Source: Thermoanaerobaculia bacterium (GTDB lineage Bacteria > Acidobacteriota > Thermoanaerobaculia > Multivoradales > JAGPDF01). From it: a stretch of DNA of 64,000 nt. The stretch covers positions 4,173 to 68,172 of the forward strand of contig JANNGS010000042.1 in assembly GCA_031403995.1 (NCBI GenBank). The letters are read 5' to 3'. A program made the position numbers and the translations under genes. This document shows positions 1-64,000 of this stretch, piece by piece. The notes beneath the pieces were generated by a model, which had not been told where the DNA came from, searched no databases, and was given only the letters and a program-made list of their open reading frames with translations. Each line of letters starts with the position of its first letter. The first letter of the stretch is position 1.

Positions 1-260
1 AGAAGCATCTTGTTGCTCTCCTGCATGCGGATCGCCTGGCCGAGCTCGGCATCGGTGATGAAACCGTGGCTGACCAGAAAGGCGCCGAGATGCTCCTTCG
101 GGTCGGTCGAGGCCGACGAGACGATCATCCCGTCGCGGAAGAAGATCTGCTTCGTGACCTTGCCGTTCTCGACCACGAGCGTACCGGTCTTCTGGGCTCC
201 GGAGAGCCACTGAAGGAGCTCCGCGAGCTCCATGGTCTTGAGATTTCCCGTAATGCTCAT
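1..260 (-). CDS. DUF4388 domain protein, partial (start codon at 260-258; C-terminus runs off the left window edge)
   Basis: Reverse translation from 260 gives MSITGNLKTMELAELLQWLSGAQKTGTLVVENGKVTKQIFFRDGMIVSS..., the GxL..F.L.D.LQ....KTG.L motif of DUF4388 N-terminal domains. High GC3 on the minus strand. Confidence 0.5.
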   Translation of the reverse strand, partial: MSITGNLKTMELAELLQWLSGAQKTGTLVVENGKVTKQIFFRDGMIVSSASTDPKEHLGAFLVSHGFITDAELGQAIRMQESNKML

Positions 261-366
261 CGCGTTCGCCGAAGCCCTTGATTATAGCCGCCGCGGAGAG
301 GGTCGCGGCGTGGTGCCGGCTTCGGGTGGAAGCGCATCTCCGGCGGCAGGTGCGCGAACGACGGGG

Positions 367-855
367 CTACTTGCGCGCGATCGTGGTGCCGCGCTGGCCC
401 TGATAGTGCGATGACGAGCCTGGCTCGCCGTAGGCTACTTCCGGCTCCGACTCCATGGCGACGAAGATCAGCTGGGCAATCCGCCGGTTGGCATCGAGCA
501 CGAACGGCGTCGGACCGAGATTCTGGAGCTCCAGTGTGATGTTGCCCTGGAATCCCGGGTCGCACCAGCCGGCGAGCGAGTGGTTGATCCACAACCGGCC
601 GAGGGTCGACTTGAGCTTGAGGTCGCAGGCGACCGTGCGGGGGATCCGCACGTACTCGAGTGTCGACGCCAGGACGACCTCGCCGGGGAAGAGCTTGATG
701 TGCGGCGCGCGAAACTCCTCCGGGTCCCGGGTGGGGCAAATCCAGTGGTCCGAGAGCCGGACGTCGAACGATGCCGAGTTGATCTGCGACGGCTCGTAGG
801 GCTCGACGCCTCCGCCCTCGGCCCAGGCGCGGATCCAGTGGTCGGGTTTGATCAT
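367..855 (-). CDS. dcd: dCTP deaminase
   Basis: 162-aa ORF matching the dCTP deaminase/dUTPase fold pattern across its full length (MIKPDHWIRAW...PGFQGNITLELQN...). ATG at 855-853. Confidence 0.85.
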   Translation of the reverse strand: MIKPDHWIRAWAEGGGVEPYEPSQINSASFDVRLSDHWICPTRDPEEFRAPHIKLFPGEVVLASTLEYVRIPRTVACDLKLKSTLGRLWINHSLAGWCDPGFQGNITLELQNLGPTPFVLDANRRIAQLIFVAMESEPEVAYGEPGSSSHYQGQRGTTIARK

Positions 856-885
856 CGGAGCGTCGGCTACTCTCTTCGGAAGCGG

Positions 886-1872
886 TCAGACGTCGAAATA
901 GGCGGGCGTCGAAAGGTCTTCGCGGTGAATCGTGTCGACGAAGCGGATCATCTTGCGTGACAGCGACATGAAGAGCGTGTGCGTGCGCGAGCCGCCGCCG
1001 AAGAAGCGCACGCCGTGCAGAAGCTCGCCGTCGGTGACGCCGCTGCACGACAACAGGATCTGGTCTCCCGGCGCCAGGTCCTCCGTCTGGTAGATGCGGG
1101 AAAGGTCGTGATAGCCGAGTGCCGCGAGGCGCGCCTTCTGCGCGTCGTCGGAGGCCACCAGCCGCGCCTGGATCTCGCCGCCCAGGCAGCGCATGGCGGC
1201 GGCGGTGATCACGCCCTCGGGCGCGCCGCCGGTTCCGAACACGGCGTGCACGCCCGTGCCGCGGACCGCCGCGGCGATGCCGGCCGAGAGATCTCCGTCG
1301 CCGATCAGGCGAATGCGGGCGCCGGCCGCGCGGATGTCGGCGATCAACTGATCGTGGCGCGGACGGTCGAGCACGACGATCGTCAGATCTTCGATGTCCC
1401 TGGAGAAGGCCTTGGCGAGCGCGCGCAGGTTCTCGATCACCGGAGCGTCGATGTGGACCCGGCCCTTGGCGGTCGGCCCGACGATGATCTTCTGCATGTG
1501 GCTGTCGGGCGCATGCAGCAGGCCGCCGCGTTCGGCCGCGGCGAGCACCGCCGTGGCATCCGGCGCACCGGTGGCGCAGAGGTTGGTGCCTTCGAGCGGG
1601 TCGACCGCGATGTCGACGCCGACTCCGTCGGGACTGCCTTTCAGCGCTCCGACCTCTTCGCCGATGTAGAGCATCGGCGCCTCGTCGCGTTCGCCCTCGC
1701 CGATGACGATGCGACCGGCGATCGCCAGCCCGTCGAGCTCATGCCGCATCGCCTCGACGGCGACCCGGTCCGACTTCTTGCGGTCGCCGAGCCCCATGGT
1801 GCGCGCGGCGGCGATCGCCGCCTGCTCGGTGACCCGGATGAAGTCCTGTTCGAGATTGCGGTCGATCGCCAT
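886..1872 (-). CDS. glpX: fructose-1,6-bisphosphatase class II
   Basis: 328-aa ORF with GlpX-type pattern ([24 protein letters not shown]...[21 protein letters not shown]). Start ATG overlaps the upstream stop (ATGA at 1872). Confidence 0.85.
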
Positions 1873-3125
1873 CAGCCCGGCGCTCCGGAGGTGCCCTTGG
1901 TTCCGGCGGGCTGCGCCGCCTGCGGCTTCTTTTCGGTCACCATCGGCGGATTGTAGGCGGCGATTCCAGTTACCGCTTCGCCGATCACCAGGCCATGAAT
2001 GTCGTGCGTGCCTTCATAGGTGAAGACCGATTCGATGTTCAGCATGTGGCGGATGACCGGATAGTCGTCCACGATGCCGTTCGCGCCCAGAATCTCCCGC
2101 GAAATGCGGGCGCATTCGCGCGCCACCCAGACGTTGTTGCGCTTGCCCATCGAAACATGGTGCGGCTTGAGCTTTCCGGCGTCCTTGAGCTTGCCCATCT
2201 GCAGGGCGAGGAACTGCCCTTTGGTGATCTCGGTGATCATCCAGGCGAGCTTCTCCTGCACGAGTTGGTGGCTGGCGATCGGCTGCCCCATGAACTGAAT
2301 CCGCTGCTTCGAATACTCGAGGGCGGTGTAGTAGCACTCCATCGCTGCGCCCAGGCCACCCCAGGCGATGCCGTAGCGCGCCTGCGTGAGGCAGGAGAGC
2401 GGCCCGCGCAGACCCTTGGCGCCGGGCAGGATGGCGTCGTCAGGAACATGGCAGTCGTGCAGGCCGAGCTCGGAGGTCGTCGAGGCGCGCAGCGAGAACT
2501 TGCCGTGCTGGTCCGAGGAGGTGTATCCCGGAGCGCCCTTTTCGACCAGGAAGCCGCGGATGCCGCCGACGGAGTCGTCGGTCTGCGCCCAGACCACCGC
2601 GACGTCGGCCAAGGTGCCGTTGGTGATCCACTGCTTGGCGCCGTTCAGGACCCAGCCGTCGGCGACTTTCTTCGCCGTGGTGCGCATGCCGCCGGGATTC
2701 GATCCGAAATCGGGCTCGGTGAGGCCGAAGCAGCCGATCGCCTCGCCGGTGGCCATCTTCGGGATCCAGCGGTCTTTCTGGGCTTTGGATCCGTAGGTGA
2801 AGATCGGGTACATGACGAGCGACGACTGCACCGAGACGAAGCTGCGCAGGCCCGAATCGCCGCGCTCGAGCTCGGTCATGATGAGTCCGTAGGCGACGTT
2901 GTCCAGCCCCGGAAGGCCGTACTCGTCGATTGTCGCGCCGAACAGGTTCATCCGCCCCATCTCCGGCACCAGTTCGAGCGGCGTGCGGCCGTCGCGGTGA
3001 CACTCCTCGATGATCGGTTTGACCTTTTCGTCCACGAAGGCGCGGACGGAGTCACGCACCAGGCGCTGCTCTTCGGTGAGCAGCGCGTCGAAATCCATGT
3101 AGTCGACGCCGGGAAAACGGTTCAC
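1872..3125 (-). CDS. acyl-CoA dehydrogenase, glutaryl-CoA dehydrogenase-like
   Basis: 417 aa. N-terminal [13 protein letters not shown] and overall ACAD fold pattern typical of GCDH. ~25-aa low-complexity C-terminal tail. Confidence 0.8.
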
Positions 3126-3259
3126 TGGGACCTCCTCGAGCCTCCAGATGGGCGGGTGAAACGGGGCCGGATTTGGAGCCGGCCGGACGGCGGAATACTA
3201 ACACGCGGGTCCGCTATGATCCGGCGGTGCCCAACTTCTCCGGCGGCAGCGCGTTCGCG

Positions 3260-3517
3260 ATGGCGAAGGACATTGCCGAGGGTTATCTCCTGGTGACCGA
3301 GCGCACCTTTCAGCGCTTCGAACCGGCGCAGCTCGAGCAGTTGGCGTTCGAGCTCGAGCGCGCGCAGCGCGACATTCGCGGTGTTCTGTCGGCTACCGAC
3401 GACATGGCGACGATCCAGCAGCGCAACCGCAAGCTGCAACGGCTGACCCAGGCGATCTCGATGTTGCGTGGCGTCCAGACGCGCACCCGGTCGCGGCTGG
3501 TGCGGAAGAAGGACTGA
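3260..3517 (+). CDS. hypothetical protein
   Basis: Internal ATG (MAKDIAEGY...) of ORF 3173..3517. No recognisable domain. Start choice uncertain. Confidence 0.3.
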   Translation: MAKDIAEGYLLVTERTFQRFEPAQLEQLAFELERAQRDIRGVLSATDDMATIQQRNRKLQRLTQAISMLRGVQTRTRSRLVRKKD

Positions 3518-3525
3518 CAGCTTCC

Positions 3526-4401
3526 GTGGAGGCGGTGCGGACGATCGGGCCGGTGGTCGCGGCGCTCGGCGCCGTGCTGCTGTTCGACCACATGACGCGG
3601 CGCCGGGGGCTCGACCCGCCGGGGTTCGCCGAACCACTCCGGCGGATCGCGGCCACGGCGTTGTTGGCCTTCTGTTTCTATGTCGGTGTGTTCGCCGCGC
3701 TGGGATCGATTGGCAGGCAGGGCGAGGTCGACTTGAGCCAGCTCGCCAGCTGGCAGCTCTTCACGCTGCACGCGCTCTTCGCCCTGACGATCGTCGGCTG
3801 GTGGGCCAGCGGATTCCTCGCTCTGTCGCCGATTCGAACGGTCTCCGGAGGCCCGCCGGGCGACACCGGCGCCACCATCGTTGCGCCCTCCGCGTGGACG
3901 AGTTTCTCCGAGCAGCTAGGGCTGCGGGTGGCGAACCTGCGCCGCGAGCTCGCCATCGGCGCGGTTGCGGGTGTCGGCGCCTGGCTCGCCGTCCTCGCTG
4001 CCGTCTTCGTTTTCGCGCTGGCGCTCTCCGCGCTCTCGGGGGAGGAGTTGCTGCCCCAGTCACCGCCGGCGGTCATCCCCTGGCTCGCCGGGCGTCCGAT
4101 CCTCCTGCGGCTGGCTATCGCCGCCTCGGCAGGCCTGGTCGAGGAGCTCTTCTTTCGCGGGTTCCTGCAGCCCCGTATCGGGATCGGCCTCTCGACGCTT
4201 TTCTTCGCTCTCGCGCACCTCTCCTACGATCAACCGATCATGCTCGTGGGCGTGACGCTCCTGTCGGTGCTGTACGGACTCCTGACTCTCTGGCGGCAGA
4301 ACATCTGGCCGGCGATCGTGGCGCATTTCCTCTTCGACGCCATCCAACTCCTGGTCGTCATCCCGGCGGTCCTCGAGCTCTTCCGACCCGGCGGTCGATG
4401 A
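3526..4401 (+). CDS. CPBP family intramembrane metalloprotease (CAAX protease-like)
   Basis: Multi-TM protein with CPBP motifs EELFFRGFLQ, FALAHLSY and AHFLFDAI. Confidence 0.75.
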   Translation: MEAVRTIGPVVAALGAVLLFDHMTRRRGLDPPGFAEPLRRIAATALLAFCFYVGVFAALGSIGRQGEVDLSQLASWQLFTLHALFALTIVGWWASGFLALSPIRTVSGGPPGDTGATIVAPSAWTSFSEQLGLRVANLRRELAIGAVAGVGAWLAVLAAVFVFALALSALSGEELLPQSPPAVIPWLAGRPILLRLAIAASAGLVEELFFRGFLQPRIGIGLSTLFFALAHLSYDQPIMLVGVTLLSVLYGLLTLWRQNIWPAIVAHFLFDAIQLLVVIPAVLELFRPGGR

Positions 4402-4459
4402 AGATTCGAGGGACTTTTCGCCGCCGGACGTTCTGCTAGACTTCGCGCGGTTTCTACCC

Positions 4460-4912
4460 ATGACTTCGACCGCGGGACGGGAGCTTCACCTGACGATTGG
4501 CAGCCGGTTCGAGAACATCGAGCTGGTGCAGGCGGTCGTGGACGATGCGCTGCGCGAGGGCGGCGCCACCGAAGACGCCCGACACTGGATCGGGCTCGCG
4601 CTGCGCGAGGCGGTGGCCAACGCCATCAAGCACGGCAACCTCCAGGACCCCGAGAAGCAGGTGGAGATTCAGGCCAACTTCGCGCCGGAGGAGGTCGAGA
4701 TCCGGATCGACGACGAGGGCGCCGGCTTCGATCCGCAGGGAGTAGTCGATCCCCTGGCTCCCGAGAATCTCTTCCGCGCCAGCGGCCGGGGCATTTTCTA
4801 CATGCGAAAGTTCATGGACGAAGTCGAGTTCGAATCAGGTCCATCCGGCGGAACGAGATTGCGCCTGCGCAAGCGGCTCGTTCCGGTCACCAACGCCACC
4901 AACGAACGATAG
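4460..4912 (+). CDS. anti-sigma regulatory factor (RsbW/SpoIIAB-type serine protein kinase)
   Basis: HATPase_c N-box (EAVANAIKHG), G1 (DDEGAGFD) and G2 (GRGIFYM) in a 150-aa protein. Directly followed by a STAS protein. Confidence 0.7.
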   Translation: MTSTAGRELHLTIGSRFENIELVQAVVDDALREGGATEDARHWIGLALREAVANAIKHGNLQDPEKQVEIQANFAPEEVEIRIDDEGAGFDPQGVVDPLAPENLFRASGRGIFYMRKFMDEVEFESGPSGGTRLRLRKRLVPVTNATNER

Positions 4913-4925
4913 GAGGAGTGGAGTC

Positions 4926-5261
4926 ATGAAGATCACCAAGCGGGAAAAGAATGGCGTGACGATTCTCGAGGTCGAGGGCAAGGTCACGATCGGCAAGGGC
5001 GACGTCGTCTTGCGTGAAGCGGTGCTCCAGGCGATCGGCGAGGGTCCGGCGAAGCTGCTGATCAACCTCGGCGAGGTCACCACGATCGACTCCTCGGGCG
5101 TGGGCGAACTGGTCAGCGCCTACACGACGGTCACCAATCGCGGTGGCAAGCTGAAGCTCGTCAACATGCCGCCGAAGGTCAGCGACATCCTGCAGATCAC
5201 CCAGTTGATCACGGTGTTCGAGGTGTTCGAGACCGAAGACGAAGCAGTTCAGTCCTTCTGA
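4926..5261 (+). CDS. STAS-domain anti-sigma factor antagonist (RsbV/SpoIIAA-like)
   Basis: 111 aa. ...TTIDSSGVGELV... phosphorylatable-Ser region typical of anti-anti-sigma factors. Confidence 0.8.
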   Translation: MKITKREKNGVTILEVEGKVTIGKGDVVLREAVLQAIGEGPAKLLINLGEVTTIDSSGVGELVSAYTTVTNRGGKLKLVNMPPKVSDILQITQLITVFEVFETEDEAVQSF

Positions 5262-5328
5262 CCTGACGACAACCTCGGACCCGCCTTTCTCGCGCCTCGA
5301 CCCGCGCCTCGCCGGTTTTTCGGCGCAG

Positions 5329-6234
5329 GTGGAGGCGCGTCTGCCTGCGCTGCTGCCGGCGGAAGACCTGCGCCCGGAGCAGGTGCATCGTGCGATGCGC
5401 TACGCGGTGCTTTCACCGGGCAAGCGCGTCCGCCCGATGCTGGCCCTGGCCGCGGCCGAGATGCTCGGCGGAGTACCCGATGACGCCCTGGATGTAGGCT
5501 GCGCGGTGGAGCTGGTGCACTGCTGCTCGCTGGTGCTCGACGACCTGCCGGCGATGGACGATGCCCACCTGCGCCGCGGGCGGCCCGCGGTGCACCGCGA
5601 GTTCGGCGAGGACGTCGCGCTGCTCGCCGCCTTCGCTCTGCTCAACCGCGGATATGGACTCGTCGCCGAAGCGTCGCAGCGACTTCGCCTCTCGCGCTAC
5701 AGCCCGGAAGAGCTGCTGCATCACCTGGCGCAGGCGATCGGAACCGCCGGTCTCATCGGCGGCCAGGCGCTCGACCTGTCGAGCGGCCTCGGTTCCCCGG
5801 CGCTCTCCGACCTCGAGTACATCCACAGCCACAAGACCGGCGCACTGTTCCTCGCGGCGGCGGAGCTCGGGGCGATGGCGGTCGACGCTCGTCGCCGCGA
5901 TCTCGAGGCCGTCGGCGCCTTCGCCAAGAACCTCGGGCTCGCCTTCCAGATCGAGGACGATCTGCTGGACGTCCTGGCGACGAGCGCGGAGACCGGCAAG
6001 GATGCCGGACAGGACGCCGACAAGGCGACGTTCGTGAAGCTGCTGGGGGTAGAAGGCGCGCGCGCTTTGGCCGACGAGCTGCTCGAGTTCGCGCTCGCCT
6101 CGGTGGCGCCCTTCGGGCGCAAGGCCGATGTGCTGCGCGCGCTGGTAGAGCTCGTCCGCGATCATGGACGTCATGCGAGCGAGGGGATCCAGGGGAGCCC
6201 GGCCCGCCAGCACCGCCGCGCCGCCGATGAGTGA
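5329..6234 (+). CDS. polyprenyl diphosphate synthase (FPP/GGPP synthase family)
   Basis: FARM LVLDDLPAMDD and SARM FQIEDDLLD aspartate-rich motifs. Confidence 0.85.
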   Translation: MEARLPALLPAEDLRPEQVHRAMRYAVLSPGKRVRPMLALAAAEMLGGVPDDALDVGCAVELVHCCSLVLDDLPAMDDAHLRRGRPAVHREFGEDVALLAAFALLNRGYGLVAEASQRLRLSRYSPEELLHHLAQAIGTAGLIGGQALDLSSGLGSPALSDLEYIHSHKTGALFLAAAELGAMAVDARRRDLEAVGAFAKNLGLAFQIEDDLLDVLATSAETGKDAGQDADKATFVKLLGVEGARALADELLEFALASVAPFGRKADVLRALVELVRDHGRHASEGIQGSPARQHRRAADE

Positions 6235-8071
6235 TCCGCGCGCACTCGAGATCGCGCGGCGCGAGCTGCAGCGGCTCGGATACCTGTCTCATCGAGTCGA
6301 GAGATTCCTGCTGCGCGACGCGCTCGAGCCGGTCGGAGAGCCTCGGGCCGTCGCGCTTCTCGCGGCGAAGGTCGGGCTGCTGGCGGGAGTGCTGCTGGCG
6401 CTCGCAAATACCCTGGCTCTCGCCTCGGCCAACAGCCTCTTCGCGACCTCGCCGGTCGATCTGCTGCCGCTTTTTCTGCACCTCCTGCCGCCGCTGGTGG
6501 TGGCGGCGGCGGTCGGGTTCGTCGCCGTCGTAGCCGGATTTCTCTTCGCCCTCAAGCTCTTCCCCAGGCGCAGCCTCGAGTGGCTGATTCTCGGCGTGAC
6601 CTTTCTGGCGACCTCCCTGCTTTTCGGCTGGGCGGTCTTGCGGGCGTCGGACCTGCTTCTCGAGCTTCCGCGATGGCAGCGGGTGGTCGCCGGATTGGCC
6701 TTGCCGCTGGTCGCCGCGGCGGTGGCGAAACTGCTCGCCAACGGCCTGCTGTCGATCGCCATCCGCCTGACGCGATTGACCCCCCGCGAACGCCTGGTCT
6801 CGCGAAAGACCATCGTGACCGTGACCTTCGCGACCCTGGCTCTCGTCTCCGCGGTGGCCGTCGTTCTGCCCCAGCGGGCTCCGGTGGCGGCTCCGACTTC
6901 GCTGCCAAGATCCGCGGGCGAGAGGGTCCTGCTCCTCGGCCTCGACGGCATTCTGGCGGAAGAGTTCGACTACCTCCTGGCGCGCGGCTCGCTGCGGACG
7001 ATGGCACGCCTGGTCGAGGGCGGGGCAGTCGTGGCGAGCTACCGGCGCGCCGCCGACCTCGAGCCGGCCGAATTCTGGACGACGGTGGCGACGGGCGTCG
7101 GCGGCGCGCGCCACGGTGTCCGGGCCCTCGACAGCTTTCGCCCGCTGGGTCTCGAAACCGCCCTCGCGCGCAGTGGGCCATGGCGTTTGTGGTGGTCCGC
7201 GGTGGCCGTGCCGCTCGGCCTCGCCGAGCATCGGCCGCTGCTCGCGAACCGGCGGACGGCGTTCACCTTCTGGGAGCTCTCGGCGCGCGGCGGGGCGCCG
7301 GCGGCGGTCGTCGATTGGTGGGCCACCTTCCCACCCGAGCCGCTCGCCGGGCTGGTGGTTTCGCACGGCGCGTTTCAGCTGCTTCTCGACGGCCATCCAG
7401 GGGCCGTCGCGCCGGCCGACCGCGCGGCCGATCTGGCGCGCCTGGCGCGCGCGATCGAGCCCGGTCCTGCGGGCGCGACGCTCGCAGCCGCGCTGCCGAC
7501 GGACCTGGCTCGCGAGCTCCTCCGCCGGGCGATCCTCCCGGACCGGTTCTATCGTGAGGTCGCGCGGATCGAGGCGGCGAAACGACCGCAGGCGATGGCG
7601 CTCTACCTACCGTCCATCGACCTGGTCGCCGAAGGGTGGATCGGGGGCGATGTCGCCCTCGCCGATCTGGTGCGCGCCGAGCTCGAAGAGACGGACGCTC
7701 TGGTCGGCGAACTGGCGGAAGGTCTCGGCACGATGATTGTCGTGCTCGATCCCGGGCGCCGGAACGGCAAGGAGGGGAGGGTGCTCATCGTCCGCTCTCC
7801 CGGCGCCGCAGTCCCCGACCCGGCGGTCTCCCGGCCCCCCGCGTGCCGCATGGCGGCCGGCCTGACGGTCGCCCCCGAGGAGCTGGCGTCGGCGCTGATT
7901 CGGTCGCTGGGCCTGCCGCAGAGCGCCGAGCTTCCCGAGCCGCCGGCGTTCTGCACCTGGACCGTGCCGCCGGCGCGCCTCGCCGGCTACGGCGAGCGCG
8001 CACCGAACTCCGAGATGCCGGGCGACAGCCGCGACTATCTCGAGAACCTGCGCTCGCTGGGATATCTCTAG
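6227..8071 (+). CDS. membrane-anchored alkaline-phosphatase-superfamily protein (type I phosphodiesterase/nucleotide pyrophosphatase-like)
   Basis: ATG at 6227 overlaps the upstream stop (ATGA). About 230 aa of TM helices, then RVLLLGLDGILAEEF..., an AP-like metal-site pattern similar to the gene at 12200. Confidence 0.55.
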   Translation: MSDPRALEIARRELQRLGYLSHRVERFLLRDALEPVGEPRAVALLAAKVGLLAGVLLALANTLALASANSLFATSPVDLLPLFLHLLPPLVVAAAVGFVAVVAGFLFALKLFPRRSLEWLILGVTFLATSLLFGWAVLRASDLLLELPRWQRVVAGLALPLVAAAVAKLLANGLLSIAIRLTRLTPRERLVSRKTIVTVTFATLALVSAVAVVLPQRAPVAAPTSLPRSAGERVLLLGLDGILAEEFDYLLARGSLRTMARLVEGGAVVASYRRAADLEPAEFWTTVATGVGGARHGVRALDSFRPLGLETALARSGPWRLWWSAVAVPLGLAEHRPLLANRRTAFTFWELSARGGAPAAVVDWWATFPPEPLAGLVVSHGAFQLLLDGHPGAVAPADRAADLARLARAIEPGPAGATLAAALPTDLARELLRRAILPDRFYREVARIEAAKRPQAMALYLPSIDLVAEGWIGGDVALADLVRAELEETDALVGELAEGLGTMIVVLDPGRRNGKEGRVLIVRSPGAAVPDPAVSRPPACRMAAGLTVAPEELASALIRSLGLPQSAELPEPPAFCTWTVPPARLAGYGERAPNSEMPGDSRDYLENLRSLGYL

Positions 8072-8102
8072 TGGAAGAAGAAGTAAAGGCGAAGTCGGGC
8101 GG

Positions 8103-8600
8103 TCAGTTCGACCAGCTGGCGGTCGTGCCGCCTTCGAAGCTGTCGGCGAACACCGGCTCGACCTGACGCTGGGTCGCGCCGGCCACACTGGCCGAATCAA
8201 GATCCGGCTGGTGGAGCCCTTGCCGGAACTCAATGCCGAGGGCAGCCAGCAGAACGGCCGCTGCGGCGAAGCCCAGCCAGCGGCGTTCGAGCCTGGTGCG
8301 TGGAGCAAAGCGGTCTGTCGCAGGCGAGCGCTGTACCTGGTCGCGCAGAGCCAGAAGCTCGTCGAACTCGCGCTGCAGGGCCGGATCGCCGGCCAGCCGA
8401 CTGGTGAACCGTTCGGCCTCCACCGGATCGAGTGTGCCGTCGACCGCCGCCTCGAGAAGCTCGTACGTCGGCGACTCCTCGTCGCGCTCACCGCGCGCCA
8501 GGAGACCGTCGAACACGGCCGTCAACTCAGCCTCGACCAAGGCAACTTCCGCCGGCGAGGTCTGGGGGGTGGGCAGGGAGCGGAGGTTAGAACGGTTCAT
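8103..8600 (-). CDS. putative membrane anti-sigma factor
   Basis: N-terminal anti-sigma-domain-like helix (YELLEAAVDGTLDPVEAERF...LQREFDELLAL), one TM segment (WLGFAAAAVLLAALGI), short periplasmic tail. Immediately downstream of a sigma-like gene. Confidence 0.45.
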   Translation of the reverse strand: MNRSNLRSLPTPQTSPAEVALVEAELTAVFDGLLARGERDEESPTYELLEAAVDGTLDPVEAERFTSRLAGDPALQREFDELLALRDQVQRSPATDRFAPRTRLERRWLGFAAAAVLLAALGIEFRQGLHQPDLDSASVAGATQRQVEPVFADSFEGGTTASWSN

Positions 8601-8666
8601 GTCGGCTCTCGAGGGGGGAGATGCGGAAAAAGGCCGTCGGTTACCGGCAGCCGCGAAGGATTTGGC

Positions 8667-9761
8667 TCAGCCTCCGGCGGGCGAGCGCTGGGTCCGCAGG
8701 CGCCGGGCGAGCCGCGCACGGGCGCTCTTGCGCAGGTTGATCACCTGCCGGGGGGTCAAGTCGAAGCGCCGGGCGATCGTCCGGTCGTCCAGCGGCAGGT
8801 CGCCCCAGAGCGTCGCGAGCTCCTTCTCGGAAAGGTCGAGCAGGTGGGCCAGCTCGCTCCGGGTCGCCAGGCCGGTGAGTGTCAGGAGTGCCAGCCGATC
8901 GCGCCCCTGATCGTCGCGCAGGTTGAGCAACAGGGCCCGCCGCTGTCCGACCGGCAGCTCGCGAACCTCCAGCCAGAGGGCGGTCAGGAACTGGCGCCCT
9001 TCGAGCTCCCGATGGGCGCCGGCGCGGGTCTCGGGCGGGTCCAGGCGAGCCTGAGCCTCGGGACCCTCGCGCTCCCCCCCATGCCCGTCGCCCTCGCTGT
9101 CGCCCGAAAGCGAGAGCAGCGGTCGGTCGCGGATGCCCAGGAGGTCGGCGACGGCGGTCTGCAGGTCGCGGAAGGCCCACGGGCGCCCTCGCCAGAGCAG
9201 CAGGCGGCGCACGAGGTCCGGCAGGGGGATCGCCTGCGCTGGGCCCGCAAGGGCAAGATCGCGCGGCTGCGGCGTCGCGGAGACCCCGGTGGTCGTCTCC
9301 GGCCGATCGGCGCCCTCGAACGTCCGCTCGCGCCAGGTGGCGAGGCCGCACAGCATGCCGCCGTCGCGACCCTCCCAGAGGGCGAGATCCGGGTCATGGC
9401 GCAGCAGGTACCGCAACTGGTTCTGCAGCCGGGTTCTTTCGGGGTGGCGGGCGCGCAGCCAGGCGCGGCAACCGTTCGCGCCGGTTGCCGCGACATAGGC
9501 GCGGAAGCTCTCGATCTCGACCTCCGGGTCGCCGGCGGACCACTGCTGGAGCTTCTCGGTCAAGCGCAGCAGGGCGGCGGAGTGGACTTCCTCCTGATCG
9601 GCGGTCGGTACCCCCGAGAGCTGGCTGCGAATGGTCCGCCACAGCAGCGGCGCTGCCTCCTCGATCAGCAGCCGCCCCAGAGCCTCGCTGGCCTCGGCAG
9701 GGGTCCTGCCTGCTGCCGCACGAAGGCCGGCGAGCAGCGGATCGGAGACCGTTGCGCTCAT
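8667..9761 (-). CDS. RNA polymerase sigma factor, ECF-like with extended linker
   Basis: Internal ATG (MSATVSDP...) of ORF 8667..10166. Region-2-like segment (EEVHSAALLRLTEKL...FRAYVAATGANGCRAWLR) and C-terminal region-4 HTH (TIARRFDLTPRQVINLRKSARARLARRL). Start overlaps the MFS stop. Confidence 0.55.
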   Translation of the reverse strand: MSATVSDPLLAGLRAAAGRTPAEASEALGRLLIEEAAPLLWRTIRSQLSGVPTADQEEVHSAALLRLTEKLQQWSAGDPEVEIESFRAYVAATGANGCRAWLRARHPERTRLQNQLRYLLRHDPDLALWEGRDGGMLCGLATWRERTFEGADRPETTTGVSATPQPRDLALAGPAQAIPLPDLVRRLLLWRGRPWAFRDLQTAVADLLGIRDRPLLSLSGDSEGDGHGGEREGPEAQARLDPPETRAGAHRELEGRQFLTALWLEVRELPVGQRRALLLNLRDDQGRDRLALLTLTGLATRSELAHLLDLSEKELATLWGDLPLDDRTIARRFDLTPRQVINLRKSARARLARRLRTQRSPAGG

Positions 9762-10987
9762 GCGGTCCTGGCCTGCCTGCCGAGCCCGAAGAGGAGCACG
9801 ATTGCCGCCGCGCCGGCGCAAGCGGCTCCGGCCAGGAAGGCCGCCGGAGCGCCGAAGAGGTGCCAGACGACGCCGAACCAGAGGCTGGCGAGAAAGGTCC
9901 CCATTCCGGCGGCGAGATGGAACGCCCCAAGCGCGCTGCCGGTACCCATCCCGGCCCCGGCTAGCTCGACCACCAGGGCCCGCTCGGCTCCTTCGGTGAG
10001 GCCGTAAAAGGCAGCGTAGAGGGCGACCAGAAGGCAGAGAGCGATCGGGCGCGTAGCAGAGGCGAAACCGGCATAGGCGGCCGCATAGAGCGCCCAGCCG
10101 AGCAGGATGGCTCGTCGCCGGCCGATGCGGTCCGCGAGCCTGCCGCCGGGAACCGAGGCTAGCCATTTCACGACGTGGAAGGCCGACCAGAGAAGGGTCA
10201 GGCCGACCGCGCCGAGGCCCAGGTCGGCGGCGCGCAAGAGCAGGAAGGCATCGCTCGCATTGCCGAGGGCAAAACAGAAGAACGCGACGAGCGCAGCGCG
10301 CAGCGGACGGGGCAGCGGTGTCGCCGGGCTGGTCCCGGACGGGCGGGCGCGAGATTCGCCCGATTGCGCCTGGGCTCGCAGCGCCGCCTCGCGCGGCAGG
10401 CCGAAGGCGACTGTCGCGAAGCCGACGAGCGCGGGCAGGGTCGCCAGCAGAAAGACGGTGCGGACGCCGTCCGGAAAGAAAAGCAGCAGGGCGGCCGCGA
10501 AGAGCGGACCGCAGGCCGCGCCGAGGTGATCGAGTCCGCGATGGTAGGAAAAGGCATAAGCGCGATCCGCCGGTGCGACGGCGTCGGCGATGAGGGCGTC
10601 GCGTGGAGCGGTGCGCAGGCCCTTGGCGAGCCGGTCCCAGAGGCGCAGCGCGACCACCTGGGAGGCGGTCGCCGCGAGGGCGAGAAGCGGCCGCGCGAGG
10701 GCAGAGCCGCCGTAGCCGGCAACCACGAACGGCTTCCTGCGCCCGAGCCGGTCGCTGGCGCGTCCTGCCCAGCCCTTGACCAGCGCGAGCACCCCGTCGG
10801 CGGCCGACTCCATCGCGCCGAGCACCGCCGCACCCCCGCCGAGCGCGGCGAGAAAGCCCGGCAGCAAGGGATAGACCATCTCGCTGGCGACATCCTGAAA
10901 GAAAGAGGCCGAGCCGAGCCGGCGCACCGTCGGCGGCAGGTCGCGCCCGCGGTAGGCGCGCAGGAATCCGGGCGCGGAGGGCTTCAC
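9758..10987 (-). CDS. MFS transporter
   Basis: 409 aa, 12-TM pattern with the MFS signature GRLADRIGRRR. Confidence 0.8.
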   Translation of the reverse strand: MKPSAPGFLRAYRGRDLPPTVRRLGSASFFQDVASEMVYPLLPGFLAALGGGAAVLGAMESAADGVLALVKGWAGRASDRLGRRKPFVVAGYGGSALARPLLALAATASQVVALRLWDRLAKGLRTAPRDALIADAVAPADRAYAFSYHRGLDHLGAACGPLFAAALLLFFPDGVRTVFLLATLPALVGFATVAFGLPREAALRAQAQSGESRARPSGTSPATPLPRPLRAALVAFFCFALGNASDAFLLLRAADLGLGAVGLTLLWSAFHVVKWLASVPGGRLADRIGRRRAILLGWALYAAAYAGFASATRPIALCLLVALYAAFYGLTEGAERALVVELAGAGMGTGSALGAFHLAAGMGTFLASLWFGVVWHLFGAPAAFLAGAACAGAAAIVLLFGLGRQARTA

Positions 10988-11026
10988 TGGGCGGAGTTTA
11001 TGTCGCGCTCCACCCGGAACGTGATT

Positions 11027-12127
11027 TCAGTACCACTCGAGGAGCGAGATGCCCAGGCCGATCCGGGTCGAGCTGGCGTTGTAGTCGATCAGGCTCTCGC
11101 CGTAGCCGTGGAAGATCTGCAGATAGCCCTTGAGATCGCGGCGGATCGGAAAGACCCAGCCGAGCTCGACGGCGCCGTGCGAGCGCTCGCCGCCGCGCAG
11201 CGAATGCCGGGCCATGAGGGAGAGCTCGTGGTCGCGCACGCGCCGCACGATCAGGAGGTCGCCCCGTCCGACGTAGTCCTCGATGTCGGGGTTGTCCTCT
11301 TCGCCCGCGACCTCGGGAAGTCGCCGCCACGGCCGGACCTGGAGTGTCCAGGCATGGCGTTCGAAGCCGATCATGCCGATGATCCGGTTCCAGCTGCGCG
11401 AGTAGGGGAGGTCCTTGCCGTTCGACTGGTGGTTCAGGCTGACACCGAGGAGCCGTCCGTCGAGCCCGAAGAGCCGGTAGCGGGTGCCGAAAACCAGCAT
11501 CAGCTCCGGCTCGTAGTTGGTCTCGCGGAAGGGTCGGGAGTCGGCGCTGTTGTAGATCTGCCAGCGCGACGACTGCGTGTAGCCGAACCAGAGATCGCCC
11601 CTTTCGCCGAAGATCTCCTGCGCGACCTTGGTCTTGAAGCTGATCTGGAACTTCGCCTCCAAGTTGTCCTGACTCTCGGAGGTGTCGACCGAATGCCCGG
11701 GAATGGGGCTCGAAGGGAACTGGTTGGGTTTGTCGGTGTAGACGCCCGGAAGGAGGTACAGCGGCTTGTAGGCGCGCAGACCGAATGTACCGAGCTTGGC
11801 CTTCTTCGTCAGCTCCCAGCGCCCGTCGAGGAGCGAGCTCGCGACCGGCGGCTCCTCCGGGCCGCTTTCCGCGGCCTCCGGCCGGGTCATGAGCTCCGGG
11901 GTCTGCGGCGTCTCCTCGAGGCTGCCCGGGCGCCGGTCGCGGCCCAGCGCGCGGTCGTAGCAGGCCAGGCGCTCGGCGTCCGCGGCGATGCCGACGCAGC
12001 CTTCGGGAGAGATCGGAGCTTCATCCTGGCCGTGCGCCGGCGAGGCTGGAAAGGGAGCGAAGTTGCACAGCAGAGCGAGAGCAAGGCCCCGCAAGGCCTT
12101 TGGTAAGATGCTCGGATTCGCGCTCAC
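11027..12127 (-). CDS. pldA: outer-membrane phospholipase A1
   Basis: OMPLA pattern with catalytic HxSNG (LNHQSNGKD). Signal peptide plus Cys (lipoprotein-like) N-terminus. Confidence 0.8.
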   Translation of the reverse strand: MSANPSILPKALRGLALALLCNFAPFPASPAHGQDEAPISPEGCVGIAADAERLACYDRALGRDRRPGSLEETPQTPELMTRPEAAESGPEEPPVASSLLDGRWELTKKAKLGTFGLRAYKPLYLLPGVYTDKPNQFPSSPIPGHSVDTSESQDNLEAKFQISFKTKVAQEIFGERGDLWFGYTQSSRWQIYNSADSRPFRETNYEPELMLVFGTRYRLFGLDGRLLGVSLNHQSNGKDLPYSRSWNRIIGMIGFERHAWTLQVRPWRRLPEVAGEEDNPDIEDYVGRGDLLIVRRVRDHELSLMARHSLRGGERSHGAVELGWVFPIRRDLKGYLQIFHGYGESLIDYNASSTRIGLGISLLEWY

Positions 12128-12199
12128 TTGGCGCGGTCATGCTAACACTGCGATGTTCAGCCGCCTGTTTGTGCGGCGCTTTCCAAAGGAGCTCCCGAA

Positions 12200-14425
12200 G
12201 TGATTCGAAACCGCTCGCGCCGCGTGCTGCAGGCTACCGCTTCTCTCTCGCTTCTCTGGGCGCTCGTATCCGCCCCCCTGCCCGCGGCCGATGCACATGC
12301 AGGCCCCCGGGCCGTCGTTCTCGGCTTCGACGGCGCCGACGCCAAGCTCACCGAGAAGTGGATGAACGAGGGCAAGCTTCCGAACCTCGCCAGGCTACGC
12401 GACCAGGGGACCTTCTCGCCGCTGCGCTCGACGATTCCCTCGCAGACCCCGGTCTCCTGGTCGACCTTCTCGACCGGACTGAATCCCGGCCGGACCTCGA
12501 TCTTCGATTTCCTGAAGCGCGACACCAAGACCTACCGTCCGAGTTTTGCGGCCTTCGACGAATCCTCCAAGCCTTTCCTGTTCGGCACCAGAAATGGGAT
12601 GGCGGTCGCCGCCATCGCGGCGCTCGCCGTCTTTCTCGTCCTCTTCCTCCTGCTCAAGATCTTCCGTCTCAGCATGCGCGTCGCCGGACTCGTCGCGGGA
12701 GTCCTCGCGATCGCCGCCGGTGCCGGCGGCTTCTGGATTGGGAGCACGCTCCTGCCCGAGAAGGTGCCGTCGGTCATCAACCGGCGCCAGGGAGATCCGT
12801 TCTGGAAGGTTCTCGGCGATGCCGGCAAGCACGTGCGCGTGATGCGCATGCCGGTGACCTTCCCGCCGGAGCCGTTCCCGCACGGCGAGATGCTCTCCGG
12901 TCTCGGAACGCCCGATCTCTCCGGCCGGATCGGCAAGCCGTTCTACTTCACTTCCGAGCTCTTCTTTCAGCCGCGCGGCGGCAACGAGGTGTCGATCGAG
13001 ATCGTCGAGCTCGAGGACAACAAGGGGACGCTCGAGACCGAGATCAAGGGCCCGCCGAACAAGCTCTTTCCGAAGCAATCGGACTACATCCGGATCCCGA
13101 TGACAATCGAGGTCGCGGCCGACAAGTCGAAGGTCGAACTCGCGGTCTCGGACGCCAGGCTCGCGCTCAAGCCGGGGGAGTGGAGCCCCTGGGTGCGCTT
13201 CGTCTTTCCCTTCAATGCCCTGATCAAGGTCTCCGGCATCGGCCGCTTCCGGGTGCTGGCGATCGAGCCCGAAGTGCGGATCTATCTCTCGCCAATCCAG
13301 TTCGACCCCTCCGATCTGCCGGCGATCTTCGACGTCACGGCGCCGCGCGCCTTCGCGGGCGAGCTCGCATCGCGCTTCGGGCTCTTCAAGACGATCGGCT
13401 GGATGATCGACACCTGGTCGATCAAGGGCGGCACGATCGACGACCAGGTCTTCCACGAAGACACGGATTTCACCGTCGTCGAAGAGGAGAAGATTCTCGC
13501 CGGGCTCCTCGAGGACGACTGGGACGTCTACTTCCACTACTTCGAGTTCACCGACCGGGTGCAGCACGTGATGTGGCACCACACCGATCCGCAGCATCCG
13601 CTCCATACACCGGAAGGAGCCGCACGCTACGGCGATTCGATCCTCAAGTCCTACCAGCAGATGGACCGGATCGTCGGCAAGGTGATGGAAAAGGTGGCCG
13701 GCATGCCGGCGGGAACGACGCTGATCATCGCCTCGGACCACGGTTTCGCGCCCTGGCGCCGGACGATGAACTACAACACCTGGCTCGCTACCGAGGGTTA
13801 TCTCGTGCTCAAGGGTGCAAGCGGCGCGCAGGCGAACCTCGAGGATCTCTTCGACCAGGGTCAGTTCTTCCAGGACGTCGACTGGTCGAAGACGCGCGCC
13901 TACGCAATGGGGCTCGGCAACGTCTACGTCAACCTGAAGGGCCGCGAGGGCCAGGGGATCGTGAATCCGGGCGCCGAGTACGAGGCGCTCACCGCCGAGA
14001 TTCGGGCCAAGCTGCCGCAGTACGTCGACCCCCAGAACGGCGAGCATCCGGTCGCCTACGTCTTCACGCGCGACGAGGCTTACGGCACCTACGACCCGGC
14101 GCTCATTCCGGACCTCTTCCCGTCGAACGCCTCGGGCTACCGCGTCGGGTGGCAGGATTCCCTTGGCATCGTCGCCAAGTCGATCGTCGAGCCGAATCTC
14201 GATGTCTGGAGCGCCGATCACTGCTCGGTCTATCCGCCTCTCGTGGACGGCATCCTGTTCGCGAATCGCAAGCTCGACCTGTCGCAGAAGCCCTACATGG
14301 CCGACATCATGCCGACTCTGCTCGCCCTCTACGATGTGGCGCCGACAGTCGCGCTCGACGGCCGGAGCCTGGTCGCCGGAGACGCCGGAGACGCCGGAGA
14401 CGCCGGAGCCGCCGGAGGTCGATGA
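12200..14425 (+). CDS. alkaline-phosphatase-superfamily enzyme (nucleotide pyrophosphatase/phosphodiesterase-like), secreted, with internal TM hairpin
   Basis: GTG start 8 nt after AAAGGAG. Signal peptide, VVLGFDGADAKL metal-site motif, a two-helix hydrophobic insertion, and a C-terminal GDAGDAGDAG tail. Confidence 0.7.
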   Translation: MIRNRSRRVLQATASLSLLWALVSAPLPAADAHAGPRAVVLGFDGADAKLTEKWMNEGKLPNLARLRDQGTFSPLRSTIPSQTPVSWSTFSTGLNPGRTSIFDFLKRDTKTYRPSFAAFDESSKPFLFGTRNGMAVAAIAALAVFLVLFLLLKIFRLSMRVAGLVAGVLAIAAGAGGFWIGSTLLPEKVPSVINRRQGDPFWKVLGDAGKHVRVMRMPVTFPPEPFPHGEMLSGLGTPDLSGRIGKPFYFTSELFFQPRGGNEVSIEIVELEDNKGTLETEIKGPPNKLFPKQSDYIRIPMTIEVAADKSKVELAVSDARLALKPGEWSPWVRFVFPFNALIKVSGIGRFRVLAIEPEVRIYLSPIQFDPSDLPAIFDVTAPRAFAGELASRFGLFKTIGWMIDTWSIKGGTIDDQVFHEDTDFTVVEEEKILAGLLEDDWDVYFHYFEFTDRVQHVMWHHTDPQHPLHTPEGAARYGDSILKSYQQMDRIVGKVMEKVAGMPAGTTLIIASDHGFAPWRRTMNYNTWLATEGYLVLKGASGAQANLEDLFDQGQFFQDVDWSKTRAYAMGLGNVYVNLKGREGQGIVNPGAEYEALTAEIRAKLPQYVDPQNGEHPVAYVFTRDEAYGTYDPALIPDLFPSNASGYRVGWQDSLGIVAKSIVEPNLDVWSADHCSVYPPLVDGILFANRKLDLSQKPYMADIMPTLLALYDVAPTVALDGRSLVAGDAGDAGDAGAAGGR
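14375..14419 (+). repeat. imperfect 9-bp tandem repeat (gccggagac x3, then gccggagcc, gccggaggt)
   Basis: Read directly from the sequence. Encodes (AGD)3AGAAGG at the C-terminus of the 12200..14425 gene, 3 nt before the next start. Confidence 0.6.
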
Positions 14426-15543
14426 GGACGTTCGCCGCGCTGCTCGCGCTGGCTCTCTCAGTCGCCGGAGCCGCGGGGGTTTCCGCCCAAGGCTCATCCT
14501 CCTCGCGTGAGCAGGAGTTGGAGGTGATCCGCGGCGAGATTGCGCGGCTCACGGCGCGCCTCGAGACGGTGAAGCGGTCCGCAGCAGGCATCGCCGGCGA
14601 GCTCGACCGGCTCGAGATCGAGCTCGAGCTGCAATCGCAGAAGGTGGCCGAGGCGGCATCCGCGAAAGCGATCGCCGAAGAGCGTGCCGCGGCCTCCGAA
14701 GCAGCGATCGCCGATCTCGAGCGGCGTCTCGCCGAAGAGCGCCGAAAACTGCGCGAACGGCTCACCGGCCTCTATCGCATGGGGCGTCACGGCTATCTGC
14801 GGCTGCTTCTCTCGCTCACCCCGGGCGAGGCGCTCCTGCCAGCGGTTCGTGCCTTGCGCTTTCTGGCGCGTCGCGATGCCGCCACAGTCGCGAGCTTCGA
14901 GGAGCTTGGCGCCAGGCTCGCGGTGGAGTATCGCGAGCTCGACGCCGAGCGCGAGGTGGCGCGCGGCTGGTTCGCGCGCGAGAACGACCGCCGCGAGCAG
15001 CTGGTGGGCCTCGAGCGCCGCAAGGCGCAGATGCTCGCCGGGACACGCCGCGAGAGCGAGCAGATCACCAGCGCCGCCCTCGAGCTCGGCCTTCGGGCGC
15101 GCAAGCTCTCGAGCCTCCTCGATGCCCTCTATGGCCGCAGCGAACCGGGACTCGCCGGCCTGCCGATCCTGGATTTCCGCGGCCTGCTCGACTGGCCGGT
15201 CGCGGGCCGGGTCACGGTCGAGTTCGGACCGCGTGTCGACCCGCGATACGGGACGCGAGTGCCGCACAACGGGCTCGACTTCGAGACCGTGCCGGGCAGC
15301 GAGGTGCGCGCGGTCTATCCCGGCAAGGTCCTCTTCGCGGCGCCGTTCGAGGGACTCGGGCAGATGGTCGTCGTGCAACATGCCGGACGTGTCTTCACGC
15401 TCTATGCCGGCCTCTCGGAGCTGCGGGTGCGCAAAGAGGATGTGTTACTTCTGCACTCGGTCGTGGGCCGCTCCGGGAGCTCGCTCTATTTCGAGATTCG
15501 CGTCGACAAGAGCCCCGAAGACCCGCGTGTCTGGCTCCGCTGA
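14422..15543 (+). CDS. M23/LytM-domain protein with N-terminal coiled coil (murein hydrolase activator EnvC-like)
   Basis: ATG overlaps the upstream TGA. Signal peptide, about 230 aa coiled coil, C-terminal LytM domain (RVPHNGLDFE...VVVQHAG...LYFEIR). Confidence 0.75.
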   Translation: MRTFAALLALALSVAGAAGVSAQGSSSSREQELEVIRGEIARLTARLETVKRSAAGIAGELDRLEIELELQSQKVAEAASAKAIAEERAAASEAAIADLERRLAEERRKLRERLTGLYRMGRHGYLRLLLSLTPGEALLPAVRALRFLARRDAATVASFEELGARLAVEYRELDAEREVARGWFARENDRREQLVGLERRKAQMLAGTRRESEQITSAALELGLRARKLSSLLDALYGRSEPGLAGLPILDFRGLLDWPVAGRVTVEFGPRVDPRYGTRVPHNGLDFETVPGSEVRAVYPGKVLFAAPFEGLGQMVVVQHAGRVFTLYAGLSELRVRKEDVLLLHSVVGRSGSSLYFEIRVDKSPEDPRVWLR

Positions 15544-15575
15544 CTGCGCGGCATCCGATCCCCGGGCCAGATAAG

Positions 15576-16820
15576 ATGACTCCGATGAACCGATCCGTTC
15601 CGCCTTCGCCGTCCGACCTCCCGCCACGCGATCCGAATCGTTCGCGGCGACGCTTCCTCGCCCTGTCGCTCGTCGTGATGCTGCCGCTCGTCGTCGGCGT
15701 ACTGTGGAGCGCCGCCGAGTCCGGCGACAAAGAGCCGGATCCCGACTCCCTCTACCGCTACCTCGCGATCTTCTCCGAGACCTTGAATCTGGTGCGGCAG
15801 ACCTACGTCGAACCGACCGACATTTCGACCCTCCTCGCCGGCGCGATGGAGGGTTCGACCGACGCTCTCGATCCGTTTTCGATCTATCTGCCGTCCGCCG
15901 TGCCGGCGGCAAAGGAGATGGAGCTGGTTCCGGGGGCCCGCCACGCCGGTATGGTCGTCCTCAAGGACCGCGGAGTCGCCTACGTCGCCGGGGTGGAAGA
16001 GGGGAGCCCTGCGGTCGCCGCGGACATCCAGAGCGGCGACATCCTGTCGCGCATCGGCGGACGGACGACGCGCCAGATGCCGGTGTGGGAGATCAATCGC
16101 GAGTTCGTCCCCACCGACGGCCGGGATCTCGAGCTCGAAGTCGTCCGGCGCGGAGAAACCAAGACGATCCAGGTGAAACTCGCACCCTGGGAGCCGCCGC
16201 CGCCGAGCCTCGAGACAGTGCAGGGTTTCCTGCTGCTGCGGATCCCGCGCATCGACGTCGCCGCGGTGGAGGCGGCGCGGGGGCTGCTTTCCAGGGCCGC
16301 CGCCGAAGGGGCTGTCAAGCTCATTGTCGACCTGCGCGGGATTTCGGGAGGGGACCCCGAAGCCGCTTTTGCCCTCGCCGGGCTCTTTGCTGAAGGCGAA
16401 CTGGGCACACTCCGCGAGAAGGAGAAAGTGGGCAGGAGCTTCGCCGGATTCGGCGCTGCCGGCTATCGCGGGCAACTCGTTGTGCTGGTCGACGGCTTTT
16501 CTGCCGGGGCGGCCGAGATTCTCGCCGCCGTGCTGCAGCAGAAGGCTGGCGCCAAGCTGGTCGGAGTTCCGACCTTCGGATGGGCTGGCGAGCGCTCGCG
16601 CATCGAGCTCGGAGGCGGCGCCCGCCTCTACCTCACCACCGCCTTCTTTGCTGGCCCGGACGGCAAGCCGCTGTCGCAGCGCCTGACCCCCGACCTGCTG
16701 GTCGACGAGATCTTCCGTCGGTTCGAGGAGCGCGAGAAGCCGCTCTCAGAGCTGATCCTGGAACGCGCGATCCGCTTCCTGAACGGTGAGCCGGAGCTTG
16801 TCGAGAAGCAAGCCGCCTAA
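15576..16820 (+). CDS. ctpA: carboxyl-terminal processing peptidase (S41, PDZ-containing)
   Basis: S41 pattern: PDZ (GDILSRIGG), catalytic region (LVVLVDGFSAGAAEILAAVLQ). Confidence 0.85.
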   Translation: MTPMNRSVPPSPSDLPPRDPNRSRRRFLALSLVVMLPLVVGVLWSAAESGDKEPDPDSLYRYLAIFSETLNLVRQTYVEPTDISTLLAGAMEGSTDALDPFSIYLPSAVPAAKEMELVPGARHAGMVVLKDRGVAYVAGVEEGSPAVAADIQSGDILSRIGGRTTRQMPVWEINREFVPTDGRDLELEVVRRGETKTIQVKLAPWEPPPPSLETVQGFLLLRIPRIDVAAVEAARGLLSRAAAEGAVKLIVDLRGISGGDPEAAFALAGLFAEGELGTLREKEKVGRSFAGFGAAGYRGQLVVLVDGFSAGAAEILAAVLQQKAGAKLVGVPTFGWAGERSRIELGGGARLYLTTAFFAGPDGKPLSQRLTPDLLVDEIFRRFEEREKPLSELILERAIRFLNGEPELVEKQAA

Positions 16821-17883
16821 GGCGCCGAAGGGCGGCCGCGGCGCCGCCAACTCCTCCAGAAGGCAGGGCACTCGCCGACGCAAGGCCGGTTCTGCCAGAG
16901 GGTGGACGTTGCTCCTCGCGGGGCTCGCCCTCTTCGCGTTCGGCGCCTTCTTCGGCGAGCGCCTCCTGCGCCGCCTCGCCGCCTGGCGAGCTCCGGCGCC
17001 CCACTCCGCAGCCTCATCCGGGGAGAAGCGTCCTCCGGCGAGCTCCACCGCGCCGCCCGTCCAGGCGGCGAAGCGGCTGCCGAACGCAGTTCCGCCGGCG
17101 AGCACCGACCCTTCTCCGGCTGCCCCGGCCGCGCCAGCTGCTCCTGCCGCTGCCGACGCGGTGTCGCGGCCGGTTCCCGCGCAGCCCAGGGCGCGCGTGG
17201 CGATCGTCATCGACGATCTCGGTCGCGACCCCGATGTGATCGCGATCCTGGGCGCGATCGCCGCCGGCGCGAGCCCGGCGGTGCAGCTCTCGTACGCGGT
17301 CCTGCCGTTCGAGGCGCGCACCGCGGAGGTCGTCGAAGCGCTGCGCCGCCATGGCGCCGAGGTGCTGGTGCATCTGCCGATGGATCCCGAAGGTGCGGAG
17401 GATCCCGGACCGGGTGCGCTCACCATGGAGATGTCGAAGCGAGAGCTCGCGGCGGCGACCGCAGCGGCGCTCGCTGCAGTGCCCGGCGCGGTTGGCGTCA
17501 ACAATCACATGGGGTCGAAGTTGAGTCGCGATCGCTCGGCGATGGCGGCCATCCTGGGCGAGGTTCGGCGCGAGGGGCGGTACTTCCTCGACTCGAGAAC
17601 CACCGCGGAGAGCGTCGGGTTCGAAGTCGCGCGCGAGCTCGGGATCCCGGCGGCGAATCGCGATCTCTTCCTCGACGACGACCCCGCGCGGAGCGCGATC
17701 GCCGCGCAGTTCGCTCAACTCCTGGAGCGCGCCCGCGCGCAAGGCGCGGCCATCGCCCTCGCGCATCCGCGGCCTGCGACACTGGCGGCGCTGGCCGAGG
17801 AGATTCCGCGCGCCGTGGCCCTGGGCTTCGAGTTCGTGCCGGTCTCCTACCTGCTGGAGCGCAGCGAAGAGCTTCCGGAATAG
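16786..17883 (+). CDS. divergent polysaccharide deacetylase family protein (YibQ-like)
   Basis: C-terminal YibQ/DUF610 pattern (RVAIVIDDLG...VNNHMGSK...). Basic N-terminus, TM helix, Pro/Ala-rich linker. The true start may lie downstream of the ctpA overlap. Confidence 0.7.
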   Translation: MSRSLSRSKPPKAPKGGRGAANSSRRQGTRRRKAGSARGWTLLLAGLALFAFGAFFGERLLRRLAAWRAPAPHSAASSGEKRPPASSTAPPVQAAKRLPNAVPPASTDPSPAAPAAPAAPAAADAVSRPVPAQPRARVAIVIDDLGRDPDVIAILGAIAAGASPAVQLSYAVLPFEARTAEVVEALRRHGAEVLVHLPMDPEGAEDPGPGALTMEMSKRELAAATAAALAAVPGAVGVNNHMGSKLSRDRSAMAAILGEVRREGRYFLDSRTTAESVGFEVARELGIPAANRDLFLDDDPARSAIAAQFAQLLERARAQGAAIALAHPRPATLAALAEEIPRAVALGFEFVPVSYLLERSEELPE

Positions 17884-17964
17884 GCGCGCAGCGCTGCTTC
17901 TGGAGTTACGAAGCGCGCAGCGCCGGCACTTGAACTTACGAGGCGCGCAGCGCGGCTTCTGGAC

Positions 17965-20565
17965 TTACGAGGCGCGCAGCGCCTCTATCGGCCGCTGCGC
18001 GAGCGGGCGGGCGCTGGCGGCGAGGCCGGCCGCGGCGGCGAAGACGGCCGCCAGGAGGATCGCCACGAGCGGCGGCACGACCTCGAGCTGGAACGGAATC
18101 TCCATCCCCTTCTCGAGCACGACAGCGGCGAGCGCCGTGCCGGCGACCGCGCCGATGGTGCCGGCAAGCAGCCCGACGATCGCCGACTCGGTGGCGAAGA
18201 GGCTAGCGACTTGCAGTCTCGTCATGCCGAGCGCCTTGCCGAGGGCGGCCTCGCGGCCGCGCTGCGCGGCTCCCGCCGCGACGGCTCCAGCCAGGATCGC
18301 GAGACCCGCGAGAACCGTGAATCCGCCGAGGAAGCGGACCCCGAGGGCGATCCGTTCGAGGACTGCGCTCACCTTTTCGAGCACCTCGCGGATGGCGAAG
18401 ACGGTGACGTTGGGGGTGGTCGCGGCGAGCGCGTCCTGGAGCTGCTGCTCGCCGCCGGCAGGCAGCCGGACCGAGGCAATACGCATCTGCGGTGCCCGAT
18501 CGAGCACGCCGGGTTCGACGACCCAGAAGAAGTTGATGTTGAAGCTCTCCCACCGCACCTTGCGCAGGCTCGTCACGGTGAGCGCTACGGGCACACCCTG
18601 AACATCGAAGACGATCTGCGTGCCGATCGCGAGGCCCAGATCGCGCGCGTACTCCTCCTCGACGCTCACTTCGGCGACCTCCGGCGTGCCCCAGAGCTTG
18701 CCTTCGAGCAGGGTGTTGTCCGCCGGCAACCGCTCGAGGGAGGTGAGGCGCTGCTCGCGGGTGAGCGCCCAGCGTCCCCGCTGGCCGCGTTCTTCGTCGG
18801 CGTCGTCGGCCTCGCGGGCCGCGGCGTCGCGCTCTTTCTCGCGGGCGCCGGCGAGCGCCGCGACCGCGGTTCCGTCGATCGCGGAGAGGCGCGCCATGAC
18901 GACCGGGACCGAGTCGACCGAGGTCGCGCCGGCGCGCTCGATCTCGGCGCGCACCCCCGCCCACTGATCGGGCTGGATGTCGATGAGAAAGGCGGTCGGC
19001 GCGTTGGCGGGCAGGTCCGAGCGCAGGCGCGTGGTGAGGCCGTGTTCGACCGTGCGCATGCCGACCACCACCATCGCGCCGAGTCCCAGCGCGACGACAC
19101 TGGCGACGGTCGGCGCCCCCGGCCGGCCGAGCGCGGCGAGGCCGTAGCGCAGCGCCAGCGGCAGCCGGAGGCGCGGCAGCCGACGCACGCCGAGGATGAG
19201 TCCGCGGGCGCCCAGCGCGAGCGCCGCAGCGGTGACGGCGAGGCCGCCGGCGAAGGCGGCTCCGAGCGCGAGCGACCGGGCTTGCACCCCGGCGACGAGC
19301 GTCAGGCCGGCGAGCAGGGCGACCGCGGTGGCGGCGATGGCCAGCCGCGAAGGCGGTAGCGGCTCGATCTCCCGGCGCAGGACGCGCGCCGCGGGCACCG
19401 CGAGCGCGGCGAGAAGCGGCGGCAACGCGAAGAGCAGCGAGATGCCGAGACCCAGCCCGAGACCGCGCAGGACCGCCAGCGGTTGCAGCTCGATCTGCGG
19501 CAGAACCGGCAGGAGGTCGCCGGCGAGCGTCGGGACGAGACGCTCGAGGGCCAGACCGAGCGCGGCGCCGGCAAGGCTCCCGGCGGCCGCCAGCAGGATC
19601 GTCTGGCCGAGATAGATCGCCAGGATCTCCCGCGGTCGAGCTCCGAGCGCTTTCCACACGGCGATCGAGTCGAGGCGGCTGGCGAGCCAGGCGCGCACCG
19701 TCTGGGCCACGCCGACGCCGCCGACGACGAGGGAGAGGAGGGCGACGAGACCGAGGAAGCGTTCGGTCCGGTCGACGCCCCGCCGCATCTCGGGCTGCCC
19801 CTCGGCGGCGGTCTCGATGCGGTAGAAGGCAGGGTCGCCGAGCGCGCTGCGCAACCGGGAGGCGAACGCCGCGGTTGCCGGGGTCGCCGCGGTCGGCGTG
19901 GCCGCGGGCAGTTTTACCAGCAGCCGATGGGTGACCCGGCTGCCCAGAGCGATGAGGCCGGTCGCGCGCAGACTCTCACCGGAGAGGAAAAGACGCGGAC
20001 CGAGGGTGAAGGCGTTGCCGAGCCGGTCGGGCTCCGCGAGGACCGTGCCGCGCAGCGTGAAGAGCTTGCCGCCGATGGCGATCGGGTCGCCGATGCGCAG
20101 CCCGAGCCGCGCCAGGAGCTCCGGCGCGACGACGACGCCGCCGTCGGCGAGGAGCGCGGCAAGCGGGCGCTGCGGGGAGAGGGAGAGCGTGCCGTAGAAC
20201 GGGAACTCGCCGTCGACCGCCTTGAGCTCGACGAGCTGGCTGCGACCGGCGCCGGCGCTCGTCCGGGGAGCCGCGGCGACGGTCACCATCTCGGTCAGCC
20301 GGGTCGAGCGCACTCCCGCCGACGCCTCGGCCGCGAGGAGCTCGTCCACCGCGGCAGGGACCGGCTTCTGTCCGCGCACGCGCAGGTCGGCGGCGAGCAG
20401 TTGCCGCGCCTCGCGCGCCAGCGTCGCGCGGAGACTGGCGGAAAAGCCGGCAACCGCGACCACCGCCCCGACGCCGATCGCCAGGCAGAGAATGAAGAAG
20501 ATCACCCGGCCGCGCGCACCTCGCGCCTCGCGGGCGATCTGGCGGAGGAGGGTTCTAGCCCGCAT
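17965..20565 (-). CDS. ABC transporter permease with duplicated FtsX domains (YbbP/MacB-like)
   Basis: 866 aa. Two FtsX-like 4-TM modules and large periplasmic loops. Confidence 0.85.
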   Translation of the reverse strand: MRARTLLRQIAREARGARGRVIFFILCLAIGVGAVVAVAGFSASLRATLAREARQLLAADLRVRGQKPVPAAVDELLAAEASAGVRSTRLTEMVTVAAAPRTSAGAGRSQLVELKAVDGEFPFYGTLSLSPQRPLAALLADGGVVVAPELLARLGLRIGDPIAIGGKLFTLRGTVLAEPDRLGNAFTLGPRLFLSGESLRATGLIALGSRVTHRLLVKLPAATPTAATPATAAFASRLRSALGDPAFYRIETAAEGQPEMRRGVDRTERFLGLVALLSLVVGGVGVAQTVRAWLASRLDSIAVWKALGARPREILAIYLGQTILLAAAGSLAGAALGLALERLVPTLAGDLLPVLPQIELQPLAVLRGLGLGLGISLLFALPPLLAALAVPAARVLRREIEPLPPSRLAIAATAVALLAGLTLVAGVQARSLALGAAFAGGLAVTAAALALGARGLILGVRRLPRLRLPLALRYGLAALGRPGAPTVASVVALGLGAMVVVGMRTVEHGLTTRLRSDLPANAPTAFLIDIQPDQWAGVRAEIERAGATSVDSVPVVMARLSAIDGTAVAALAGAREKERDAAAREADDADEERGQRGRWALTREQRLTSLERLPADNTLLEGKLWGTPEVAEVSVEEEYARDLGLAIGTQIVFDVQGVPVALTVTSLRKVRWESFNINFFWVVEPGVLDRAPQMRIASVRLPAGGEQQLQDALAATTPNVTVFAIREVLEKVSAVLERIALGVRFLGGFTVLAGLAILAGAVAAGAAQRGREAALGKALGMTRLQVASLFATESAIVGLLAGTIGAVAGTALAAVVLEKGMEIPFQLEVVPPLVAILLAAVFAAAAGLAASARPLAQRPIEALRAS

Positions 20566-20580
20566 CGTTCACCTGTGCCC

Positions 20581-21270
20581 TCACCGTGATTCCACGCGCT
20601 CCACCCGGCCGTCGCGGAGGAAGATCCGCCGGTCGGCGCGTGAGGCGATCTCCGGATCGTGCGTCACCAGGACGAGGGTGGCGTGGACATCGGCGCGCAG
20701 CTCGTCGAGGACGTCGAGGATCCGCGCTCCGGTGGCGCCGTCGAGATTGCCGGTGGGCTCATCGGCGAAAAGGATCTGCGGCCGGGGGGCGAAGGCGCGC
20801 GCGAGGGCGACGCGCTGCTGCTCACCGCCGGAGAGCTGGGCGGGATAGTGATGGCCGCGCTCGCCGAGCCCGACGCGGTCGAGGAGCGTTCGCGCGCGCT
20901 CGAGCGGCCGCTCGCTCCCGGCGAGCTCGAGCGGCAGCAGGACGTTTTCGAGCGCCGTCATGTTGGAAAGCAGCTGGAAGGATTGGAAGACGAAGCCGAT
21001 CTTGCGCCGTCGCAACCGCGCGAGGGCATCTTCGGAAAGGTCCTGGATCGCCAGGCCGTCGATCCTCACCTCGCCGCTCGTCGGCCGGTCGAGACCGGCG
21101 GCGAGTCCGAGGAGAGTCGACTTCCCGCTGCCGGAGGGGCCCAGCACGGCGACGAACTCGCCGGTTGCGATCGAGAGGTCGACGGCGTCGAGAATGGTCA
21201 GTATGCGGTCGCCCGACGGCAGGCGCTTGGTCAGCTGGCAGAGCTCGATGGCGGGAGCGGTCGTGGTCAT
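20581..21270 (-). CDS. ABC transporter ATP-binding protein (YbbA/LolD-like)
   Basis: Internal ATG (MTTTAPAIELCQL...). Walker A GPSGSGKST, signature LSGGEQQRVALARA, Walker B ILFADEPTGNLD. Confidence 0.85.
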   Translation of the reverse strand: MTTTAPAIELCQLTKRLPSGDRILTILDAVDLSIATGEFVAVLGPSGSGKSTLLGLAAGLDRPTSGEVRIDGLAIQDLSEDALARLRRRKIGFVFQSFQLLSNMTALENVLLPLELAGSERPLERARTLLDRVGLGERGHHYPAQLSGGEQQRVALARAFAPRPQILFADEPTGNLDGATGARILDVLDELRADVHATLVLVTHDPEIASRADRRIFLRDGRVERVESR

Positions 21271-21383
21271 GTCCTGGGAGCGGGGCAGGTTAGCATGGGG
21301 GCATGAAGGCGCACGTCGTTGAATGTACGTCGGTGAAGAGCGAAAAGATCTTTCTGGCAAAGAAGAAAAGGATCAGTAGAGAA

Positions 21384-22148
21384 ATGAAAAAGACCGGTAA
21401 AGGGGGTGTGGGGTCGCGGTGTGCCCATTGGACCCTGCGCCCGTTGCTGGGGTTGGCGTTCATCTCCTTGCTACCTTTTCTGGGTGGTTGTCGGGGCGAG
21501 GTGGCACCGCGTGCGGCGGCGCCTGCGACGGCAAGTGTCGCGGCCGCGCCAGCGGGAGTTGCGTCCGAGGCGGCGCCCGGTGCGCCGCGGGTGGTCTTTC
21601 TCGGCGACAGCCTGACGGCGGGGCTGGGGTTGGGGGAGGAGGAGGCCTATCCGGCGCTGGTCGGCGAGCTCCTCGCCCAGCGCGGCATCGCGGTGAGAGT
21701 GGTCAACGCCGGGGTCTCGGGGGACACCAGCGCCGGTGGCCTCGCCCGCGTCGACTGGGTGCTTTCGCTGCAGCCCGAAGTTCTCGTCGTCGCGCTCGGG
21801 GCGAACGACGGTCTGCGCGGCCAGCCGGTCGAGTCGATCGCCTCGAATCTGCGCGCGATCGTGCGCCGGGCGCGCGCCGCGGGGGCGCGCGTCCTCCTCG
21901 CCGGCATGAAGATGCCGCCCAACTACGGCCCCGAGTACACCCGCGACTTCGAGGCGCTCTATGGACGGCTGGCGCGCGAGCTCGACCTGCCGTTCATCCC
22001 CTTCCTGCTTGAAGGCGTGGCCACGATTCCGCAGCTCAACCAGCCCGACGGCATCCACCCTACCGCCGAAGGTCAGCGCAAGATCGCCGGCCTCGTCGCC
22101 GAAGCCCTCCAGCCCCTGCTGCGTCCCAGTGCGGCCTCCGCGAACTAG
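21384..22148 (+). CDS. SGNH/GDSL arylesterase (TesA-like)
   Basis: GDS motif VVFLGDSLTAG, and GANDG and DGIHP blocks. Signal peptide with lipobox-like GGC. Divergent from ybbA-ybbP as in E. coli tesA-ybbA-ybbP. Confidence 0.75.
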   Translation: MKKTGKGGVGSRCAHWTLRPLLGLAFISLLPFLGGCRGEVAPRAAAPATASVAAAPAGVASEAAPGAPRVVFLGDSLTAGLGLGEEEAYPALVGELLAQRGIAVRVVNAGVSGDTSAGGLARVDWVLSLQPEVLVVALGANDGLRGQPVESIASNLRAIVRRARAAGARVLLAGMKMPPNYGPEYTRDFEALYGRLARELDLPFIPFLLEGVATIPQLNQPDGIHPTAEGQRKIAGLVAEALQPLLRPSAASAN

Positions 22149-22296
22149 AAACTTGGAAGTCCTGGGGGCAATGTGCGGGGGCACAGACGGCCGCGAAGCG
22201 CGAGCTCTTTCGGCCCCCGCTCGGTGTCCCCTGTCGTAGCTTCTGCCCTCGGTTGAGTCCCTGGGCGAGGTGCTGCCAGCCGTTTTTTGTCGGTCG

Positions 22297-22728
22297 CTAG
22301 ATGAACGGATTCCGGGCGCGCACGCCCGGGAATCGCGCAAAGTCGCGGTCGGCCGTGAGCAGCTCGCTGACGCCATGCTCGACGATGAGTGCTGCGATGT
22401 GGGCGTCGTGGGCGAGATTCCCGGATGCGGACCCGCCACGCAGCTGTTCGCCCATCTGGCGCACGTGGCCAGGCCCCTCGCCTAGCAAGGTCAACGAAGG
22501 CGATGCCAACAGCGACTCGAGGTCGCGAAGCACCGCGTCGAGTGGCGAGGGCGGATCGAACACGCGCGGGTGCGTGACCACGCGGACGAACTCGTAAACG
22601 ACCGGCCAAGGCAGCGCCCACGGCGCAGATCCTTCGGCGAGCCCAGCCAAGAGCGCCCTGGCTGCGCCGTGATTTGGGCTCTCGGCTCGGCGCGCGTAGA
22701 TCAGCACGTTGGTGTCGACGGCAATCAT
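22297..22728 (-). CDS. vapC: PIN-domain toxin
   Basis: MIAVDTNVLIYA... PIN acidic residues. 4-bp overlap with the upstream RHH-like antitoxin. Confidence 0.8.
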   Translation of the reverse strand: MIAVDTNVLIYARRAESPNHGAARALLAGLAEGSAPWALPWPVVYEFVRVVTHPRVFDPPSPLDAVLRDLESLLASPSLTLLGEGPGHVRQMGEQLRGGSASGNLAHDAHIAALIVEHGVSELLTADRDFARFPGVRARNPFI

Positions 22729-22961
22729 CGGCGCCCGTCCATGATGTCGAACAGCGCGTCGCGATCAGTCAGGTCAACTCCGGGCTGTAGACGGCCAGAC
22801 TCTGTCTGCCACCGCAGCGTGTAACCAGCCGCGCCCTTCGCTTTTCCCAGGTGCAGCCGCAGCGCGGTTTCGACGACCTCGCGCAGGCTTGTGCCGCGCG
22901 CGGCTGCCTGGCGCTTGGCCGCGCGGAACAGCACGTCGTTGATGTCGATGGTCGTACGCAT
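22725..22961 (-). CDS. vapB: antitoxin of VapBC module
   Basis: 78 aa from the internal ATG (MRTTIDINDVLFRAAKRQAAARGTSLREVVETAL...), a typical VapB N-terminus. Stop overlaps the vapC start. Confidence 0.65.
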   Translation of the reverse strand: MRTTIDINDVLFRAAKRQAAARGTSLREVVETALRLHLGKAKGAAGYTLRWQTESGRLQPGVDLTDRDALFDIMDGRR

Positions 22962-22996
22962 ACACAAAAGAATACCACGATGTGCATATTTGTGTA
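22961..22996. promoter_or_regulatory. inverted repeat TACACAAA-N20-TTTGTGTA abutting the vapB start (candidate VapB operator)
   Basis: Read directly. AT-rich 36-bp segment with perfect 8-bp arms immediately 5' of the vapB ATG. Confidence 0.4.
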
Positions 22997-23151
22997 TCGA
23001 CGAGTCTTGATGCCGCGCCGACTCCGTTTCGTGCCGGCCAGCGGGGCGCTGTGAAGCTCCACCCAAGGAACTGATCCTGACCTGCGTCGTCGATCTCGTC
23101 GTCACCTACCCACAGCCGGGGCGCCGCAGACGGGCTGTACGGGCAGCCGCC

Positions 23152-23470
23152 CTACGGGCAGCCGCCGCCCACCGCCGCGCTCCAGGCGCAGGCATCGCCG
23201 ACCTCGAAGCCATCGGCGAGGATCGAGGCCACCAATCGCTGCCCGAACACGCCGTAGCTCGGGCCGTCCTGGAGGTTGCTCTCCCAGACGACGACGAAGT
23301 TGCCCGAGTCGTCCGCTGCCACTGCGGGCGCAGCCTGGTTACTCGTCGTGTAGCTGTTGACTTGGAACTCCGGCCCCAGGAACTGAGCCGTCGCGGGGGG
23401 GCAGCCCGGGCCCGAGGAGCAACAACGAGGCCGCGAGACAAAGCCGATGCGCAATGCGGCGAGTCTTCAT
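23152..23470 (-). pseudogene. 5' remnant of a secreted repeat-protein gene (signal peptide plus first EFQVNSYTT...VVVWES...GVFGQR module), frameshifted and truncated
   Basis: The signal peptide MKTRRIAHRLCLAASLLLLGPG is in one frame (ORF 23339..23536). The conserved N-terminal module QFLGPEFQVNSYTTSNQAAPAVAADDSGNFVVVWESNLQDGPSYGVFGQRL is in another (ORF 23152..23454). The junction coincides with a G7 run at 23395-23401. The ORF ends about 50 nt before vapB. Confidence 0.45.
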
Positions 23471-23722
23471 GGCTGACCCTCCAAGCTCGCCCAAGAATTC
23501 AGGGCAGTATTCGCCTGCAGGGCAAGACAACGGCACACCTGTCTGGGTAGCTCGGACTGGCGCTGGCTACGCTCGACGCATCCTGCGCACGGCTGGCCCA
23601 GCTGTGCGTCCTCATCACGTGCCCTGGGGACACAATCCGGGGGCGAGGAGCTTCGCGCACCGCGCACCAGGGTGCCCACGGTTGTGTCCCCGCCGGAAGG
23701 GTTCGCCCCCGCGTTGCGTCTG

Positions 23723-24024
23723 TCAGAGGCTCGGGCCCGCTCGACGACTTGAGTGCCACACTGACAAGACAACGAGCTCGTCGCCCTTCATTCGGTAGTC
23801 GATGAAGTACCGGATGCGACCGACGTGGAGCCCTACGTACGCTGGCGAGTCGCGTGTTGGCCACCTTGACGCCGACGCCTGGCTGACGCAGCAGCAGAGC
23901 AAAACGCAGCCTTGAGGTCTTCCCGCACTGCGAGGGGCGCGGAGGTCCTGTTCTCAACCCACCAGTCTTCCGCGCGCTCAGCTTCAGCCGCGGCGCGGTT
24001 CGTGACTCGGAGAAGCAATTCCAC
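23723..24024 (-). pseudogene. ParE/RelE-family toxin, frameshifted
   Basis: GTG at 24024 gives MELLLRVTNRAAAEAERAEDWWVENRTSAPLAVREDLKAAF (ParE N-terminal pattern) and then stops. In another frame, 23890->23723 reads ...RDSPAYVGLHVGRIRYFIDYRMKGDELVVLSVWHSSRRAGPSL* (ParE C-terminal pattern). Codon phases differ (24024 mod 3 = 0 vs 23725 mod 3 = 1). Confidence 0.45.
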
Positions 24025-24026
24025 GT

Positions 24027-24305
24027 TCAGCGAGCACGATCAAGGCGCGCGAAGAGTTCCTCAGCGGAGATTGTCTGGCCGCGATCGGCTTCAGCAACGG
24101 CTTCGAGGAGTTGTGCCTCATCTTCTGGAGACAGGTGAACCTCCTGCTCGGACTCCTGAGTGAGGACGGTGACGTTCTCGCCTTCACGGAGATCGAGGCC
24201 TTCGACGACAACCTTGCCGCCGACTACGGTTCCAGTGGCCACTTGCATACCTGAATCGTACTCCGTTCCGGGGGCGTTCGGTGTCGCGACGCCCAACGAC
24301 ATCAT
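24027..24305 (-). CDS. putative antitoxin of the ParE-type module (addiction-module antidote-like C-terminus)
   Basis: 92-aa ORF ending 2 nt before the ParE-like GTG. C-terminal ...EVHLSPEDEAQLLEAVAEADRGQTISAEELFARLDRAR resembles addiction-module antidote components. N-terminal beta-rich segment GKVVVEGLDLREGENVTVL. The true start may be the internal M (24248). Confidence 0.4.
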   Translation of the reverse strand: MMSLGVATPNAPGTEYDSGMQVATGTVVGGKVVVEGLDLREGENVTVLTQESEQEVHLSPEDEAQLLEAVAEADRGQTISAEELFARLDRAR

Positions 24306-24375
24306 GGCCGAACGTCCAAGGCTGTCGAGCTTTCAAGGAAACATGCAGCAGAAGGGCGAAATGACTCGCCCGCAG

Positions 24376-25527
24376 TCAGTCTTCGAGCGCCTCGAGGAGC
24401 CGGCGGCAGACGGCGGCGGGCGCGAGGCGCGCGCGCCAGTGGGCGGCGATCGCTCCGGCGTTGCGGCGCCCCGCGTCCCAGGCCGCGAGCTCGTCGCCGA
24501 GGGCCTGAGCCAGCGCGTTCGGTGAACGGCTGCCGGCGAGCGTTCCGAAACTTCCGCTGTCGATCATGCCCATGAGGTTGGGCATCGGCGCCGAGACCAG
24601 CGTCGCGCCGAGGGCCAGGGCCTCGGTCGCGGCGTGCGGGCCGGTCTCCCAGCGCGAAGAAAACAGCGCCACTCGACTCGCCGCCAGAGTCTCTGCGACC
24701 CGATGCGGCTCCTGAATGCCGGCGAGCCGCAGACGGGGCTCGCGGCGGGCGAGCTCGCCGAAGACGCTCTCCGAGTCGGCGCCGAAAACGACCACCTCTG
24801 TGGCACGGCGCCGGACGAAAAACGCCGAGAGCGCCGCCGCCAGGAGCGCGGCGTCCTTCTGCGGGTCGCTCCACCTGCCGATGGCGGCGACGCGGTCCGC
24901 CTTGGGCGCGAGTGGGCGGGTGCAGAACGAGTCCGGCACTGCGAACGGCACCTCGCAGAGGCGCGTCGCAAGCTCGCCGGCGCTCTGCTGGCGCAGGAAT
25001 CGCGTGAAGCAGGCGATCGCCGGAGCGCTGCCGAGCACCACCCGGTCCGAAGCGCGCGTGCTGGCGACGAACTCGAGCTCCTCCGGGTCGCGGCGGGCGG
25101 CGCTGGCGGCGAAACGGCGGCAGAAGTAGCGCAGCGCCCGCAGTCGGCCGGAAAGGCTCTTCTGGTAGGCGCCGATGCGCAGCCAGGAGATGCGCGGGTG
25201 GGCGGCAAAGCCGACCTGGCCATCGGAGTCGGCGATCGCCACCACCCGAGTACCCGCGCCACGAATGGCCGCGAGCATGCCGGACATCCGGTGCCAGGTC
25301 ACGGCGACGGCGACATCGGCGCCGACGCCCTTCCAGGTCTCGACCCGCTCGAGCTCTTCGCGGCGGTCGACAATATGGGTTGGACCGCTGAAGCTTCCGG
25401 CGAGATCCCGCGCGGTTACCAGGACGGCGTCGTGTCCGAGGGCGGTCCAGCCCGCCTGGTAGTTCTCGTGGCGAAAGGAGATGCGATCGAGCGAAATGGA
25501 GCCGTTCCAGACGAGGGCGATCTTCAT
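24376..25527 (-). CDS. glycosyltransferase family 1 (GT4-like)
   Basis: Internal ATG (MKIALVWNG...). C-terminal GT-B pattern (...VALFSSRWETGPHAATEALALGATLVS...). Confidence 0.7.
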   Translation of the reverse strand: MKIALVWNGSISLDRISFRHENYQAGWTALGHDAVLVTARDLAGSFSGPTHIVDRREELERVETWKGVGADVAVAVTWHRMSGMLAAIRGAGTRVVAIADSDGQVGFAAHPRISWLRIGAYQKSLSGRLRALRYFCRRFAASAARRDPEELEFVASTRASDRVVLGSAPAIACFTRFLRQQSAGELATRLCEVPFAVPDSFCTRPLAPKADRVAAIGRWSDPQKDAALLAAALSAFFVRRRATEVVVFGADSESVFGELARREPRLRLAGIQEPHRVAETLAASRVALFSSRWETGPHAATEALALGATLVSAPMPNLMGMIDSGSFGTLAGSRSPNALAQALGDELAAWDAGRRNAGAIAAHWRARLAPAAVCRRLLEALED

Positions 25528-25547
25528 GGGGCTGGAGACCCGCGCCG

Positions 25548-26420
25548 CTAGCCCGGCGCGTTTTCGCCGCGCTTCGCGGCCTGCCACTCAGCCTCCATCT
25601 CGTCGCGCGTCGCGTCGGCCAGGTTCTTGCCGCACCGGGCCAGGCCGGCCTCGATTGCCGCGAAGCGTCGCCGGAATTTCAGGTTGGCGGCAGCGAGCGC
25701 CCCTTCTGGGTCGATCTCGAGATGCCGGGCCAGGTTGGCGACCGTGAACAGCAGGTCGCCCACCTCTTCCGTCTGCCGCTGACGAAGCGCGGTCGCCCTT
25801 GCCGGTCCGGCCACCGCCATCGCCCCAAGCGCCAGCAACTCCTTGAGCTCGGCGATCTCCTCGTCGAGCTTGGCGACGACTTCGCCCGCCTCCCGCCAGT
25901 CGAAGCCGACCCCGGCGGCTTTCTGCGTCAACCGGTAGGCGGCGACCAGGGCGGGGAGTGTGGCCGAAGTCGCGCCGTCGAGAAGCGAGCGCTGCCCGCC
26001 ATCTTGGGCGCGGACTTTGCGCCGCTCCCAGGCTTCTCGTACCGCCTTGGCGTCGGCCAGTGTCTCGCCGCCGAAGACATGCGGATGGCGGGCGATCATC
26101 TTCGCCTCTACCGCGTCGAGGGCGGCGCTCAAGGGGACTCCGCCGGACTCCTCGATGAGGCGAGCGATGAAAACGATCTGAAAAAGCAGATCGCCCATCT
26201 CGCTGGCGAGCTCGGAGCGGTCACCGCTGTCGAGCGCCGCAGCGACCTCATGGGCCTCTTCGAGCAAGTAGGCCCGCAAATCGGGTAAGGTCTGCTCACG
26301 GTCCCAGGGACATCCGTCGGGGGCGCGCAGCCGCGCGACCAGCGCGGTCAATCGGGCGAGGTCGGTCGCGGCGGTCGCGGCGGTTACGGGGGCGGTGGTT
26401 GGAGGAGAGGGTTCGGACAT
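25548..26420 (-). CDS. mazG: nucleoside triphosphate pyrophosphohydrolase
   Basis: Internal ATG (MSEPSPP...). Tandem MazG EExxE motifs (LLEEAHEVAAA; LDEEIAELKEL) and EEVGDLLF. Confidence 0.8.
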   Translation of the reverse strand: MSEPSPPTTAPVTAATAATDLARLTALVARLRAPDGCPWDREQTLPDLRAYLLEEAHEVAAALDSGDRSELASEMGDLLFQIVFIARLIEESGGVPLSAALDAVEAKMIARHPHVFGGETLADAKAVREAWERRKVRAQDGGQRSLLDGATSATLPALVAAYRLTQKAAGVGFDWREAGEVVAKLDEEIAELKELLALGAMAVAGPARATALRQRQTEEVGDLLFTVANLARHLEIDPEGALAAANLKFRRRFAAIEAGLARCGKNLADATRDEMEAEWQAAKRGENAPG

Positions 26421-26514
26421 TCTCGGGACGCCGTCGTGGTCTCCCGGTGCGGGAGTTGCCGGTTGCTGATGCGAAAGCGCGCTTGTTAGCATAGTCGAAA
26501 AGAAATCACGGCCC

Positions 26515-26973
26515 GTGGGCGACATCAAAGTCACAGATCGGCGCATGTTCACTCCGGATGGGAGAGTGCGGGAGGAGTATGCCGCTCTGGAGGACCCTCG
26601 CCCGGCCGACCTCTCTCCGCCCGAGCCGCCCATCGAGCCGCCGCCCGAGCCGGCGATCGAGCTGCCGGTCGAGCCGCCGGTCGAGAGCGCGGCCGGCGCA
26701 CCGCGTCTCGAGCTCCCCGGCAGCCCGGCCGGGCTCGGGCCGGGTTTTCTCGACCTCGTCGAGCTGATCACCGAGCCGGTGGCTTTCTATCTCGGGGACG
26801 AGGCGTTGCCCGATGGTCGGTTGATGGAGAATCTGGACATGGCGCGACTCCACATCGATCTGCTCGACGTGCTGCGTCAACGCACGGCCGGAAATCTCAC
26901 GGCCCAGGAGCAGGCGGTGCTCGAGGATCTGCTCTACCGATTGCGCGTGCGCTATGTCCAGAAGCGCGGCTGA
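26515..26973 (+). CDS. DUF1844 domain protein
   Basis: 152 aa. Pro-rich middle, C-terminal FLDLVELITEPVAFYLGDEA...LHIDLLDVL block typical of DUF1844. Confidence 0.55.
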   Translation: MGDIKVTDRRMFTPDGRVREEYAALEDPRPADLSPPEPPIEPPPEPAIELPVEPPVESAAGAPRLELPGSPAGLGPGFLDLVELITEPVAFYLGDEALPDGRLMENLDMARLHIDLLDVLRQRTAGNLTAQEQAVLEDLLYRLRVRYVQKRG

Positions 26974-28732
26974 CTCCCGCCGCCGCCCTTGGCGCCGGGC
27001 CGGGCCGGTCCTCGGCCTGCTGCTGGCGCTTTCGGGCAGCCTCTCGCCGCTCCCCGGACAGGGCACGGGCGGGGCGACCGCCAGTTTCGAGTTGACCGGC
27101 GGCACGCAGCACTCCCTGCATCGGCTGCAGGAGTCCTGGCTGCAGTGGGTGAGCAGTTTCTACCAGGACAATCCCGCGAAGGCCGAAGAGGCCCTGCGCG
27201 CCCTCACCGGCAATGCCCGTCAGATCGGTCTGGTCAGGCTGATCGACTACTCCCTCGGGGCTGCGGCGCTCGGCCTGCAGTCCGCTCGCGAAGGCAAGTT
27301 CGAGCGCGCGAGGTGGGCGCTTGCCGCGGCAGAGACACTGGATCCGGAGCGGCCCGAGATCGCCTTCGCCCGCGCCGGCCTGGCGCAGGCACGGGGCGCA
27401 TATCTGGAGGCGATCTCGGCGACCGGATCGGGGTTGGTGCGACTCGTGAAGTCGACCGAGCGCACCGTCTTCCTCGCCAATCTCGTCTTCTGGATGCTCG
27501 CCGTCCTGCTGCTGGCGGCGGCGCTTTTCGTGCTCGTCGAGGTGGCGACGAAGGGCAGCGCGGTGATCTCCGATCTCAGGCAGGCGCTGGAGCGGAAGAT
27601 GCCCCCGGCGAGCGCGACCCTCTGCGTCGCGCTGGTCCTGCTCTGGCCGCTCGCGCTGCCTTCGGGCCCGGTTTGGATCCTGCTTTATTGGTCGGCGCTG
27701 CTCTGGGGCTACGAAAGCCGAAGCGAGCGCGTCGCGACCGTCGTCGTCTGGCTGCTCGCCGGTCTCGCGCCGTGGATCGCCGCCGTCGCGCAGCAGCGCG
27801 TCGCGATCGCGCTCTCGCCGCCGATGCGGGCTCTGGCGAATCTCTCCGAAGGCCGACTCCACGGCGGTCTGTTCGCCGATCTGCAGGTCCTCAAGGCGGC
27901 CATCGGGGGCGATTCTGCGGTCATGGAGCTGGTCGCGGATGTCCACCGTACGCTCGGACAGTGGGACGAGGCGCGGACGATCTACCGCACTGTCCTGGAT
28001 GCCGAGCCGCAGAACGTCTCGGTGTTGCTCAACCTCGGCGCCTATCACTTTCGCAAGGCCGACTTCGCGGTCGCCAACGAGTATTTCCTGCGCGCGGCAC
28101 GCGCAGTTCCTCCCCCTGCCGGGGCCTTCTACGATCTATCCCTGAGTTACTCTGAGACCTACCAGTTCGAAGAGTCGCGCAAGGCGCTCGCGCAGGCCAA
28201 GGAGATCGACGCCGAGCTCGTCGATCAGTGGGTTCGGACGCCGAATGTCGATCGTGTGCTGACCTTCAACGGCGGGCTGGGGCGCCGGGACGAGATTCGG
28301 CGCAGCCTCCTGCGCGCCTGGGCGGAGTCACCGTCCGCCGGTCTCCCGACCGAGCGCGCGGTCTCCGGGTGGGCCTCGCTCGCGGGCGCCGGCCTCGCCG
28401 CGCTGCTCGCCGTCGCGCTGTTCCTGCTGCGGCGCAAGAAGGGGTTCGGTCAGCCCAGTGTCTGGCTCGCTTGGCGATCGGATCCCTTCTCCCGCTGGTT
28501 GCGTGCTCTCTTTCCGGCGCTCTCGCAGGCGGAGCTGGGCGAAGGCGCCAAGGTTGGACTGAGCGTTCTGGCCTTCGCGCTGGTGGCCATGCTGCCGCTG
28601 ATCTTCTCGGTCGGCGTCGTACTGCCGTTGAGCGGTGGCCTCCCTTCGGCTGTGCCTTGGTTCCTTTTCGTCCTCGGTCTTCTGGTCTATGTCGGGCTCT
28701 GCGTTCGCAGCGAGCTCGGAGAGGGGGAATAG
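26954..28732 (+). CDS. TPR-repeat membrane protein
   Basis: Signal/TM N-terminus, central multi-TM block, TPR-like repeats (VLLNLGAYHFRKADFAVANEYFLRAARA..., AFYDLSLSYSETYQFEESRKALAQAKEID), C-terminal TM helices. Confidence 0.6.
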   Translation: MSRSAADSRRRPWRRAGPVLGLLLALSGSLSPLPGQGTGGATASFELTGGTQHSLHRLQESWLQWVSSFYQDNPAKAEEALRALTGNARQIGLVRLIDYSLGAAALGLQSAREGKFERARWALAAAETLDPERPEIAFARAGLAQARGAYLEAISATGSGLVRLVKSTERTVFLANLVFWMLAVLLLAAALFVLVEVATKGSAVISDLRQALERKMPPASATLCVALVLLWPLALPSGPVWILLYWSALLWGYESRSERVATVVVWLLAGLAPWIAAVAQQRVAIALSPPMRALANLSEGRLHGGLFADLQVLKAAIGGDSAVMELVADVHRTLGQWDEARTIYRTVLDAEPQNVSVLLNLGAYHFRKADFAVANEYFLRAARAVPPPAGAFYDLSLSYSETYQFEESRKALAQAKEIDAELVDQWVRTPNVDRVLTFNGGLGRRDEIRRSLLRAWAESPSAGLPTERAVSGWASLAGAGLAALLAVALFLLRRKKGFGQPSVWLAWRSDPFSRWLRALFPALSQAELGEGAKVGLSVLAFALVAMLPLIFSVGVVLPLSGGLPSAVPWFLFVLGLLVYVGLCVRSELGEGE

Positions 28733-28742
28733 GGGTCCAGCC

Positions 28743-30110
28743 GTGGCGCTCGAGGGCGACCTGCGCGTTTTTCGCTTGCCCGACATCCTGCAGATGATCG
28801 CGCAGCAGCAGAAGACCGGCATTCTGACGGTGCAAGGCGAACACGACATTCTCGCCGTGTCGTTTCTGCGCGGCGAGATCGTCGCCGCCGACGCGCTCAA
28901 CCAGAATTTCGAAGAGGGTCTGGGAGAGGTGCTGGCGAGCCAGGGGCTTGTCCGTCCCGAGGACTTCGCGCGGGTCGCTGAAGGGCACAAGAGCTCCGGC
29001 AAGCGACTTTCGGACTATCTCGTCGAGCGTGGCATTCTGTCGCGCCAGCAGCTGCTCGGTGCCTTGCGCCAACAGACCTACCGCCTGCTGCTGCAGGTGC
29101 TGCGCTGGACCGAAGGCGAATTCAAGTTCTACTCGGGCGAAGAGGTTTCGTTCGAGGATGGCGTGCAGCCGATCTCCGTCGAGGAAGTGCTCATGCGCTC
29201 GATCGGCGACCTCCTGGGGGAGGGCACGCTCTCCGGCACCTTGCCCCACGGCTTCGTCGCCTACGAGCGATTGCCTTCCGGCCCCGTCCTGCGCCTTCTC
29301 GGCCGCGACGGCGACCTGCCCGGAGACGACCCGGGCGAGGTCTGGATCAGCACCGACGAGGAGAAGGTGCTCGCCAGACTCGACGGTCGCGCCTCAGCGA
29401 CCGAGATCGCCGAGGAGAGCGGCCTCGGCGAGTACAAGACCCTCTACAGCCTCTTCCGCCTGTTGCAGGCCGGGCTCGTGCGTCCGCGCGCGACCGCGGA
29501 GCCGGCGAGCCTCCGGCAAGCGGAGGCGGAGGATGGCGGCGCATCCGCGCTGGCTCCAGGGGCTCCGCTGGCTCCGGGGGCTCCCGGGGCTGCGGCGCGG
29601 CGCGGCGCGGCGGCGGCGATCGAGCTGCCTGCGGAGCCGGCGAGCGCGTCGCGAGGCGCTCGGACGGCACGCTGGCTTGCGGGCGGATGCGTCGCCGTGC
29701 TGGCGGCGCTGGTCTTCGTCGCCGCGGGACACCCTTCGAAGCTGCTTTTCCCCTTCCCCTGGTTGCGCCACGAGCGCTCCACTTTCGAGCGCCAGGTACG
29801 GGTCGCTCAGGCGCTGCGAATCGATCGGGCGGCGCGGACCTACTTCCTTCTCGAGGGTGACTACCCGACACGGTTGGAGGAGCTCGTCCTTCGCCAACTG
29901 CTTCCCGCCGACGCGCTTCGCGACCCCTCCGGCGGAACCCTGGGCTACCGCACCGAAGCGCTCTCCTACACCCTCTTGACGCAAGGCCCGGGCTCCGCCG
30001 CGAGCACTCTGGGGGTGACCGAGACGGTCCTGGGCGACTTCACGGTCGACCCCGAGTTCTTCCGCGGCCTACGCCAGGAAGCCGGCATCCCACTCGTCCT
30101 GCTCGACTGA
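28743..30110 (+). CDS. DUF4388 domain protein with GspG-like (type II secretion pseudopilin-like) C-terminal segment
   Basis: GTG at 28743 gives VALEGDLRVFRLPDILQMIAQQQKTGILTV... (DUF4388). C-terminus ...ALRIDRAARTYFLLEGDYPTRLEELVLRQLLP resembles the GspG C-terminal motif. Internal 15-bp duplicated LAPGAP repeat. Confidence 0.55.
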   Translation: MALEGDLRVFRLPDILQMIAQQQKTGILTVQGEHDILAVSFLRGEIVAADALNQNFEEGLGEVLASQGLVRPEDFARVAEGHKSSGKRLSDYLVERGILSRQQLLGALRQQTYRLLLQVLRWTEGEFKFYSGEEVSFEDGVQPISVEEVLMRSIGDLLGEGTLSGTLPHGFVAYERLPSGPVLRLLGRDGDLPGDDPGEVWISTDEEKVLARLDGRASATEIAEESGLGEYKTLYSLFRLLQAGLVRPRATAEPASLRQAEAEDGGASALAPGAPLAPGAPGAAARRGAAAAIELPAEPASASRGARTARWLAGGCVAVLAALVFVAAGHPSKLLFPFPWLRHERSTFERQVRVAQALRIDRAARTYFLLEGDYPTRLEELVLRQLLPADALRDPSGGTLGYRTEALSYTLLTQGPGSAASTLGVTETVLGDFTVDPEFFRGLRQEAGIPLVLLD

Positions 30111-30139
30111 GCCAGCTTCCCTCCCCGGCCTCGGGAATA

Positions 30140-30209
30140 AATCTAAGCGCTAGATTGTCAACAATACTGGATGCAGGGTTGACTCCCTGCGACTTAGATT
30201 TAGAATCTA
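30140..30209. promoter_or_regulatory. dnaK promoter/operator: TTGACT(30179-84)-N16-TAGAAT(30201-06) with palindromes AATCTAAGCGCTAGATT (30140-56) and TAGATTTAGAATCTA (30195-209), the latter overlapping -10
   Basis: Read directly. AT-rich 120-bp gap in a 70% GC genome. GGAGG 6 nt before the dnaK ATG. Palindromes do not match CIRCE or HAIR consensus. Confidence 0.4.
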
Positions 30210-30240
30210 CCTGAGTCAGGGAGAGCCCTGGGAGGCCAAA

Positions 30241-32169
<1,929 letters not shown>

Positions 32170-32220
32170 ACCGGTAGCGGACCGGGGGGCTCGCCCCTCC
32201 CGGCCCGAGGAGTCCTCGCG

Positions 32221-32604
32221 ATGCCGCGCAAGAAGACGAACGGATCGCCGCGTTACGTCATGATCTCGGTGGTCGCCGAGCAGTACGGCATCCATCCGCA
32301 GACCTTGCGCCTCTACGAGCGTGAGGGGCTCATCGAGCCGGCGAGAAGCGCCGGGAACACGCGCCTCTACGATCAGCGGGCGATCGAGCGCCTGGAGGCG
32401 ATCCTGACTCTCACCCGCGACCTCGGGGTGAACCTGGCGGGGGTCGAGGTCATTCTCAGTCTTCGCGACCAGCTGGCGAGCCTCGAGGCCGAGACGGTTC
32501 GTCTCGCGGCCGAGATCCGCCGCCAGGCCCGGTCGCGGCCGCCCGACATCGATCGCGCCCGCGCTCTCGTCCCTGCCGCCCCCCGCGCCCTGGTGCGGCG
32601 GTAG
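32221..32604 (+). CDS. hspR: MerR-family heat-shock repressor HspR
   Basis: 127 aa immediately downstream of dnaK. MerR HTH ([47 protein letters not shown]). Confidence 0.75.
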
Positions 32605-32802
32605 CCCGGACTTCTCACCAGCCTTCTGCTGCAGCCCCGCATCTGCCGGCGTCTGCTGCGTTGCGCTCACGACCCGTCCACAGGACGGGTGCCCCGCGTG
32701 CTCGACGGGCCGTAGGGCCTGCCTCCGCTCGCCTCGGTCGCGACGCCTTGCAGCCACCGGCATCTGCGACGCTTCGCGACGAAAGCTGGTGAGAAGTCCG
32801 GG
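32605..32802. repeat. structured intergenic element: perfect 18-bp inverted repeat CCCGGACTTCTCACCAGC (32605-22 / 32785-802) flanking about 160 bp that contains a tight GC hairpin (32672-32690)
   Basis: Read directly from the sequence. Begins 1 nt after the hspR stop. Confidence 0.4.
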
Positions 32803-32870
32803 CTGGCGCCGGCCATCGCCGCGCAGCCGGCCGGGAGCAGGAGTGCCGGCACGCTGCTACGATCTGCAAC

Positions 32871-33659
32871 GTGACGGACGCGATCGCGAAACCCGACTGT
32901 CCGCAGTGTGAAGGACGGGGATGGCTCGTCGCCCCCGACGGCGGCGCCGGCACCGCCCGTCCTTGCCCCTGCCGCAAGGAGATGCTCGTTCCGAGGCTCC
33001 TCGAGAGTTCCGGCATTCCACCGCGCTACAAGGACTGCACCCTCGGGAGCTTCAACCTGGCGGGCCATTCTGCGGCCAAGGTCGTCCCGCTCCAGGAGGC
33101 GAAGGAGCGCTGCACGAGGTATGTCCACGAATTCCTGACTCCGGAGGGCACCTTCAAGCAGACGGGATTGCTGCTGGTCGGTCCGCCGGGCTCCGGGAAG
33201 ACGCATCTGGCGGCCGCGGTCCTGGGAGCTCTGATCCGGCGCTACAGCCTGCGGGGGCGGTTCGTCGACTTCTCCTCTCTCATCAACCAGATTCAATCGA
33301 CATTCGACCCTTCGTCGCCGGAGTCCAAGCACGACATCCTCGATCCCGTGATGGATGCGGAGTTGCTGGTCATCGACGAGTTGGGAGCGCAGAACCCGAC
33401 CCCCTTCGTCAAGGACACGCTGTATCTGGTCCTCAACCATCGCTACACCCATCGCCTCCCTACCCTCTTCACCAGCAATTTTCGTCTGGAGCTCGCCCCG
33501 AACTCGAACCTGGCCCACACGGATCTGCTCGAGAAGAGGCTGACTGCCGCCCTCGTCTCGCGCCTCTTCGAGATGGCGGAGGTGATCTCGCTCGACGTGG
33601 ACGATTTCCGCAGAGCACGCGGTATCCGCCAGCCCAGAGCCGAAGGCCTCCGGCCGTGA
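32871..33659 (+). CDS. DnaC/DnaI-like AAA+ ATPase with N-terminal zinc ribbon
   Basis: CPQCEGRGW...CPCRK zinc ribbon. Walker A GPPGSGKTHLA, Walker B LLVIDELG, sensor TSNF. Confidence 0.7.
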   Translation: MTDAIAKPDCPQCEGRGWLVAPDGGAGTARPCPCRKEMLVPRLLESSGIPPRYKDCTLGSFNLAGHSAAKVVPLQEAKERCTRYVHEFLTPEGTFKQTGLLLVGPPGSGKTHLAAAVLGALIRRYSLRGRFVDFSSLINQIQSTFDPSSPESKHDILDPVMDAELLVIDELGAQNPTPFVKDTLYLVLNHRYTHRLPTLFTSNFRLELAPNSNLAHTDLLEKRLTAALVSRLFEMAEVISLDVDDFRRARGIRQPRAEGLRP

Positions 33660-34624
33660 CGCCGGTGCGCCTTTCGGCGTTGGACGCGCTCGGCCGCGGC
33701 TTTCTGAACGTGCGCGCCAACCGCGAGCTCATCGGAATCCAGGTCGCGGCCGGTCTCCTCCTCGCAGCCTCGATCGTCGTGCCACTTGCGCTCTTCGTCG
33801 TCCGCCTCGGCATCCCGCTCTCGGTCTTCACCGCGAGCGACCCGCAAGCCCTGGTCCGGGCCCTCGAAAAGGTGCAGCTCGACCTCGGCCAACTCGCGCC
33901 GATGCTCGGACTCGGCCTTCTGCTCCTGCTGGTCGTCGGTACTCTGGTCTTCATTCTCTATTGCTGGTTCCAGGCGGGGACCCTCGCGGTGCTGCTGGCG
34001 GGCGAGGCGCAGGCGCCGGCGAGCCGGCAGGTGCCGGCGGCGGTCTTCCGGACATTCTCCTGGTCGGGTTTCGTCGGCTGGGCGAGCCGCTACGGCCTGC
34101 GGATCTTCTGGGTCAACAATCTCTTCCTGCTCTTTCTGACTCTCCTGCTCTTGGCGCTCAGCCTGCCTTTCCTGCTGATGGCGGCGCTCTCCAAGGACCG
34201 GATTTCGGCGGCGGCCTGCGCGATGGGCTGCGGTCTGGCGCTGCCGATCGGATTCGCCGCGCTGGTGCTCGCGCTCGCCATGATTGTCGCCCAGATCTGC
34301 GCGGTCGAAGAGGGTGCCACGGTCCTCGGTGCCACCCGGCGGGCCTTTTCGATCACCGGCGGGCGCCTCGGCGGGCTTCTGCTCCTCTATCTCTTCCTCG
34401 TGGTGGGGTCGATCGCCGTGGCGACCTTCTTTGGCGGCCTGGGACTCATCGTCACGTTGGCGCTCGCGCGGGCGGCGATGCTGCAGTCCGTGCTTTCCAT
34501 CGTCCTCGGAGCCGTCGAGTTCATCGTCAGCGCCGGTCTGACGCTCGCGATGACCGCGGCGATCGTCGCGCTCGTGCGCGCCGAGCTGCGGCTGCGATCC
34601 GCTGCACCGCGACTCGACGCGTGA
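33656..34624 (+). CDS. hypothetical polytopic membrane protein
   Basis: GTG overlapping the upstream stop. About 8 hydrophobic helices. No recognisable domain. Confidence 0.4.
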   Translation: MTPVRLSALDALGRGFLNVRANRELIGIQVAAGLLLAASIVVPLALFVVRLGIPLSVFTASDPQALVRALEKVQLDLGQLAPMLGLGLLLLLVVGTLVFILYCWFQAGTLAVLLAGEAQAPASRQVPAAVFRTFSWSGFVGWASRYGLRIFWVNNLFLLFLTLLLLALSLPFLLMAALSKDRISAAACAMGCGLALPIGFAALVLALAMIVAQICAVEEGATVLGATRRAFSITGGRLGGLLLLYLFLVVGSIAVATFFGGLGLIVTLALARAAMLQSVLSIVLGAVEFIVSAGLTLAMTAAIVALVRAELRLRSAAPRLDA

Positions 34625-37050
34625 GGCGGCTCGCGCGATCCGGTGCCGTCAGGATCGCCCTGATGGTGGTGCTCGTCGTCGGTGGCATGGGTGGCTCGTG
34701 CGCGCGGGCGGGCAGGAAGGCGAGCCTGCCGCCGCTGCCACCAGAGAAGGGCGCGGCGCAGCCGTTTCCGGCCCCTTCGCAGCCGCAGCCGCCGCTGCCC
34801 GAGACCCCCGTTCCGCCGGCGCCGCCGATGCCGCAGACACCGCAGGTTGCCGCTCCGGTTCCCGACCGCGCTTCTGCGAGGCCGCCGGCGCCTCTGCCCG
34901 GGGCGTTCCCGGGGCTGGTGCGAATCGGTCTCGCGAGCGATCTCGACAGTGTGACCCTGCCTTGCTGCGAAGGCGAGCTGTCGGTCGACGTCGGCGGCAC
35001 GCGGCTCGATGTGGCCTCGCCGCTGCGGATTCGTCCGGCGACGACGAGCACCGGCGGCGCCTTCTTCCGGGTGCAGATCGCGGCGCTCAAGGACGAGGAG
35101 CAGGCGAAGGAGCTCGCTCGGCGTCTCGGGAAGCTCTCCGGCGAGCCGGCCGACGCCCGCTTCGATGCGCAGGCTGGAATCTATCGTGTGCGCCTGGGAA
35201 GATATGCGGAGCGGGTGGCGGCGGAGGAAGCGGGCCGCAGGCTGGCGCGTTTCGGAGTCGACAACTCGTGGATCGTCTCCGAGGGCGGAGCCCTCGTGGA
35301 TGCGGCGCTCGAGCTTTCGCACCGCGGCAGAAGTTACCGCGTCGCCGGCCGGAGCTTCGTGCTCGAAGCCTCCGCGGACTCCGGCGTGCGTTGGGAGGGG
35401 CGGCGCTATCGCGGCCGCCTGGTGGTCTACCTGAACGACCGCGGCCGGCTGAATCTGGTGAACGAGCTGCCGATCGAGCAGTACCTGCGCGGCGTCGTGC
35501 CGCGCGAGCTCGGTCCGGGCGCCTACCCGGAGCTCGAGGCGCTCAAGGCGCAGGCGATCGCCGCCCGCAGCTACACCTTGCGCAACCTCGGTGAGTTCGC
35601 CGACGAGGGGTACGATCTCTGCGGCACGCCGCGCTGCCAGGTCTACGGCGGCATGGACGACGAGCATCCGCTGTCCGATCGCGCTGTCGCTCTCACCGCG
35701 GGCGAGATCCTGCTCTACGACGGACAGCCGATCGACGCTCTCTACAGCGCGACCTGCGGTGGACATACCGAAAACGTCGAGGTGATCTTTCCGCTCAAGC
35801 GGGCCGCCTATCTGCGCGGGGTGCCGTGCATCGAAGCGGGCGCGGTGACGCTTCGCGCGGCGTTGCGTGGACAAGTTCGAATGTCGCGGGTGCTCCTCGA
35901 GCGCGCGCTGCGGGGACCCGCTGGCGAGCTCGACAGCGCGCCAGGGCTGGAGCGCACGCTGGTCAGGCTGGCTGACGCCGCGGGCCTCGCGACGCCCGAA
36001 GATCACCTGGCGTCGCTCGAGCGCCGCGAAGTGCAGCGGTTTCTCGGCTCGCTGTTCGACCTCGCCGCTGACGCGCGGCTGTTCGTGCACCCCGAGGAGC
36101 TCCCCTATCTGGTGGCGAATCCGCCGCCAGACTGGAACCTGGAGGACCGCCGGCTGGCCGCTTTTCTGGTCCAGAGCGCCATGCTCGCGCCGCCGGCAGC
36201 GAACGCGGCGGCATCGCCCGGCGGCGCTCCGGCGCGGGTGACGGCGCGCGAGGTGGAGGACCTGGTGGTACAACTGGCGCTCTTCCTGCGCTTGCTCGAG
36301 CAGCGCGAAGCGGGCTTTTCGAGGATCGCCGAAGTCGCCGGCGTTGCCGGTGTCGCCAGCCGGGAGTTGGTGGCGCGCGATAACGGTGCCGAGCTCCATC
36401 TCGCAGTGCCGGGCGACCTCGCCACTTTCCGTATCGAGGCGGGAGAAACGCGCGCCGGAGATCTCCTGCTCGAAGCCGGCGATGGGATCCACCTCTACCT
36501 CGTCGAGGGAGGGCTCGTCGCCGTGGCGCAGGAGGTCGATCCGCGCGGCACGAGCTTCGATCGCACGCACAACCTGTCGCGCTGGACGCGCTTTCGCAGC
36601 GACGGGGAACTGCGCGCATCCGTGGCGGGACGTCTGCCGGGCTTCGACTTCCGCGGTTTCGAAGTCCTCATGCGCGGTGTCTCCGGACGGGTCGGGAAGA
36701 TCCGTCTCCTCGGCGGCGGATCGGAGACGATCGACGTCGAAGGACTCGCGGTGCGCTGGACCCTCGACGTGCCCGACACCTTGTTCACCGCGCGGCGGCT
36801 CGCGCCGGCAAACGGCGAAGCGGGCTGGCAGTTCTCCGGCCGCGGCTGGGGGCACGGCGTCGGCATGTGCCAGGTCGGCGCCTACGGCATGGCGCGCCGC
36901 GGCCACGATTCCCGCGCCATCCTCGCGCACTACTACGGTGGCGCGACGCTGCACCAGGCTGTCTATTCTGCCGCTGCGCCCGTTCCGGTTCCCAGGAGTC
37001 TGCCGAGCCCGCCGACCTCGCCGATTGCCGCTCCAGGGGCGCCGCGGTAG
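34621..37050 (+). CDS. SpoIID/LytB-domain protein with SPOR domain
   Basis: SPOR-like (FRVQIAALKDEEQAKELARRL...YRVRLGRYAERVAAEEAGRRL), then SpoIID/LytB block (EQYLRGVVPRELGPGAYPELEALKAQAIAARSYTL...LCGTPRCQVYGG...YSATCGGHTEN). Start GTG 34621 or ATG 34663. Confidence 0.7.
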   Translation: MRRLARSGAVRIALMVVLVVGGMGGSCARAGRKASLPPLPPEKGAAQPFPAPSQPQPPLPETPVPPAPPMPQTPQVAAPVPDRASARPPAPLPGAFPGLVRIGLASDLDSVTLPCCEGELSVDVGGTRLDVASPLRIRPATTSTGGAFFRVQIAALKDEEQAKELARRLGKLSGEPADARFDAQAGIYRVRLGRYAERVAAEEAGRRLARFGVDNSWIVSEGGALVDAALELSHRGRSYRVAGRSFVLEASADSGVRWEGRRYRGRLVVYLNDRGRLNLVNELPIEQYLRGVVPRELGPGAYPELEALKAQAIAARSYTLRNLGEFADEGYDLCGTPRCQVYGGMDDEHPLSDRAVALTAGEILLYDGQPIDALYSATCGGHTENVEVIFPLKRAAYLRGVPCIEAGAVTLRAALRGQVRMSRVLLERALRGPAGELDSAPGLERTLVRLADAAGLATPEDHLASLERREVQRFLGSLFDLAADARLFVHPEELPYLVANPPPDWNLEDRRLAAFLVQSAMLAPPAANAAASPGGAPARVTAREVEDLVVQLALFLRLLEQREAGFSRIAEVAGVAGVASRELVARDNGAELHLAVPGDLATFRIEAGETRAGDLLLEAGDGIHLYLVEGGLVAVAQEVDPRGTSFDRTHNLSRWTRFRSDGELRASVAGRLPGFDFRGFEVLMRGVSGRVGKIRLLGGGSETIDVEGLAVRWTLDVPDTLFTARRLAPANGEAGWQFSGRGWGHGVGMCQVGAYGMARRGHDSRAILAHYYGGATLHQAVYSAAAPVPVPRSLPSPPTSPIAAPGAPR

Positions 37051-37076
37051 CATCGTCGAGCTGCACAGGAGCCTAA

Positions 37077-38218
<1,142 letters not shown>

Positions 38219-38222
<4 letters not shown>

Positions 38223-39334
38223 GCCGACAGCAGTCCCGGGACCTTACGGCCGAAGAGCTCGAGGATCTCCTCTCGCAACTGCGCCGACGGGAAACACGCG
38301 CCGTCGCCCGGGCGATCTCGATCGTCGAGCGCGGCGGCAGGGAACAGGCCGAGCTGCTGCGGCAGATTTATCCGTCGACCGGAAGAGCGCGGGTCATCGG
38401 AATCACCGGCCCGCCGGGCGCCGGCAAGAGCACGCTCGTCGACCGCTTGGCGCAGGAATGCCGCCGGCGCGGCGAGACCATCGGGATTCTCTGCGTCGAT
38501 CCGACCTCGCCGTTCACCGGCGGCGCTCTGCTCGGTGATCGCATCCGTATGCAGGGCCTGGCGACCGACCCGCAAGTCTTCATCCGCTCGATGGCGACGC
38601 GCGGCGCGATGGGGGGTCTGGCGCGCGCGACGCGCGATGCGGCCGACGTGCTCGACGCCGCCGGCTTCGACTGGGTCATGGTCGAGACGGTGGGCGTCGG
38701 CCAGGACGAGGTCGACGTGGTGTCGAGCGTCGACACGGTGCTGGTCGTCGCCGTGCCCGGCCTGGGCGACGACATCCAGGCGATCAAGGCCGGGATTCTC
38801 GAGATCGCCGATGTCTTCGTGGTCAACAAGGCCGACCGCGAAGGCGCTGATCGCGTCGCGCACGATCTCGCGATGATGCTCTCCCTCGGTCATCACGGGC
38901 ATCCGCCGGCGGCCCGCCACCAGGGATTCCATGGTGCCGACTCCGACGACCCGTCCGGGCACCACGGGCCGCAGGCGGACGATTCGAGCGCCGAGCAGCA
39001 GGCACCGTCGAGCTACTGGATGCCGCCGATCGTGCGCACCGTGGCGAGCCGGGGAGAGGGAATCGCCGAGCTGCTGGCCGCCGTCGAGAAGCATCGCGCC
39101 CATCTCGAAGCCTCAGGGGAGCTTGCGACGCGCCGGCGCGCCCAGTTGAAGCTCCGGGTCGCGACAATACTCAAAGAGCGCGTGCTCGCTGCCGCCCACC
39201 AGCACGCCGGTTTCGAGCACGCGATCGCGCGCGGGCACGCCGAACGCATCGATCCCTACGCCCTGTCGGCGGAGCTCTACTCAGGGGTCCTCAAAGCCGA
39301 GGCCGAACGTTCCGGAAAGCGGGAGGTCGAATGA
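38219..39334 (+). CDS. meaB: methylmalonyl-CoA mutase-associated GTPase MeaB/ArgK with His-rich insertion
   Basis: G3E GTPase: Walker [25 protein letters not shown]. Insertion [41 protein letters not shown] between conserved blocks. Confidence 0.85.
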
Positions 39335-39735
39335 TCCAGCGCATCGATCACATCGGCATCGCGGTAGTCTCGATCGCCGCAGCGCGCGCGTTCTACGAGG
39401 CGATGGGTCTCATCGTGGAGGCGATCGAAGAGGTGCCGCAGGAGGGCGTGCGCGTCGCCATGATCACCTGCGGCGAATCAAAGATCGAGCTCCTCGAAGC
39501 CACCTCGCCCGACTCGCCGATCGCCCGATTCCTCGACAAGCGCGGACCCGGGATCCACCACCTCTGCTTCGCTTCGGACGACCTGCATCACGACGACCTG
39601 ATGCTGCGCGACGCGGGGGTCGAGCTCCTCCGCCCGGAGCCGACTCCCGGAGCAGGCGGGTGCTGGGTGCAGTTCGTCCATCCGAAGAGCGCCGGCGGCG
39701 TCCTCGTCGAGCTCTCGCAGGGGGCGCACACGTGA
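39331..39735 (+). CDS. methylmalonyl-CoA epimerase (glyoxalase/VOC family)
   Basis: 134 aa. IDHIGIAV...GPGIHHLCF... VOC fold. Translationally coupled to meaB (ATGA). Confidence 0.75.
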   Translation: MIQRIDHIGIAVVSIAAARAFYEAMGLIVEAIEEVPQEGVRVAMITCGESKIELLEATSPDSPIARFLDKRGPGIHHLCFASDDLHHDDLMLRDAGVELLRPEPTPGAGGCWVQFVHPKSAGGVLVELSQGAHT

Positions 39736-40097
39736 CCATCCGGCGCGGGGCGCTGGTGCTCGTTCACCTGGTGAATCCGAGCGAGAAGTTCTGGGGGACG
39801 CTCGATCGTCTGGAGACCGTCGGCGTGACCTTCCGCGGCATCAGCCTCGACAGCTTCGAAGTCTGGGTGACCGGGCTCGCCCGCCGGGAGTCTTCCGGGC
39901 TGGGTCTGGCGACGATGTTCGTGCCGCTCTTCCGGGTCGAACGGATCTTCCTCGACGAGGAGGTCGGCGAGGTCGAGAGCTACCGGCGGCGCTTCGAGCG
40001 CCGGGTCGGCGCCAGCGTCCTGAGCTTCGTCATCCCGGCGCCCGAACCGGAAGAGGCGGACGCTCCCGAACCGACCGACAGCGGGAGCGTCTTCTAG
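39732..40097 (+). CDS. hypothetical protein
   Basis: GTG start overlapping the epimerase stop (GTGA). 121 aa. No recognised domain. Confidence 0.4.
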   Translation: MTIRRGALVLVHLVNPSEKFWGTLDRLETVGVTFRGISLDSFEVWVTGLARRESSGLGLATMFVPLFRVERIFLDEEVGEVESYRRRFERRVGASVLSFVIPAPEPEEADAPEPTDSGSVF

Positions 40098-40103
40098 GGG
40101 GGT

Positions 40104-40904
40104 CTAGAACACGACGTTGCGGACGAAAAACGTCGGCAGGTCGACGCGGCCAGAAACGATGTCTTCGGCCTGGGCGAGCGTCAGCGTGAAGTGTCCGCCA
40201 CGTCCGCCGGCGGGGCCGTCGCAGATCACCTCGAAGGCCTCGATCGTGCCGGGGCGCTTCTCGCGCACGGCGATCAGCGCGCCTGAGCTCGCCTGGAGCG
40301 CGCGAAAGACCTGAGTCTCGGTCGAGGTCTGGAACACCAGGCGCGGCCGGCGGCTGGCCGTCCCCTGCTGCACTTCGAGACTGGTGATGCCGCGTCCGAA
40401 GATGAAGGTGCGGATCTCGGTCGACAGAGCGACGTCGCGCAACGGCGCCTGGCCGGCGTGGTTGGTCTCCGCCCGCTGGCTGGCGGACTGCGCCCCGCTC
40501 GGATCGATCGCGACGGCGCCGGCGGTCGTCGAGCCCTGGGCGGCTGCACGCTGCTCCAGGAGCTCCTTGAGCGTCTGTTTGGCGCGCGGCGGCGGCGCGC
40601 TGTGGGTCAGGTCCGTCGCCTTGCCGTTCTCGATGACGATGGCGTTGCCCAGATCCGTGCGGTTGGCGGCTTCCGTCTTGAAGAAGTCGATCTCTGCCAA
40701 GGCCATGGTCGTCTCGGTGCCGCTCGGCAGCACGAGGATCGCCTTGTCGCCCTGGGCCGTGTATTTCTTCTTGGTGACGATCGAGGTGCCGTCCTTGAGG
40801 TGAACCGTGTAGGCCGCGAGGCTCCCGGCCGAGAGCACACCGAGAAGCGCGAGCCGGACGATGCGGGCGAGCATGGGAGTGCACCGGGTGAGTTGTCTTC
40901 GCAT
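40104..40904 (-). CDS. secreted hypothetical protein
   Basis: Signal peptide MLARIVRLALLGVLSAGSLAAYT. No recognisable domain. Confidence 0.5.
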   Translation of the reverse strand: MRRQLTRCTPMLARIVRLALLGVLSAGSLAAYTVHLKDGTSIVTKKKYTAQGDKAILVLPSGTETTMALAEIDFFKTEAANRTDLGNAIVIENGKATDLTHSAPPPRAKQTLKELLEQRAAAQGSTTAGAVAIDPSGAQSASQRAETNHAGQAPLRDVALSTEIRTFIFGRGITSLEVQQGTASRRPRLVFQTSTETQVFRALQASSGALIAVREKRPGTIEAFEVICDGPAGGRGGHFTLTLAQAEDIVSGRVDLPTFFVRNVVF

Positions 40905-40975
40905 GGGCGTCCGCTCCTCTGCCATGAGAGCGATAGTATAAGAACCGAAGCCTTCGAGGAGGATCTGATCCGCTC

Positions 40976-42118
40976 ATGACACCTGTCCGCCCCGCCCTGC
41001 TCGTGCTGGAAGACGGCTCGGTCTACGAAGGCCGCTCCGTGGCCCGCGGCACGCGCTTCGGGGAGGTGGTCTTCAACACCGCCATGAGCGGCTACCAGGA
41101 GATCCTCACCGACCCCTCCTACCGTGGCCAGATCGTGGTCATGACGCAGCCGCACATCGGCAACTACGGCATGAACCGCGCCAGCGCGGAGTCGGGCCGC
41201 ATCTGGGTCGAAGGGTTCATTGCCCGCCAGTTCACCGCCGAGCCCTCGAGCTTCGACAGCGAGAGCGGCCTCGTCGCCGAGCTCCAGACGAGCGGCGTCC
41301 CGGCGCTCGACGGCATCGACACCCGGGCACTGGTGCGCAAACTCCGCGACCGCGGCGCCTTGCGCGGCGTGGTCACCTCGGAACGCAGCGATGTCGCCGC
41401 GCTCCTCGCCGAGGTGCGGGAGTTCCCGGTCATGACCGGGCGCGCCCTGGTCGACGAGGTCACCTGCGCCGCCCCCCATGACCTGGACGTCGACCCCGGC
41501 GTCGAGGAGGTCTGCCACCTGGCGGTCCTCGACTTCGGGATCAAGCGCAACATCCTGCGCTCGCTCACGGCACGCGGCGCGCGGCTCACGGTGCTGCCGG
41601 CCCGGACGCCGGCGGCGACGGTCTTCGCCCTGGGTGTCGACGGCGTCGTGCTTTCGAACGGACCGGGAGACCCGGAGCCGCTCCTCGACGTGATCGCGGC
41701 GGTGCGCGGGATCGTCGACGCCGGCCTCCCGACCTTCGGCATCTGCCTCGGACATCAGCTGCTCGGCCTGGCGATGGGCGGGCGGACGTTCAAGCTCAAA
41801 TTCGGTCACCATGGCGGCAATCAGCCGGTCGTCGACCTCGCCACCCGGGCGGTGACGATCACCAGCCAGAACCACGGCTTCGCGGTCGATCCGGATTCGC
41901 TCCCCGACGGCTGCGTCGCCACCGAGATCAACCTGAACGACGGTACGCTCGAGGCGTTCGCGGTCCCCGGCCGGCCGATCCTCTCGGTGCAGTACCACCC
42001 CGAGGCGGCTCCCGGCCCGCACGACGCCAGCCCGCTCTTCGGCCGCTTCCTCGATCTCGTGGTGACTCGAGAGCACGGTGCCGACACCGCCGACACCGCC
42101 CGCACCGCCCGGGCGTGA
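40976..42118 (+). CDS. carA: carbamoyl-phosphate synthase small subunit
   Basis: CarA N-terminal and GATase (GICLGHQLL...HGGNQPV) pattern. Confidence 0.9.
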   Translation: MTPVRPALLVLEDGSVYEGRSVARGTRFGEVVFNTAMSGYQEILTDPSYRGQIVVMTQPHIGNYGMNRASAESGRIWVEGFIARQFTAEPSSFDSESGLVAELQTSGVPALDGIDTRALVRKLRDRGALRGVVTSERSDVAALLAEVREFPVMTGRALVDEVTCAAPHDLDVDPGVEEVCHLAVLDFGIKRNILRSLTARGARLTVLPARTPAATVFALGVDGVVLSNGPGDPEPLLDVIAAVRGIVDAGLPTFGICLGHQLLGLAMGGRTFKLKFGHHGGNQPVVDLATRAVTITSQNHGFAVDPDSLPDGCVATEINLNDGTLEAFAVPGRPILSVQYHPEAAPGPHDASPLFGRFLDLVVTREHGADTADTARTARA

Positions 42119-43389
42119 CCAGCCCACCGCAGGACACTCCGGCGCTGACACCGGATGCGTCGCCGCCACCGGCTCCGACACCGTTGGCGGGGCCGCTCCT
42201 CTACGCGCTGGCGCTGCGCTTCCTGCGCGGCCGGGGGAGCCGGCTGCTCTCTTCGACGGCAATGGCGGCACTCGCGGCCTCGACCCTCGGCGTCACCGCC
42301 ATGGGCGTCGCGATGGCGCTGATGACCGGCTACCAGGGCGACCTGCAGAAGAAGCTGGTCGGCGCCAACGCCGCCGTCATGGTCTATCCGCCGCTCGAGC
42401 TCGAGCGCAGCACTCGCGGAGCTCGGCTGGCGGAGGCGATCGGCCGGCTGCCCGAAGTCACCCGGGTCGATCGCGTCGCTTACGTGCAGGGAGTCATGGC
42501 GACCGGTCGAAGCGAGGCGGAAGTGACGCTGCGCGGGGCCTCCCCGGACGCCGGCCTGCTGAGCGCGACGCCCGCCCAGTTGGCGGCCGACGCCGACGGC
42601 ATCCCGGGCGTGGTGCTGGGGGTCGACCTGGCGCACGATCTCGGGGTCGCTCCCGGCGATCGCCTGCGGCTGGTAGTGGTCGCGGTCGGCGGAGGCGCGC
42701 CGAAGTTCGTCTACCGGACGTTGCGCTTCGCCGGGACCTTTTCGACCGGCTTCGCCGAGTTCGACCGCGAGTGGGCGGTGACCGCGCGCGAAACCGTCGC
42801 GGCACTCTCGCCGGACGGAATGGAGAGCCTGGAGGTGGTGATCGCCGACCTCGATCGCGGCCCCGCGGTCGCCGAGGCGATCCGGGCGCAGGCGCCCGAC
42901 GGCACGCTGGTGACCGACTGGAAGGAGCTGAACCGCGAGCTCTTCGCGGCGCTCGCGCTGCAGAAGGCGGCGCTCTTTCTGCTCCTCGGCCTGATCGTCC
43001 TGGTCTCGACCTTCAACGTGGCGTCGAGTCTGGTGGTGCTGGTCCGCGAGCGGCGGCGGGACCTCGGGGTCCTGGCCGCCCTCGGCCTCGCGCCGGAGAG
43101 CATGCGCTGGGTCTTCCTGCTCTACGGCGGGGCTCTCGGGTTGGTCGGGACGCTGGCCGGACTGGCGCTCGCTGGGACGATCTCCTGGGTGGCCGACCGC
43201 TTCGAGCTGGTGAGCTTCGGGCCGGAGATCGCCGAGATTTACTTCCTGCGCGCGGTGCCGTTCAAACTGGCGCTCGCCGACGCCGCGCTCATCGGCGCCT
43301 TCACTCTCGGGGTGACGCTTCTTTCCTGCTGGCTGCCTTCGCGCCGCGCCCTCACCCTCGACCCCTCCGCCGCCCTGCGCTACGAGTAG
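42115..43389 (+). CDS. lipoprotein-releasing system permease (LolC/LolE family, FtsX-like)
   Basis: 424 aa. 4 TM helices with large periplasmic loop. LolC/E-type pattern. Confidence 0.8.
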   Translation: MTSPPQDTPALTPDASPPPAPTPLAGPLLYALALRFLRGRGSRLLSSTAMAALAASTLGVTAMGVAMALMTGYQGDLQKKLVGANAAVMVYPPLELERSTRGARLAEAIGRLPEVTRVDRVAYVQGVMATGRSEAEVTLRGASPDAGLLSATPAQLAADADGIPGVVLGVDLAHDLGVAPGDRLRLVVVAVGGGAPKFVYRTLRFAGTFSTGFAEFDREWAVTARETVAALSPDGMESLEVVIADLDRGPAVAEAIRAQAPDGTLVTDWKELNRELFAALALQKAALFLLLGLIVLVSTFNVASSLVVLVRERRRDLGVLAALGLAPESMRWVFLLYGGALGLVGTLAGLALAGTISWVADRFELVSFGPEIAEIYFLRAVPFKLALADAALIGAFTLGVTLLSCWLPSRRALTLDPSAALRYE

Positions 43390-43424
43390 CGGTCGCGCCG
43401 CTCTCACGCGGACAGACGGGCGTC

Positions 43425-43447
43425 GGGGGGGCCTTTGGGGCCCCCCC
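43425..43447 (+). terminator. GC-rich hairpin (GGGGGGGCC-uuug-GGGCCCCCCC) 36 nt after the lolC/E stop; second hairpin at 43504-43521
   Basis: Read directly. Perfect 9-bp G/C stem. No downstream U tract. Confidence 0.35.
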
Positions 43448-43673
43448 GGCTCGGGGGGATCGCGCGGCTCGATGCGAGCGCGGAGTGGGAGGACGGCGAC
43501 GAACGGAACGGCTTCGTTCCGGCGGCGGGGATCCCGGATCCGGAAGCGGACGCTCCCGGTGGCTCCCCGGCGGGAAGAGCGGCTCGCAAGCCTCTCTTTT
43601 TCTACATCTAGTCATACGGAAGCGAGGCCGTTTGGGTTTGAACGGTCCCTGACTTGATACATTCCGCTGCTGC

Positions 43674-45797
43674 ATGACTTCCTTCTGGTCCGAGATCGTC
43701 CGCCGGTTGCGCCGGCTCTTTCGGCGGGTCGAATTCCAGGTCTCGCGGCGGTTCGCCCTGTCGACGCGGGAGGACCGGATCTTCTTCGCCCTGGTGCCGA
43801 CGGTGGGTCTGGTCGCGGGCGGGCTCGCGGTCATCGTCCAGCGGCTCTCCGAGGGGTTGCGGGTGCTGCTTTGGGGTTATACCCCGACTTTCGAGTTCGC
43901 CGTGCGGACGGGGCTCTCGGGCTGGCGAGTGCTTCTCGCCCTCGTTACCGGCGGCGTCCTGGTGGCGATTCTGCAGCGGCTCGCCAAGGCGCCGCTCGCC
44001 TCGCACGGGGTGTCGAGTCTGGTCGAGGCGGTCGCACTTCACGGCGGGCGGCTGTCGGTCAAGCCGGTGCTCTACTCGGCGGCGGCGGCGATCGCCACCG
44101 TCGGCTCCGGCGGTTCCCTCGGCCGCGAGGGGCCGATGCTGCGCCTGGGCGCCGCGGTTTCCTCCTGGCTCGGTCAGCGCTTCGGGCTGTCGTCGCGCCG
44201 GCTCAAGATCCTGTTGGGTTGCGGCACCGCGGCCGGCTTCGCGGCGGCGTTCAACGTGCCGATCGGCGGCTCGCTCTTCGCGATGGAGGTCGTCCTCGGG
44301 AGCTTCGCGCTCGAGATCTTCGGCCCGATCGTCGTCGCGGCGGTGCTCGCGACGCTGCTCTCGCGCGCCGCCGAGAGCGCCGCGCCGATCTATCCGCTCG
44401 AGGGTTACGCGCTCGCCAGCCCGTGGGAGATCGGCTTCCATTTCGGCCTCGGGCTGGTCGGCGCCGTGGCGGCGGTCGCCTTCGTCCTCGGCGTGCGGCT
44501 CTTCGCCCGCCTCTTCCGCAAGGTGGCGGTGGTGCCGGAGGGGCTGCTGCCGGTCGTTGGCCTCGCCCTCCTCGCTGGCCTCGGCTTCTTCTGGCCGGAG
44601 GTGCTCGGGAACGGCTTCTCGACCATCACCTCGGCGCTGCGAGAGCAGTTCCCCTGGCGGCTCCTGGCGCTCCTTGCCGGACTCAAGCTCATCGCCACCG
44701 CGCTCACCGCCGGCAGCGGCTGCCCGGGCGGCCACTTCACGCCCTCGCTCTGCTTCGGGGCCTTGGTCGGCGGGGCTTACGGCGAGCTCGTCCACACGGC
44801 CTTTCCGAACGCCACCGCCTCTTCGGGCTCGTATGCCGCCGTCGGGATGGCGGCGGTCGCCGCGGGAAGCTCGCACGCGCCGCTCTCGGCGATCCTGATC
44901 CTCTTCGAGCTCACCGGGAACTACGACCTCATCCTGCCGCTGATGATCGCCGCGATCGTCTCCAGCATGGTCGCCAAGCGCCTCTATCCGTACTCGATCT
45001 ACACCGAGCCGCTCGAGCGCCGCGGCGTCGAGCTGTCGTGGCGGATGGAGGAGGCGGCGCTCGCCGGCCTGCGCGTCGAGGATCTGCTGCGCGAAGACGG
45101 CGAGACCCTGCTGCCGACCGCGACCTACGCCGAAGTGGTCGAGCGCTTCCTCGGTACCAAACGGCACCGCCTCTTCGTGGTCGATGCCGACCGCAGGCTC
45201 ATGGGCCTCGTCTCGCTGCACGACATCAAGCATGCGCTGCGCGAGACCGAGTCGCTGGCGGTGAAGACGGCGAGCGACCTGATGACGCCGGCGACCACAA
45301 CCCTCGGGGTCGCCGACCGCCTGCACCGCGTGGCGGAGGATTTCGCGCGCAGCGACTTCGAACGTCTGCCGGTGCTGGGGGAGGACGGCCGTTTCCGCGG
45401 CGTGGTCGCCAAGCGCGACCTGCTGGCGGTCTACGCCCAGGAGGTGCTGGGCCGGCCGGCGGTGCTGTCGACTTTCGTGGCGAGCGACGACCAGCCGGGC
45501 TCGCGCGGCACCGCGGTGGAGCTGCCCCCGGACTTCGCGCTGCGCTCGATCGCGGCGACCGAGGAGCTCGCCGGCCGCACGCTCGCCGAGTGCTCCCTGC
45601 CGCAGCGCTACGCCGTGCGGGTGATCGAGATCAAGCGCCCGGGGCCGGCCGGACCAGAGTGGATCGTCCCCGACGCCACGACCGTCGTCGGCTACGGCGA
45701 CGAGCTCGTCGTGCTCGGACCGACCAAGCGCGTCGAGGCGCTCGCCGCCGGGCGCTTCGACCAGCCGATCGACCCGATCGGCTCCGGCGGCGGATGA
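43674..45797 (+). CDS. ClC family voltage-gated chloride channel with C-terminal CBS pair and TrkA-C-like domain
   Basis: GSGGSLGREGP and GxFxP selectivity motifs. Two CBS domains. C-terminal RCK_C-like segment. Confidence 0.85.
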   Translation: MTSFWSEIVRRLRRLFRRVEFQVSRRFALSTREDRIFFALVPTVGLVAGGLAVIVQRLSEGLRVLLWGYTPTFEFAVRTGLSGWRVLLALVTGGVLVAILQRLAKAPLASHGVSSLVEAVALHGGRLSVKPVLYSAAAAIATVGSGGSLGREGPMLRLGAAVSSWLGQRFGLSSRRLKILLGCGTAAGFAAAFNVPIGGSLFAMEVVLGSFALEIFGPIVVAAVLATLLSRAAESAAPIYPLEGYALASPWEIGFHFGLGLVGAVAAVAFVLGVRLFARLFRKVAVVPEGLLPVVGLALLAGLGFFWPEVLGNGFSTITSALREQFPWRLLALLAGLKLIATALTAGSGCPGGHFTPSLCFGALVGGAYGELVHTAFPNATASSGSYAAVGMAAVAAGSSHAPLSAILILFELTGNYDLILPLMIAAIVSSMVAKRLYPYSIYTEPLERRGVELSWRMEEAALAGLRVEDLLREDGETLLPTATYAEVVERFLGTKRHRLFVVDADRRLMGLVSLHDIKHALRETESLAVKTASDLMTPATTTLGVADRLHRVAEDFARSDFERLPVLGEDGRFRGVVAKRDLLAVYAQEVLGRPAVLSTFVASDDQPGSRGTAVELPPDFALRSIAATEELAGRTLAECSLPQRYAVRVIEIKRPGPAGPEWIVPDATTVVGYGDELVVLGPTKRVEALAAGRFDQPIDPIGSGGG

Positions 45798-46051
45798 GCG
45801 ATCCGCCGCCAGCACCTGAGTCCCCGGAAGCCCCGATGCCTCCTGTGACTCCGATGACTCCGGACGTCACCCGGCTGCTGGCGGCGGCGGGACTCTGCGG
45901 CCGTTGCCGGCACGCCCAAGTGCTGCGCTCGAAGCGCAGCACCTTCCTGCGCTGCGCGCTCGCCGACCAGGACCCGCGCTTTGCGCGCTATCCTGGGCTG
46001 CCGGTGCTGCAATGTGCGGGATTCAAGACCACGACCGCCGGGCAGCCCTGA
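45794..46051 (+). CDS. small Cys4 hypothetical protein
   Basis: ATG overlaps the ClC stop (ATGA). 85 aa, Pro-rich N-terminus, then CGRC-x17-C-x19-C. High GC3. Confidence 0.3.
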   Translation: MSDPPPAPESPEAPMPPVTPMTPDVTRLLAAAGLCGRCRHAQVLRSKRSTFLRCALADQDPRFARYPGLPVLQCAGFKTTTAGQP

Positions 46052-46106
46052 AACCGGGCTCCCAGCGCCTGAAGCGTTTGCGGGCCAGGGACCTGTGCGG
46101 GGCCCT

Positions 46107-46766
46107 CTACTCGGTGTCTTCGGGTAGATCGACCATGCGGTGGCGCAGGGCGTAGCCCACGGCTTCGGCACGGTTGTTCAGGTGGAGCTTCTCGAGGATG
46201 TTGCGCAGGTGGAACTTGACCGTGTTCTCGCTCACGTTCAACTCCTTGGCGAGCTTGCGGTTGGAGGTCACGCCGCGCACCAGGAGCTCGAGCACCTCGC
46301 GTTCGCGCTCGGTCAGGTCGTCGGGATGGCGCTCCTTCTCGGTCGTGCGCCGTGGCTGCGCGAACTCCGCCAGCACCCGGCGGGCGAGCCCCGGCGTGAG
46401 CGCCGGCTCGCCGCGGGTGACGCCGTCGAGCAGCGCGAAGAAGCTCGCCGACTCGAGGTTCTTCTGCATGTACCCCTGCGCCCCCGACTTGATCGCCTCG
46501 AACAGCGGCGCGTCGTCTTCGGAGGCGGTGAGCACCACCACCTTGACCTCGGGGGCCTCGGCCTTGAGCAGGCGGGTGGCGGCGATGCCGTCGAGCTCCG
46601 GCATCGACAGGTCCATGAGGACGACGTCCGGGCGCAGGCGCTTGGCGAGCTCGACAGCCTCCTTGCCGTTGCGCGCCTCGCCGACGACTTCGTGACCCCG
46701 GCTCTCGAGGAGGCTCTTCAGGCTGTCACGAAACAGGGCGTGATCGTCTGCGATGAGGATTCTCAT
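46107..46766 (-). CDS. LuxR/NarL-family response regulator
   Basis: REC domain (ILIADDH...VVLMDLSMPELDG) plus LuxR HTH (TEREREVLELLVRGVTSNRKLAKELNVSENTVKFHLRNIL). Confidence 0.9.
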   Translation of the reverse strand: MRILIADDHALFRDSLKSLLESRGHEVVGEARNGKEAVELAKRLRPDVVLMDLSMPELDGIAATRLLKAEAPEVKVVVLTASEDDAPLFEAIKSGAQGYMQKNLESASFFALLDGVTRGEPALTPGLARRVLAEFAQPRRTTEKERHPDDLTEREREVLELLVRGVTSNRKLAKELNVSENTVKFHLRNILEKLHLNNRAEAVGYALRHRMVDLPEDTE

Positions 46767-48184
46767 GGTGCCTCCCGGGAGTCTATAGGAGTCGGAAGTC
46801 TAAACGTCCACTGGGTCCCCTGGCCAGGGGCGGTCCGGAGCTCGACTTTGGCGCCGATGCTCTCCGCCCGCTCGCGGATGGTCAGCAGCCCGAAGTGCGG
46901 GAACTCGCCGCGCGGAGGAATCGTCGGGTCGAAGCCGGCGCCGTCGTCGGCGACCCGGAGCTCGAGCCCGCTCGGCAGCTGGCGCAGGCGCACCTCGACC
47001 CGGCTGGCGCGAGAGTGCTTGCGGGCGTTGGCGAGCGCCTCCTGGGTCATGCGCAGCAGCTGCAGCTCGGCGCCGGGAGTGAGGATGGGCGCCCCTTCGG
47101 CGACGAAGGTGGCGTCGATGCCGGTCTCGGTCTCCCACTTCTCGACGAAGGTCGCGAGGGCCGCCCCGAAGTCGACGTCCGGATCGGCGGCCAGCCGGAG
47201 GCCGACGATGCCTTCGCGGACGTCGGAGTAGACCTCGCGCGCGGCCGCCGCGAGCTGGTCGAGCTGGGCGTCGGCCTCCGGGATCCGGCCCCCGCGCAGG
47301 TACCCCTGGACCGCCTGCGCCTTGGTGTTGACGTAGGCCAGTACCTGGGCGAGCCCGTCGTGCATCTCGTGCGCCAGGCGCAGGCGCTCCTCGGCGACGG
47401 CGAGCTCGCCGGTACGGCGATGCATCTCGGCGTTGTCGATGGCGATCGCCGCGCTCACCGCGAAGCGCTCCAGGGTCTCCTGGTCGTTCCTGTCGAAGGC
47501 GCCGCCGTCGAGCTTGTCGCTCAGGTAGAGGTTGCCGCGGAACGGCAGCTTGGACGGGATCGGCACGGCGAGGAGCGACTTCATCGGCGGATGGTGGGCC
47601 GGGAAGCCGGCGCTTTGCGGGTGCCCGGCGAGATCGGCGACGCGCAACGAGTGGCCGTGGTGGAGGGGGAGGCCGAGCAGACCCCGGCCGATCGGTGGAG
47701 CGCCGATCGCGCGGCGCTGCTGCGGTTCGATCCCCGAGGTGATGAACGACACAATGCCGCCGTTCTCGCTCATGACAGAGAGGGCGCCGTAGCGGGTGGC
47801 GATGAGCATCCGTGCCTGATCGACGACAACCTGCAGGACGACCTCCTCAGAAAGCTCGGAAAAGATCAGCAACCCGGCCTGACGGAGGGCGGCGAGCTCC
47901 CGGTTCCGGCGCTCGAGCTGGGAGTGGAAGCGCTCGATGACGTCGAAGACGCCGCCGAGGAGAAAAAGCGTGGTGATGAGGACGAAGGCGTCGAGCACAA
48001 GGTTGCCTCCCCACCCCGAAAGGTAGGGAAAGAGTGCATGCCGCGCCGACTCCAGAACGAGCACGAAGGCCACCGCAGCCGCCAGGGCGATCCACTTCAG
48101 GCGCCGGATCGTGAGCGGCCGTTGAACGTCGCTCTCGTCGAGCGCCGGAGGGGGCGGGGGGATGGGAGGGGGCGGGAAGGTCAC
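46763..48184 (-). CDS. sensor histidine kinase (TM, GAF, HisKA_3, HATPase; NarX/DegS type)
   Basis: GTG at 48184 (GTGA overlap with the upstream small gene). H-box RLAHEMHDGLAQVLAY. GAF-like middle. C-terminal HATPase (ADDGAGFD). Confidence 0.75.
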   Translation of the reverse strand: MTFPPPPIPPPPPALDESDVQRPLTIRRLKWIALAAAVAFVLVLESARHALFPYLSGWGGNLVLDAFVLITTLFLLGGVFDVIERFHSQLERRNRELAALRQAGLLIFSELSEEVVLQVVVDQARMLIATRYGALSVMSENGGIVSFITSGIEPQQRRAIGAPPIGRGLLGLPLHHGHSLRVADLAGHPQSAGFPAHHPPMKSLLAVPIPSKLPFRGNLYLSDKLDGGAFDRNDQETLERFAVSAAIAIDNAEMHRRTGELAVAEERLRLAHEMHDGLAQVLAYVNTKAQAVQGYLRGGRIPEADAQLDQLAAAAREVYSDVREGIVGLRLAADPDVDFGAALATFVEKWETETGIDATFVAEGAPILTPGAELQLLRMTQEALANARKHSRASRVEVRLRQLPSGLELRVADDGAGFDPTIPPRGEFPHFGLLTIRERAESIGAKVELRTAPGQGTQWTFRLPTPIDSREAP

Positions 48185-48384
48185 TCGCGATGGGATCCGA
48201 TACGCAGAAGAGCGTATATCGGATCCCAGCCGAGAGCGCCTGTCACCAGGGGTACCCAGGCGAATAGCAATAGAGCGACGCGGAAGATGCCGTCCACAGC
48301 GCCGGCGGAGGCGAAGAGAATCATCAGTATCCCGGTCAGGATGCGCAGGATTCGGTCCCAGCTGGCGAGGTTTTTCGAGGACAT
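48181..48384 (-). CDS. DUF2892 (YgaP-like) small membrane protein
   Basis: MSSKNLASWDRILRILTGILMILFASAGAVDGIFRVALLLFAWVPLVTGALGWDPIYALL, the characteristic DUF2892 pattern. Internal start of ORF 48181..48603. Confidence 0.55.
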   Translation of the reverse strand: MSSKNLASWDRILRILTGILMILFASAGAVDGIFRVALLLFAWVPLVTGALGWDPIYALLRIGSHRE

Positions 48385-48521
48385 TGGGCGGTTGCGCCTC
48401 CCCGGGGAGCGGCGTAGGCGGACCTTGATGCAAGCGCGCCCGCATGAGAACCCCGGATCGGGTGGCCTACCGACCGCCCGCAGGGGTGGGAACTCCCAGG
48501 GCGCGGTAGACTCCAGGTGAC

Positions 48522-49499
48522 ATGTCCGGTCGAACGTCGGTCCGCTCTCCGGAAGGTGAATTTTCGTCCGCGCCGGACCCTCGCCGGACCCCACCGCCCC
48601 CACGGCCCCCTGCGCCCCGTGCGACCCCTGCAGTCGACGCGGTCGGAATCGAGGAGCGCGTCGCGGCGCTCGGCAAGCGATCGATCAAGAAAGAGTCCAA
48701 ACGCGCCGGCATCCGTCTGGCGATCTCGATGATCGACTTGACCACCCTCGAAGGGAAGGACTCCGAGGGCAAAGTCCTGCAGCTCTGCCAGAAAGCGCGC
48801 CATCCGCTGCCGGGCGACGCCAGCGTTGGGCCGGTCGCTGCCGTCTGCGTCTACCCCAACTTCGTGGCGGTCGCCCGGCGGGGCCTCGCCGGAACCGCGA
48901 TTCGGGTCGCCTCGGTGGCGACCGGCTTCCCGTCGGGGCTCGTGCCGCTGGCGATCAAGCTCGACGAAACGCGGCGGGCGGTCGAGGCCGGAGCCGACGA
49001 GGTCGACATGGTCATCGACCGCGGCGCCTTCCTCTCGGGGGAGTTCGCCCGGGTCTCCGAGGAGATTGCCGCCGTCAAGGAGGCCTGCGGGGGGGCGCAC
49101 CTCAAGGTGATCCTCGAGACCGGCGAGCTCCTGACCTACGACAACGTCCGCCGGGCGTCGGACCTGGCGATTGCCGCGGGTGCGGACTTCATCAAGACCT
49201 CAACCGGCAAGATCCAGCCGGCAGCGACCCCGGCCGTCGTCCTGGTGATGCTCGAGGCGATCCGCGACCATTTTCTCGCCACCGGCCGCAGGATCGGCAT
49301 GAAGCCCGCCGGGGGCGTGCGGACGACGAAGCAGGCGCTGCATATGCTCGTGCTGGTGAAGGAGACGCTGGGCGATGCCTGGCTCACCCCCGACCTCTTC
49401 CGCATCGGGGCGTCGACCCTGACCAACGACCTTCTCATGCAGCTGGTGAAGGAGTCGACCGGCGCCTACCAGAGCGCGGACTACTTCTCCAAAGACTGA
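48522..49499 (+). CDS. deoC: deoxyribose-phosphate aldolase (long DeoC type)
   Basis: LTTLEG...ADFIKTSTGK (Schiff-base Lys region) pattern. Pro-rich N-terminal extension. Confidence 0.8.
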   Translation: MSGRTSVRSPEGEFSSAPDPRRTPPPPRPPAPRATPAVDAVGIEERVAALGKRSIKKESKRAGIRLAISMIDLTTLEGKDSEGKVLQLCQKARHPLPGDASVGPVAAVCVYPNFVAVARRGLAGTAIRVASVATGFPSGLVPLAIKLDETRRAVEAGADEVDMVIDRGAFLSGEFARVSEEIAAVKEACGGAHLKVILETGELLTYDNVRRASDLAIAAGADFIKTSTGKIQPAATPAVVLVMLEAIRDHFLATGRRIGMKPAGGVRTTKQALHMLVLVKETLGDAWLTPDLFRIGASTLTNDLLMQLVKESTGAYQSADYFSKD

Positions 49500-49522
49500 G
49501 ACAGTGGCGCTCTCGCGGCGCT

Positions 49523-50278
49523 ATGATTCGCCTGCTGGCCCAAGTCCGACGACCTGTGTTTCGCCAACCCCACAGCGGTTTCAGCCGCGTCCCCTTCGTC
49601 CAGGCCTGCACCCTGTCGTGGGACGGTCTCGAAACCACCGGTCTGATCTGCAACCTGTCGATTCTCGGGGTCTACGTTCATATGGAGGTGGAGCTAGAGG
49701 TCCAGCGCGAGGTGACCCTGCGCTTTCGCCTGCCGGACGAAGGACCGGAGATCGAGGCCGCCGCAATCGTCACCTGGGCCAACGATGCCTCGCCCGACAA
49801 CGCGACCGGTTTGCCCCAGGGCTGCGGGCTGCGCTTTCTGCGCGTCGAGCCGGACGCTCTGCGGCGGATCGCGGCGCTGGTGGCGCAGTATCTCGCCGCG
49901 CCCAGAGAGCAGGTTCAGCCGGGCGTCGGCCAGCCGTTCACCGCCAAAGTCCGGATTCCGTTCATCGCCGCCTGCAGGCTCACCGGCCGCTTCGGGACGC
50001 GCCGCGGCAGCGTTTGCAATCTGAGTGTCGTCGGCGTTTACGTCGCCCTCGAGCAGATTCCGGCGCCGGGCGCGCGCGGGCGGATCGCCTTCCGCCTGCC
50101 GCGGAGCGAGAGCGAGCTCGAGACTGATTTCAAGGTGACCTGGCAGAACCCCGACATCCCGAACCGCATGCTGGCGTTGCCGCCCGGCTGCGGCCTGCAC
50201 TTCGAGAACCTCGGGGTGCGCGAGGAGAAGCTGCTCATCGAGCTCGTCAACGAGTATCAGCACGCGATCGCGGAATGA
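49523..50278 (+). CDS. tandem PilZ-domain protein
   Basis: Two copies of RxxxR ... (D/N)xSxxG: RRPVFR / NLSILG and RLTGR / NLSVVG. Confidence 0.65.
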   Translation: MIRLLAQVRRPVFRQPHSGFSRVPFVQACTLSWDGLETTGLICNLSILGVYVHMEVELEVQREVTLRFRLPDEGPEIEAAAIVTWANDASPDNATGLPQGCGLRFLRVEPDALRRIAALVAQYLAAPREQVQPGVGQPFTAKVRIPFIAACRLTGRFGTRRGSVCNLSVVGVYVALEQIPAPGARGRIAFRLPRSESELETDFKVTWQNPDIPNRMLALPPGCGLHFENLGVREEKLLIELVNEYQHAIAE

Positions 50279-51128
50279 GCGACGCCTTCTCGCCTGCGCG
50301 CCCGCCCAGCTCGACTCCGGCCGCGGCGAGCGCCGCCTCGACCTGAGCCGCCCAGCCCCGGTTCGCCGCCGGGGAGGCCGGGCTGGGGTGGGGAATGCGC
50401 GCGATCGCGACTCCGTGCGCTTCGAGCCCCCAGCATCCAGGCGCTTGGCCAGACGCCCGGCGCACGGCCGCCTCGGCGAAGGCGCCGACTGCGATGACCT
50501 GGCGCACGCCGAGCGCGTGGACGACCTCGCCCAAGGCCGCGTCGCAAACCGACTCGAGCGCCGCGCGCTCGCCGCGCGGGAGCTTGTCGGGAGTCAGATT
50601 GCGGCCGCCTTCATCGAGGAATCCGAGCGGACACCAGTTCCAGACGAAGGCGCGGGCGAAGAAGTGCTCGGGGGTGCTGAAGCGGGCCCGCGCCCAGCCC
50701 CACAAGCGCGCCCCCGAGACCTCGCTGCGCTGGCAGGCGAAGCCCTCCACCGGTCGCTTCGGGTGTTCAGCGGGCGGTCGGGAGACCGCGCCTTCGATGC
50801 CGAGCCAGTCGCGTACCATGACGATCTCGCCGAACGGCACGCCGGTCTGCATCATGCCGAACGGACCGGGATTCATGCCGACGAAGAGGAGCTCCTTCGG
50901 ACCGCTGCCCCAGCGCTCGAGATAGCACTCGAGCGGTTCGCGGGCGTAGACCAGCGGGTTGTAGACGTAGGCGACCGGCGGCGCGAAGGCGAGTTGCCCG
51001 GCAGCGGCGGCGAGCCGGCGCGAAATCGCGACGAGCGGCGACTGCGGACCGCTCGTAGCGTTCGAAACGTTCGGAACGATCTGAACGCCCCCCCGGGTCG
51101 CTGCGGCGGGCCGCGCGGCGTCTGGCAT
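50247..51128 (-). CDS. SMUG1-family uracil-DNA glycosylase (UDG family 3)
   Basis: Internal ATG (MPDAARP...) of a 1034-aa artefactual ORF. Motif A LLFVGMNPGPFGMMQTGVPFG and motif B HPSPASPAANRGW. Confidence 0.75.
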   Translation of the reverse strand: MPDAARPAAATRGGVQIVPNVSNATSGPQSPLVAISRRLAAAAGQLAFAPPVAYVYNPLVYAREPLECYLERWGSGPKELLFVGMNPGPFGMMQTGVPFGEIVMVRDWLGIEGAVSRPPAEHPKRPVEGFACQRSEVSGARLWGWARARFSTPEHFFARAFVWNWCPLGFLDEGGRNLTPDKLPRGERAALESVCDAALGEVVHALGVRQVIAVGAFAEAAVRRASGQAPGCWGLEAHGVAIARIPHPSPASPAANRGWAAQVEAALAAAGVELGGRAGEKASLIPRSRADTR

Positions 51129-51176
51129 GGCACGGGAGCGTAACAGTCGCGACGGAAGATAGGATCGGTCGCGATC

Positions 51177-51818
51177 TTGAGCTACTCCGTTCTCACCGAC
51201 TATCCCCGGCGGGCGCACTTCGAGTTTTACCGCGCGCATCCCTCGCCTTTCTACGCGGTGACTTTCGAGCTCGACGCCACTCGCCTGCGCGAGGTCCTCG
51301 CGGACGAAGGGGCGCCTGTCTACGCCGGCCTGTGCTGGCATTTCCATCGCGCGCTGGTGGCGCTCCCGGCCTTCCGCGTGCGCCTGCACGGGGAGGAGCT
51401 GGTGCGCTACGACACGCTGAAGATGGGCATGACGGTCCCCGCGCCGCAGCGGACTTTCACCTTCGCGACCTTCGAGTGGGAGGCGGACTGGCGCAGCTTC
51501 GCCGGCAGTGCCCGAGGTGTCCTCGCCAAGGCCTCGGAGAGGGTCGATCTCTCGGGCGGCAAGGCGCCCGACTTCGCTTACTACACCTCGCTGCCGAAGG
51601 TGCCTTTCACCGCCTTCGCGCACGTCGCACTTGCCGATCCGACGGCGGGCCAGCCGGAGACGGCGTTCGGCCGGATCGTGGATCGCTCGGATCGCGCGGA
51701 GCGCTCGAATCGCTCGGTGGTCCCGGTCGGGGTGCAGGTGAACCACCTGTTCATCGACGGCGGCGATCTGGGCGACCTCTTCGAGGCCGCCCAGGCGAGC
51801 TTCGACAACCCCGGCTGA
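51177..51818 (+). CDS. chloramphenicol-acetyltransferase-like (CAT family) protein
   Basis: 213 aa. C-terminal VQVNHLFIDGGDL resembles the CAT HHxxxDG active-site region. Assignment by pattern only. Confidence 0.45.
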   Translation: MSYSVLTDYPRRAHFEFYRAHPSPFYAVTFELDATRLREVLADEGAPVYAGLCWHFHRALVALPAFRVRLHGEELVRYDTLKMGMTVPAPQRTFTFATFEWEADWRSFAGSARGVLAKASERVDLSGGKAPDFAYYTSLPKVPFTAFAHVALADPTAGQPETAFGRIVDRSDRAERSNRSVVPVGVQVNHLFIDGGDLGDLFEAAQASFDNPG

Positions 51819-51854
51819 GGCGACTCCCGGAGCGGCCGGAGTAGAATTCGCGCC

Positions 51855-53381
51855 ATGGCGAAAGAATCGTCGGTCGTCCTCCAGGGTGTTGCGCGGGTGC
51901 AGGGCGAGCGTCCGGCGCTCGAGTTCGGTAGCGCCTGGGAGTACTCGCCGGCGCCTGAGTCGACCTCTCACGTTCGTCTCCAGAAGCGCTACGACCTGTT
52001 CATCGGCGGCAAGTTCGTCGCGCCAAAGTCGGGCCGGTACTTCGACACCGTGAATCCGGCGACGGAGGAGAAGCTCGCCGAGGTCGCCGAGGCCGGCGAG
52101 GCCGACGTCGAGGCCGCCGTCCGCGCCGCTGAAGTGGGACTGCGCGCCTGGTCGAAGTTGAAGCCGATCGAGCGCGGCAAGTACCTCTACCGCATCGCCC
52201 GCCTGCTGCAGGAGAAGGCGCGCGAGTTCGCGATTCTCGAGACGATGGACGGCGGCAAGCCGATCAAGGAGTCGCGCGACGTCGACATCCCGCTCGCCGC
52301 GGCGCACTTCTTCTACCACGCCGGGTGGGCGGACAAGCTGGCGTATGTCTTCCCGGGGAGCGGCGCCACGGGCCCGAGGGTGCCGCGACCGATCGGCGTC
52401 TGCGGCCAGATCATCCCGTGGAACTTCCCGCTCCTCATGGCGGCGTGGAAGATCGCCCCGGCGCTCGCCTGCGGCAACACGGTGGTGCTCAAGCCGGCCG
52501 AGACGACGCCGCTCACCGCGCTGCACCTGGCGAAGATCTTCGAGGAGGCCGAGCTCCCGGCGGGGGTCGTCAACATCCTGCCGGGTGCCGGCGAGACCGG
52601 CGCGCACCTCGTGAACCACCCGCGGGTGAAGAAGATCGCCTTCACCGGCTCGACCGAGGTCGGCAAACTCATCCAGCGCGCCACCGCGGCATCGGGCAAG
52701 CGCCTCACCCTCGAGCTCGGCGGCAAAGCGGCGAACATCGTCTTCGCCGACGCCGCGCTCGACCAGGCGGTCGAGGGCATCGTCAACGGCATCTACTTCA
52801 ACCAGGGGCACGTCTGCTGCGCCGGCTCGCGGCTGCTGGTCGAAGAGTCGGTGGCCGATGCGGTCATCGCCAAGCTCGACTGGCGGATCCGCCAGCTCCG
52901 CGTCGGCGATCCGCTCGACAAGAACACCGACGTTGGCGCGATCAACTCGCGCGCCCAGCTCGAGAAGATCCGCGAGATGACCGCCTACGGCGTCGAAGAA
53001 GGCGCGCTCCTGCATCAGTCTTCCTGTGCGCTGCCGGAGCGCGGTTTCTTCTTCCCGCCGACCTACTTCACCGAGGTCGCGCAGTCGCACCGCATCGCCC
53101 GCGAGGAGATCTTCGGCCCGGTGCTGGCGGTGATGACCTTCCGCACCGCCGACGAGGCGATCGAGAAAGCGAACAACCTCGAATACGGCCTCTCGGCCGG
53201 GGTCTGGACCGACAAGGGCGCCAAGGTCTTCGCGATGACCAAGCGCCTGAAGGCCGGCGTCGTCTGGGCGAACACCTTCAACAAGTTCGACCCCACCAGC
53301 CCCTTCGGCGGCTACAAAGAGTCCGGCTTCGGCCGCGAAGGTGGCCTCCACGGTCTCGAGGCGTATCTGGACCTCGGCTAG
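51855..53381 (+). CDS. NAD(P)-dependent aldehyde dehydrogenase
   Basis: ALDH motifs FTGSTEVGK, ELGGKA and catalytic Cys region GQVCCAGSR. Confidence 0.9.
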   Translation: MAKESSVVLQGVARVQGERPALEFGSAWEYSPAPESTSHVRLQKRYDLFIGGKFVAPKSGRYFDTVNPATEEKLAEVAEAGEADVEAAVRAAEVGLRAWSKLKPIERGKYLYRIARLLQEKAREFAILETMDGGKPIKESRDVDIPLAAAHFFYHAGWADKLAYVFPGSGATGPRVPRPIGVCGQIIPWNFPLLMAAWKIAPALACGNTVVLKPAETTPLTALHLAKIFEEAELPAGVVNILPGAGETGAHLVNHPRVKKIAFTGSTEVGKLIQRATAASGKRLTLELGGKAANIVFADAALDQAVEGIVNGIYFNQGHVCCAGSRLLVEESVADAVIAKLDWRIRQLRVGDPLDKNTDVGAINSRAQLEKIREMTAYGVEEGALLHQSSCALPERGFFFPPTYFTEVAQSHRIAREEIFGPVLAVMTFRTADEAIEKANNLEYGLSAGVWTDKGAKVFAMTKRLKAGVVWANTFNKFDPTSPFGGYKESGFGREGGLHGLEAYLDLG

Positions 53382-53395
53382 TTCAGTGCTAGACG

Positions 53396-54634
53396 TTGAG
53401 CCTTCAGCAGCTTCCTGATCGCGTGCACCTGGAGCCAGTAGAGATGCCCTACGAGACTTTTAGAGTTCAGCGGGCAGCCCGTGAGCCAATCGCCAAGTGG
53501 ATGATCGAGGCTCTGGAGCTCTCAGGTTGTCGCTTGCTCTTCGCCTCTGAACTGGACAAGGCCCCATTCAGGTATACGTTCGAGACTCCGATGGGAGAGC
53601 GCATTGGTATCGTCGCTTACGCGTTTCTGGCGAATTCGAGAGCGACAAAGAACCGACCGGCGGACGAACATCGGTTTCAGATCAAGTACGGCGGTAAAGA
53701 CGATCGAACGCACGAGATCTTCCAAGATCCGTTTCAGCTCTACACAACAATATTTGTCGGAATCAATCCAGAGAGTGGGTTTTTCGTTGCCGCAGATCCC
53801 ACGATACACAGCCCAACGCGGTTCTTCATCTCATTGGAGTTCAAGCAACATGACGTTGATCGCGCATTGAAGACCGGATGGGCAAGCTGGGAGCGATCGA
53901 GGTTAGGTACTAGAGTTGCCCGAATTGAAGAGCCGATCGAGGTTCTTGTTGCTGGCACAAAGAAGAACTTCTTACGCCTCATTCGGTTTGAGCGCGCTGC
54001 AGTCGGGCTAGATCCGGGCCACCGTCAGTTACTTGCCGAGAAGTTTGGAGAAGAATCGCTGCTCAGGCTCCCGAAGCTCGCGGCGAAACCCACGACCTCC
54101 AAAGGCTTGAAAGTTCCGCACTCGATTGCTCAAGAATTCCAGCTGGAGCAATCAGAGATTCTTGACCTCATTCAGAGCGCCCCTCGCCTCAAGATGGCAG
54201 TAAGAGGATGGGTGGCTGAAGAGCAGCTTCGGAGGAAGCTTGTGACCATTCCCGGTGTAGAGGACTGCGTCCGAATGGAAACAGAAGGTGGAGCGGACCT
54301 TCGACTGCGATATTTAGGGAGCCGAAAGCTAGAGGTGGAGTGCAAGAACGTACTCCGTCAAACGCTTGCCGACGGGACGATCCGGTTAGACTTTCAGCGC
54401 ACACGAGCTTCGAAGAGCGATCCCTGTTCACGCTACTACGCGGCCAAGGATTTTGACATCGTTGCTGCGTGCCTTCACTCGCGCACCGAGCGATGGGAAT
54501 TCCGTTATGTTCTCACCGGAGCGCTCGATGCCCACGCCGTTTGCAAGGGCAAGCTGGATCATCGTGTTCGGCTCGACGATCGCTGGACAAGCAATGTTCA
54601 GAAGGTCTTGGAGGCCGCAGCCTCGTCGACGTAA
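53396..54634 (+). CDS. putative Type II restriction endonuclease (PD-(D/E)xK, C-terminal catalytic domain)
   Basis: 412 aa in a lower-GC patch, convergent with a C5-MTase. C-terminal ...EGGADLRLRYLGSRKLEVECKNVLRQTL... fits D-x13-ExK. The CK(D/N)x(W/L)RQxL segment is reminiscent of EcoRII-C-type enzymes. The N-terminal 280 aa have no recognisable domain. Confidence 0.5.
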   Translation: MSLQQLPDRVHLEPVEMPYETFRVQRAAREPIAKWMIEALELSGCRLLFASELDKAPFRYTFETPMGERIGIVAYAFLANSRATKNRPADEHRFQIKYGGKDDRTHEIFQDPFQLYTTIFVGINPESGFFVAADPTIHSPTRFFISLEFKQHDVDRALKTGWASWERSRLGTRVARIEEPIEVLVAGTKKNFLRLIRFERAAVGLDPGHRQLLAEKFGEESLLRLPKLAAKPTTSKGLKVPHSIAQEFQLEQSEILDLIQSAPRLKMAVRGWVAEEQLRRKLVTIPGVEDCVRMETEGGADLRLRYLGSRKLEVECKNVLRQTLADGTIRLDFQRTRASKSDPCSRYYAAKDFDIVAACLHSRTERWEFRYVLTGALDAHAVCKGKLDHRVRLDDRWTSNVQKVLEAAASST

Positions 54635-54662
54635 ATCACCCTTCGTCGCGCTTCGAGCAGGA

Positions 54663-56420
54663 TCACCCTATTGCGGTTTGGACAGGAGCCACAGGAGCAT
54701 CGACACTTCGACGTCGAGATGCTCCAAAGCCCTTCCCCGTTCCAGGGTGAGCGTCGTGGACTCCGACCAAAGAGCGATACCTGGCAGGGACCCTTGAGAC
54801 TGGCTCAGGCGCCGGGATCGGGCGATTCGGTTGGGGAAGGAGTGTGGCTTCCTGCGAGAGGGTGTCGGCAAGAAGCTGGGTGCGTATGGCGCGAGCCAGC
54901 ACCTCTGCGAGTCCAGATGGGACTGCATTCCCAAGTTGGCGCTGAACCGAAGTGAGGTTTCCAGAGATTCGATAGCCCTCGGGAAATGTCTGTAGCCTGC
55001 ATAGTTCTCGCGGTGAGAGCCGTCGGTTCTTCCAGTGGAACGGACCAACAGCAGGTCCTGGTTGAGCCTGTAGAGTCCAAGAAGGGCGGTTCTTCGCAAG
55101 CTTGAGGAGGAATGTCCAAAACCGGCGCCGCCACCCAAAGAGCGGGAGGCCGTGCCCGCGCTCCGTATGCCAGAGATAGTTTTCTCCCTCCGGGATCGTG
55201 GGGAGCAAGTCAGCCCACTTGCCTCGCGCTCCGAGATCTTCCGAAGCCACTTCCTCAAGGTCTCCGATTGCATCCCAAGCGGTCAAGTATGGAGCCCCAC
55301 CGAGTAATGGAAATCCCTTTTCTGGATCGAAGTGAGTCGGGTCCGGGAACTCAAATCGGTGTCCGTCTCGTGAACCGACCACGAACACGCGCTCACGAGT
55401 CTGTGGAACACCGTAGTCGGCAGCGTTCAGTTGCGCAACTTGAATCGAGTAGTTCACACATCTTGCTCTATTGATCTCTTCGATGGTCCTGCGAACGAGC
55501 TCTAGGCCCTCACTCTTGCCCTTGAAAGCGAGTCCAGGGACGTTCTCGAGCAAGAATGCCCTCGGAAGAGTGTCTCGAAGTACTCGAAGATAGGCGCCAA
55601 TAGTCCCTGCCCGTGCATCGTCGAGCCGAAGCGAATCGCCCGTCGACCAGTAACCTGCCTTTGAGAAGGGCTGACAGGGTGGCCCTCCGATCAGGATGTC
55701 CGCCTCGCCGATTGTGAGGCCAGCAGTAGCCAGCAGTTCCTCTGAGCCGATTGTGTGAATGTCCCGGTCAATTACAGGCCACTTGCGATTGGCGCGGAGG
55801 GTCTCTACAGCGTCGCGGTCAAGCTCTACAGCGACTCTCGTTTCGAAGCCGGCAGCCTCGAAGCCAAGATCCAGCCCACCTGCGCCGCTAAAGAGGCTGA
55901 TCACCGAACGGGGGAGTTGATGGGCGGTCGGAGACTTCATGATTACGCCCTGTTTACGCCATTCTCGCGCCTTTGTCAAGTGGTGCGCCACATGCGCGGC
56001 TGCCGCAACCGGATCGCGCTTTATATCGGATTCCCACAAGCGCACAACGGTAAATCCCTGCAATCGCAGCTGCTTACTTACTCGTCGATCTCTCGCTCTA
56101 TTCGCGGCAATCTTCGACACCCAATAGCTGGCGTTGTTGCCCTTTTCCAATAGCTTCCGCCGATGGTTCCAGTTGCGGCCATGCCAGAAGTCCCCGTCGC
56201 AGAAGACCGCGACCTTGAGGCGCGGGAACACGAAGTCCGGTTTTCCGGGGATCGATTCACTGTTCCGCGAAGGGCGTACGCGAATCCTCCGAAGCGCGAG
56301 CTCTAGGGCAGTCTCGCATTGCGTCCCTCGCTTTCGACTAGATCCACGTGCGGCCTTAGAGGCCTGCTCAGTGGACGGCAGTCGCCCTTTGAATCGAGGA
56401 GCCTTGGGAATCGGAGCCAT
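54663..56420 (-). CDS. Vsr (very-short-patch-repair endonuclease) domain fused in frame to a DNA (cytosine-5)-methyltransferase
   Basis: N-terminal 150 aa: Vsr pattern SESIPGKPDFVFPRLKVAVFCDGDFWHGRNW...NASYWVSKIAANRARDRRVSKQLRLQGFTVVRLWESD. Then C5-MTase motifs I (SLFSGAGGLDLGF), IV (GGPPCQPFSKAG), VI (ENV), VIII (QLNAADYGVPQTRERVFVVG). No stop between the domains. Internal ATG at 55940 (MKSPTAH...) is an alternative MTase start. Confidence 0.8.
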   Translation of the reverse strand: MAPIPKAPRFKGRLPSTEQASKAARGSSRKRGTQCETALELALRRIRVRPSRNSESIPGKPDFVFPRLKVAVFCDGDFWHGRNWNHRRKLLEKGNNASYWVSKIAANRARDRRVSKQLRLQGFTVVRLWESDIKRDPVAAAAHVAHHLTKAREWRKQGVIMKSPTAHQLPRSVISLFSGAGGLDLGFEAAGFETRVAVELDRDAVETLRANRKWPVIDRDIHTIGSEELLATAGLTIGEADILIGGPPCQPFSKAGYWSTGDSLRLDDARAGTIGAYLRVLRDTLPRAFLLENVPGLAFKGKSEGLELVRRTIEEINRARCVNYSIQVAQLNAADYGVPQTRERVFVVGSRDGHRFEFPDPTHFDPEKGFPLLGGAPYLTAWDAIGDLEEVASEDLGARGKWADLLPTIPEGENYLWHTERGHGLPLFGWRRRFWTFLLKLAKNRPSWTLQAQPGPAVGPFHWKNRRLSPRELCRLQTFPEGYRISGNLTSVQRQLGNAVPSGLAEVLARAIRTQLLADTLSQEATLLPQPNRPIPAPEPVSRVPARYRSLVGVHDAHPGTGKGFGASRRRSVDAPVAPVQTAIG

Positions 56421-56546
56421 GCCTTTCGAGCTTACCCTAGGAACTGGCGCGTGACTTTGAAGTAGTGGCGGTCGGTACTGGCTCAGTTTGAAATGGGCGC
56501 ACTCCGTGGTGGTGCCAGCGTCATGCGGGCCGGCCGGCGTCTGAGA

Positions 56547-58190
56547 TCAGAGCTGGCTCGCCGACCAGCGCGAGCTTCCCCCGCTGGCGAAGCCGTCGCA
56601 GAAGAGCGAGCCGCGCAGGACGATCTCGGCGCCGGCGGAATTGAGCCCCCCGATGTCCTCCTCCGGCGCCCCGACGGCGAGGTCGTCGTGGCCGTCGCCG
56701 TCGAAGTCCCCGGCGGCGAGCGCCCAGCCGAATGCGCTGGACTGATTGCCCGGCCCGGCAACGCCTTCCTGTCCCTCATAGAAGGTCCACGTGCGGGCCG
56801 CGGTCAGCCCTGAGCCGCCTCCCATCAGGATCGAGATCTGGCCGCTGTCGACCGCAGTCTGATCCTCGCGCGGCGTGCCGATCACCAGGTCGTCGCGCCC
56901 GTCGTTGTCGAAGTCGCCGGCAGCCAGGCTGAAGCCGAAGAGATCCTGCGCCTCGTCGTGCCCGGCGCCGATGACGTTGCCCTGCGCCAAGTACTGGGTG
57001 CGCGAGAGGTCGAAGCGGGACGGCGAGCCGTAGATGGTGAACGCCGCGCCAGTGTTGACGATCGAGTTGGCGGGACCGAGGTCTTCGAACGGGCTGCCGA
57101 TCGCGAGGTCGTCGTGGCCGTCGCCATCGAAGTCGCCCGCCGCCAGGGCCTGGCCGAAGAGGTCTCCGCCCTCGCTCTGGCCGCCGATGCTCGTCTCCTG
57201 CCAAAGTTCGTTTTCCGCGAAGAGCAGGCCCCACTGGCTGCCGAAGACGATCTGGATCGCCCCCACGCCAGCCTCTCCCGGAACTCCGATGGCCAGGTCG
57301 TCGTAGCCGTTGGCGTCGAAGTCCCCGGTCGCGAGAGCGGCGCCGAAGCGATCGCCGGCGTCAGGTGCGCCGAAGAGCCCGTCGAGACCCTGGTACATCC
57401 AGTAGCCGTAGAACGGCATGACCCCACCGATGCCGCCGTGCAGGACGATCACGCTACCGGCATTGTCGATGTCGCCGGAGAAGTCTTCCGGGGCGCCGAT
57501 CGCGAGGTCGTCGTAGCCGTCGCCGTCGAAGTCGCCCGCCGCCAGGGCAGTGCCGAAGTTGTCGCCGACCTCCGGGGCCCCGGGCAGCCCGTCCGCTCCC
57601 TGGCGGAGAAAATGTTCGCCCGTCGTCTCGATCCCACCCGGGAGACCGTAGTGGATCGACACGCCGCCCGACTGCGCGGCGCCGGTCTGGTTGTAAGGCA
57701 CACCGACCGCGAGGTCGTCGCGTCCGTCGCCGTTGAAGTCGCCGACCGCCAGGCGCAAGCCGAAGCTGTCCTGGTTTTGCGCCGGATCGGTGCTGCCGGG
57801 GAACTGCTGACTCAGCACGGTCTGGGCGAGCCCGCCGGCCAGGCCGCTCCCCGCGACGCCCCAGCGCACGACGACCAGGCCGCAGGCGAAGCAGTTACTG
57901 CCGACGAGGCCGTTATGGGAGGGTATCCCGGTGGCCAGGTCGGCCACTCCGTCGCCGTTGAAGTCGCCGGCCGCGACTGCGTAGCCGAACGTGTCGAAGG
58001 CCCCGGGAACGAAGAAGAGCAGGTCCTCGTTGCCGTACCATCTGCTGCCCACGGCGGAGAGTCCGACGGAGAGCGGTTGCGCGCCAGCAGGGTCGGCCAC
58101 CGGGAGAACGCAGAGGGCGCCGAGCGTGAGGACGAGAGCCTTCGCGCGAGCCGGGAGAGCGAGACGGAAGATGCGAATCCAGGTCTTCAT
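56547..58190 (-). CDS. FG-GAP (integrin-alpha-like) repeat protein, secreted
   Basis: Signal peptide MKTWIRIFRLALPARAKALVLTLGALCVLPVADPAGA. Seven or more repeats of GDFNGDGxDDLAxG. Confidence 0.8.
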   Translation of the reverse strand: MKTWIRIFRLALPARAKALVLTLGALCVLPVADPAGAQPLSVGLSAVGSRWYGNEDLLFFVPGAFDTFGYAVAAGDFNGDGVADLATGIPSHNGLVGSNCFACGLVVVRWGVAGSGLAGGLAQTVLSQQFPGSTDPAQNQDSFGLRLAVGDFNGDGRDDLAVGVPYNQTGAAQSGGVSIHYGLPGGIETTGEHFLRQGADGLPGAPEVGDNFGTALAAGDFDGDGYDDLAIGAPEDFSGDIDNAGSVIVLHGGIGGVMPFYGYWMYQGLDGLFGAPDAGDRFGAALATGDFDANGYDDLAIGVPGEAGVGAIQIVFGSQWGLLFAENELWQETSIGGQSEGGDLFGQALAAGDFDGDGHDDLAIGSPFEDLGPANSIVNTGAAFTIYGSPSRFDLSRTQYLAQGNVIGAGHDEAQDLFGFSLAAGDFDNDGRDDLVIGTPREDQTAVDSGQISILMGGGSGLTAARTWTFYEGQEGVAGPGNQSSAFGWALAAGDFDGDGHDDLAVGAPEEDIGGLNSAGAEIVLRGSLFCDGFASGGSSRWSASQL

Positions 58191-58247
58191 GCTCACTACG
58201 CGCAGACCGGCACGCTCGCGGCTCACGGCGCAGGTCCCGCGGGTGGG

Positions 58248-59024
58248 CTACTGCGTCTTCTCGAGGATCACTGGCAGCGCCAGGCGGTAGAAGAACCAGG
58301 CGAGCGGCAGGGCGAGGGCGGTGGCGGCGGTCATCCAGAGGGCCCCACTCCAGTTGGTGGAGCTTCCGAGCGCGGCGAGGTCCCTGGTGAGGCCGAGGAG
58401 CGGGGTGACCGGGTTCCACGCGACGAGGGTGCGGAAAAGGCCGGTTTTGGGGACGGCGTAGAAGACCGGGGTCATGAAGAACCAGAAGGTGGTCACCGCC
58501 TGGAGGCCCTTGCCGACGTCGTGGTAGAGGGCGTGGAGCGGTGCGAGGACGAGGCCCAGCGCGGTGCCGAGGAGAGCCAGGACGACGAGCGGCAGCGGCG
58601 CCAGGACGACCGTCCACGGCACGCCCTGCCGCAGGAAGAGGAAGACCACCGCGACCACCAGGAGCTTCGGGGCGACATTGACCAGCACGCGCGCCAGTGC
58701 GGCGCCGATGAGGCTCTCCGGCGGCAGGTCGAGCTTGGCGAGCAGCGCGCGCTCGGAGGCGAGGGTCTCGATCTGCACCTGGATCGACTCGACGAAGGTC
58801 TGCCAGGCGACCAGGCCGAGCAGGACGAAGGCCGCGTAGGGGATGCCGGTGTCGCCGGCGTCGAGGATCTTCGCGCGGTCGGCGAGCACCGCCCAGAAGA
58901 CCATGCCGAGCGCCGGCAGGAAGGCGAGGAAGCCCCCGAGCAGCGTCTGCCGGTACTCGGCGTGCAGCTGGCGCAGGAGCATCTGGCGCGCCATCCCCGC
59001 CGAGGCGGCGAGGTCGCGCCGCAT
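58248..59024 (-). CDS. ABC-2 type transporter permease (Wzm/TagG-like)
   Basis: 258 aa from internal start MRRDLAASAGMARQMLLRQLHAEYRQTLLGGFLAFLPAL (the Wzm N-terminal pattern), then 6 TM helices. Alternative GTG start at 59087 overlaps the upstream stop. No ATPase gene adjacent. Confidence 0.65.
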   Translation of the reverse strand: MRRDLAASAGMARQMLLRQLHAEYRQTLLGGFLAFLPALGMVFWAVLADRAKILDAGDTGIPYAAFVLLGLVAWQTFVESIQVQIETLASERALLAKLDLPPESLIGAALARVLVNVAPKLLVVAVVFLFLRQGVPWTVVLAPLPLVVLALLGTALGLVLAPLHALYHDVGKGLQAVTTFWFFMTPVFYAVPKTGLFRTLVAWNPVTPLLGLTRDLAALGSSTNWSGALWMTAATALALPLAWFFYRLALPVILEKTQ

Positions 59025-59083
59025 CTGGACGAACAGCCGGCGATGGCGGTCGCGCCCGGCGTCGGGCTGGTAGACGATCTCGT

Positions 59084-60448
59084 TCACGATTCGGACTCCT
59101 GATCCTCGAGCCGGGTCTCGAGCCAGCGCCAGACCGCCCAGTCGCGGTCGCCCCAGTGGTGATAGACGTGCACGAGGTAGGGTCTCACGAAGCCCGGGCG
59201 GCCGGCGAAGCTGAAGCCGCGAACGGCATCGAAGCTCAATCCGGGCTTGTGGTAGTCGGCGAGGAAGTTGAACTCCCTGGGCAGCGTCGCCTGGTCCTGC
59301 AGGCCGTGCTTCCAGGCTGCGGCGACGAGTGTCCCCTGGTCGCGCGTCTTCCAGCGCGGCAGGTCGAAGCTCTGCAACGTGAGCTCGTGCCAGGTGTCGA
59401 GGAACCTCGCCGCTTCCGAGTCGGGCCGGGCGTCGAACAGGAAGACGCCGCCGTTCCAGTGCTGCCAGTCGGGATCCGTGATCGTGACTCCGAAGTCCTC
59501 CGCGATCGCTGCACGCAGATGGTCGCAGGGGCCGTGGAAGACCCGCTCGCCGGCGCCGTCGACCCACTCGTCGCGCGCCTCGTCGAAGCGGAACTCGCTC
59601 TGCTTCGCGACGTAGAACGGCACGTCGGTGAGCAGCAGGCGCCCCGCTTCGTCGTAGCCCCGCCGCTCGTCGAGGCGCCAGTCGAAGCCGAGCTCGCGCC
59701 GGATGAACTCCGGCAGGGTCCCCAGGGCATCGTCGATGACGGAGTTGGCGGCCTGGGTCGGATCGCCGCCACGCCAAAGGCGGCGCGTCAGACGCGCGCC
59801 GAACCTCGGCAGGACGAACGCGAGGAGCGCGGCCCGGCGTTGGAGCGGATGCCCGGCGGAGCGTTCGAGCAGCCGGCGCACCGTCTCGCGGCGCGCGGCG
59901 AGCTCCGGAGCGGGTGAGCGGTAGCGCGCGGAGTAGGCCTCGAGCTTCGTCTGCAGCCGGCGCCGCTTGTCCACGAGCTCCGGCGGGCAGGCGTCGAGCG
60001 GTTCGATCAGCGCGTTGAGCGCCTCCGCCTGGGCGAGACGGCGGTCCGACAGGCAGCCGCAGTCGACCGCCCACGGGCTGAAGTAGCGCATGCGGCAGTG
60101 GTCGGTGGCAAAGGTCACCGGGCCGAAGCGGTACATGAAGACCTGATCGACGCCGGGGCGCGCCGCAACTACGTCGGTGTCGAGGTAGCAGTAGCGCTGC
60201 TCCGGATCGAGGATGCGGTGCAGCGAGGTCTTGAGGAAGATCGCCGCCTGCGCGTCGGAGAGCGCCTCCGGCGCCGGCGAGTCGATCACCCGGTCGTGGG
60301 CGATCGGGAGCGCGTTGCGGCGCGCGTCGGTCACCACGACGATCGGGTTGTCGGCGAACTTCCGCAGGTGGCGGAGCGCGATCTCGAGCGCCTCGAGGTG
60401 CGCCGCCGCGCCGCAGGCGACGAAGACGAACCGTTCCTCGGTGCTCAC
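59084..60448 (-). CDS. hypothetical protein, possible GT-A-like glycosyltransferase (DxD)
   Basis: GTG at 60448 (GTGA overlap with the asnB-like stop). ...IVVVTDARRN...CYLDTDVV... suggests a nucleotide-sugar transferase fold. Weak. Confidence 0.45.
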   Translation of the reverse strand: MSTEERFVFVACGAAAHLEALEIALRHLRKFADNPIVVVTDARRNALPIAHDRVIDSPAPEALSDAQAAIFLKTSLHRILDPEQRYCYLDTDVVAARPGVDQVFMYRFGPVTFATDHCRMRYFSPWAVDCGCLSDRRLAQAEALNALIEPLDACPPELVDKRRRLQTKLEAYSARYRSPAPELAARRETVRRLLERSAGHPLQRRAALLAFVLPRFGARLTRRLWRGGDPTQAANSVIDDALGTLPEFIRRELGFDWRLDERRGYDEAGRLLLTDVPFYVAKQSEFRFDEARDEWVDGAGERVFHGPCDHLRAAIAEDFGVTITDPDWQHWNGGVFLFDARPDSEAARFLDTWHELTLQSFDLPRWKTRDQGTLVAAAWKHGLQDQATLPREFNFLADYHKPGLSFDAVRGFSFAGRPGFVRPYLVHVYHHWGDRDWAVWRWLETRLEDQESES

Positions 60449-62202
60449 GTCAGCCACTCCCGGTACCAGAGCTCGAGCACCGCGACCTTCCACAGACGCC
60501 AGTGATCCGCGGTGGCGAAGAGGGCCTCGACTGCCGGCCCCTGGAGGACGCCGTCGCGCACCAGCCGGGAGTCGCCGAGCAGCGCCCTGTACCAGGCGAC
60601 GTTCTGGTAGTAGCTGTCCGGCCCGACGAAGCCCTGCTTGGTGCGCTGCAGGATCGACTCCGGGAGCCTGCCGGCGAGGTTCGCCCTGAGCAGCGGCTTC
60701 TGCTCCCCGGCCCGGAAGTAGACCTCCGGGTCGAAGCCGAAGAGCAGCTCGACCAGCTCGTGATCGAGGAACGGCACCCGCACCTCGAGGGAGTTGGCCA
60801 TGCTCGCACGGTCCACTTTGGTCAGCACCAGCTCGCCCATGAACGCTTTGAGGTCGAGCCATTGGATGCGCTGCAGCGGCGGCAGCTCGGGCCGCACGAG
60901 GCCGCGGTAGAACCACCACGGGTCGTCCGGCAGGTGGGCGTGGAGATCGGGGTGGAGGAGGCCGGCGAGTCGGTCGCGGTCGAAGCTCCCCATCGCCATG
61001 GCCCCAGCGTAGAAGGCCACCAGGTCGTTCGTCGATGGGTTGCCGGCGGCCGGGGCTCCGAGCGTGGACATGAAGTCGCGCTGCCAGGTGTAGCCACAGA
61101 AGATCTCGTCGGCGCCCTCGCCCGAGAGCACCGCCTTGACCCGGCGCGCGGCGAGATGGGAGACCGCGAAGGTGGGCACAGTCGAGATGTCGGCGAGCGG
61201 CTCGTCATAAACCCGGGCGAGGCGATGCACGAGCGCCAGGCTCTCGGGGCCGAGCACCCGGCTGTGATGCTCGAGGCCGAACTGCGCCGCCACCAGCTCG
61301 GCGTAGCGGTGCTCGCTTCCCGGCCAGTCCGTGAAACCGATCGCGAAGGTCTCGGCGCGGTAGCCGATCCGGTCGAGATAGAGGACCAGCGCCGAGGAGT
61401 CGTAGCCGCCGGAGAGAAACGAGCCGAGGGCGACGTCGCTCTCCAGATGCCGGCGCACGGCGCTCTCGAGCTGGGCGTCGACCGCGGTGACGGCGTCGTC
61501 GAACGGCAGCTGCCGGTCGCCCGGGGGCAGCGTCCAGTACTCGCGGACCGTCAGTGTGCCCTCGCGTCCGAAGCGCAGCGAGCAGGCCGGCGGCAGCTTC
61601 GCCAGTCCTTTGAAGATGCACTTCGGGCTCGGCACGTAGCGGTAGACGAGGTAGTCGCAGACCGCCGTCCAGTCGACCTCGCGGGGGACCGCCGGATGCG
61701 CCAGCAGGGCCTTCGCCTCGGAGGCGAAGAGCAATCGGTCGCCATCCGCGAAGTAGTAGAGCGGCTTGATCCCGAAACGGTCGCGGGCGAGGAAGAGCTC
61801 CTGCTCCTGATCGTCCCAGAGTCCGAACGCGAACATGCCCGACAGCCGCTCGAGGACGCCGCGGCCCCACTCCTCGTAGCCGTGGAGCACGACCTCGGCA
61901 TCGCAGGCCGAGCGGAAGCGGTGACCGCGCGCTTCGAGCTGCCGTCGCAGCTCGCGGTGGTTGTAGATCTCGCCGTTCAGCGTGAGCCAGAGACGTTGGT
62001 CTTCGGACGGCATCGGCTGGTGGCCGGCGGAGGAGAGGTCGAGAAACGACAGCCGGCGATGTCCGAGCCCCACCCGCCCGCTGGGCGAGAGCCAGCTGCC
62101 GGCGTCGTCCGGACCGCGGTGCTCGAGACTGTCGCGCATCGCCGCCAGGCGGTCGCGATCGACGCTCCCCCGCAGCTCGACCTGTCCCACGATGCCGCAC
62201 AC
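60445..62202 (-). CDS. asparagine synthetase (glutamine-hydrolysing) family amidotransferase
   Basis: MCGIVG N-terminal nucleophile and the SGGYDSS PP-loop. Confidence 0.85.
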   Translation of the reverse strand: MCGIVGQVELRGSVDRDRLAAMRDSLEHRGPDDAGSWLSPSGRVGLGHRRLSFLDLSSAGHQPMPSEDQRLWLTLNGEIYNHRELRRQLEARGHRFRSACDAEVVLHGYEEWGRGVLERLSGMFAFGLWDDQEQELFLARDRFGIKPLYYFADGDRLLFASEAKALLAHPAVPREVDWTAVCDYLVYRYVPSPKCIFKGLAKLPPACSLRFGREGTLTVREYWTLPPGDRQLPFDDAVTAVDAQLESAVRRHLESDVALGSFLSGGYDSSALVLYLDRIGYRAETFAIGFTDWPGSEHRYAELVAAQFGLEHHSRVLGPESLALVHRLARVYDEPLADISTVPTFAVSHLAARRVKAVLSGEGADEIFCGYTWQRDFMSTLGAPAAGNPSTNDLVAFYAGAMAMGSFDRDRLAGLLHPDLHAHLPDDPWWFYRGLVRPELPPLQRIQWLDLKAFMGELVLTKVDRASMANSLEVRVPFLDHELVELLFGFDPEVYFRAGEQKPLLRANLAGRLPESILQRTKQGFVGPDSYYQNVAWYRALLGDSRLVRDGVLQGPAVEALFATADHWRLWKVAVLELWYREWLT

Positions 62203-62229
62203 GGAAGCTCGCCTCAGTCCGCGGGCGGC

Positions 62230-63264
62230 TCAGAAATCGGCGGCATGGACGAAGTTCTCGCGCAGCACCGAGAGGTTGCGGGGAATCTTGGCGAGCCCCT
62301 TGGGGAACAGGGCGAAATGCAGCGGCAGGAGGGGCCAGAGCTCACCGTGACGTGCGACCGCGATGGCGAGCACGGTGGGCGGCAGCCACTCTTCGTAGAA
62401 GTCATTCAGGAAGTAGAGGAACTTGAAGCGCAGCTGGCGCCGCGGCAGATAGGGGAGCTTCCACGCCGAGAACATCAGCGCGGTGAAGGCGAGAAAGGCG
62501 ACGAACCCCACCCAGACCGGCGCCGCCGGGGCGAGCAGCACCAGGGCTGCGGCGAGAGCGCCGACCTCGAGCGGCAGGAGGAGGCGGTTGATCAGGGCGA
62601 GTGCGCGCACCGGACCGCGGGCGAGGACGAAGGTGCGCAGGCCGGCGCGGCGGTCGTTCTCCCGGTCCGCGAGCTGATGCAGGAGGATGTTGCGCAGCCC
62701 CTTGCAGGTGAGGACGATCCCGGTCAGGGCGAGGATCGGCACGGCCGTCCGGGAGCCCCGGGCCGCCGCCAGACTCCGCAGGGGCTCGGGGAAGAAGGTG
62801 AAGAGTGCGATCGCCACCGGCAGGAGATGGCCGTAGAGTGTGTCCGCCAGGACGCCGGCGAGGCCGCGCTCCTTGAGCCTCAGGGGTCGCGCCGAGTAGA
62901 TCGTCAGCATACCGATCTGCAGGGCGAGAAGAGTGAGATTGCCCGGATGGCGCGGCAGCAAGAGCCAGGGCGCGAGTCCGAACGCCAGCAGGCCGAGGAG
63001 GATCGCAGCGTGCGCCGCCGGCCCGCGTGCGGCGGCGGCGTTGGCCTTGCCGGCGGCACGATCGGCGGCGATGTCGCAGGCGTCGTTGAGGAAATAGCCG
63101 AAGCCCGCGATGCCGACGACGCTCGCCACGAAGGGCGGCAACAGCCCGACGAGCTCGCCGGGAGGCAGCGCTGCCACGGCGGTGGCGAGGTAGGCGGCGG
63201 CGAGGACCGGCGGCACGATGTGCTGCCACCAGAGAGAGAAGCGGAGGAGCCCCGGGCCAGGCAT
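62230..63264 (-). CDS. UbiA-family prenyltransferase
   Basis: Internal ATG (MPGPGLLRF...). NDxxDxxxD motif FLNDACDIAADR. 8-9 TM helices. Confidence 0.75.
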   Translation of the reverse strand: MPGPGLLRFSLWWQHIVPPVLAAAYLATAVAALPPGELVGLLPPFVASVVGIAGFGYFLNDACDIAADRAAGKANAAAARGPAAHAAILLGLLAFGLAPWLLLPRHPGNLTLLALQIGMLTIYSARPLRLKERGLAGVLADTLYGHLLPVAIALFTFFPEPLRSLAAARGSRTAVPILALTGIVLTCKGLRNILLHQLADRENDRRAGLRTFVLARGPVRALALINRLLLPLEVGALAAALVLLAPAAPVWVGFVAFLAFTALMFSAWKLPYLPRRQLRFKFLYFLNDFYEEWLPPTVLAIAVARHGELWPLLPLHFALFPKGLAKIPRNLSVLRENFVHAADF

Positions 63265-63278
63265 TGGGAGGCGGGAGT

Positions 63279-64000
63279 CTACGCGGTTTCGGCGCGGAGG
63301 GAGACCGCACCGTGCGGCGCGGGCTTGCGCGCCTTGAGCTCGAGCCAGTCGAGAAAGGTGACCGGCGGGCCCTCGTAGATGTCGATCGCGTTCGCCGTCA
63401 CGAAGGCGTTGCCGAGGTCGTGGCCGGTCGCGAGCGGTGGTTCGCGCAGCCACTCAAGAGTGAATCCGGCGCCACGCAGCGCGGCGAGGAAGTCGTTCTG
63501 GTCCTTGACGTTCAGGCAGAAGTAGCGGTTGACGTTGGCGACGACCTTGCGGACACGAGCGCGTTCGGTTCGATCCGCGATGTGGGCGCGCTGGAAGAGG
63601 TCCTTGACGTAGAGCACGCCCCCGGGTTTGAGCACGCGGTAGGCCGAGGCGAGGGCTACCTGCGGATGATCCGAATGCACGAGCGACTCGAGGAAGAGCA
63701 CGGCGTCGAAGGAGGCGAGCGGATAGAGCGCTTCGAGGCGATGGAAATCGCCCCGGCTGACCACCACGCGATCCCCGAGGCCGGCGGTCTCGACGCGGTC
63801 TCTTGCCTCGGCCACCTGCACACCCGAAATGTTGACCGCGGCGACGTTCACTCCGCGATGACGCGCCAGCCAGAGAGCCGGCCCCGCGATTCCGCAGCCG
63901 GCGTCGAGGACCCGCATGCCGGGGACGAGCTCGGCCTGATCGGCGATATGGGTGAAGAGCTCGCCGAGCTCGCCCGTGCGCTGCGACTGGAGGGTGTCGC
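63279..64000 (-). CDS. class I SAM-dependent methyltransferase (N-terminus may run past the window edge)
   Basis: Motif I VLDAGCGIAGPALWLA and the post-I acidic residue. Sequence upstream of M at 63917 continues open to the window edge. Confidence 0.6.
   Translation of the reverse strand, partial: DTLQSQRTGELGELFTHIADQAELVPGMRVLDAGCGIAGPALWLARHRGVNVAAVNISGVQVAEARDRVETAGLGDRVVVSRGDFHRLEALYPLASFDAVLFLESLVHSDHPQVALASAYRVLKPGGVLYVKDLFQRAHIADRTERARVRKVVANVNRYFCLNVKDQNDFLAALRGAGFTLEWLREPPLATGHDLGNAFVTANAIDIYEGPPVTFLDWLELKARKPAPHGAVSLRAETA

Follow-up and report, generated by a model that had tools for sequence, protein, structure and literature searches.

A low-GC two-gene cassette in a Thermoanaerobaculia chromosome resembles a Type II restriction-modification system with a Vsr-C5 methyltransferase fusion

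A compact patch of DNA lying between an aldehyde dehydrogenase (ALDH) gene and a gene for an FG-GAP repeat protein is probably a horizontally acquired, self-contained Type II-like restriction-modification (R-M) cassette with an attached mutation-avoidance (Vsr) function. It sits in a 64,000-nucleotide stretch of Thermoanaerobaculia DNA, here called the window, and holds two convergent genes: ORF1, for a predicted two-domain restriction endonuclease, and ORF2, for a fusion of a Vsr domain to a C5 cytosine methyltransferase (Table 1). The island is an ordinary kind of element with a few unusual details.

The patch is compositionally foreign to the host chromosome. In 300-bp windows, GC content is 0.50-0.62 across 53400-56549, compared to 0.64-0.75 in the flanks. 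The interval 53385-56450 (3066 bp) has a GC content of 57.2%, whereas non-overlapping windows of the same size average 69.2% (sd 1.8, minimum 65.0); it is the lowest in the 64 kb, about 6.6 sd under the mean. GC3 is 0.60 for ORF1 and 0.59 for ORF2, compared to 0.92 for ALDH, 0.88 for the FG-GAP gene, and 0.88 for the gene at 51177. A preliminary description of this DNA had put the GC by eye at about 55%, which is rightly lower than the flanks, although the computed value is about 57%; its account of exactly two convergent genes between ordinary high-GC chromosomal genes agrees with our figures. We likewise found no integrase or transposase ORF in or beside the island and only short, chance-level matches in a search for direct or inverted repeats flanking it. 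Searches for a tRNA at the island, an Rfam match within it, and a terminator-like hairpin in the spacer between the genes were also negative. Given the foreign composition together with a nuclease gene and a Vsr-methylase gene, the simplest reading is still the one first offered, a horizontally acquired R-M island.

Table 1 Features of the island and its flanks (window coordinates; ORF1 residues in the 412-aa numbering).
Feature	Coordinates	Strand	Basis
Aldehyde dehydrogenase gene (left flank, outside island)	51855..53381	+	PF00171, E 4e-165; GC3 0.92
Left limit of island: ALDH stop codon	53379-53381
Whole island (3165 bp)	53382..56546	.	GC drop; identity in related strains 97-99% inside, 87-93% outside
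Region 5' of ORF1 (62 bp)	53382..53443	+	GGAG 11-14 nt before ATG; contains spurious TTG-start extension 53396-53443
ORF1, predicted restriction endonuclease, two domains, 396 aa	53444..54634	+	homologue starts; public gene call
ORF1 N-terminal MTaX1 domain, residues 17-205	53444..54010	+	Pfam match spans 53609-53977
Variable inter-domain linker, residues 206-240	54011..54115	+	variable alignment columns; pLDDT <50 at residues 226-238
ORF1 C-terminal PD-(D/E)xK nuclease domain, residues 241-412	54116..54634	+	key residues and model
ORF1 key residue E275	54218-54220
ORF1 key residue D301	54296-54298
ORF1 key residue E315	54338-54340
ORF1 key residue K317	54344-54346
Spacer (28 bp) between two convergent stop codons	54635..54662	.	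ORF ends
ORF2, Vsr-C5 DNA methyltransferase fusion, 585 aa	54663..56420	-	profile matches; public gene call
Methylase C-terminal tail, residues 521-585, beyond Pfam domain	54666..54860	-	conserved PEPVxxVPxxYxxLxGxHxAHPGTGxG
C5 cytosine methyltransferase domain, residues 172-520	54861..55907	-	PF00145, TIGR00675, motifs
Fusion linker, residues 151-171, holds Met160	55908..55970	-	alignment of fused and unfused relatives
Vsr (T:G mismatch endonuclease) domain, residues ~18-150	55971..56369	-	PF03852; motifs KPD62F, D75-G-D77-F-W-H80
Region 5' of ORF2 (126 bp), part of island	56421..56546	-	identity in L164-L166
Right limit of island: FG-GAP stop codon	56547-56549	-
FG-GAP repeat protein gene (right flank, outside island)	56547..58226	-	PF01839, E 2e-71; GC3 0.88

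By domain content and motifs, the C-terminal part of ORF2 is a complete C5 cytosine methyltransferase and is predicted to be active. It matches PF00145 (192.1 bits against a cut-off of 22, E 2e-56) and TIGR00675 (177 bits against a cut-off of 100.65), as well as M.HaeIII and M.HhaI (E 1e-21 to 1e-31). The methylase motifs follow one another in canonical order, namely I (FSGAGG, 177-182), IV (GPPC249QPFS), VI (ENV, 292-294), VIII (Q340-T-R-E-R), IX (RRLSPRELCRLQTFP, 466-480), and X (GNAVP, 497-501); all six, including the catalytic Cys249, are invariant among 13 relatives. The target recognition region (residues ~360-465) gave no alignment to M.HaeIII or M.HhaI, and the recognition sequence could not be inferred from palindrome-depletion tests. 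We found no consensus promoter in the 126 bp upstream of the gene.

The N-terminal domain of ORF2 matches PF03852 (52 bits against a cut-off of 27) and falls just under the cut-off of TIGR00632 (95.8 against 97.85). In an alignment to E. coli Vsr (1cw0), D62 (KPDF), H80 (FWHG), and the aspartate of the RDRR motif match the catalytic residues, which we take to be Asp51, His69, and the Asp of RDRR in the E. coli enzyme. The structural zinc site of that enzyme, presumably formed by Cys66, His71, Cys73, and Cys117, is absent: GCFWHHHHC is replaced by GDFWHGRNW, with Cys66 changed to Asp and His71 to Arg. The CDGDFWHG form is kept throughout the fused clade. The domain is a variant of the Vsr family, not an E. 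coli-type Vsr, and its family membership predicts the mismatch endonuclease activity.

The fusion of Vsr to the C5 methylase, as first proposed for 54663-56420, is real and conserved: both profiles match within the one ORF, and the same arrangement recurs in four other assemblies from related strains (L083, L164-L166) and in relatives down to 55% identity. In-frame fusion is found only in the window's clade (P0121-P0127, P0209) and is the minority form, with family members usually encoding Vsr as a separate gene. In unfused relatives, a stop codon and a gap of 32-96 nt stand at the position of the linker, and Met160 is likely the ancestral start of the methylase.

ORF1 was originally described as a 412-aa nuclease at 53396-54634. 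That ORF exists, but its true start is the ATG at 53444; homologues start there, and the public call of the identical sequence is 396 aa long. The 53396-53443 extension is not conserved as coding sequence, because L083 has a 1-bp indel there. Residue numbers nevertheless follow the 412-aa frame, in which Met17 is the real start. The 62 bp upstream of the gene contain no sigma-70 consensus that we could find.

The N-terminal 280 residues had been considered to have no assignable family, and we find the reverse: residues 72-194 match PF20296 (MTaX1; 70.7 bits against a gathering threshold of 25, profile positions 3-109 of 111), and it is the C-terminal nuclease half that has no match in Pfam, NCBIfam, PADLOC, PHROG, or PDB sequences. 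All 120 listed relatives of ORF1 carry PF20296, and the family is large and highly conserved, with more than 2000 proteins. To speak of an undescribed variant was therefore too strong for a family of this size with a named Pfam domain at its N-terminus and a reported occurrence of MTaX1 in R-M systems (PMC10853773). The listed relatives are named "hypothetical protein" throughout, and in the literature we found no biochemical data on any member of the ORF1 family and no experimental study of MTaX1 proteins. ORF1 belongs to a widespread type of putative cutting enzyme known only from sequence.

By fold and motif, the C-terminal domain of ORF1 is a canonical PD-(D/E)xK nuclease and should cleave DNA. 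Its core has the alpha-beta-beta-beta-alpha-beta fold that the superfamily requires, and E275, D301, E315, and K317 are invariant across 30 sequences. In the structural model, E275 lies on the helix formed by residues 263-283, D301 just before the strand 302-306, and E315-C-K317 on the strand 311-323. Four cysteines, C316, C344, C359, and C383, are also invariant. The MTaX1 domain is probably a divergent, non-catalytic version of the restriction-endonuclease-like fold that serves in target binding, methylation discrimination, or oligomerization. We regard it as non-catalytic because stand-alone MTaX1 proteins (~205 aa) lack the candidate acidic and lysine motifs of the ORF1 family.

Those same motifs raise the alternative that both domains are catalytic, each cutting one strand, so that a monomer makes a double-strand break. 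Such tandem double nucleases exist, as in Mva1269I and BtsI-type enzymes. Within the ORF1 family, the MTaX1 residues E68, D90, E91, Q95, K97, D134, E148, and K150 are invariant, and Q95-I-K97 could be the equivalent of the QxK motif variant used by BisI-family enzymes (PMC11347163). However, D90/E91/Q95/K97 and E148/K150 are not conserved in the stand-alone proteins, and D134 and E148-x-K150 lie at strand ends, not at canonical positions. We consider a second active site unlikely.

The pairing of ORF1 with the methylase is conserved well beyond the window. Among 81 metagenomic loci that carry a relative of ORF1, 74 place an orthologous C5 methylase (57-77% identity) beside it, and five of the remaining seven are not long enough to judge. 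Vsr is encoded at 56 of the 81 as well, which leaves about 30% of loci without it. Gene order varies: with X for the ORF1 relative, M for the methylase, and V for Vsr, we observed M-X-V, X-M-V, V-X-M, V-M-X, and X facing M-V. The identities of the ORF1 and methylase relatives to the window's proteins co-vary (r = 0.59), and a Rathayibacter plasmid carries a 32%-identical ORF1 relative beside a C5 methylase. Neither protein contains an ATPase, helicase, or specificity-subunit domain, and there is none between them. The island has the separate, adjacent endonuclease and methylase genes with conserved pairing by which Type II systems are recognized.

If ORF1 were instead a modification-sensing (Type IV/IIM-like) or methylation-directed nuclease, MTaX1 would read methylated DNA, and the methylase would be kept for a reason besides self-protection. 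MTaX1 may discriminate modified DNA (PMC10853773), and stand-alone MTaX1 genes adjoin a ResIII-helicase-DUF3427 protein, whose DUF3427 domain counts as modification-sensing in PMC6765204. Yet a near-obligate C5 methylase neighbor that co-varies with ORF1 across many gene orders marks a cognate R-M pair, and a nuclease dependent on 5mC would be toxic to its own host next to a 5mC methylase, unless the two differed in specificity. The only Pfam match in ORF1 is MTaX1; we detected no SRA, EVE/PUA, DUF3427, McrB N-terminal, or winged-helix reader domain, and PADLOC was negative. The match to NhoI is one to a generic nuclease fold, with similar scores for PvuII and ThaI. A modification-dependent ORF1 strikes us as very unlikely.

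Two loci, L158 and L160, have an intact ORF1 relative and no methylase within 4.6 kb downstream or 0.6 kb upstream, on short contigs. This is unexpected if the endonuclease is lethal, and it would fit a solitary methylase-Vsr module for epigenetic or repair functions in which ORF1 is an accessory repair or recombination nuclease, such as a resolvase of the Hjc/RecU type or a protein assisting very-short-patch repair. Vsr is itself a repair enzyme, and solitary C5 methylases with Vsr-like partners are known, Caulobacter ScmA being an example (PMC12907096). Against this, resolvase-like fold matches are usual for minimal PD-(D/E)xK domains, and it is the methylase that is almost always present while Vsr is often missing. 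In addition, the triad is compositionally foreign here, has a distant relative on a plasmid, and varies in gene order as mobile R-M systems do. An accessory role for ORF1 is accordingly a very improbable reading, and a cognate restriction endonuclease remains the one we prefer.

The only close relatives that we found, L083, L164-L166, and L170, all have the island, and L083 and L164-L166 carry both genes at the same chromosomal site. Presence at the same site had been expected to speak against acquisition; it does not refute a foreign origin, because the island is 97.3-98.7% identical in these relatives, compared to 87-91% for the adjacent ALDH. The 126 bp upstream of ORF2 are likewise 99.2% identical in L164-L166, compared to 87-93% for the 3' end of the FG-GAP gene. 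Values of dS are 0.040 for ORF1 and 0.077 for ORF2 but 0.385 for ALDH, so that the island lies 5-10 times under its flank, which is represented in this comparison by a 225-codon fragment of one gene and, on the opposite side, by 89 nt. The dN/dS ratios against L164 are 0.08 for ORF1 and 0.14 for ORF2, and both genes are therefore under purifying selection. A search for an empty site, with ALDH and the FG-GAP gene adjacent, had also been suggested, and none was found among the close relatives, ALDH relatives, or FG-GAP relatives examined; the best ALDH match among species-representative genomes (77% identical) and the FG-GAP relatives at 70-72% identity show no synteny. For this reason, our case for insertion is built on composition and divergence. 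That the genes are native and merely atypical in composition is extremely improbable: the shared site and the lack of an integrase, tRNA, or repeat would suit it, but GC3 is 30 points under that of every neighboring gene, no other 3-kb window in the 64 kb is as extreme, dS is far below that of the flank, and the closest relatives of both genes are scattered over Acidobacteriota, Myxococcota, and Gammaproteobacteria.

The island recalls EcoRII and the dcm-vsr genes of E. coli, where a Vsr repair endonuclease and a C5 cytosine methylase are likewise linked. In the EcoRII endonuclease, which has about 400 aa, an N-terminal domain binds DNA without cutting it and a C-terminal PD-(D/E)xK domain is catalytic; the R and M genes are convergent. 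The methylase-Vsr link, a two-domain endonuclease of ~400 aa, and convergent R and M genes all recur here. In contrast, the Pfam and PDB scans that made up the sequence comparison with EcoRII and dcm-vsr matched ORF1 neither to the N- and C-domain families of EcoRII nor to any PDB sequence. In E. coli, moreover, Vsr is a separate, overlapping downstream gene, whereas the island's Vsr is fused in frame at the N-terminus of the methylase. Another parallel is offered by Type II m5C R-M systems in which vsr is a linked gene of its own, among them the unfused relatives (L001, L085-L087, and others), which have the same three functions in proteins orthologous to the window's (51-67% identical for ORF1, 57-77% for the methylase, 28-55% for Vsr) but encode Vsr separately.

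FokI and other modular Type IIS/IIE enzymes follow a similar plan, with a separate recognition or effector domain tethered through a flexible linker to a small domain that cleaves; ORF1 shares this layout and matches the FokI recognition domains neither in sequence nor in fold. The nuclease domain resembles I-Ssp6803I (PDB 2ost) and archaeal Hjc resolvases at 16-23% identity, without a sequence-level match. These proteins serve in intron homing and junction resolution, and they lack the additional N-terminal domain and the four invariant cysteines of ORF1. As the family name implies, ORF1 is linked to a cytosine-5 methylase, in line with the methylase association that comparative genomics has noted for MTaX1 proteins (Krishnan et al. 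2020, as cited in PMC10853773). MTaX1 has been described in Dnd/Pbe-type and helicase-nuclease neighborhoods, with no mechanism given (PMC10853773); here, in contrast, it shares a polypeptide with an I-Ssp6803I-like PD-(D/E)xK nuclease, and the R-M cassette is a minimal one of two genes.

We propose that the methyltransferase domain of ORF2 would methylate cytosine within a specific short target on host DNA. The Vsr domain would nick 5' of the T in T:G mismatches left by deamination of 5-methylcytosine, leading to very-short-patch repair to C:G and offsetting the mutagenic cost of methylation. The fusion probably arose when the Vsr stop codon was lost and translation continued through the short spacer; it guarantees 1:1 co-expression of the two activities. 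ORF1 would be the cognate endonuclease, cutting DNA with its minimal, I-Ssp6803I/Hjc-like PD-(D/E)xK domain. On its flexible linker, the MTaX1 module would bind the target, detect its lack of methylation, and/or drive oligomerization, thereby restricting cleavage to incoming DNA that is unmethylated, a modular design akin to that of FokI or EcoRII. The cassette probably entered the chromosome as an R-M unit on its own, between two convergent host genes, and later spread among related lineages, with homologous recombination through the flanks as the likely route.

A more specific proposal, which we regard as possible though rather unlikely, is that MTaX1 is a new kind of sensor of methylation state, derived from a degenerate restriction-endonuclease fold, one that binds the methylase's target and allosterically licenses the tethered minimal, I-Ssp6803I-like nuclease only on unmethylated DNA. 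If so, the methylase could be coupled to the nuclease by a contact through its conserved C-terminal tail. The ORF1 family would then be a widespread, uncharacterized class of modular restriction enzymes that all share one conserved specificity; in this island, the enzyme is coupled to a methylase with a repair nuclease built in.

The stretch between the ALDH and FG-GAP genes stands out sharply in composition from its surroundings. The interval 53385-56450 has a GC content of 57.2%, compared with a mean of 69.2% (sd 1.8, minimum 65.0) for all same-length non-overlapping windows in the 64 kb; in 300-bp windows, GC is 0.50-0.62 across 53400-56549 versus 0.64-0.75 in the flanks. The same shift is seen at third codon positions, where GC3 is 0.60 in ORF1 and 0.59 in ORF2, as against 0.92 in the ALDH gene, 0.88 in the FG-GAP gene, and 0.88 in the gene starting at 51177. 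This drop is far beyond chance. The ORF list places just two genes here, ORF1 (a predicted restriction endonuclease) and ORF2 (a Vsr-C5 DNA methyltransferase fusion), which are convergent, with 28 bp between their stop codons. The preliminary description had proposed a lower-GC patch with two convergent genes, flanked by aldehyde dehydrogenase and FG-GAP repeat genes of higher GC and free of an integrase and direct repeats, and these points all hold: we found no integrase, meaningful flanking repeat, tRNA, or Rfam family in the island. A search for regulatory signals likewise returned no sigma-70-like promoter, no controller-protein ORF, and no terminator between the convergent genes.

Coordinates of the island and of neighboring genes in the window.
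Feature	Position	Strand	Remarks
Double-PilZ protein gene	49523-50278		
UDG-superfamily (uracil-DNA glycosylase-like) gene	50247-51062	minus	PF03167, E 1.4e-6
CAT-like acetyltransferase gene	51177-51818		
ALDH gene	51855-53381	plus	
Stretch between flanking stop codons	53382-56546		
ORF1	53396-54634	plus	412 aa as listed
ORF2	54663-56420	minus	585 aa
FG-GAP gene	56547-58226	minus	
ABC-2 transporter permease gene	58248-59183		
611-aa ORF	59084-60919	minus	no Pfam match

Two corrections apply. The limits set by the flanking stop codons are 53382 and 56546, and the other correction concerns the start of ORF1. Because its homologues start at the ATG at 53444, the public gene call for the exact protein is 396 aa long, and the supposed N-terminal extension carries a 1-bp indel in one related strain, we prefer this ATG (396 aa) to the TTG at 53396; residue numbers below follow the 412-aa version. 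Among the host genes, a 1034-aa ORF at 50247-53351 on the minus strand was rejected as a high-GC artefact antisense to ALDH, and the sole true gene in it is the UDG-like one at its 3' end.

The preliminary description had assigned no family to the N-terminal 280 residues of the nuclease and a PD-(D/E)xK fold to the protein. The first of these is reversed: residues 72-194 match PF20296, MTaX1 ("methylase-associated X1"), with 70.7 bits against a cut-off of 25, and it is the C-terminal half that has no match in Pfam, NCBIfam, PADLOC, or PHROGs. The whole protein has no match in the PADLOC, PHROG, and NCBIfam defense and phage libraries, and neither phmmer nor a 30-sequence profile finds a relative among PDB sequences at E values up to 10. 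The second claim is borne out by structure comparison. I-Ssp6803I and Hjc are structurally nearest to the nuclease core, and fold matches lower in the ranking include PvuII, ThaI, HhaI, and other PD-(D/E)xK enzymes; Foldseek agrees, with a match to 2ost (I-Ssp6803I; E 2.4e-3, prob 1.0). The layout of the C-terminal domain is canonical, with E275 on a long helix, D301 where the second strand begins, and E315-C-K317 on the third strand, and E275, D301, E315, and K317 are invariant in 30/30 sequences. Internal duplication within ORF1 was rejected, since an hhalign comparison of the N- and C-domain profiles found none (probability 0.04). The C-terminal domain (54116-54634) also contains four invariant cysteines, C316 (the x of the ExK motif), C344, C359, and C383, together with invariant H361 and H380, and this set of residues suggests that the nuclease domain may hold a structural metal site.

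The MTaX1 domain is a named but uncharacterized Pfam family whose methylase link is already on record. When 1.84 billion cluster representatives were searched exhaustively with the N-domain, only 280 matched at E ≤0.001. One group of these has two domains and about 390 aa, and the other consists of stand-alone MTaX1 proteins of about 205 aa. In the stand-alone forms, the hydrophobic core is retained along with motifs such as ADP, WER, and GHRxLLA, and DEHRFQxK and E148-x-K150, the candidate catalytic motifs of the ORF1 family, are not; for this reason we favor a non-catalytic role for MTaX1 such as target binding, methylation sensing, or oligomerization. In one JGI contig (L169, Ga0351829_11621692, 1-4514), a 246-aa DUF6968-like gene has a stand-alone MTaX1 gene on either side (207 and 242 aa), and the two MTaX1 genes adjoin a ResIII-helicase-DUF3427 protein. 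This arrangement points to MTaX1 being a mobile module that also occurs in helicase-type defense loci.

ORF1 belongs to a large family, with 2062 proteins at E ≤0.001 among the candidates scored, all of them named hypothetical. Identity is unusually high, at 56-77% between members from Acidobacteriota, Myxococcota, and Gammaproteobacteria. We took a census of 81 loci with an ORF1 relative, 80 of them metagenomic plus L001, which lies on a 3-Mb contig. An orthologous C5 methylase (57-77% identity) directly adjoins the ORF1 relative in 74/81, and a Vsr gene is also present in 56/81. Writing X for the ORF1 relative, M for the methylase, and V for Vsr, the gene orders are M-X-V (24 loci), X-M (14), V-X-M (8), X facing M-V (6), X-M-V (6), and V-M-X (6). 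The identities of the two partners to the proteins in the window co-vary (r = 0.59). Seven loci have no methylase match, and in five of these the contigs are too short to tell. Two short contigs, L158 (518-1744) and L160, carry an intact ORF1 relative with all catalytic residues, and the 4.6 kb downstream and 0.6 kb upstream of it contain no cytosine methylase, which is odd for a restriction enzyme. The pairing extends to a distant relative (32% identity, annotated as hypothetical) on a 50-kb Rathayibacter sp. plasmid (NZ_CP047178.1, 36-38 kb), where the gene is divergent to a neighboring DNA cytosine methyltransferase gene, and the vicinity also has genes for thymidylate synthase, ImmA/IrrE, and HNH proteins. 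It is the one plasmid relative that turned up; there was no DNA match among plasmids and no protein match among phages. The cassette contains no ATPase, helicase, or specificity subunit, and this, together with the methylase pairing, gives the pattern expected for a putative Type II-like restriction-modification system with an accessory Vsr. In L001, the unfused cassette (4527-6942) is surrounded by toxin-antitoxin genes (AbiEii, PIN) and IS (rve) transposases, a typical defense and mobile-element neighborhood unlike the bare insertion in the window.

The fusion of Vsr to a C5 methylase in ORF2, as originally proposed, is confirmed at the level of domains, with Pfam matches to Vsr (PF03852, residues 27-85) and C-5 DNA methylase (PF00145, residues 173-512). 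The NCBIfam dcm model TIGR00675 scores 177 bits (cut-off 100.65), and the vsr model TIGR00632 falls slightly under its threshold (95.8 bits versus 97.85); matches among PDB sequences include M.HaeIII, M.HhaI, DNMT1, and E. coli Vsr. The six motifs diagnostic of such methylases, with the catalytic Cys249 among them, all occur in ORF2 and do not vary between relatives. When the Vsr part is aligned to E. coli Vsr, the equivalents of Asp51, His69, and the RDRR aspartate are kept, and the zinc ligands are replaced (GCFWHHHHC to GDFWHGRNW); the roles of these residues and ligands are those we take them to have in E. coli Vsr from the 1cw0 structure. Given the replaced ligands, this part is by alignment a Vsr-family variant, not an E. 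coli-type Vsr.

Could the fusion be an assembly error? It is found in independent assemblies of related strains (L083 and L164-L166), in an identical copy at a further locus (L170), and in relatives with as little as 55% identity (P0122-P0127, P0209). Judged by this recurrence among sequences, it is not. Methylase relatives are mostly unfused proteins of 405-440 aa; at these loci, Vsr is a separate gene that, when upstream, ends 32-96 nt before the methylase start. The most plausible origin of the fusion is thus that Vsr lost its stop codon, and Met160 in the linker is likely the ancestral methylase start. In the literature searched, we found no description of natural Vsr-methylase fusions, which does not prove that none exists. 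Beyond the Pfam methylase domain, a tail of about 50 aa follows motif X (residues 521-585, window 54666-54860). It is common to every methylase of the family, fused or unfused (P0122-P0186), with the motif PEPVxxVPxxYxxLxGxHxAHPGTGxG, in which about 17 residues are invariant. The tail might contact DNA or the partner nuclease.

Other samples (ERZ27280351, ERZ27280354, and ERR712377, a wastewater run) yielded short contigs with the same cassette at the same site. Outside the island, these contigs are 87-91% identical to the window in the 3' part of ALDH and 87-93% at the 3' end of FG-GAP; inside it, identity rises to 98.7% for ORF1, 97.3% for ORF2, and 99.2% for the 126-bp region upstream of ORF2. 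By the Nei-Gojobori method, ALDH has a dS of 0.385, compared with 0.040 for ORF1 (dN/dS 0.08) and 0.077 for ORF2 (dN/dS 0.14), so that, by this measure and over the short flanks compared, the island is much younger than its surroundings. The simplest reading of these short flanks is that the island was acquired once and then passed from one related lineage to another by homologous recombination in the flanking sequence. The preliminary description had counted the same two genes at this site in relatives against a foreign origin. Relatives do carry them there, but a foreign origin stands, given that dS in the island is far below that of the flank. The proposed comparison with relatives showed a shared site and no ALDH/FG-GAP junction lacking the island. 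In species-representative genomes, the ALDH protein matched 80 loci, of which the best is 77% identical and none has the FG-GAP or upstream genes nearby, and an exact-protein look-up of ALDH gave no match. Relatives of FG-GAP at 70-72% identity (L167, L168) show no synteny with the window; L168 does have an ALDH gene close to its FG-GAP gene, but this ALDH is an unrelated paralogue.

We also looked for the target site through Markov-corrected palindrome depletion. Across the host sequence in the window (1-53384 and 56451-64000), GGCC is the most depleted, with observed/expected of 0.75 (z -9.5); CTAG has a ratio of 0.26 in the same sequence. When the test was extended to 82 carriers of the system, with 391 kb of their flanks set against 1.15 Mb of control loci, it found no consistent depletion, and the strongest contrast was at TGGCA (0.71 versus 0.85). 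Since the GGCC depletion is missing from the flanks of other carriers, we did not link it to the cassette. The M.HaeIII match to ORF2 ends short of the target-recognition region. Any assignment of a site was rejected.

Taken with the domains and motifs described here, the methylase domain of ORF2 would mark a specific cytosine on host DNA, and the Vsr domain on the same polypeptide would repair T:G mismatches arising from 5mC deamination in that context. ORF1 would bind unmethylated targets through or with its MTaX1 domain and cut them with its PD-(D/E)xK domain, for which the fold and catalytic residues are in place. In functional terms, the closest parallel is EcoRII with Dcm-Vsr, where the endonuclease has two domains and about 400 aa, the R and M genes converge, and a C5 methylase is accompanied by Vsr. 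By Pfam, ORF1 falls outside the EcoRII families. The cassette is a known kind of system that is unusual in two minor respects, the fusion of Vsr in frame to the methylase and the architecture with two nuclease folds, and does not overturn the current understanding of restriction-modification.

It is nonetheless a clean, minimal, bare restriction-modification cassette, set between two chromosomal genes that converge, in a high-GC bacterium that is probably Thermoanaerobaculia-like and belongs to the Acidobacteriota. Its in-frame fusion is a natural experiment in which methylation is tied to repair of the mutagenic by-product that it creates. Its value is mainly practical, in that it points to a conserved, multi-phylum endonuclease family of more than 2000 sequences that is biochemically uncharacterized. 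Because the family is paired with one orthologous C5 methylase, cloning a single system would probably be enough to give thousands of database entries a recognition site and MTaX1 a function.
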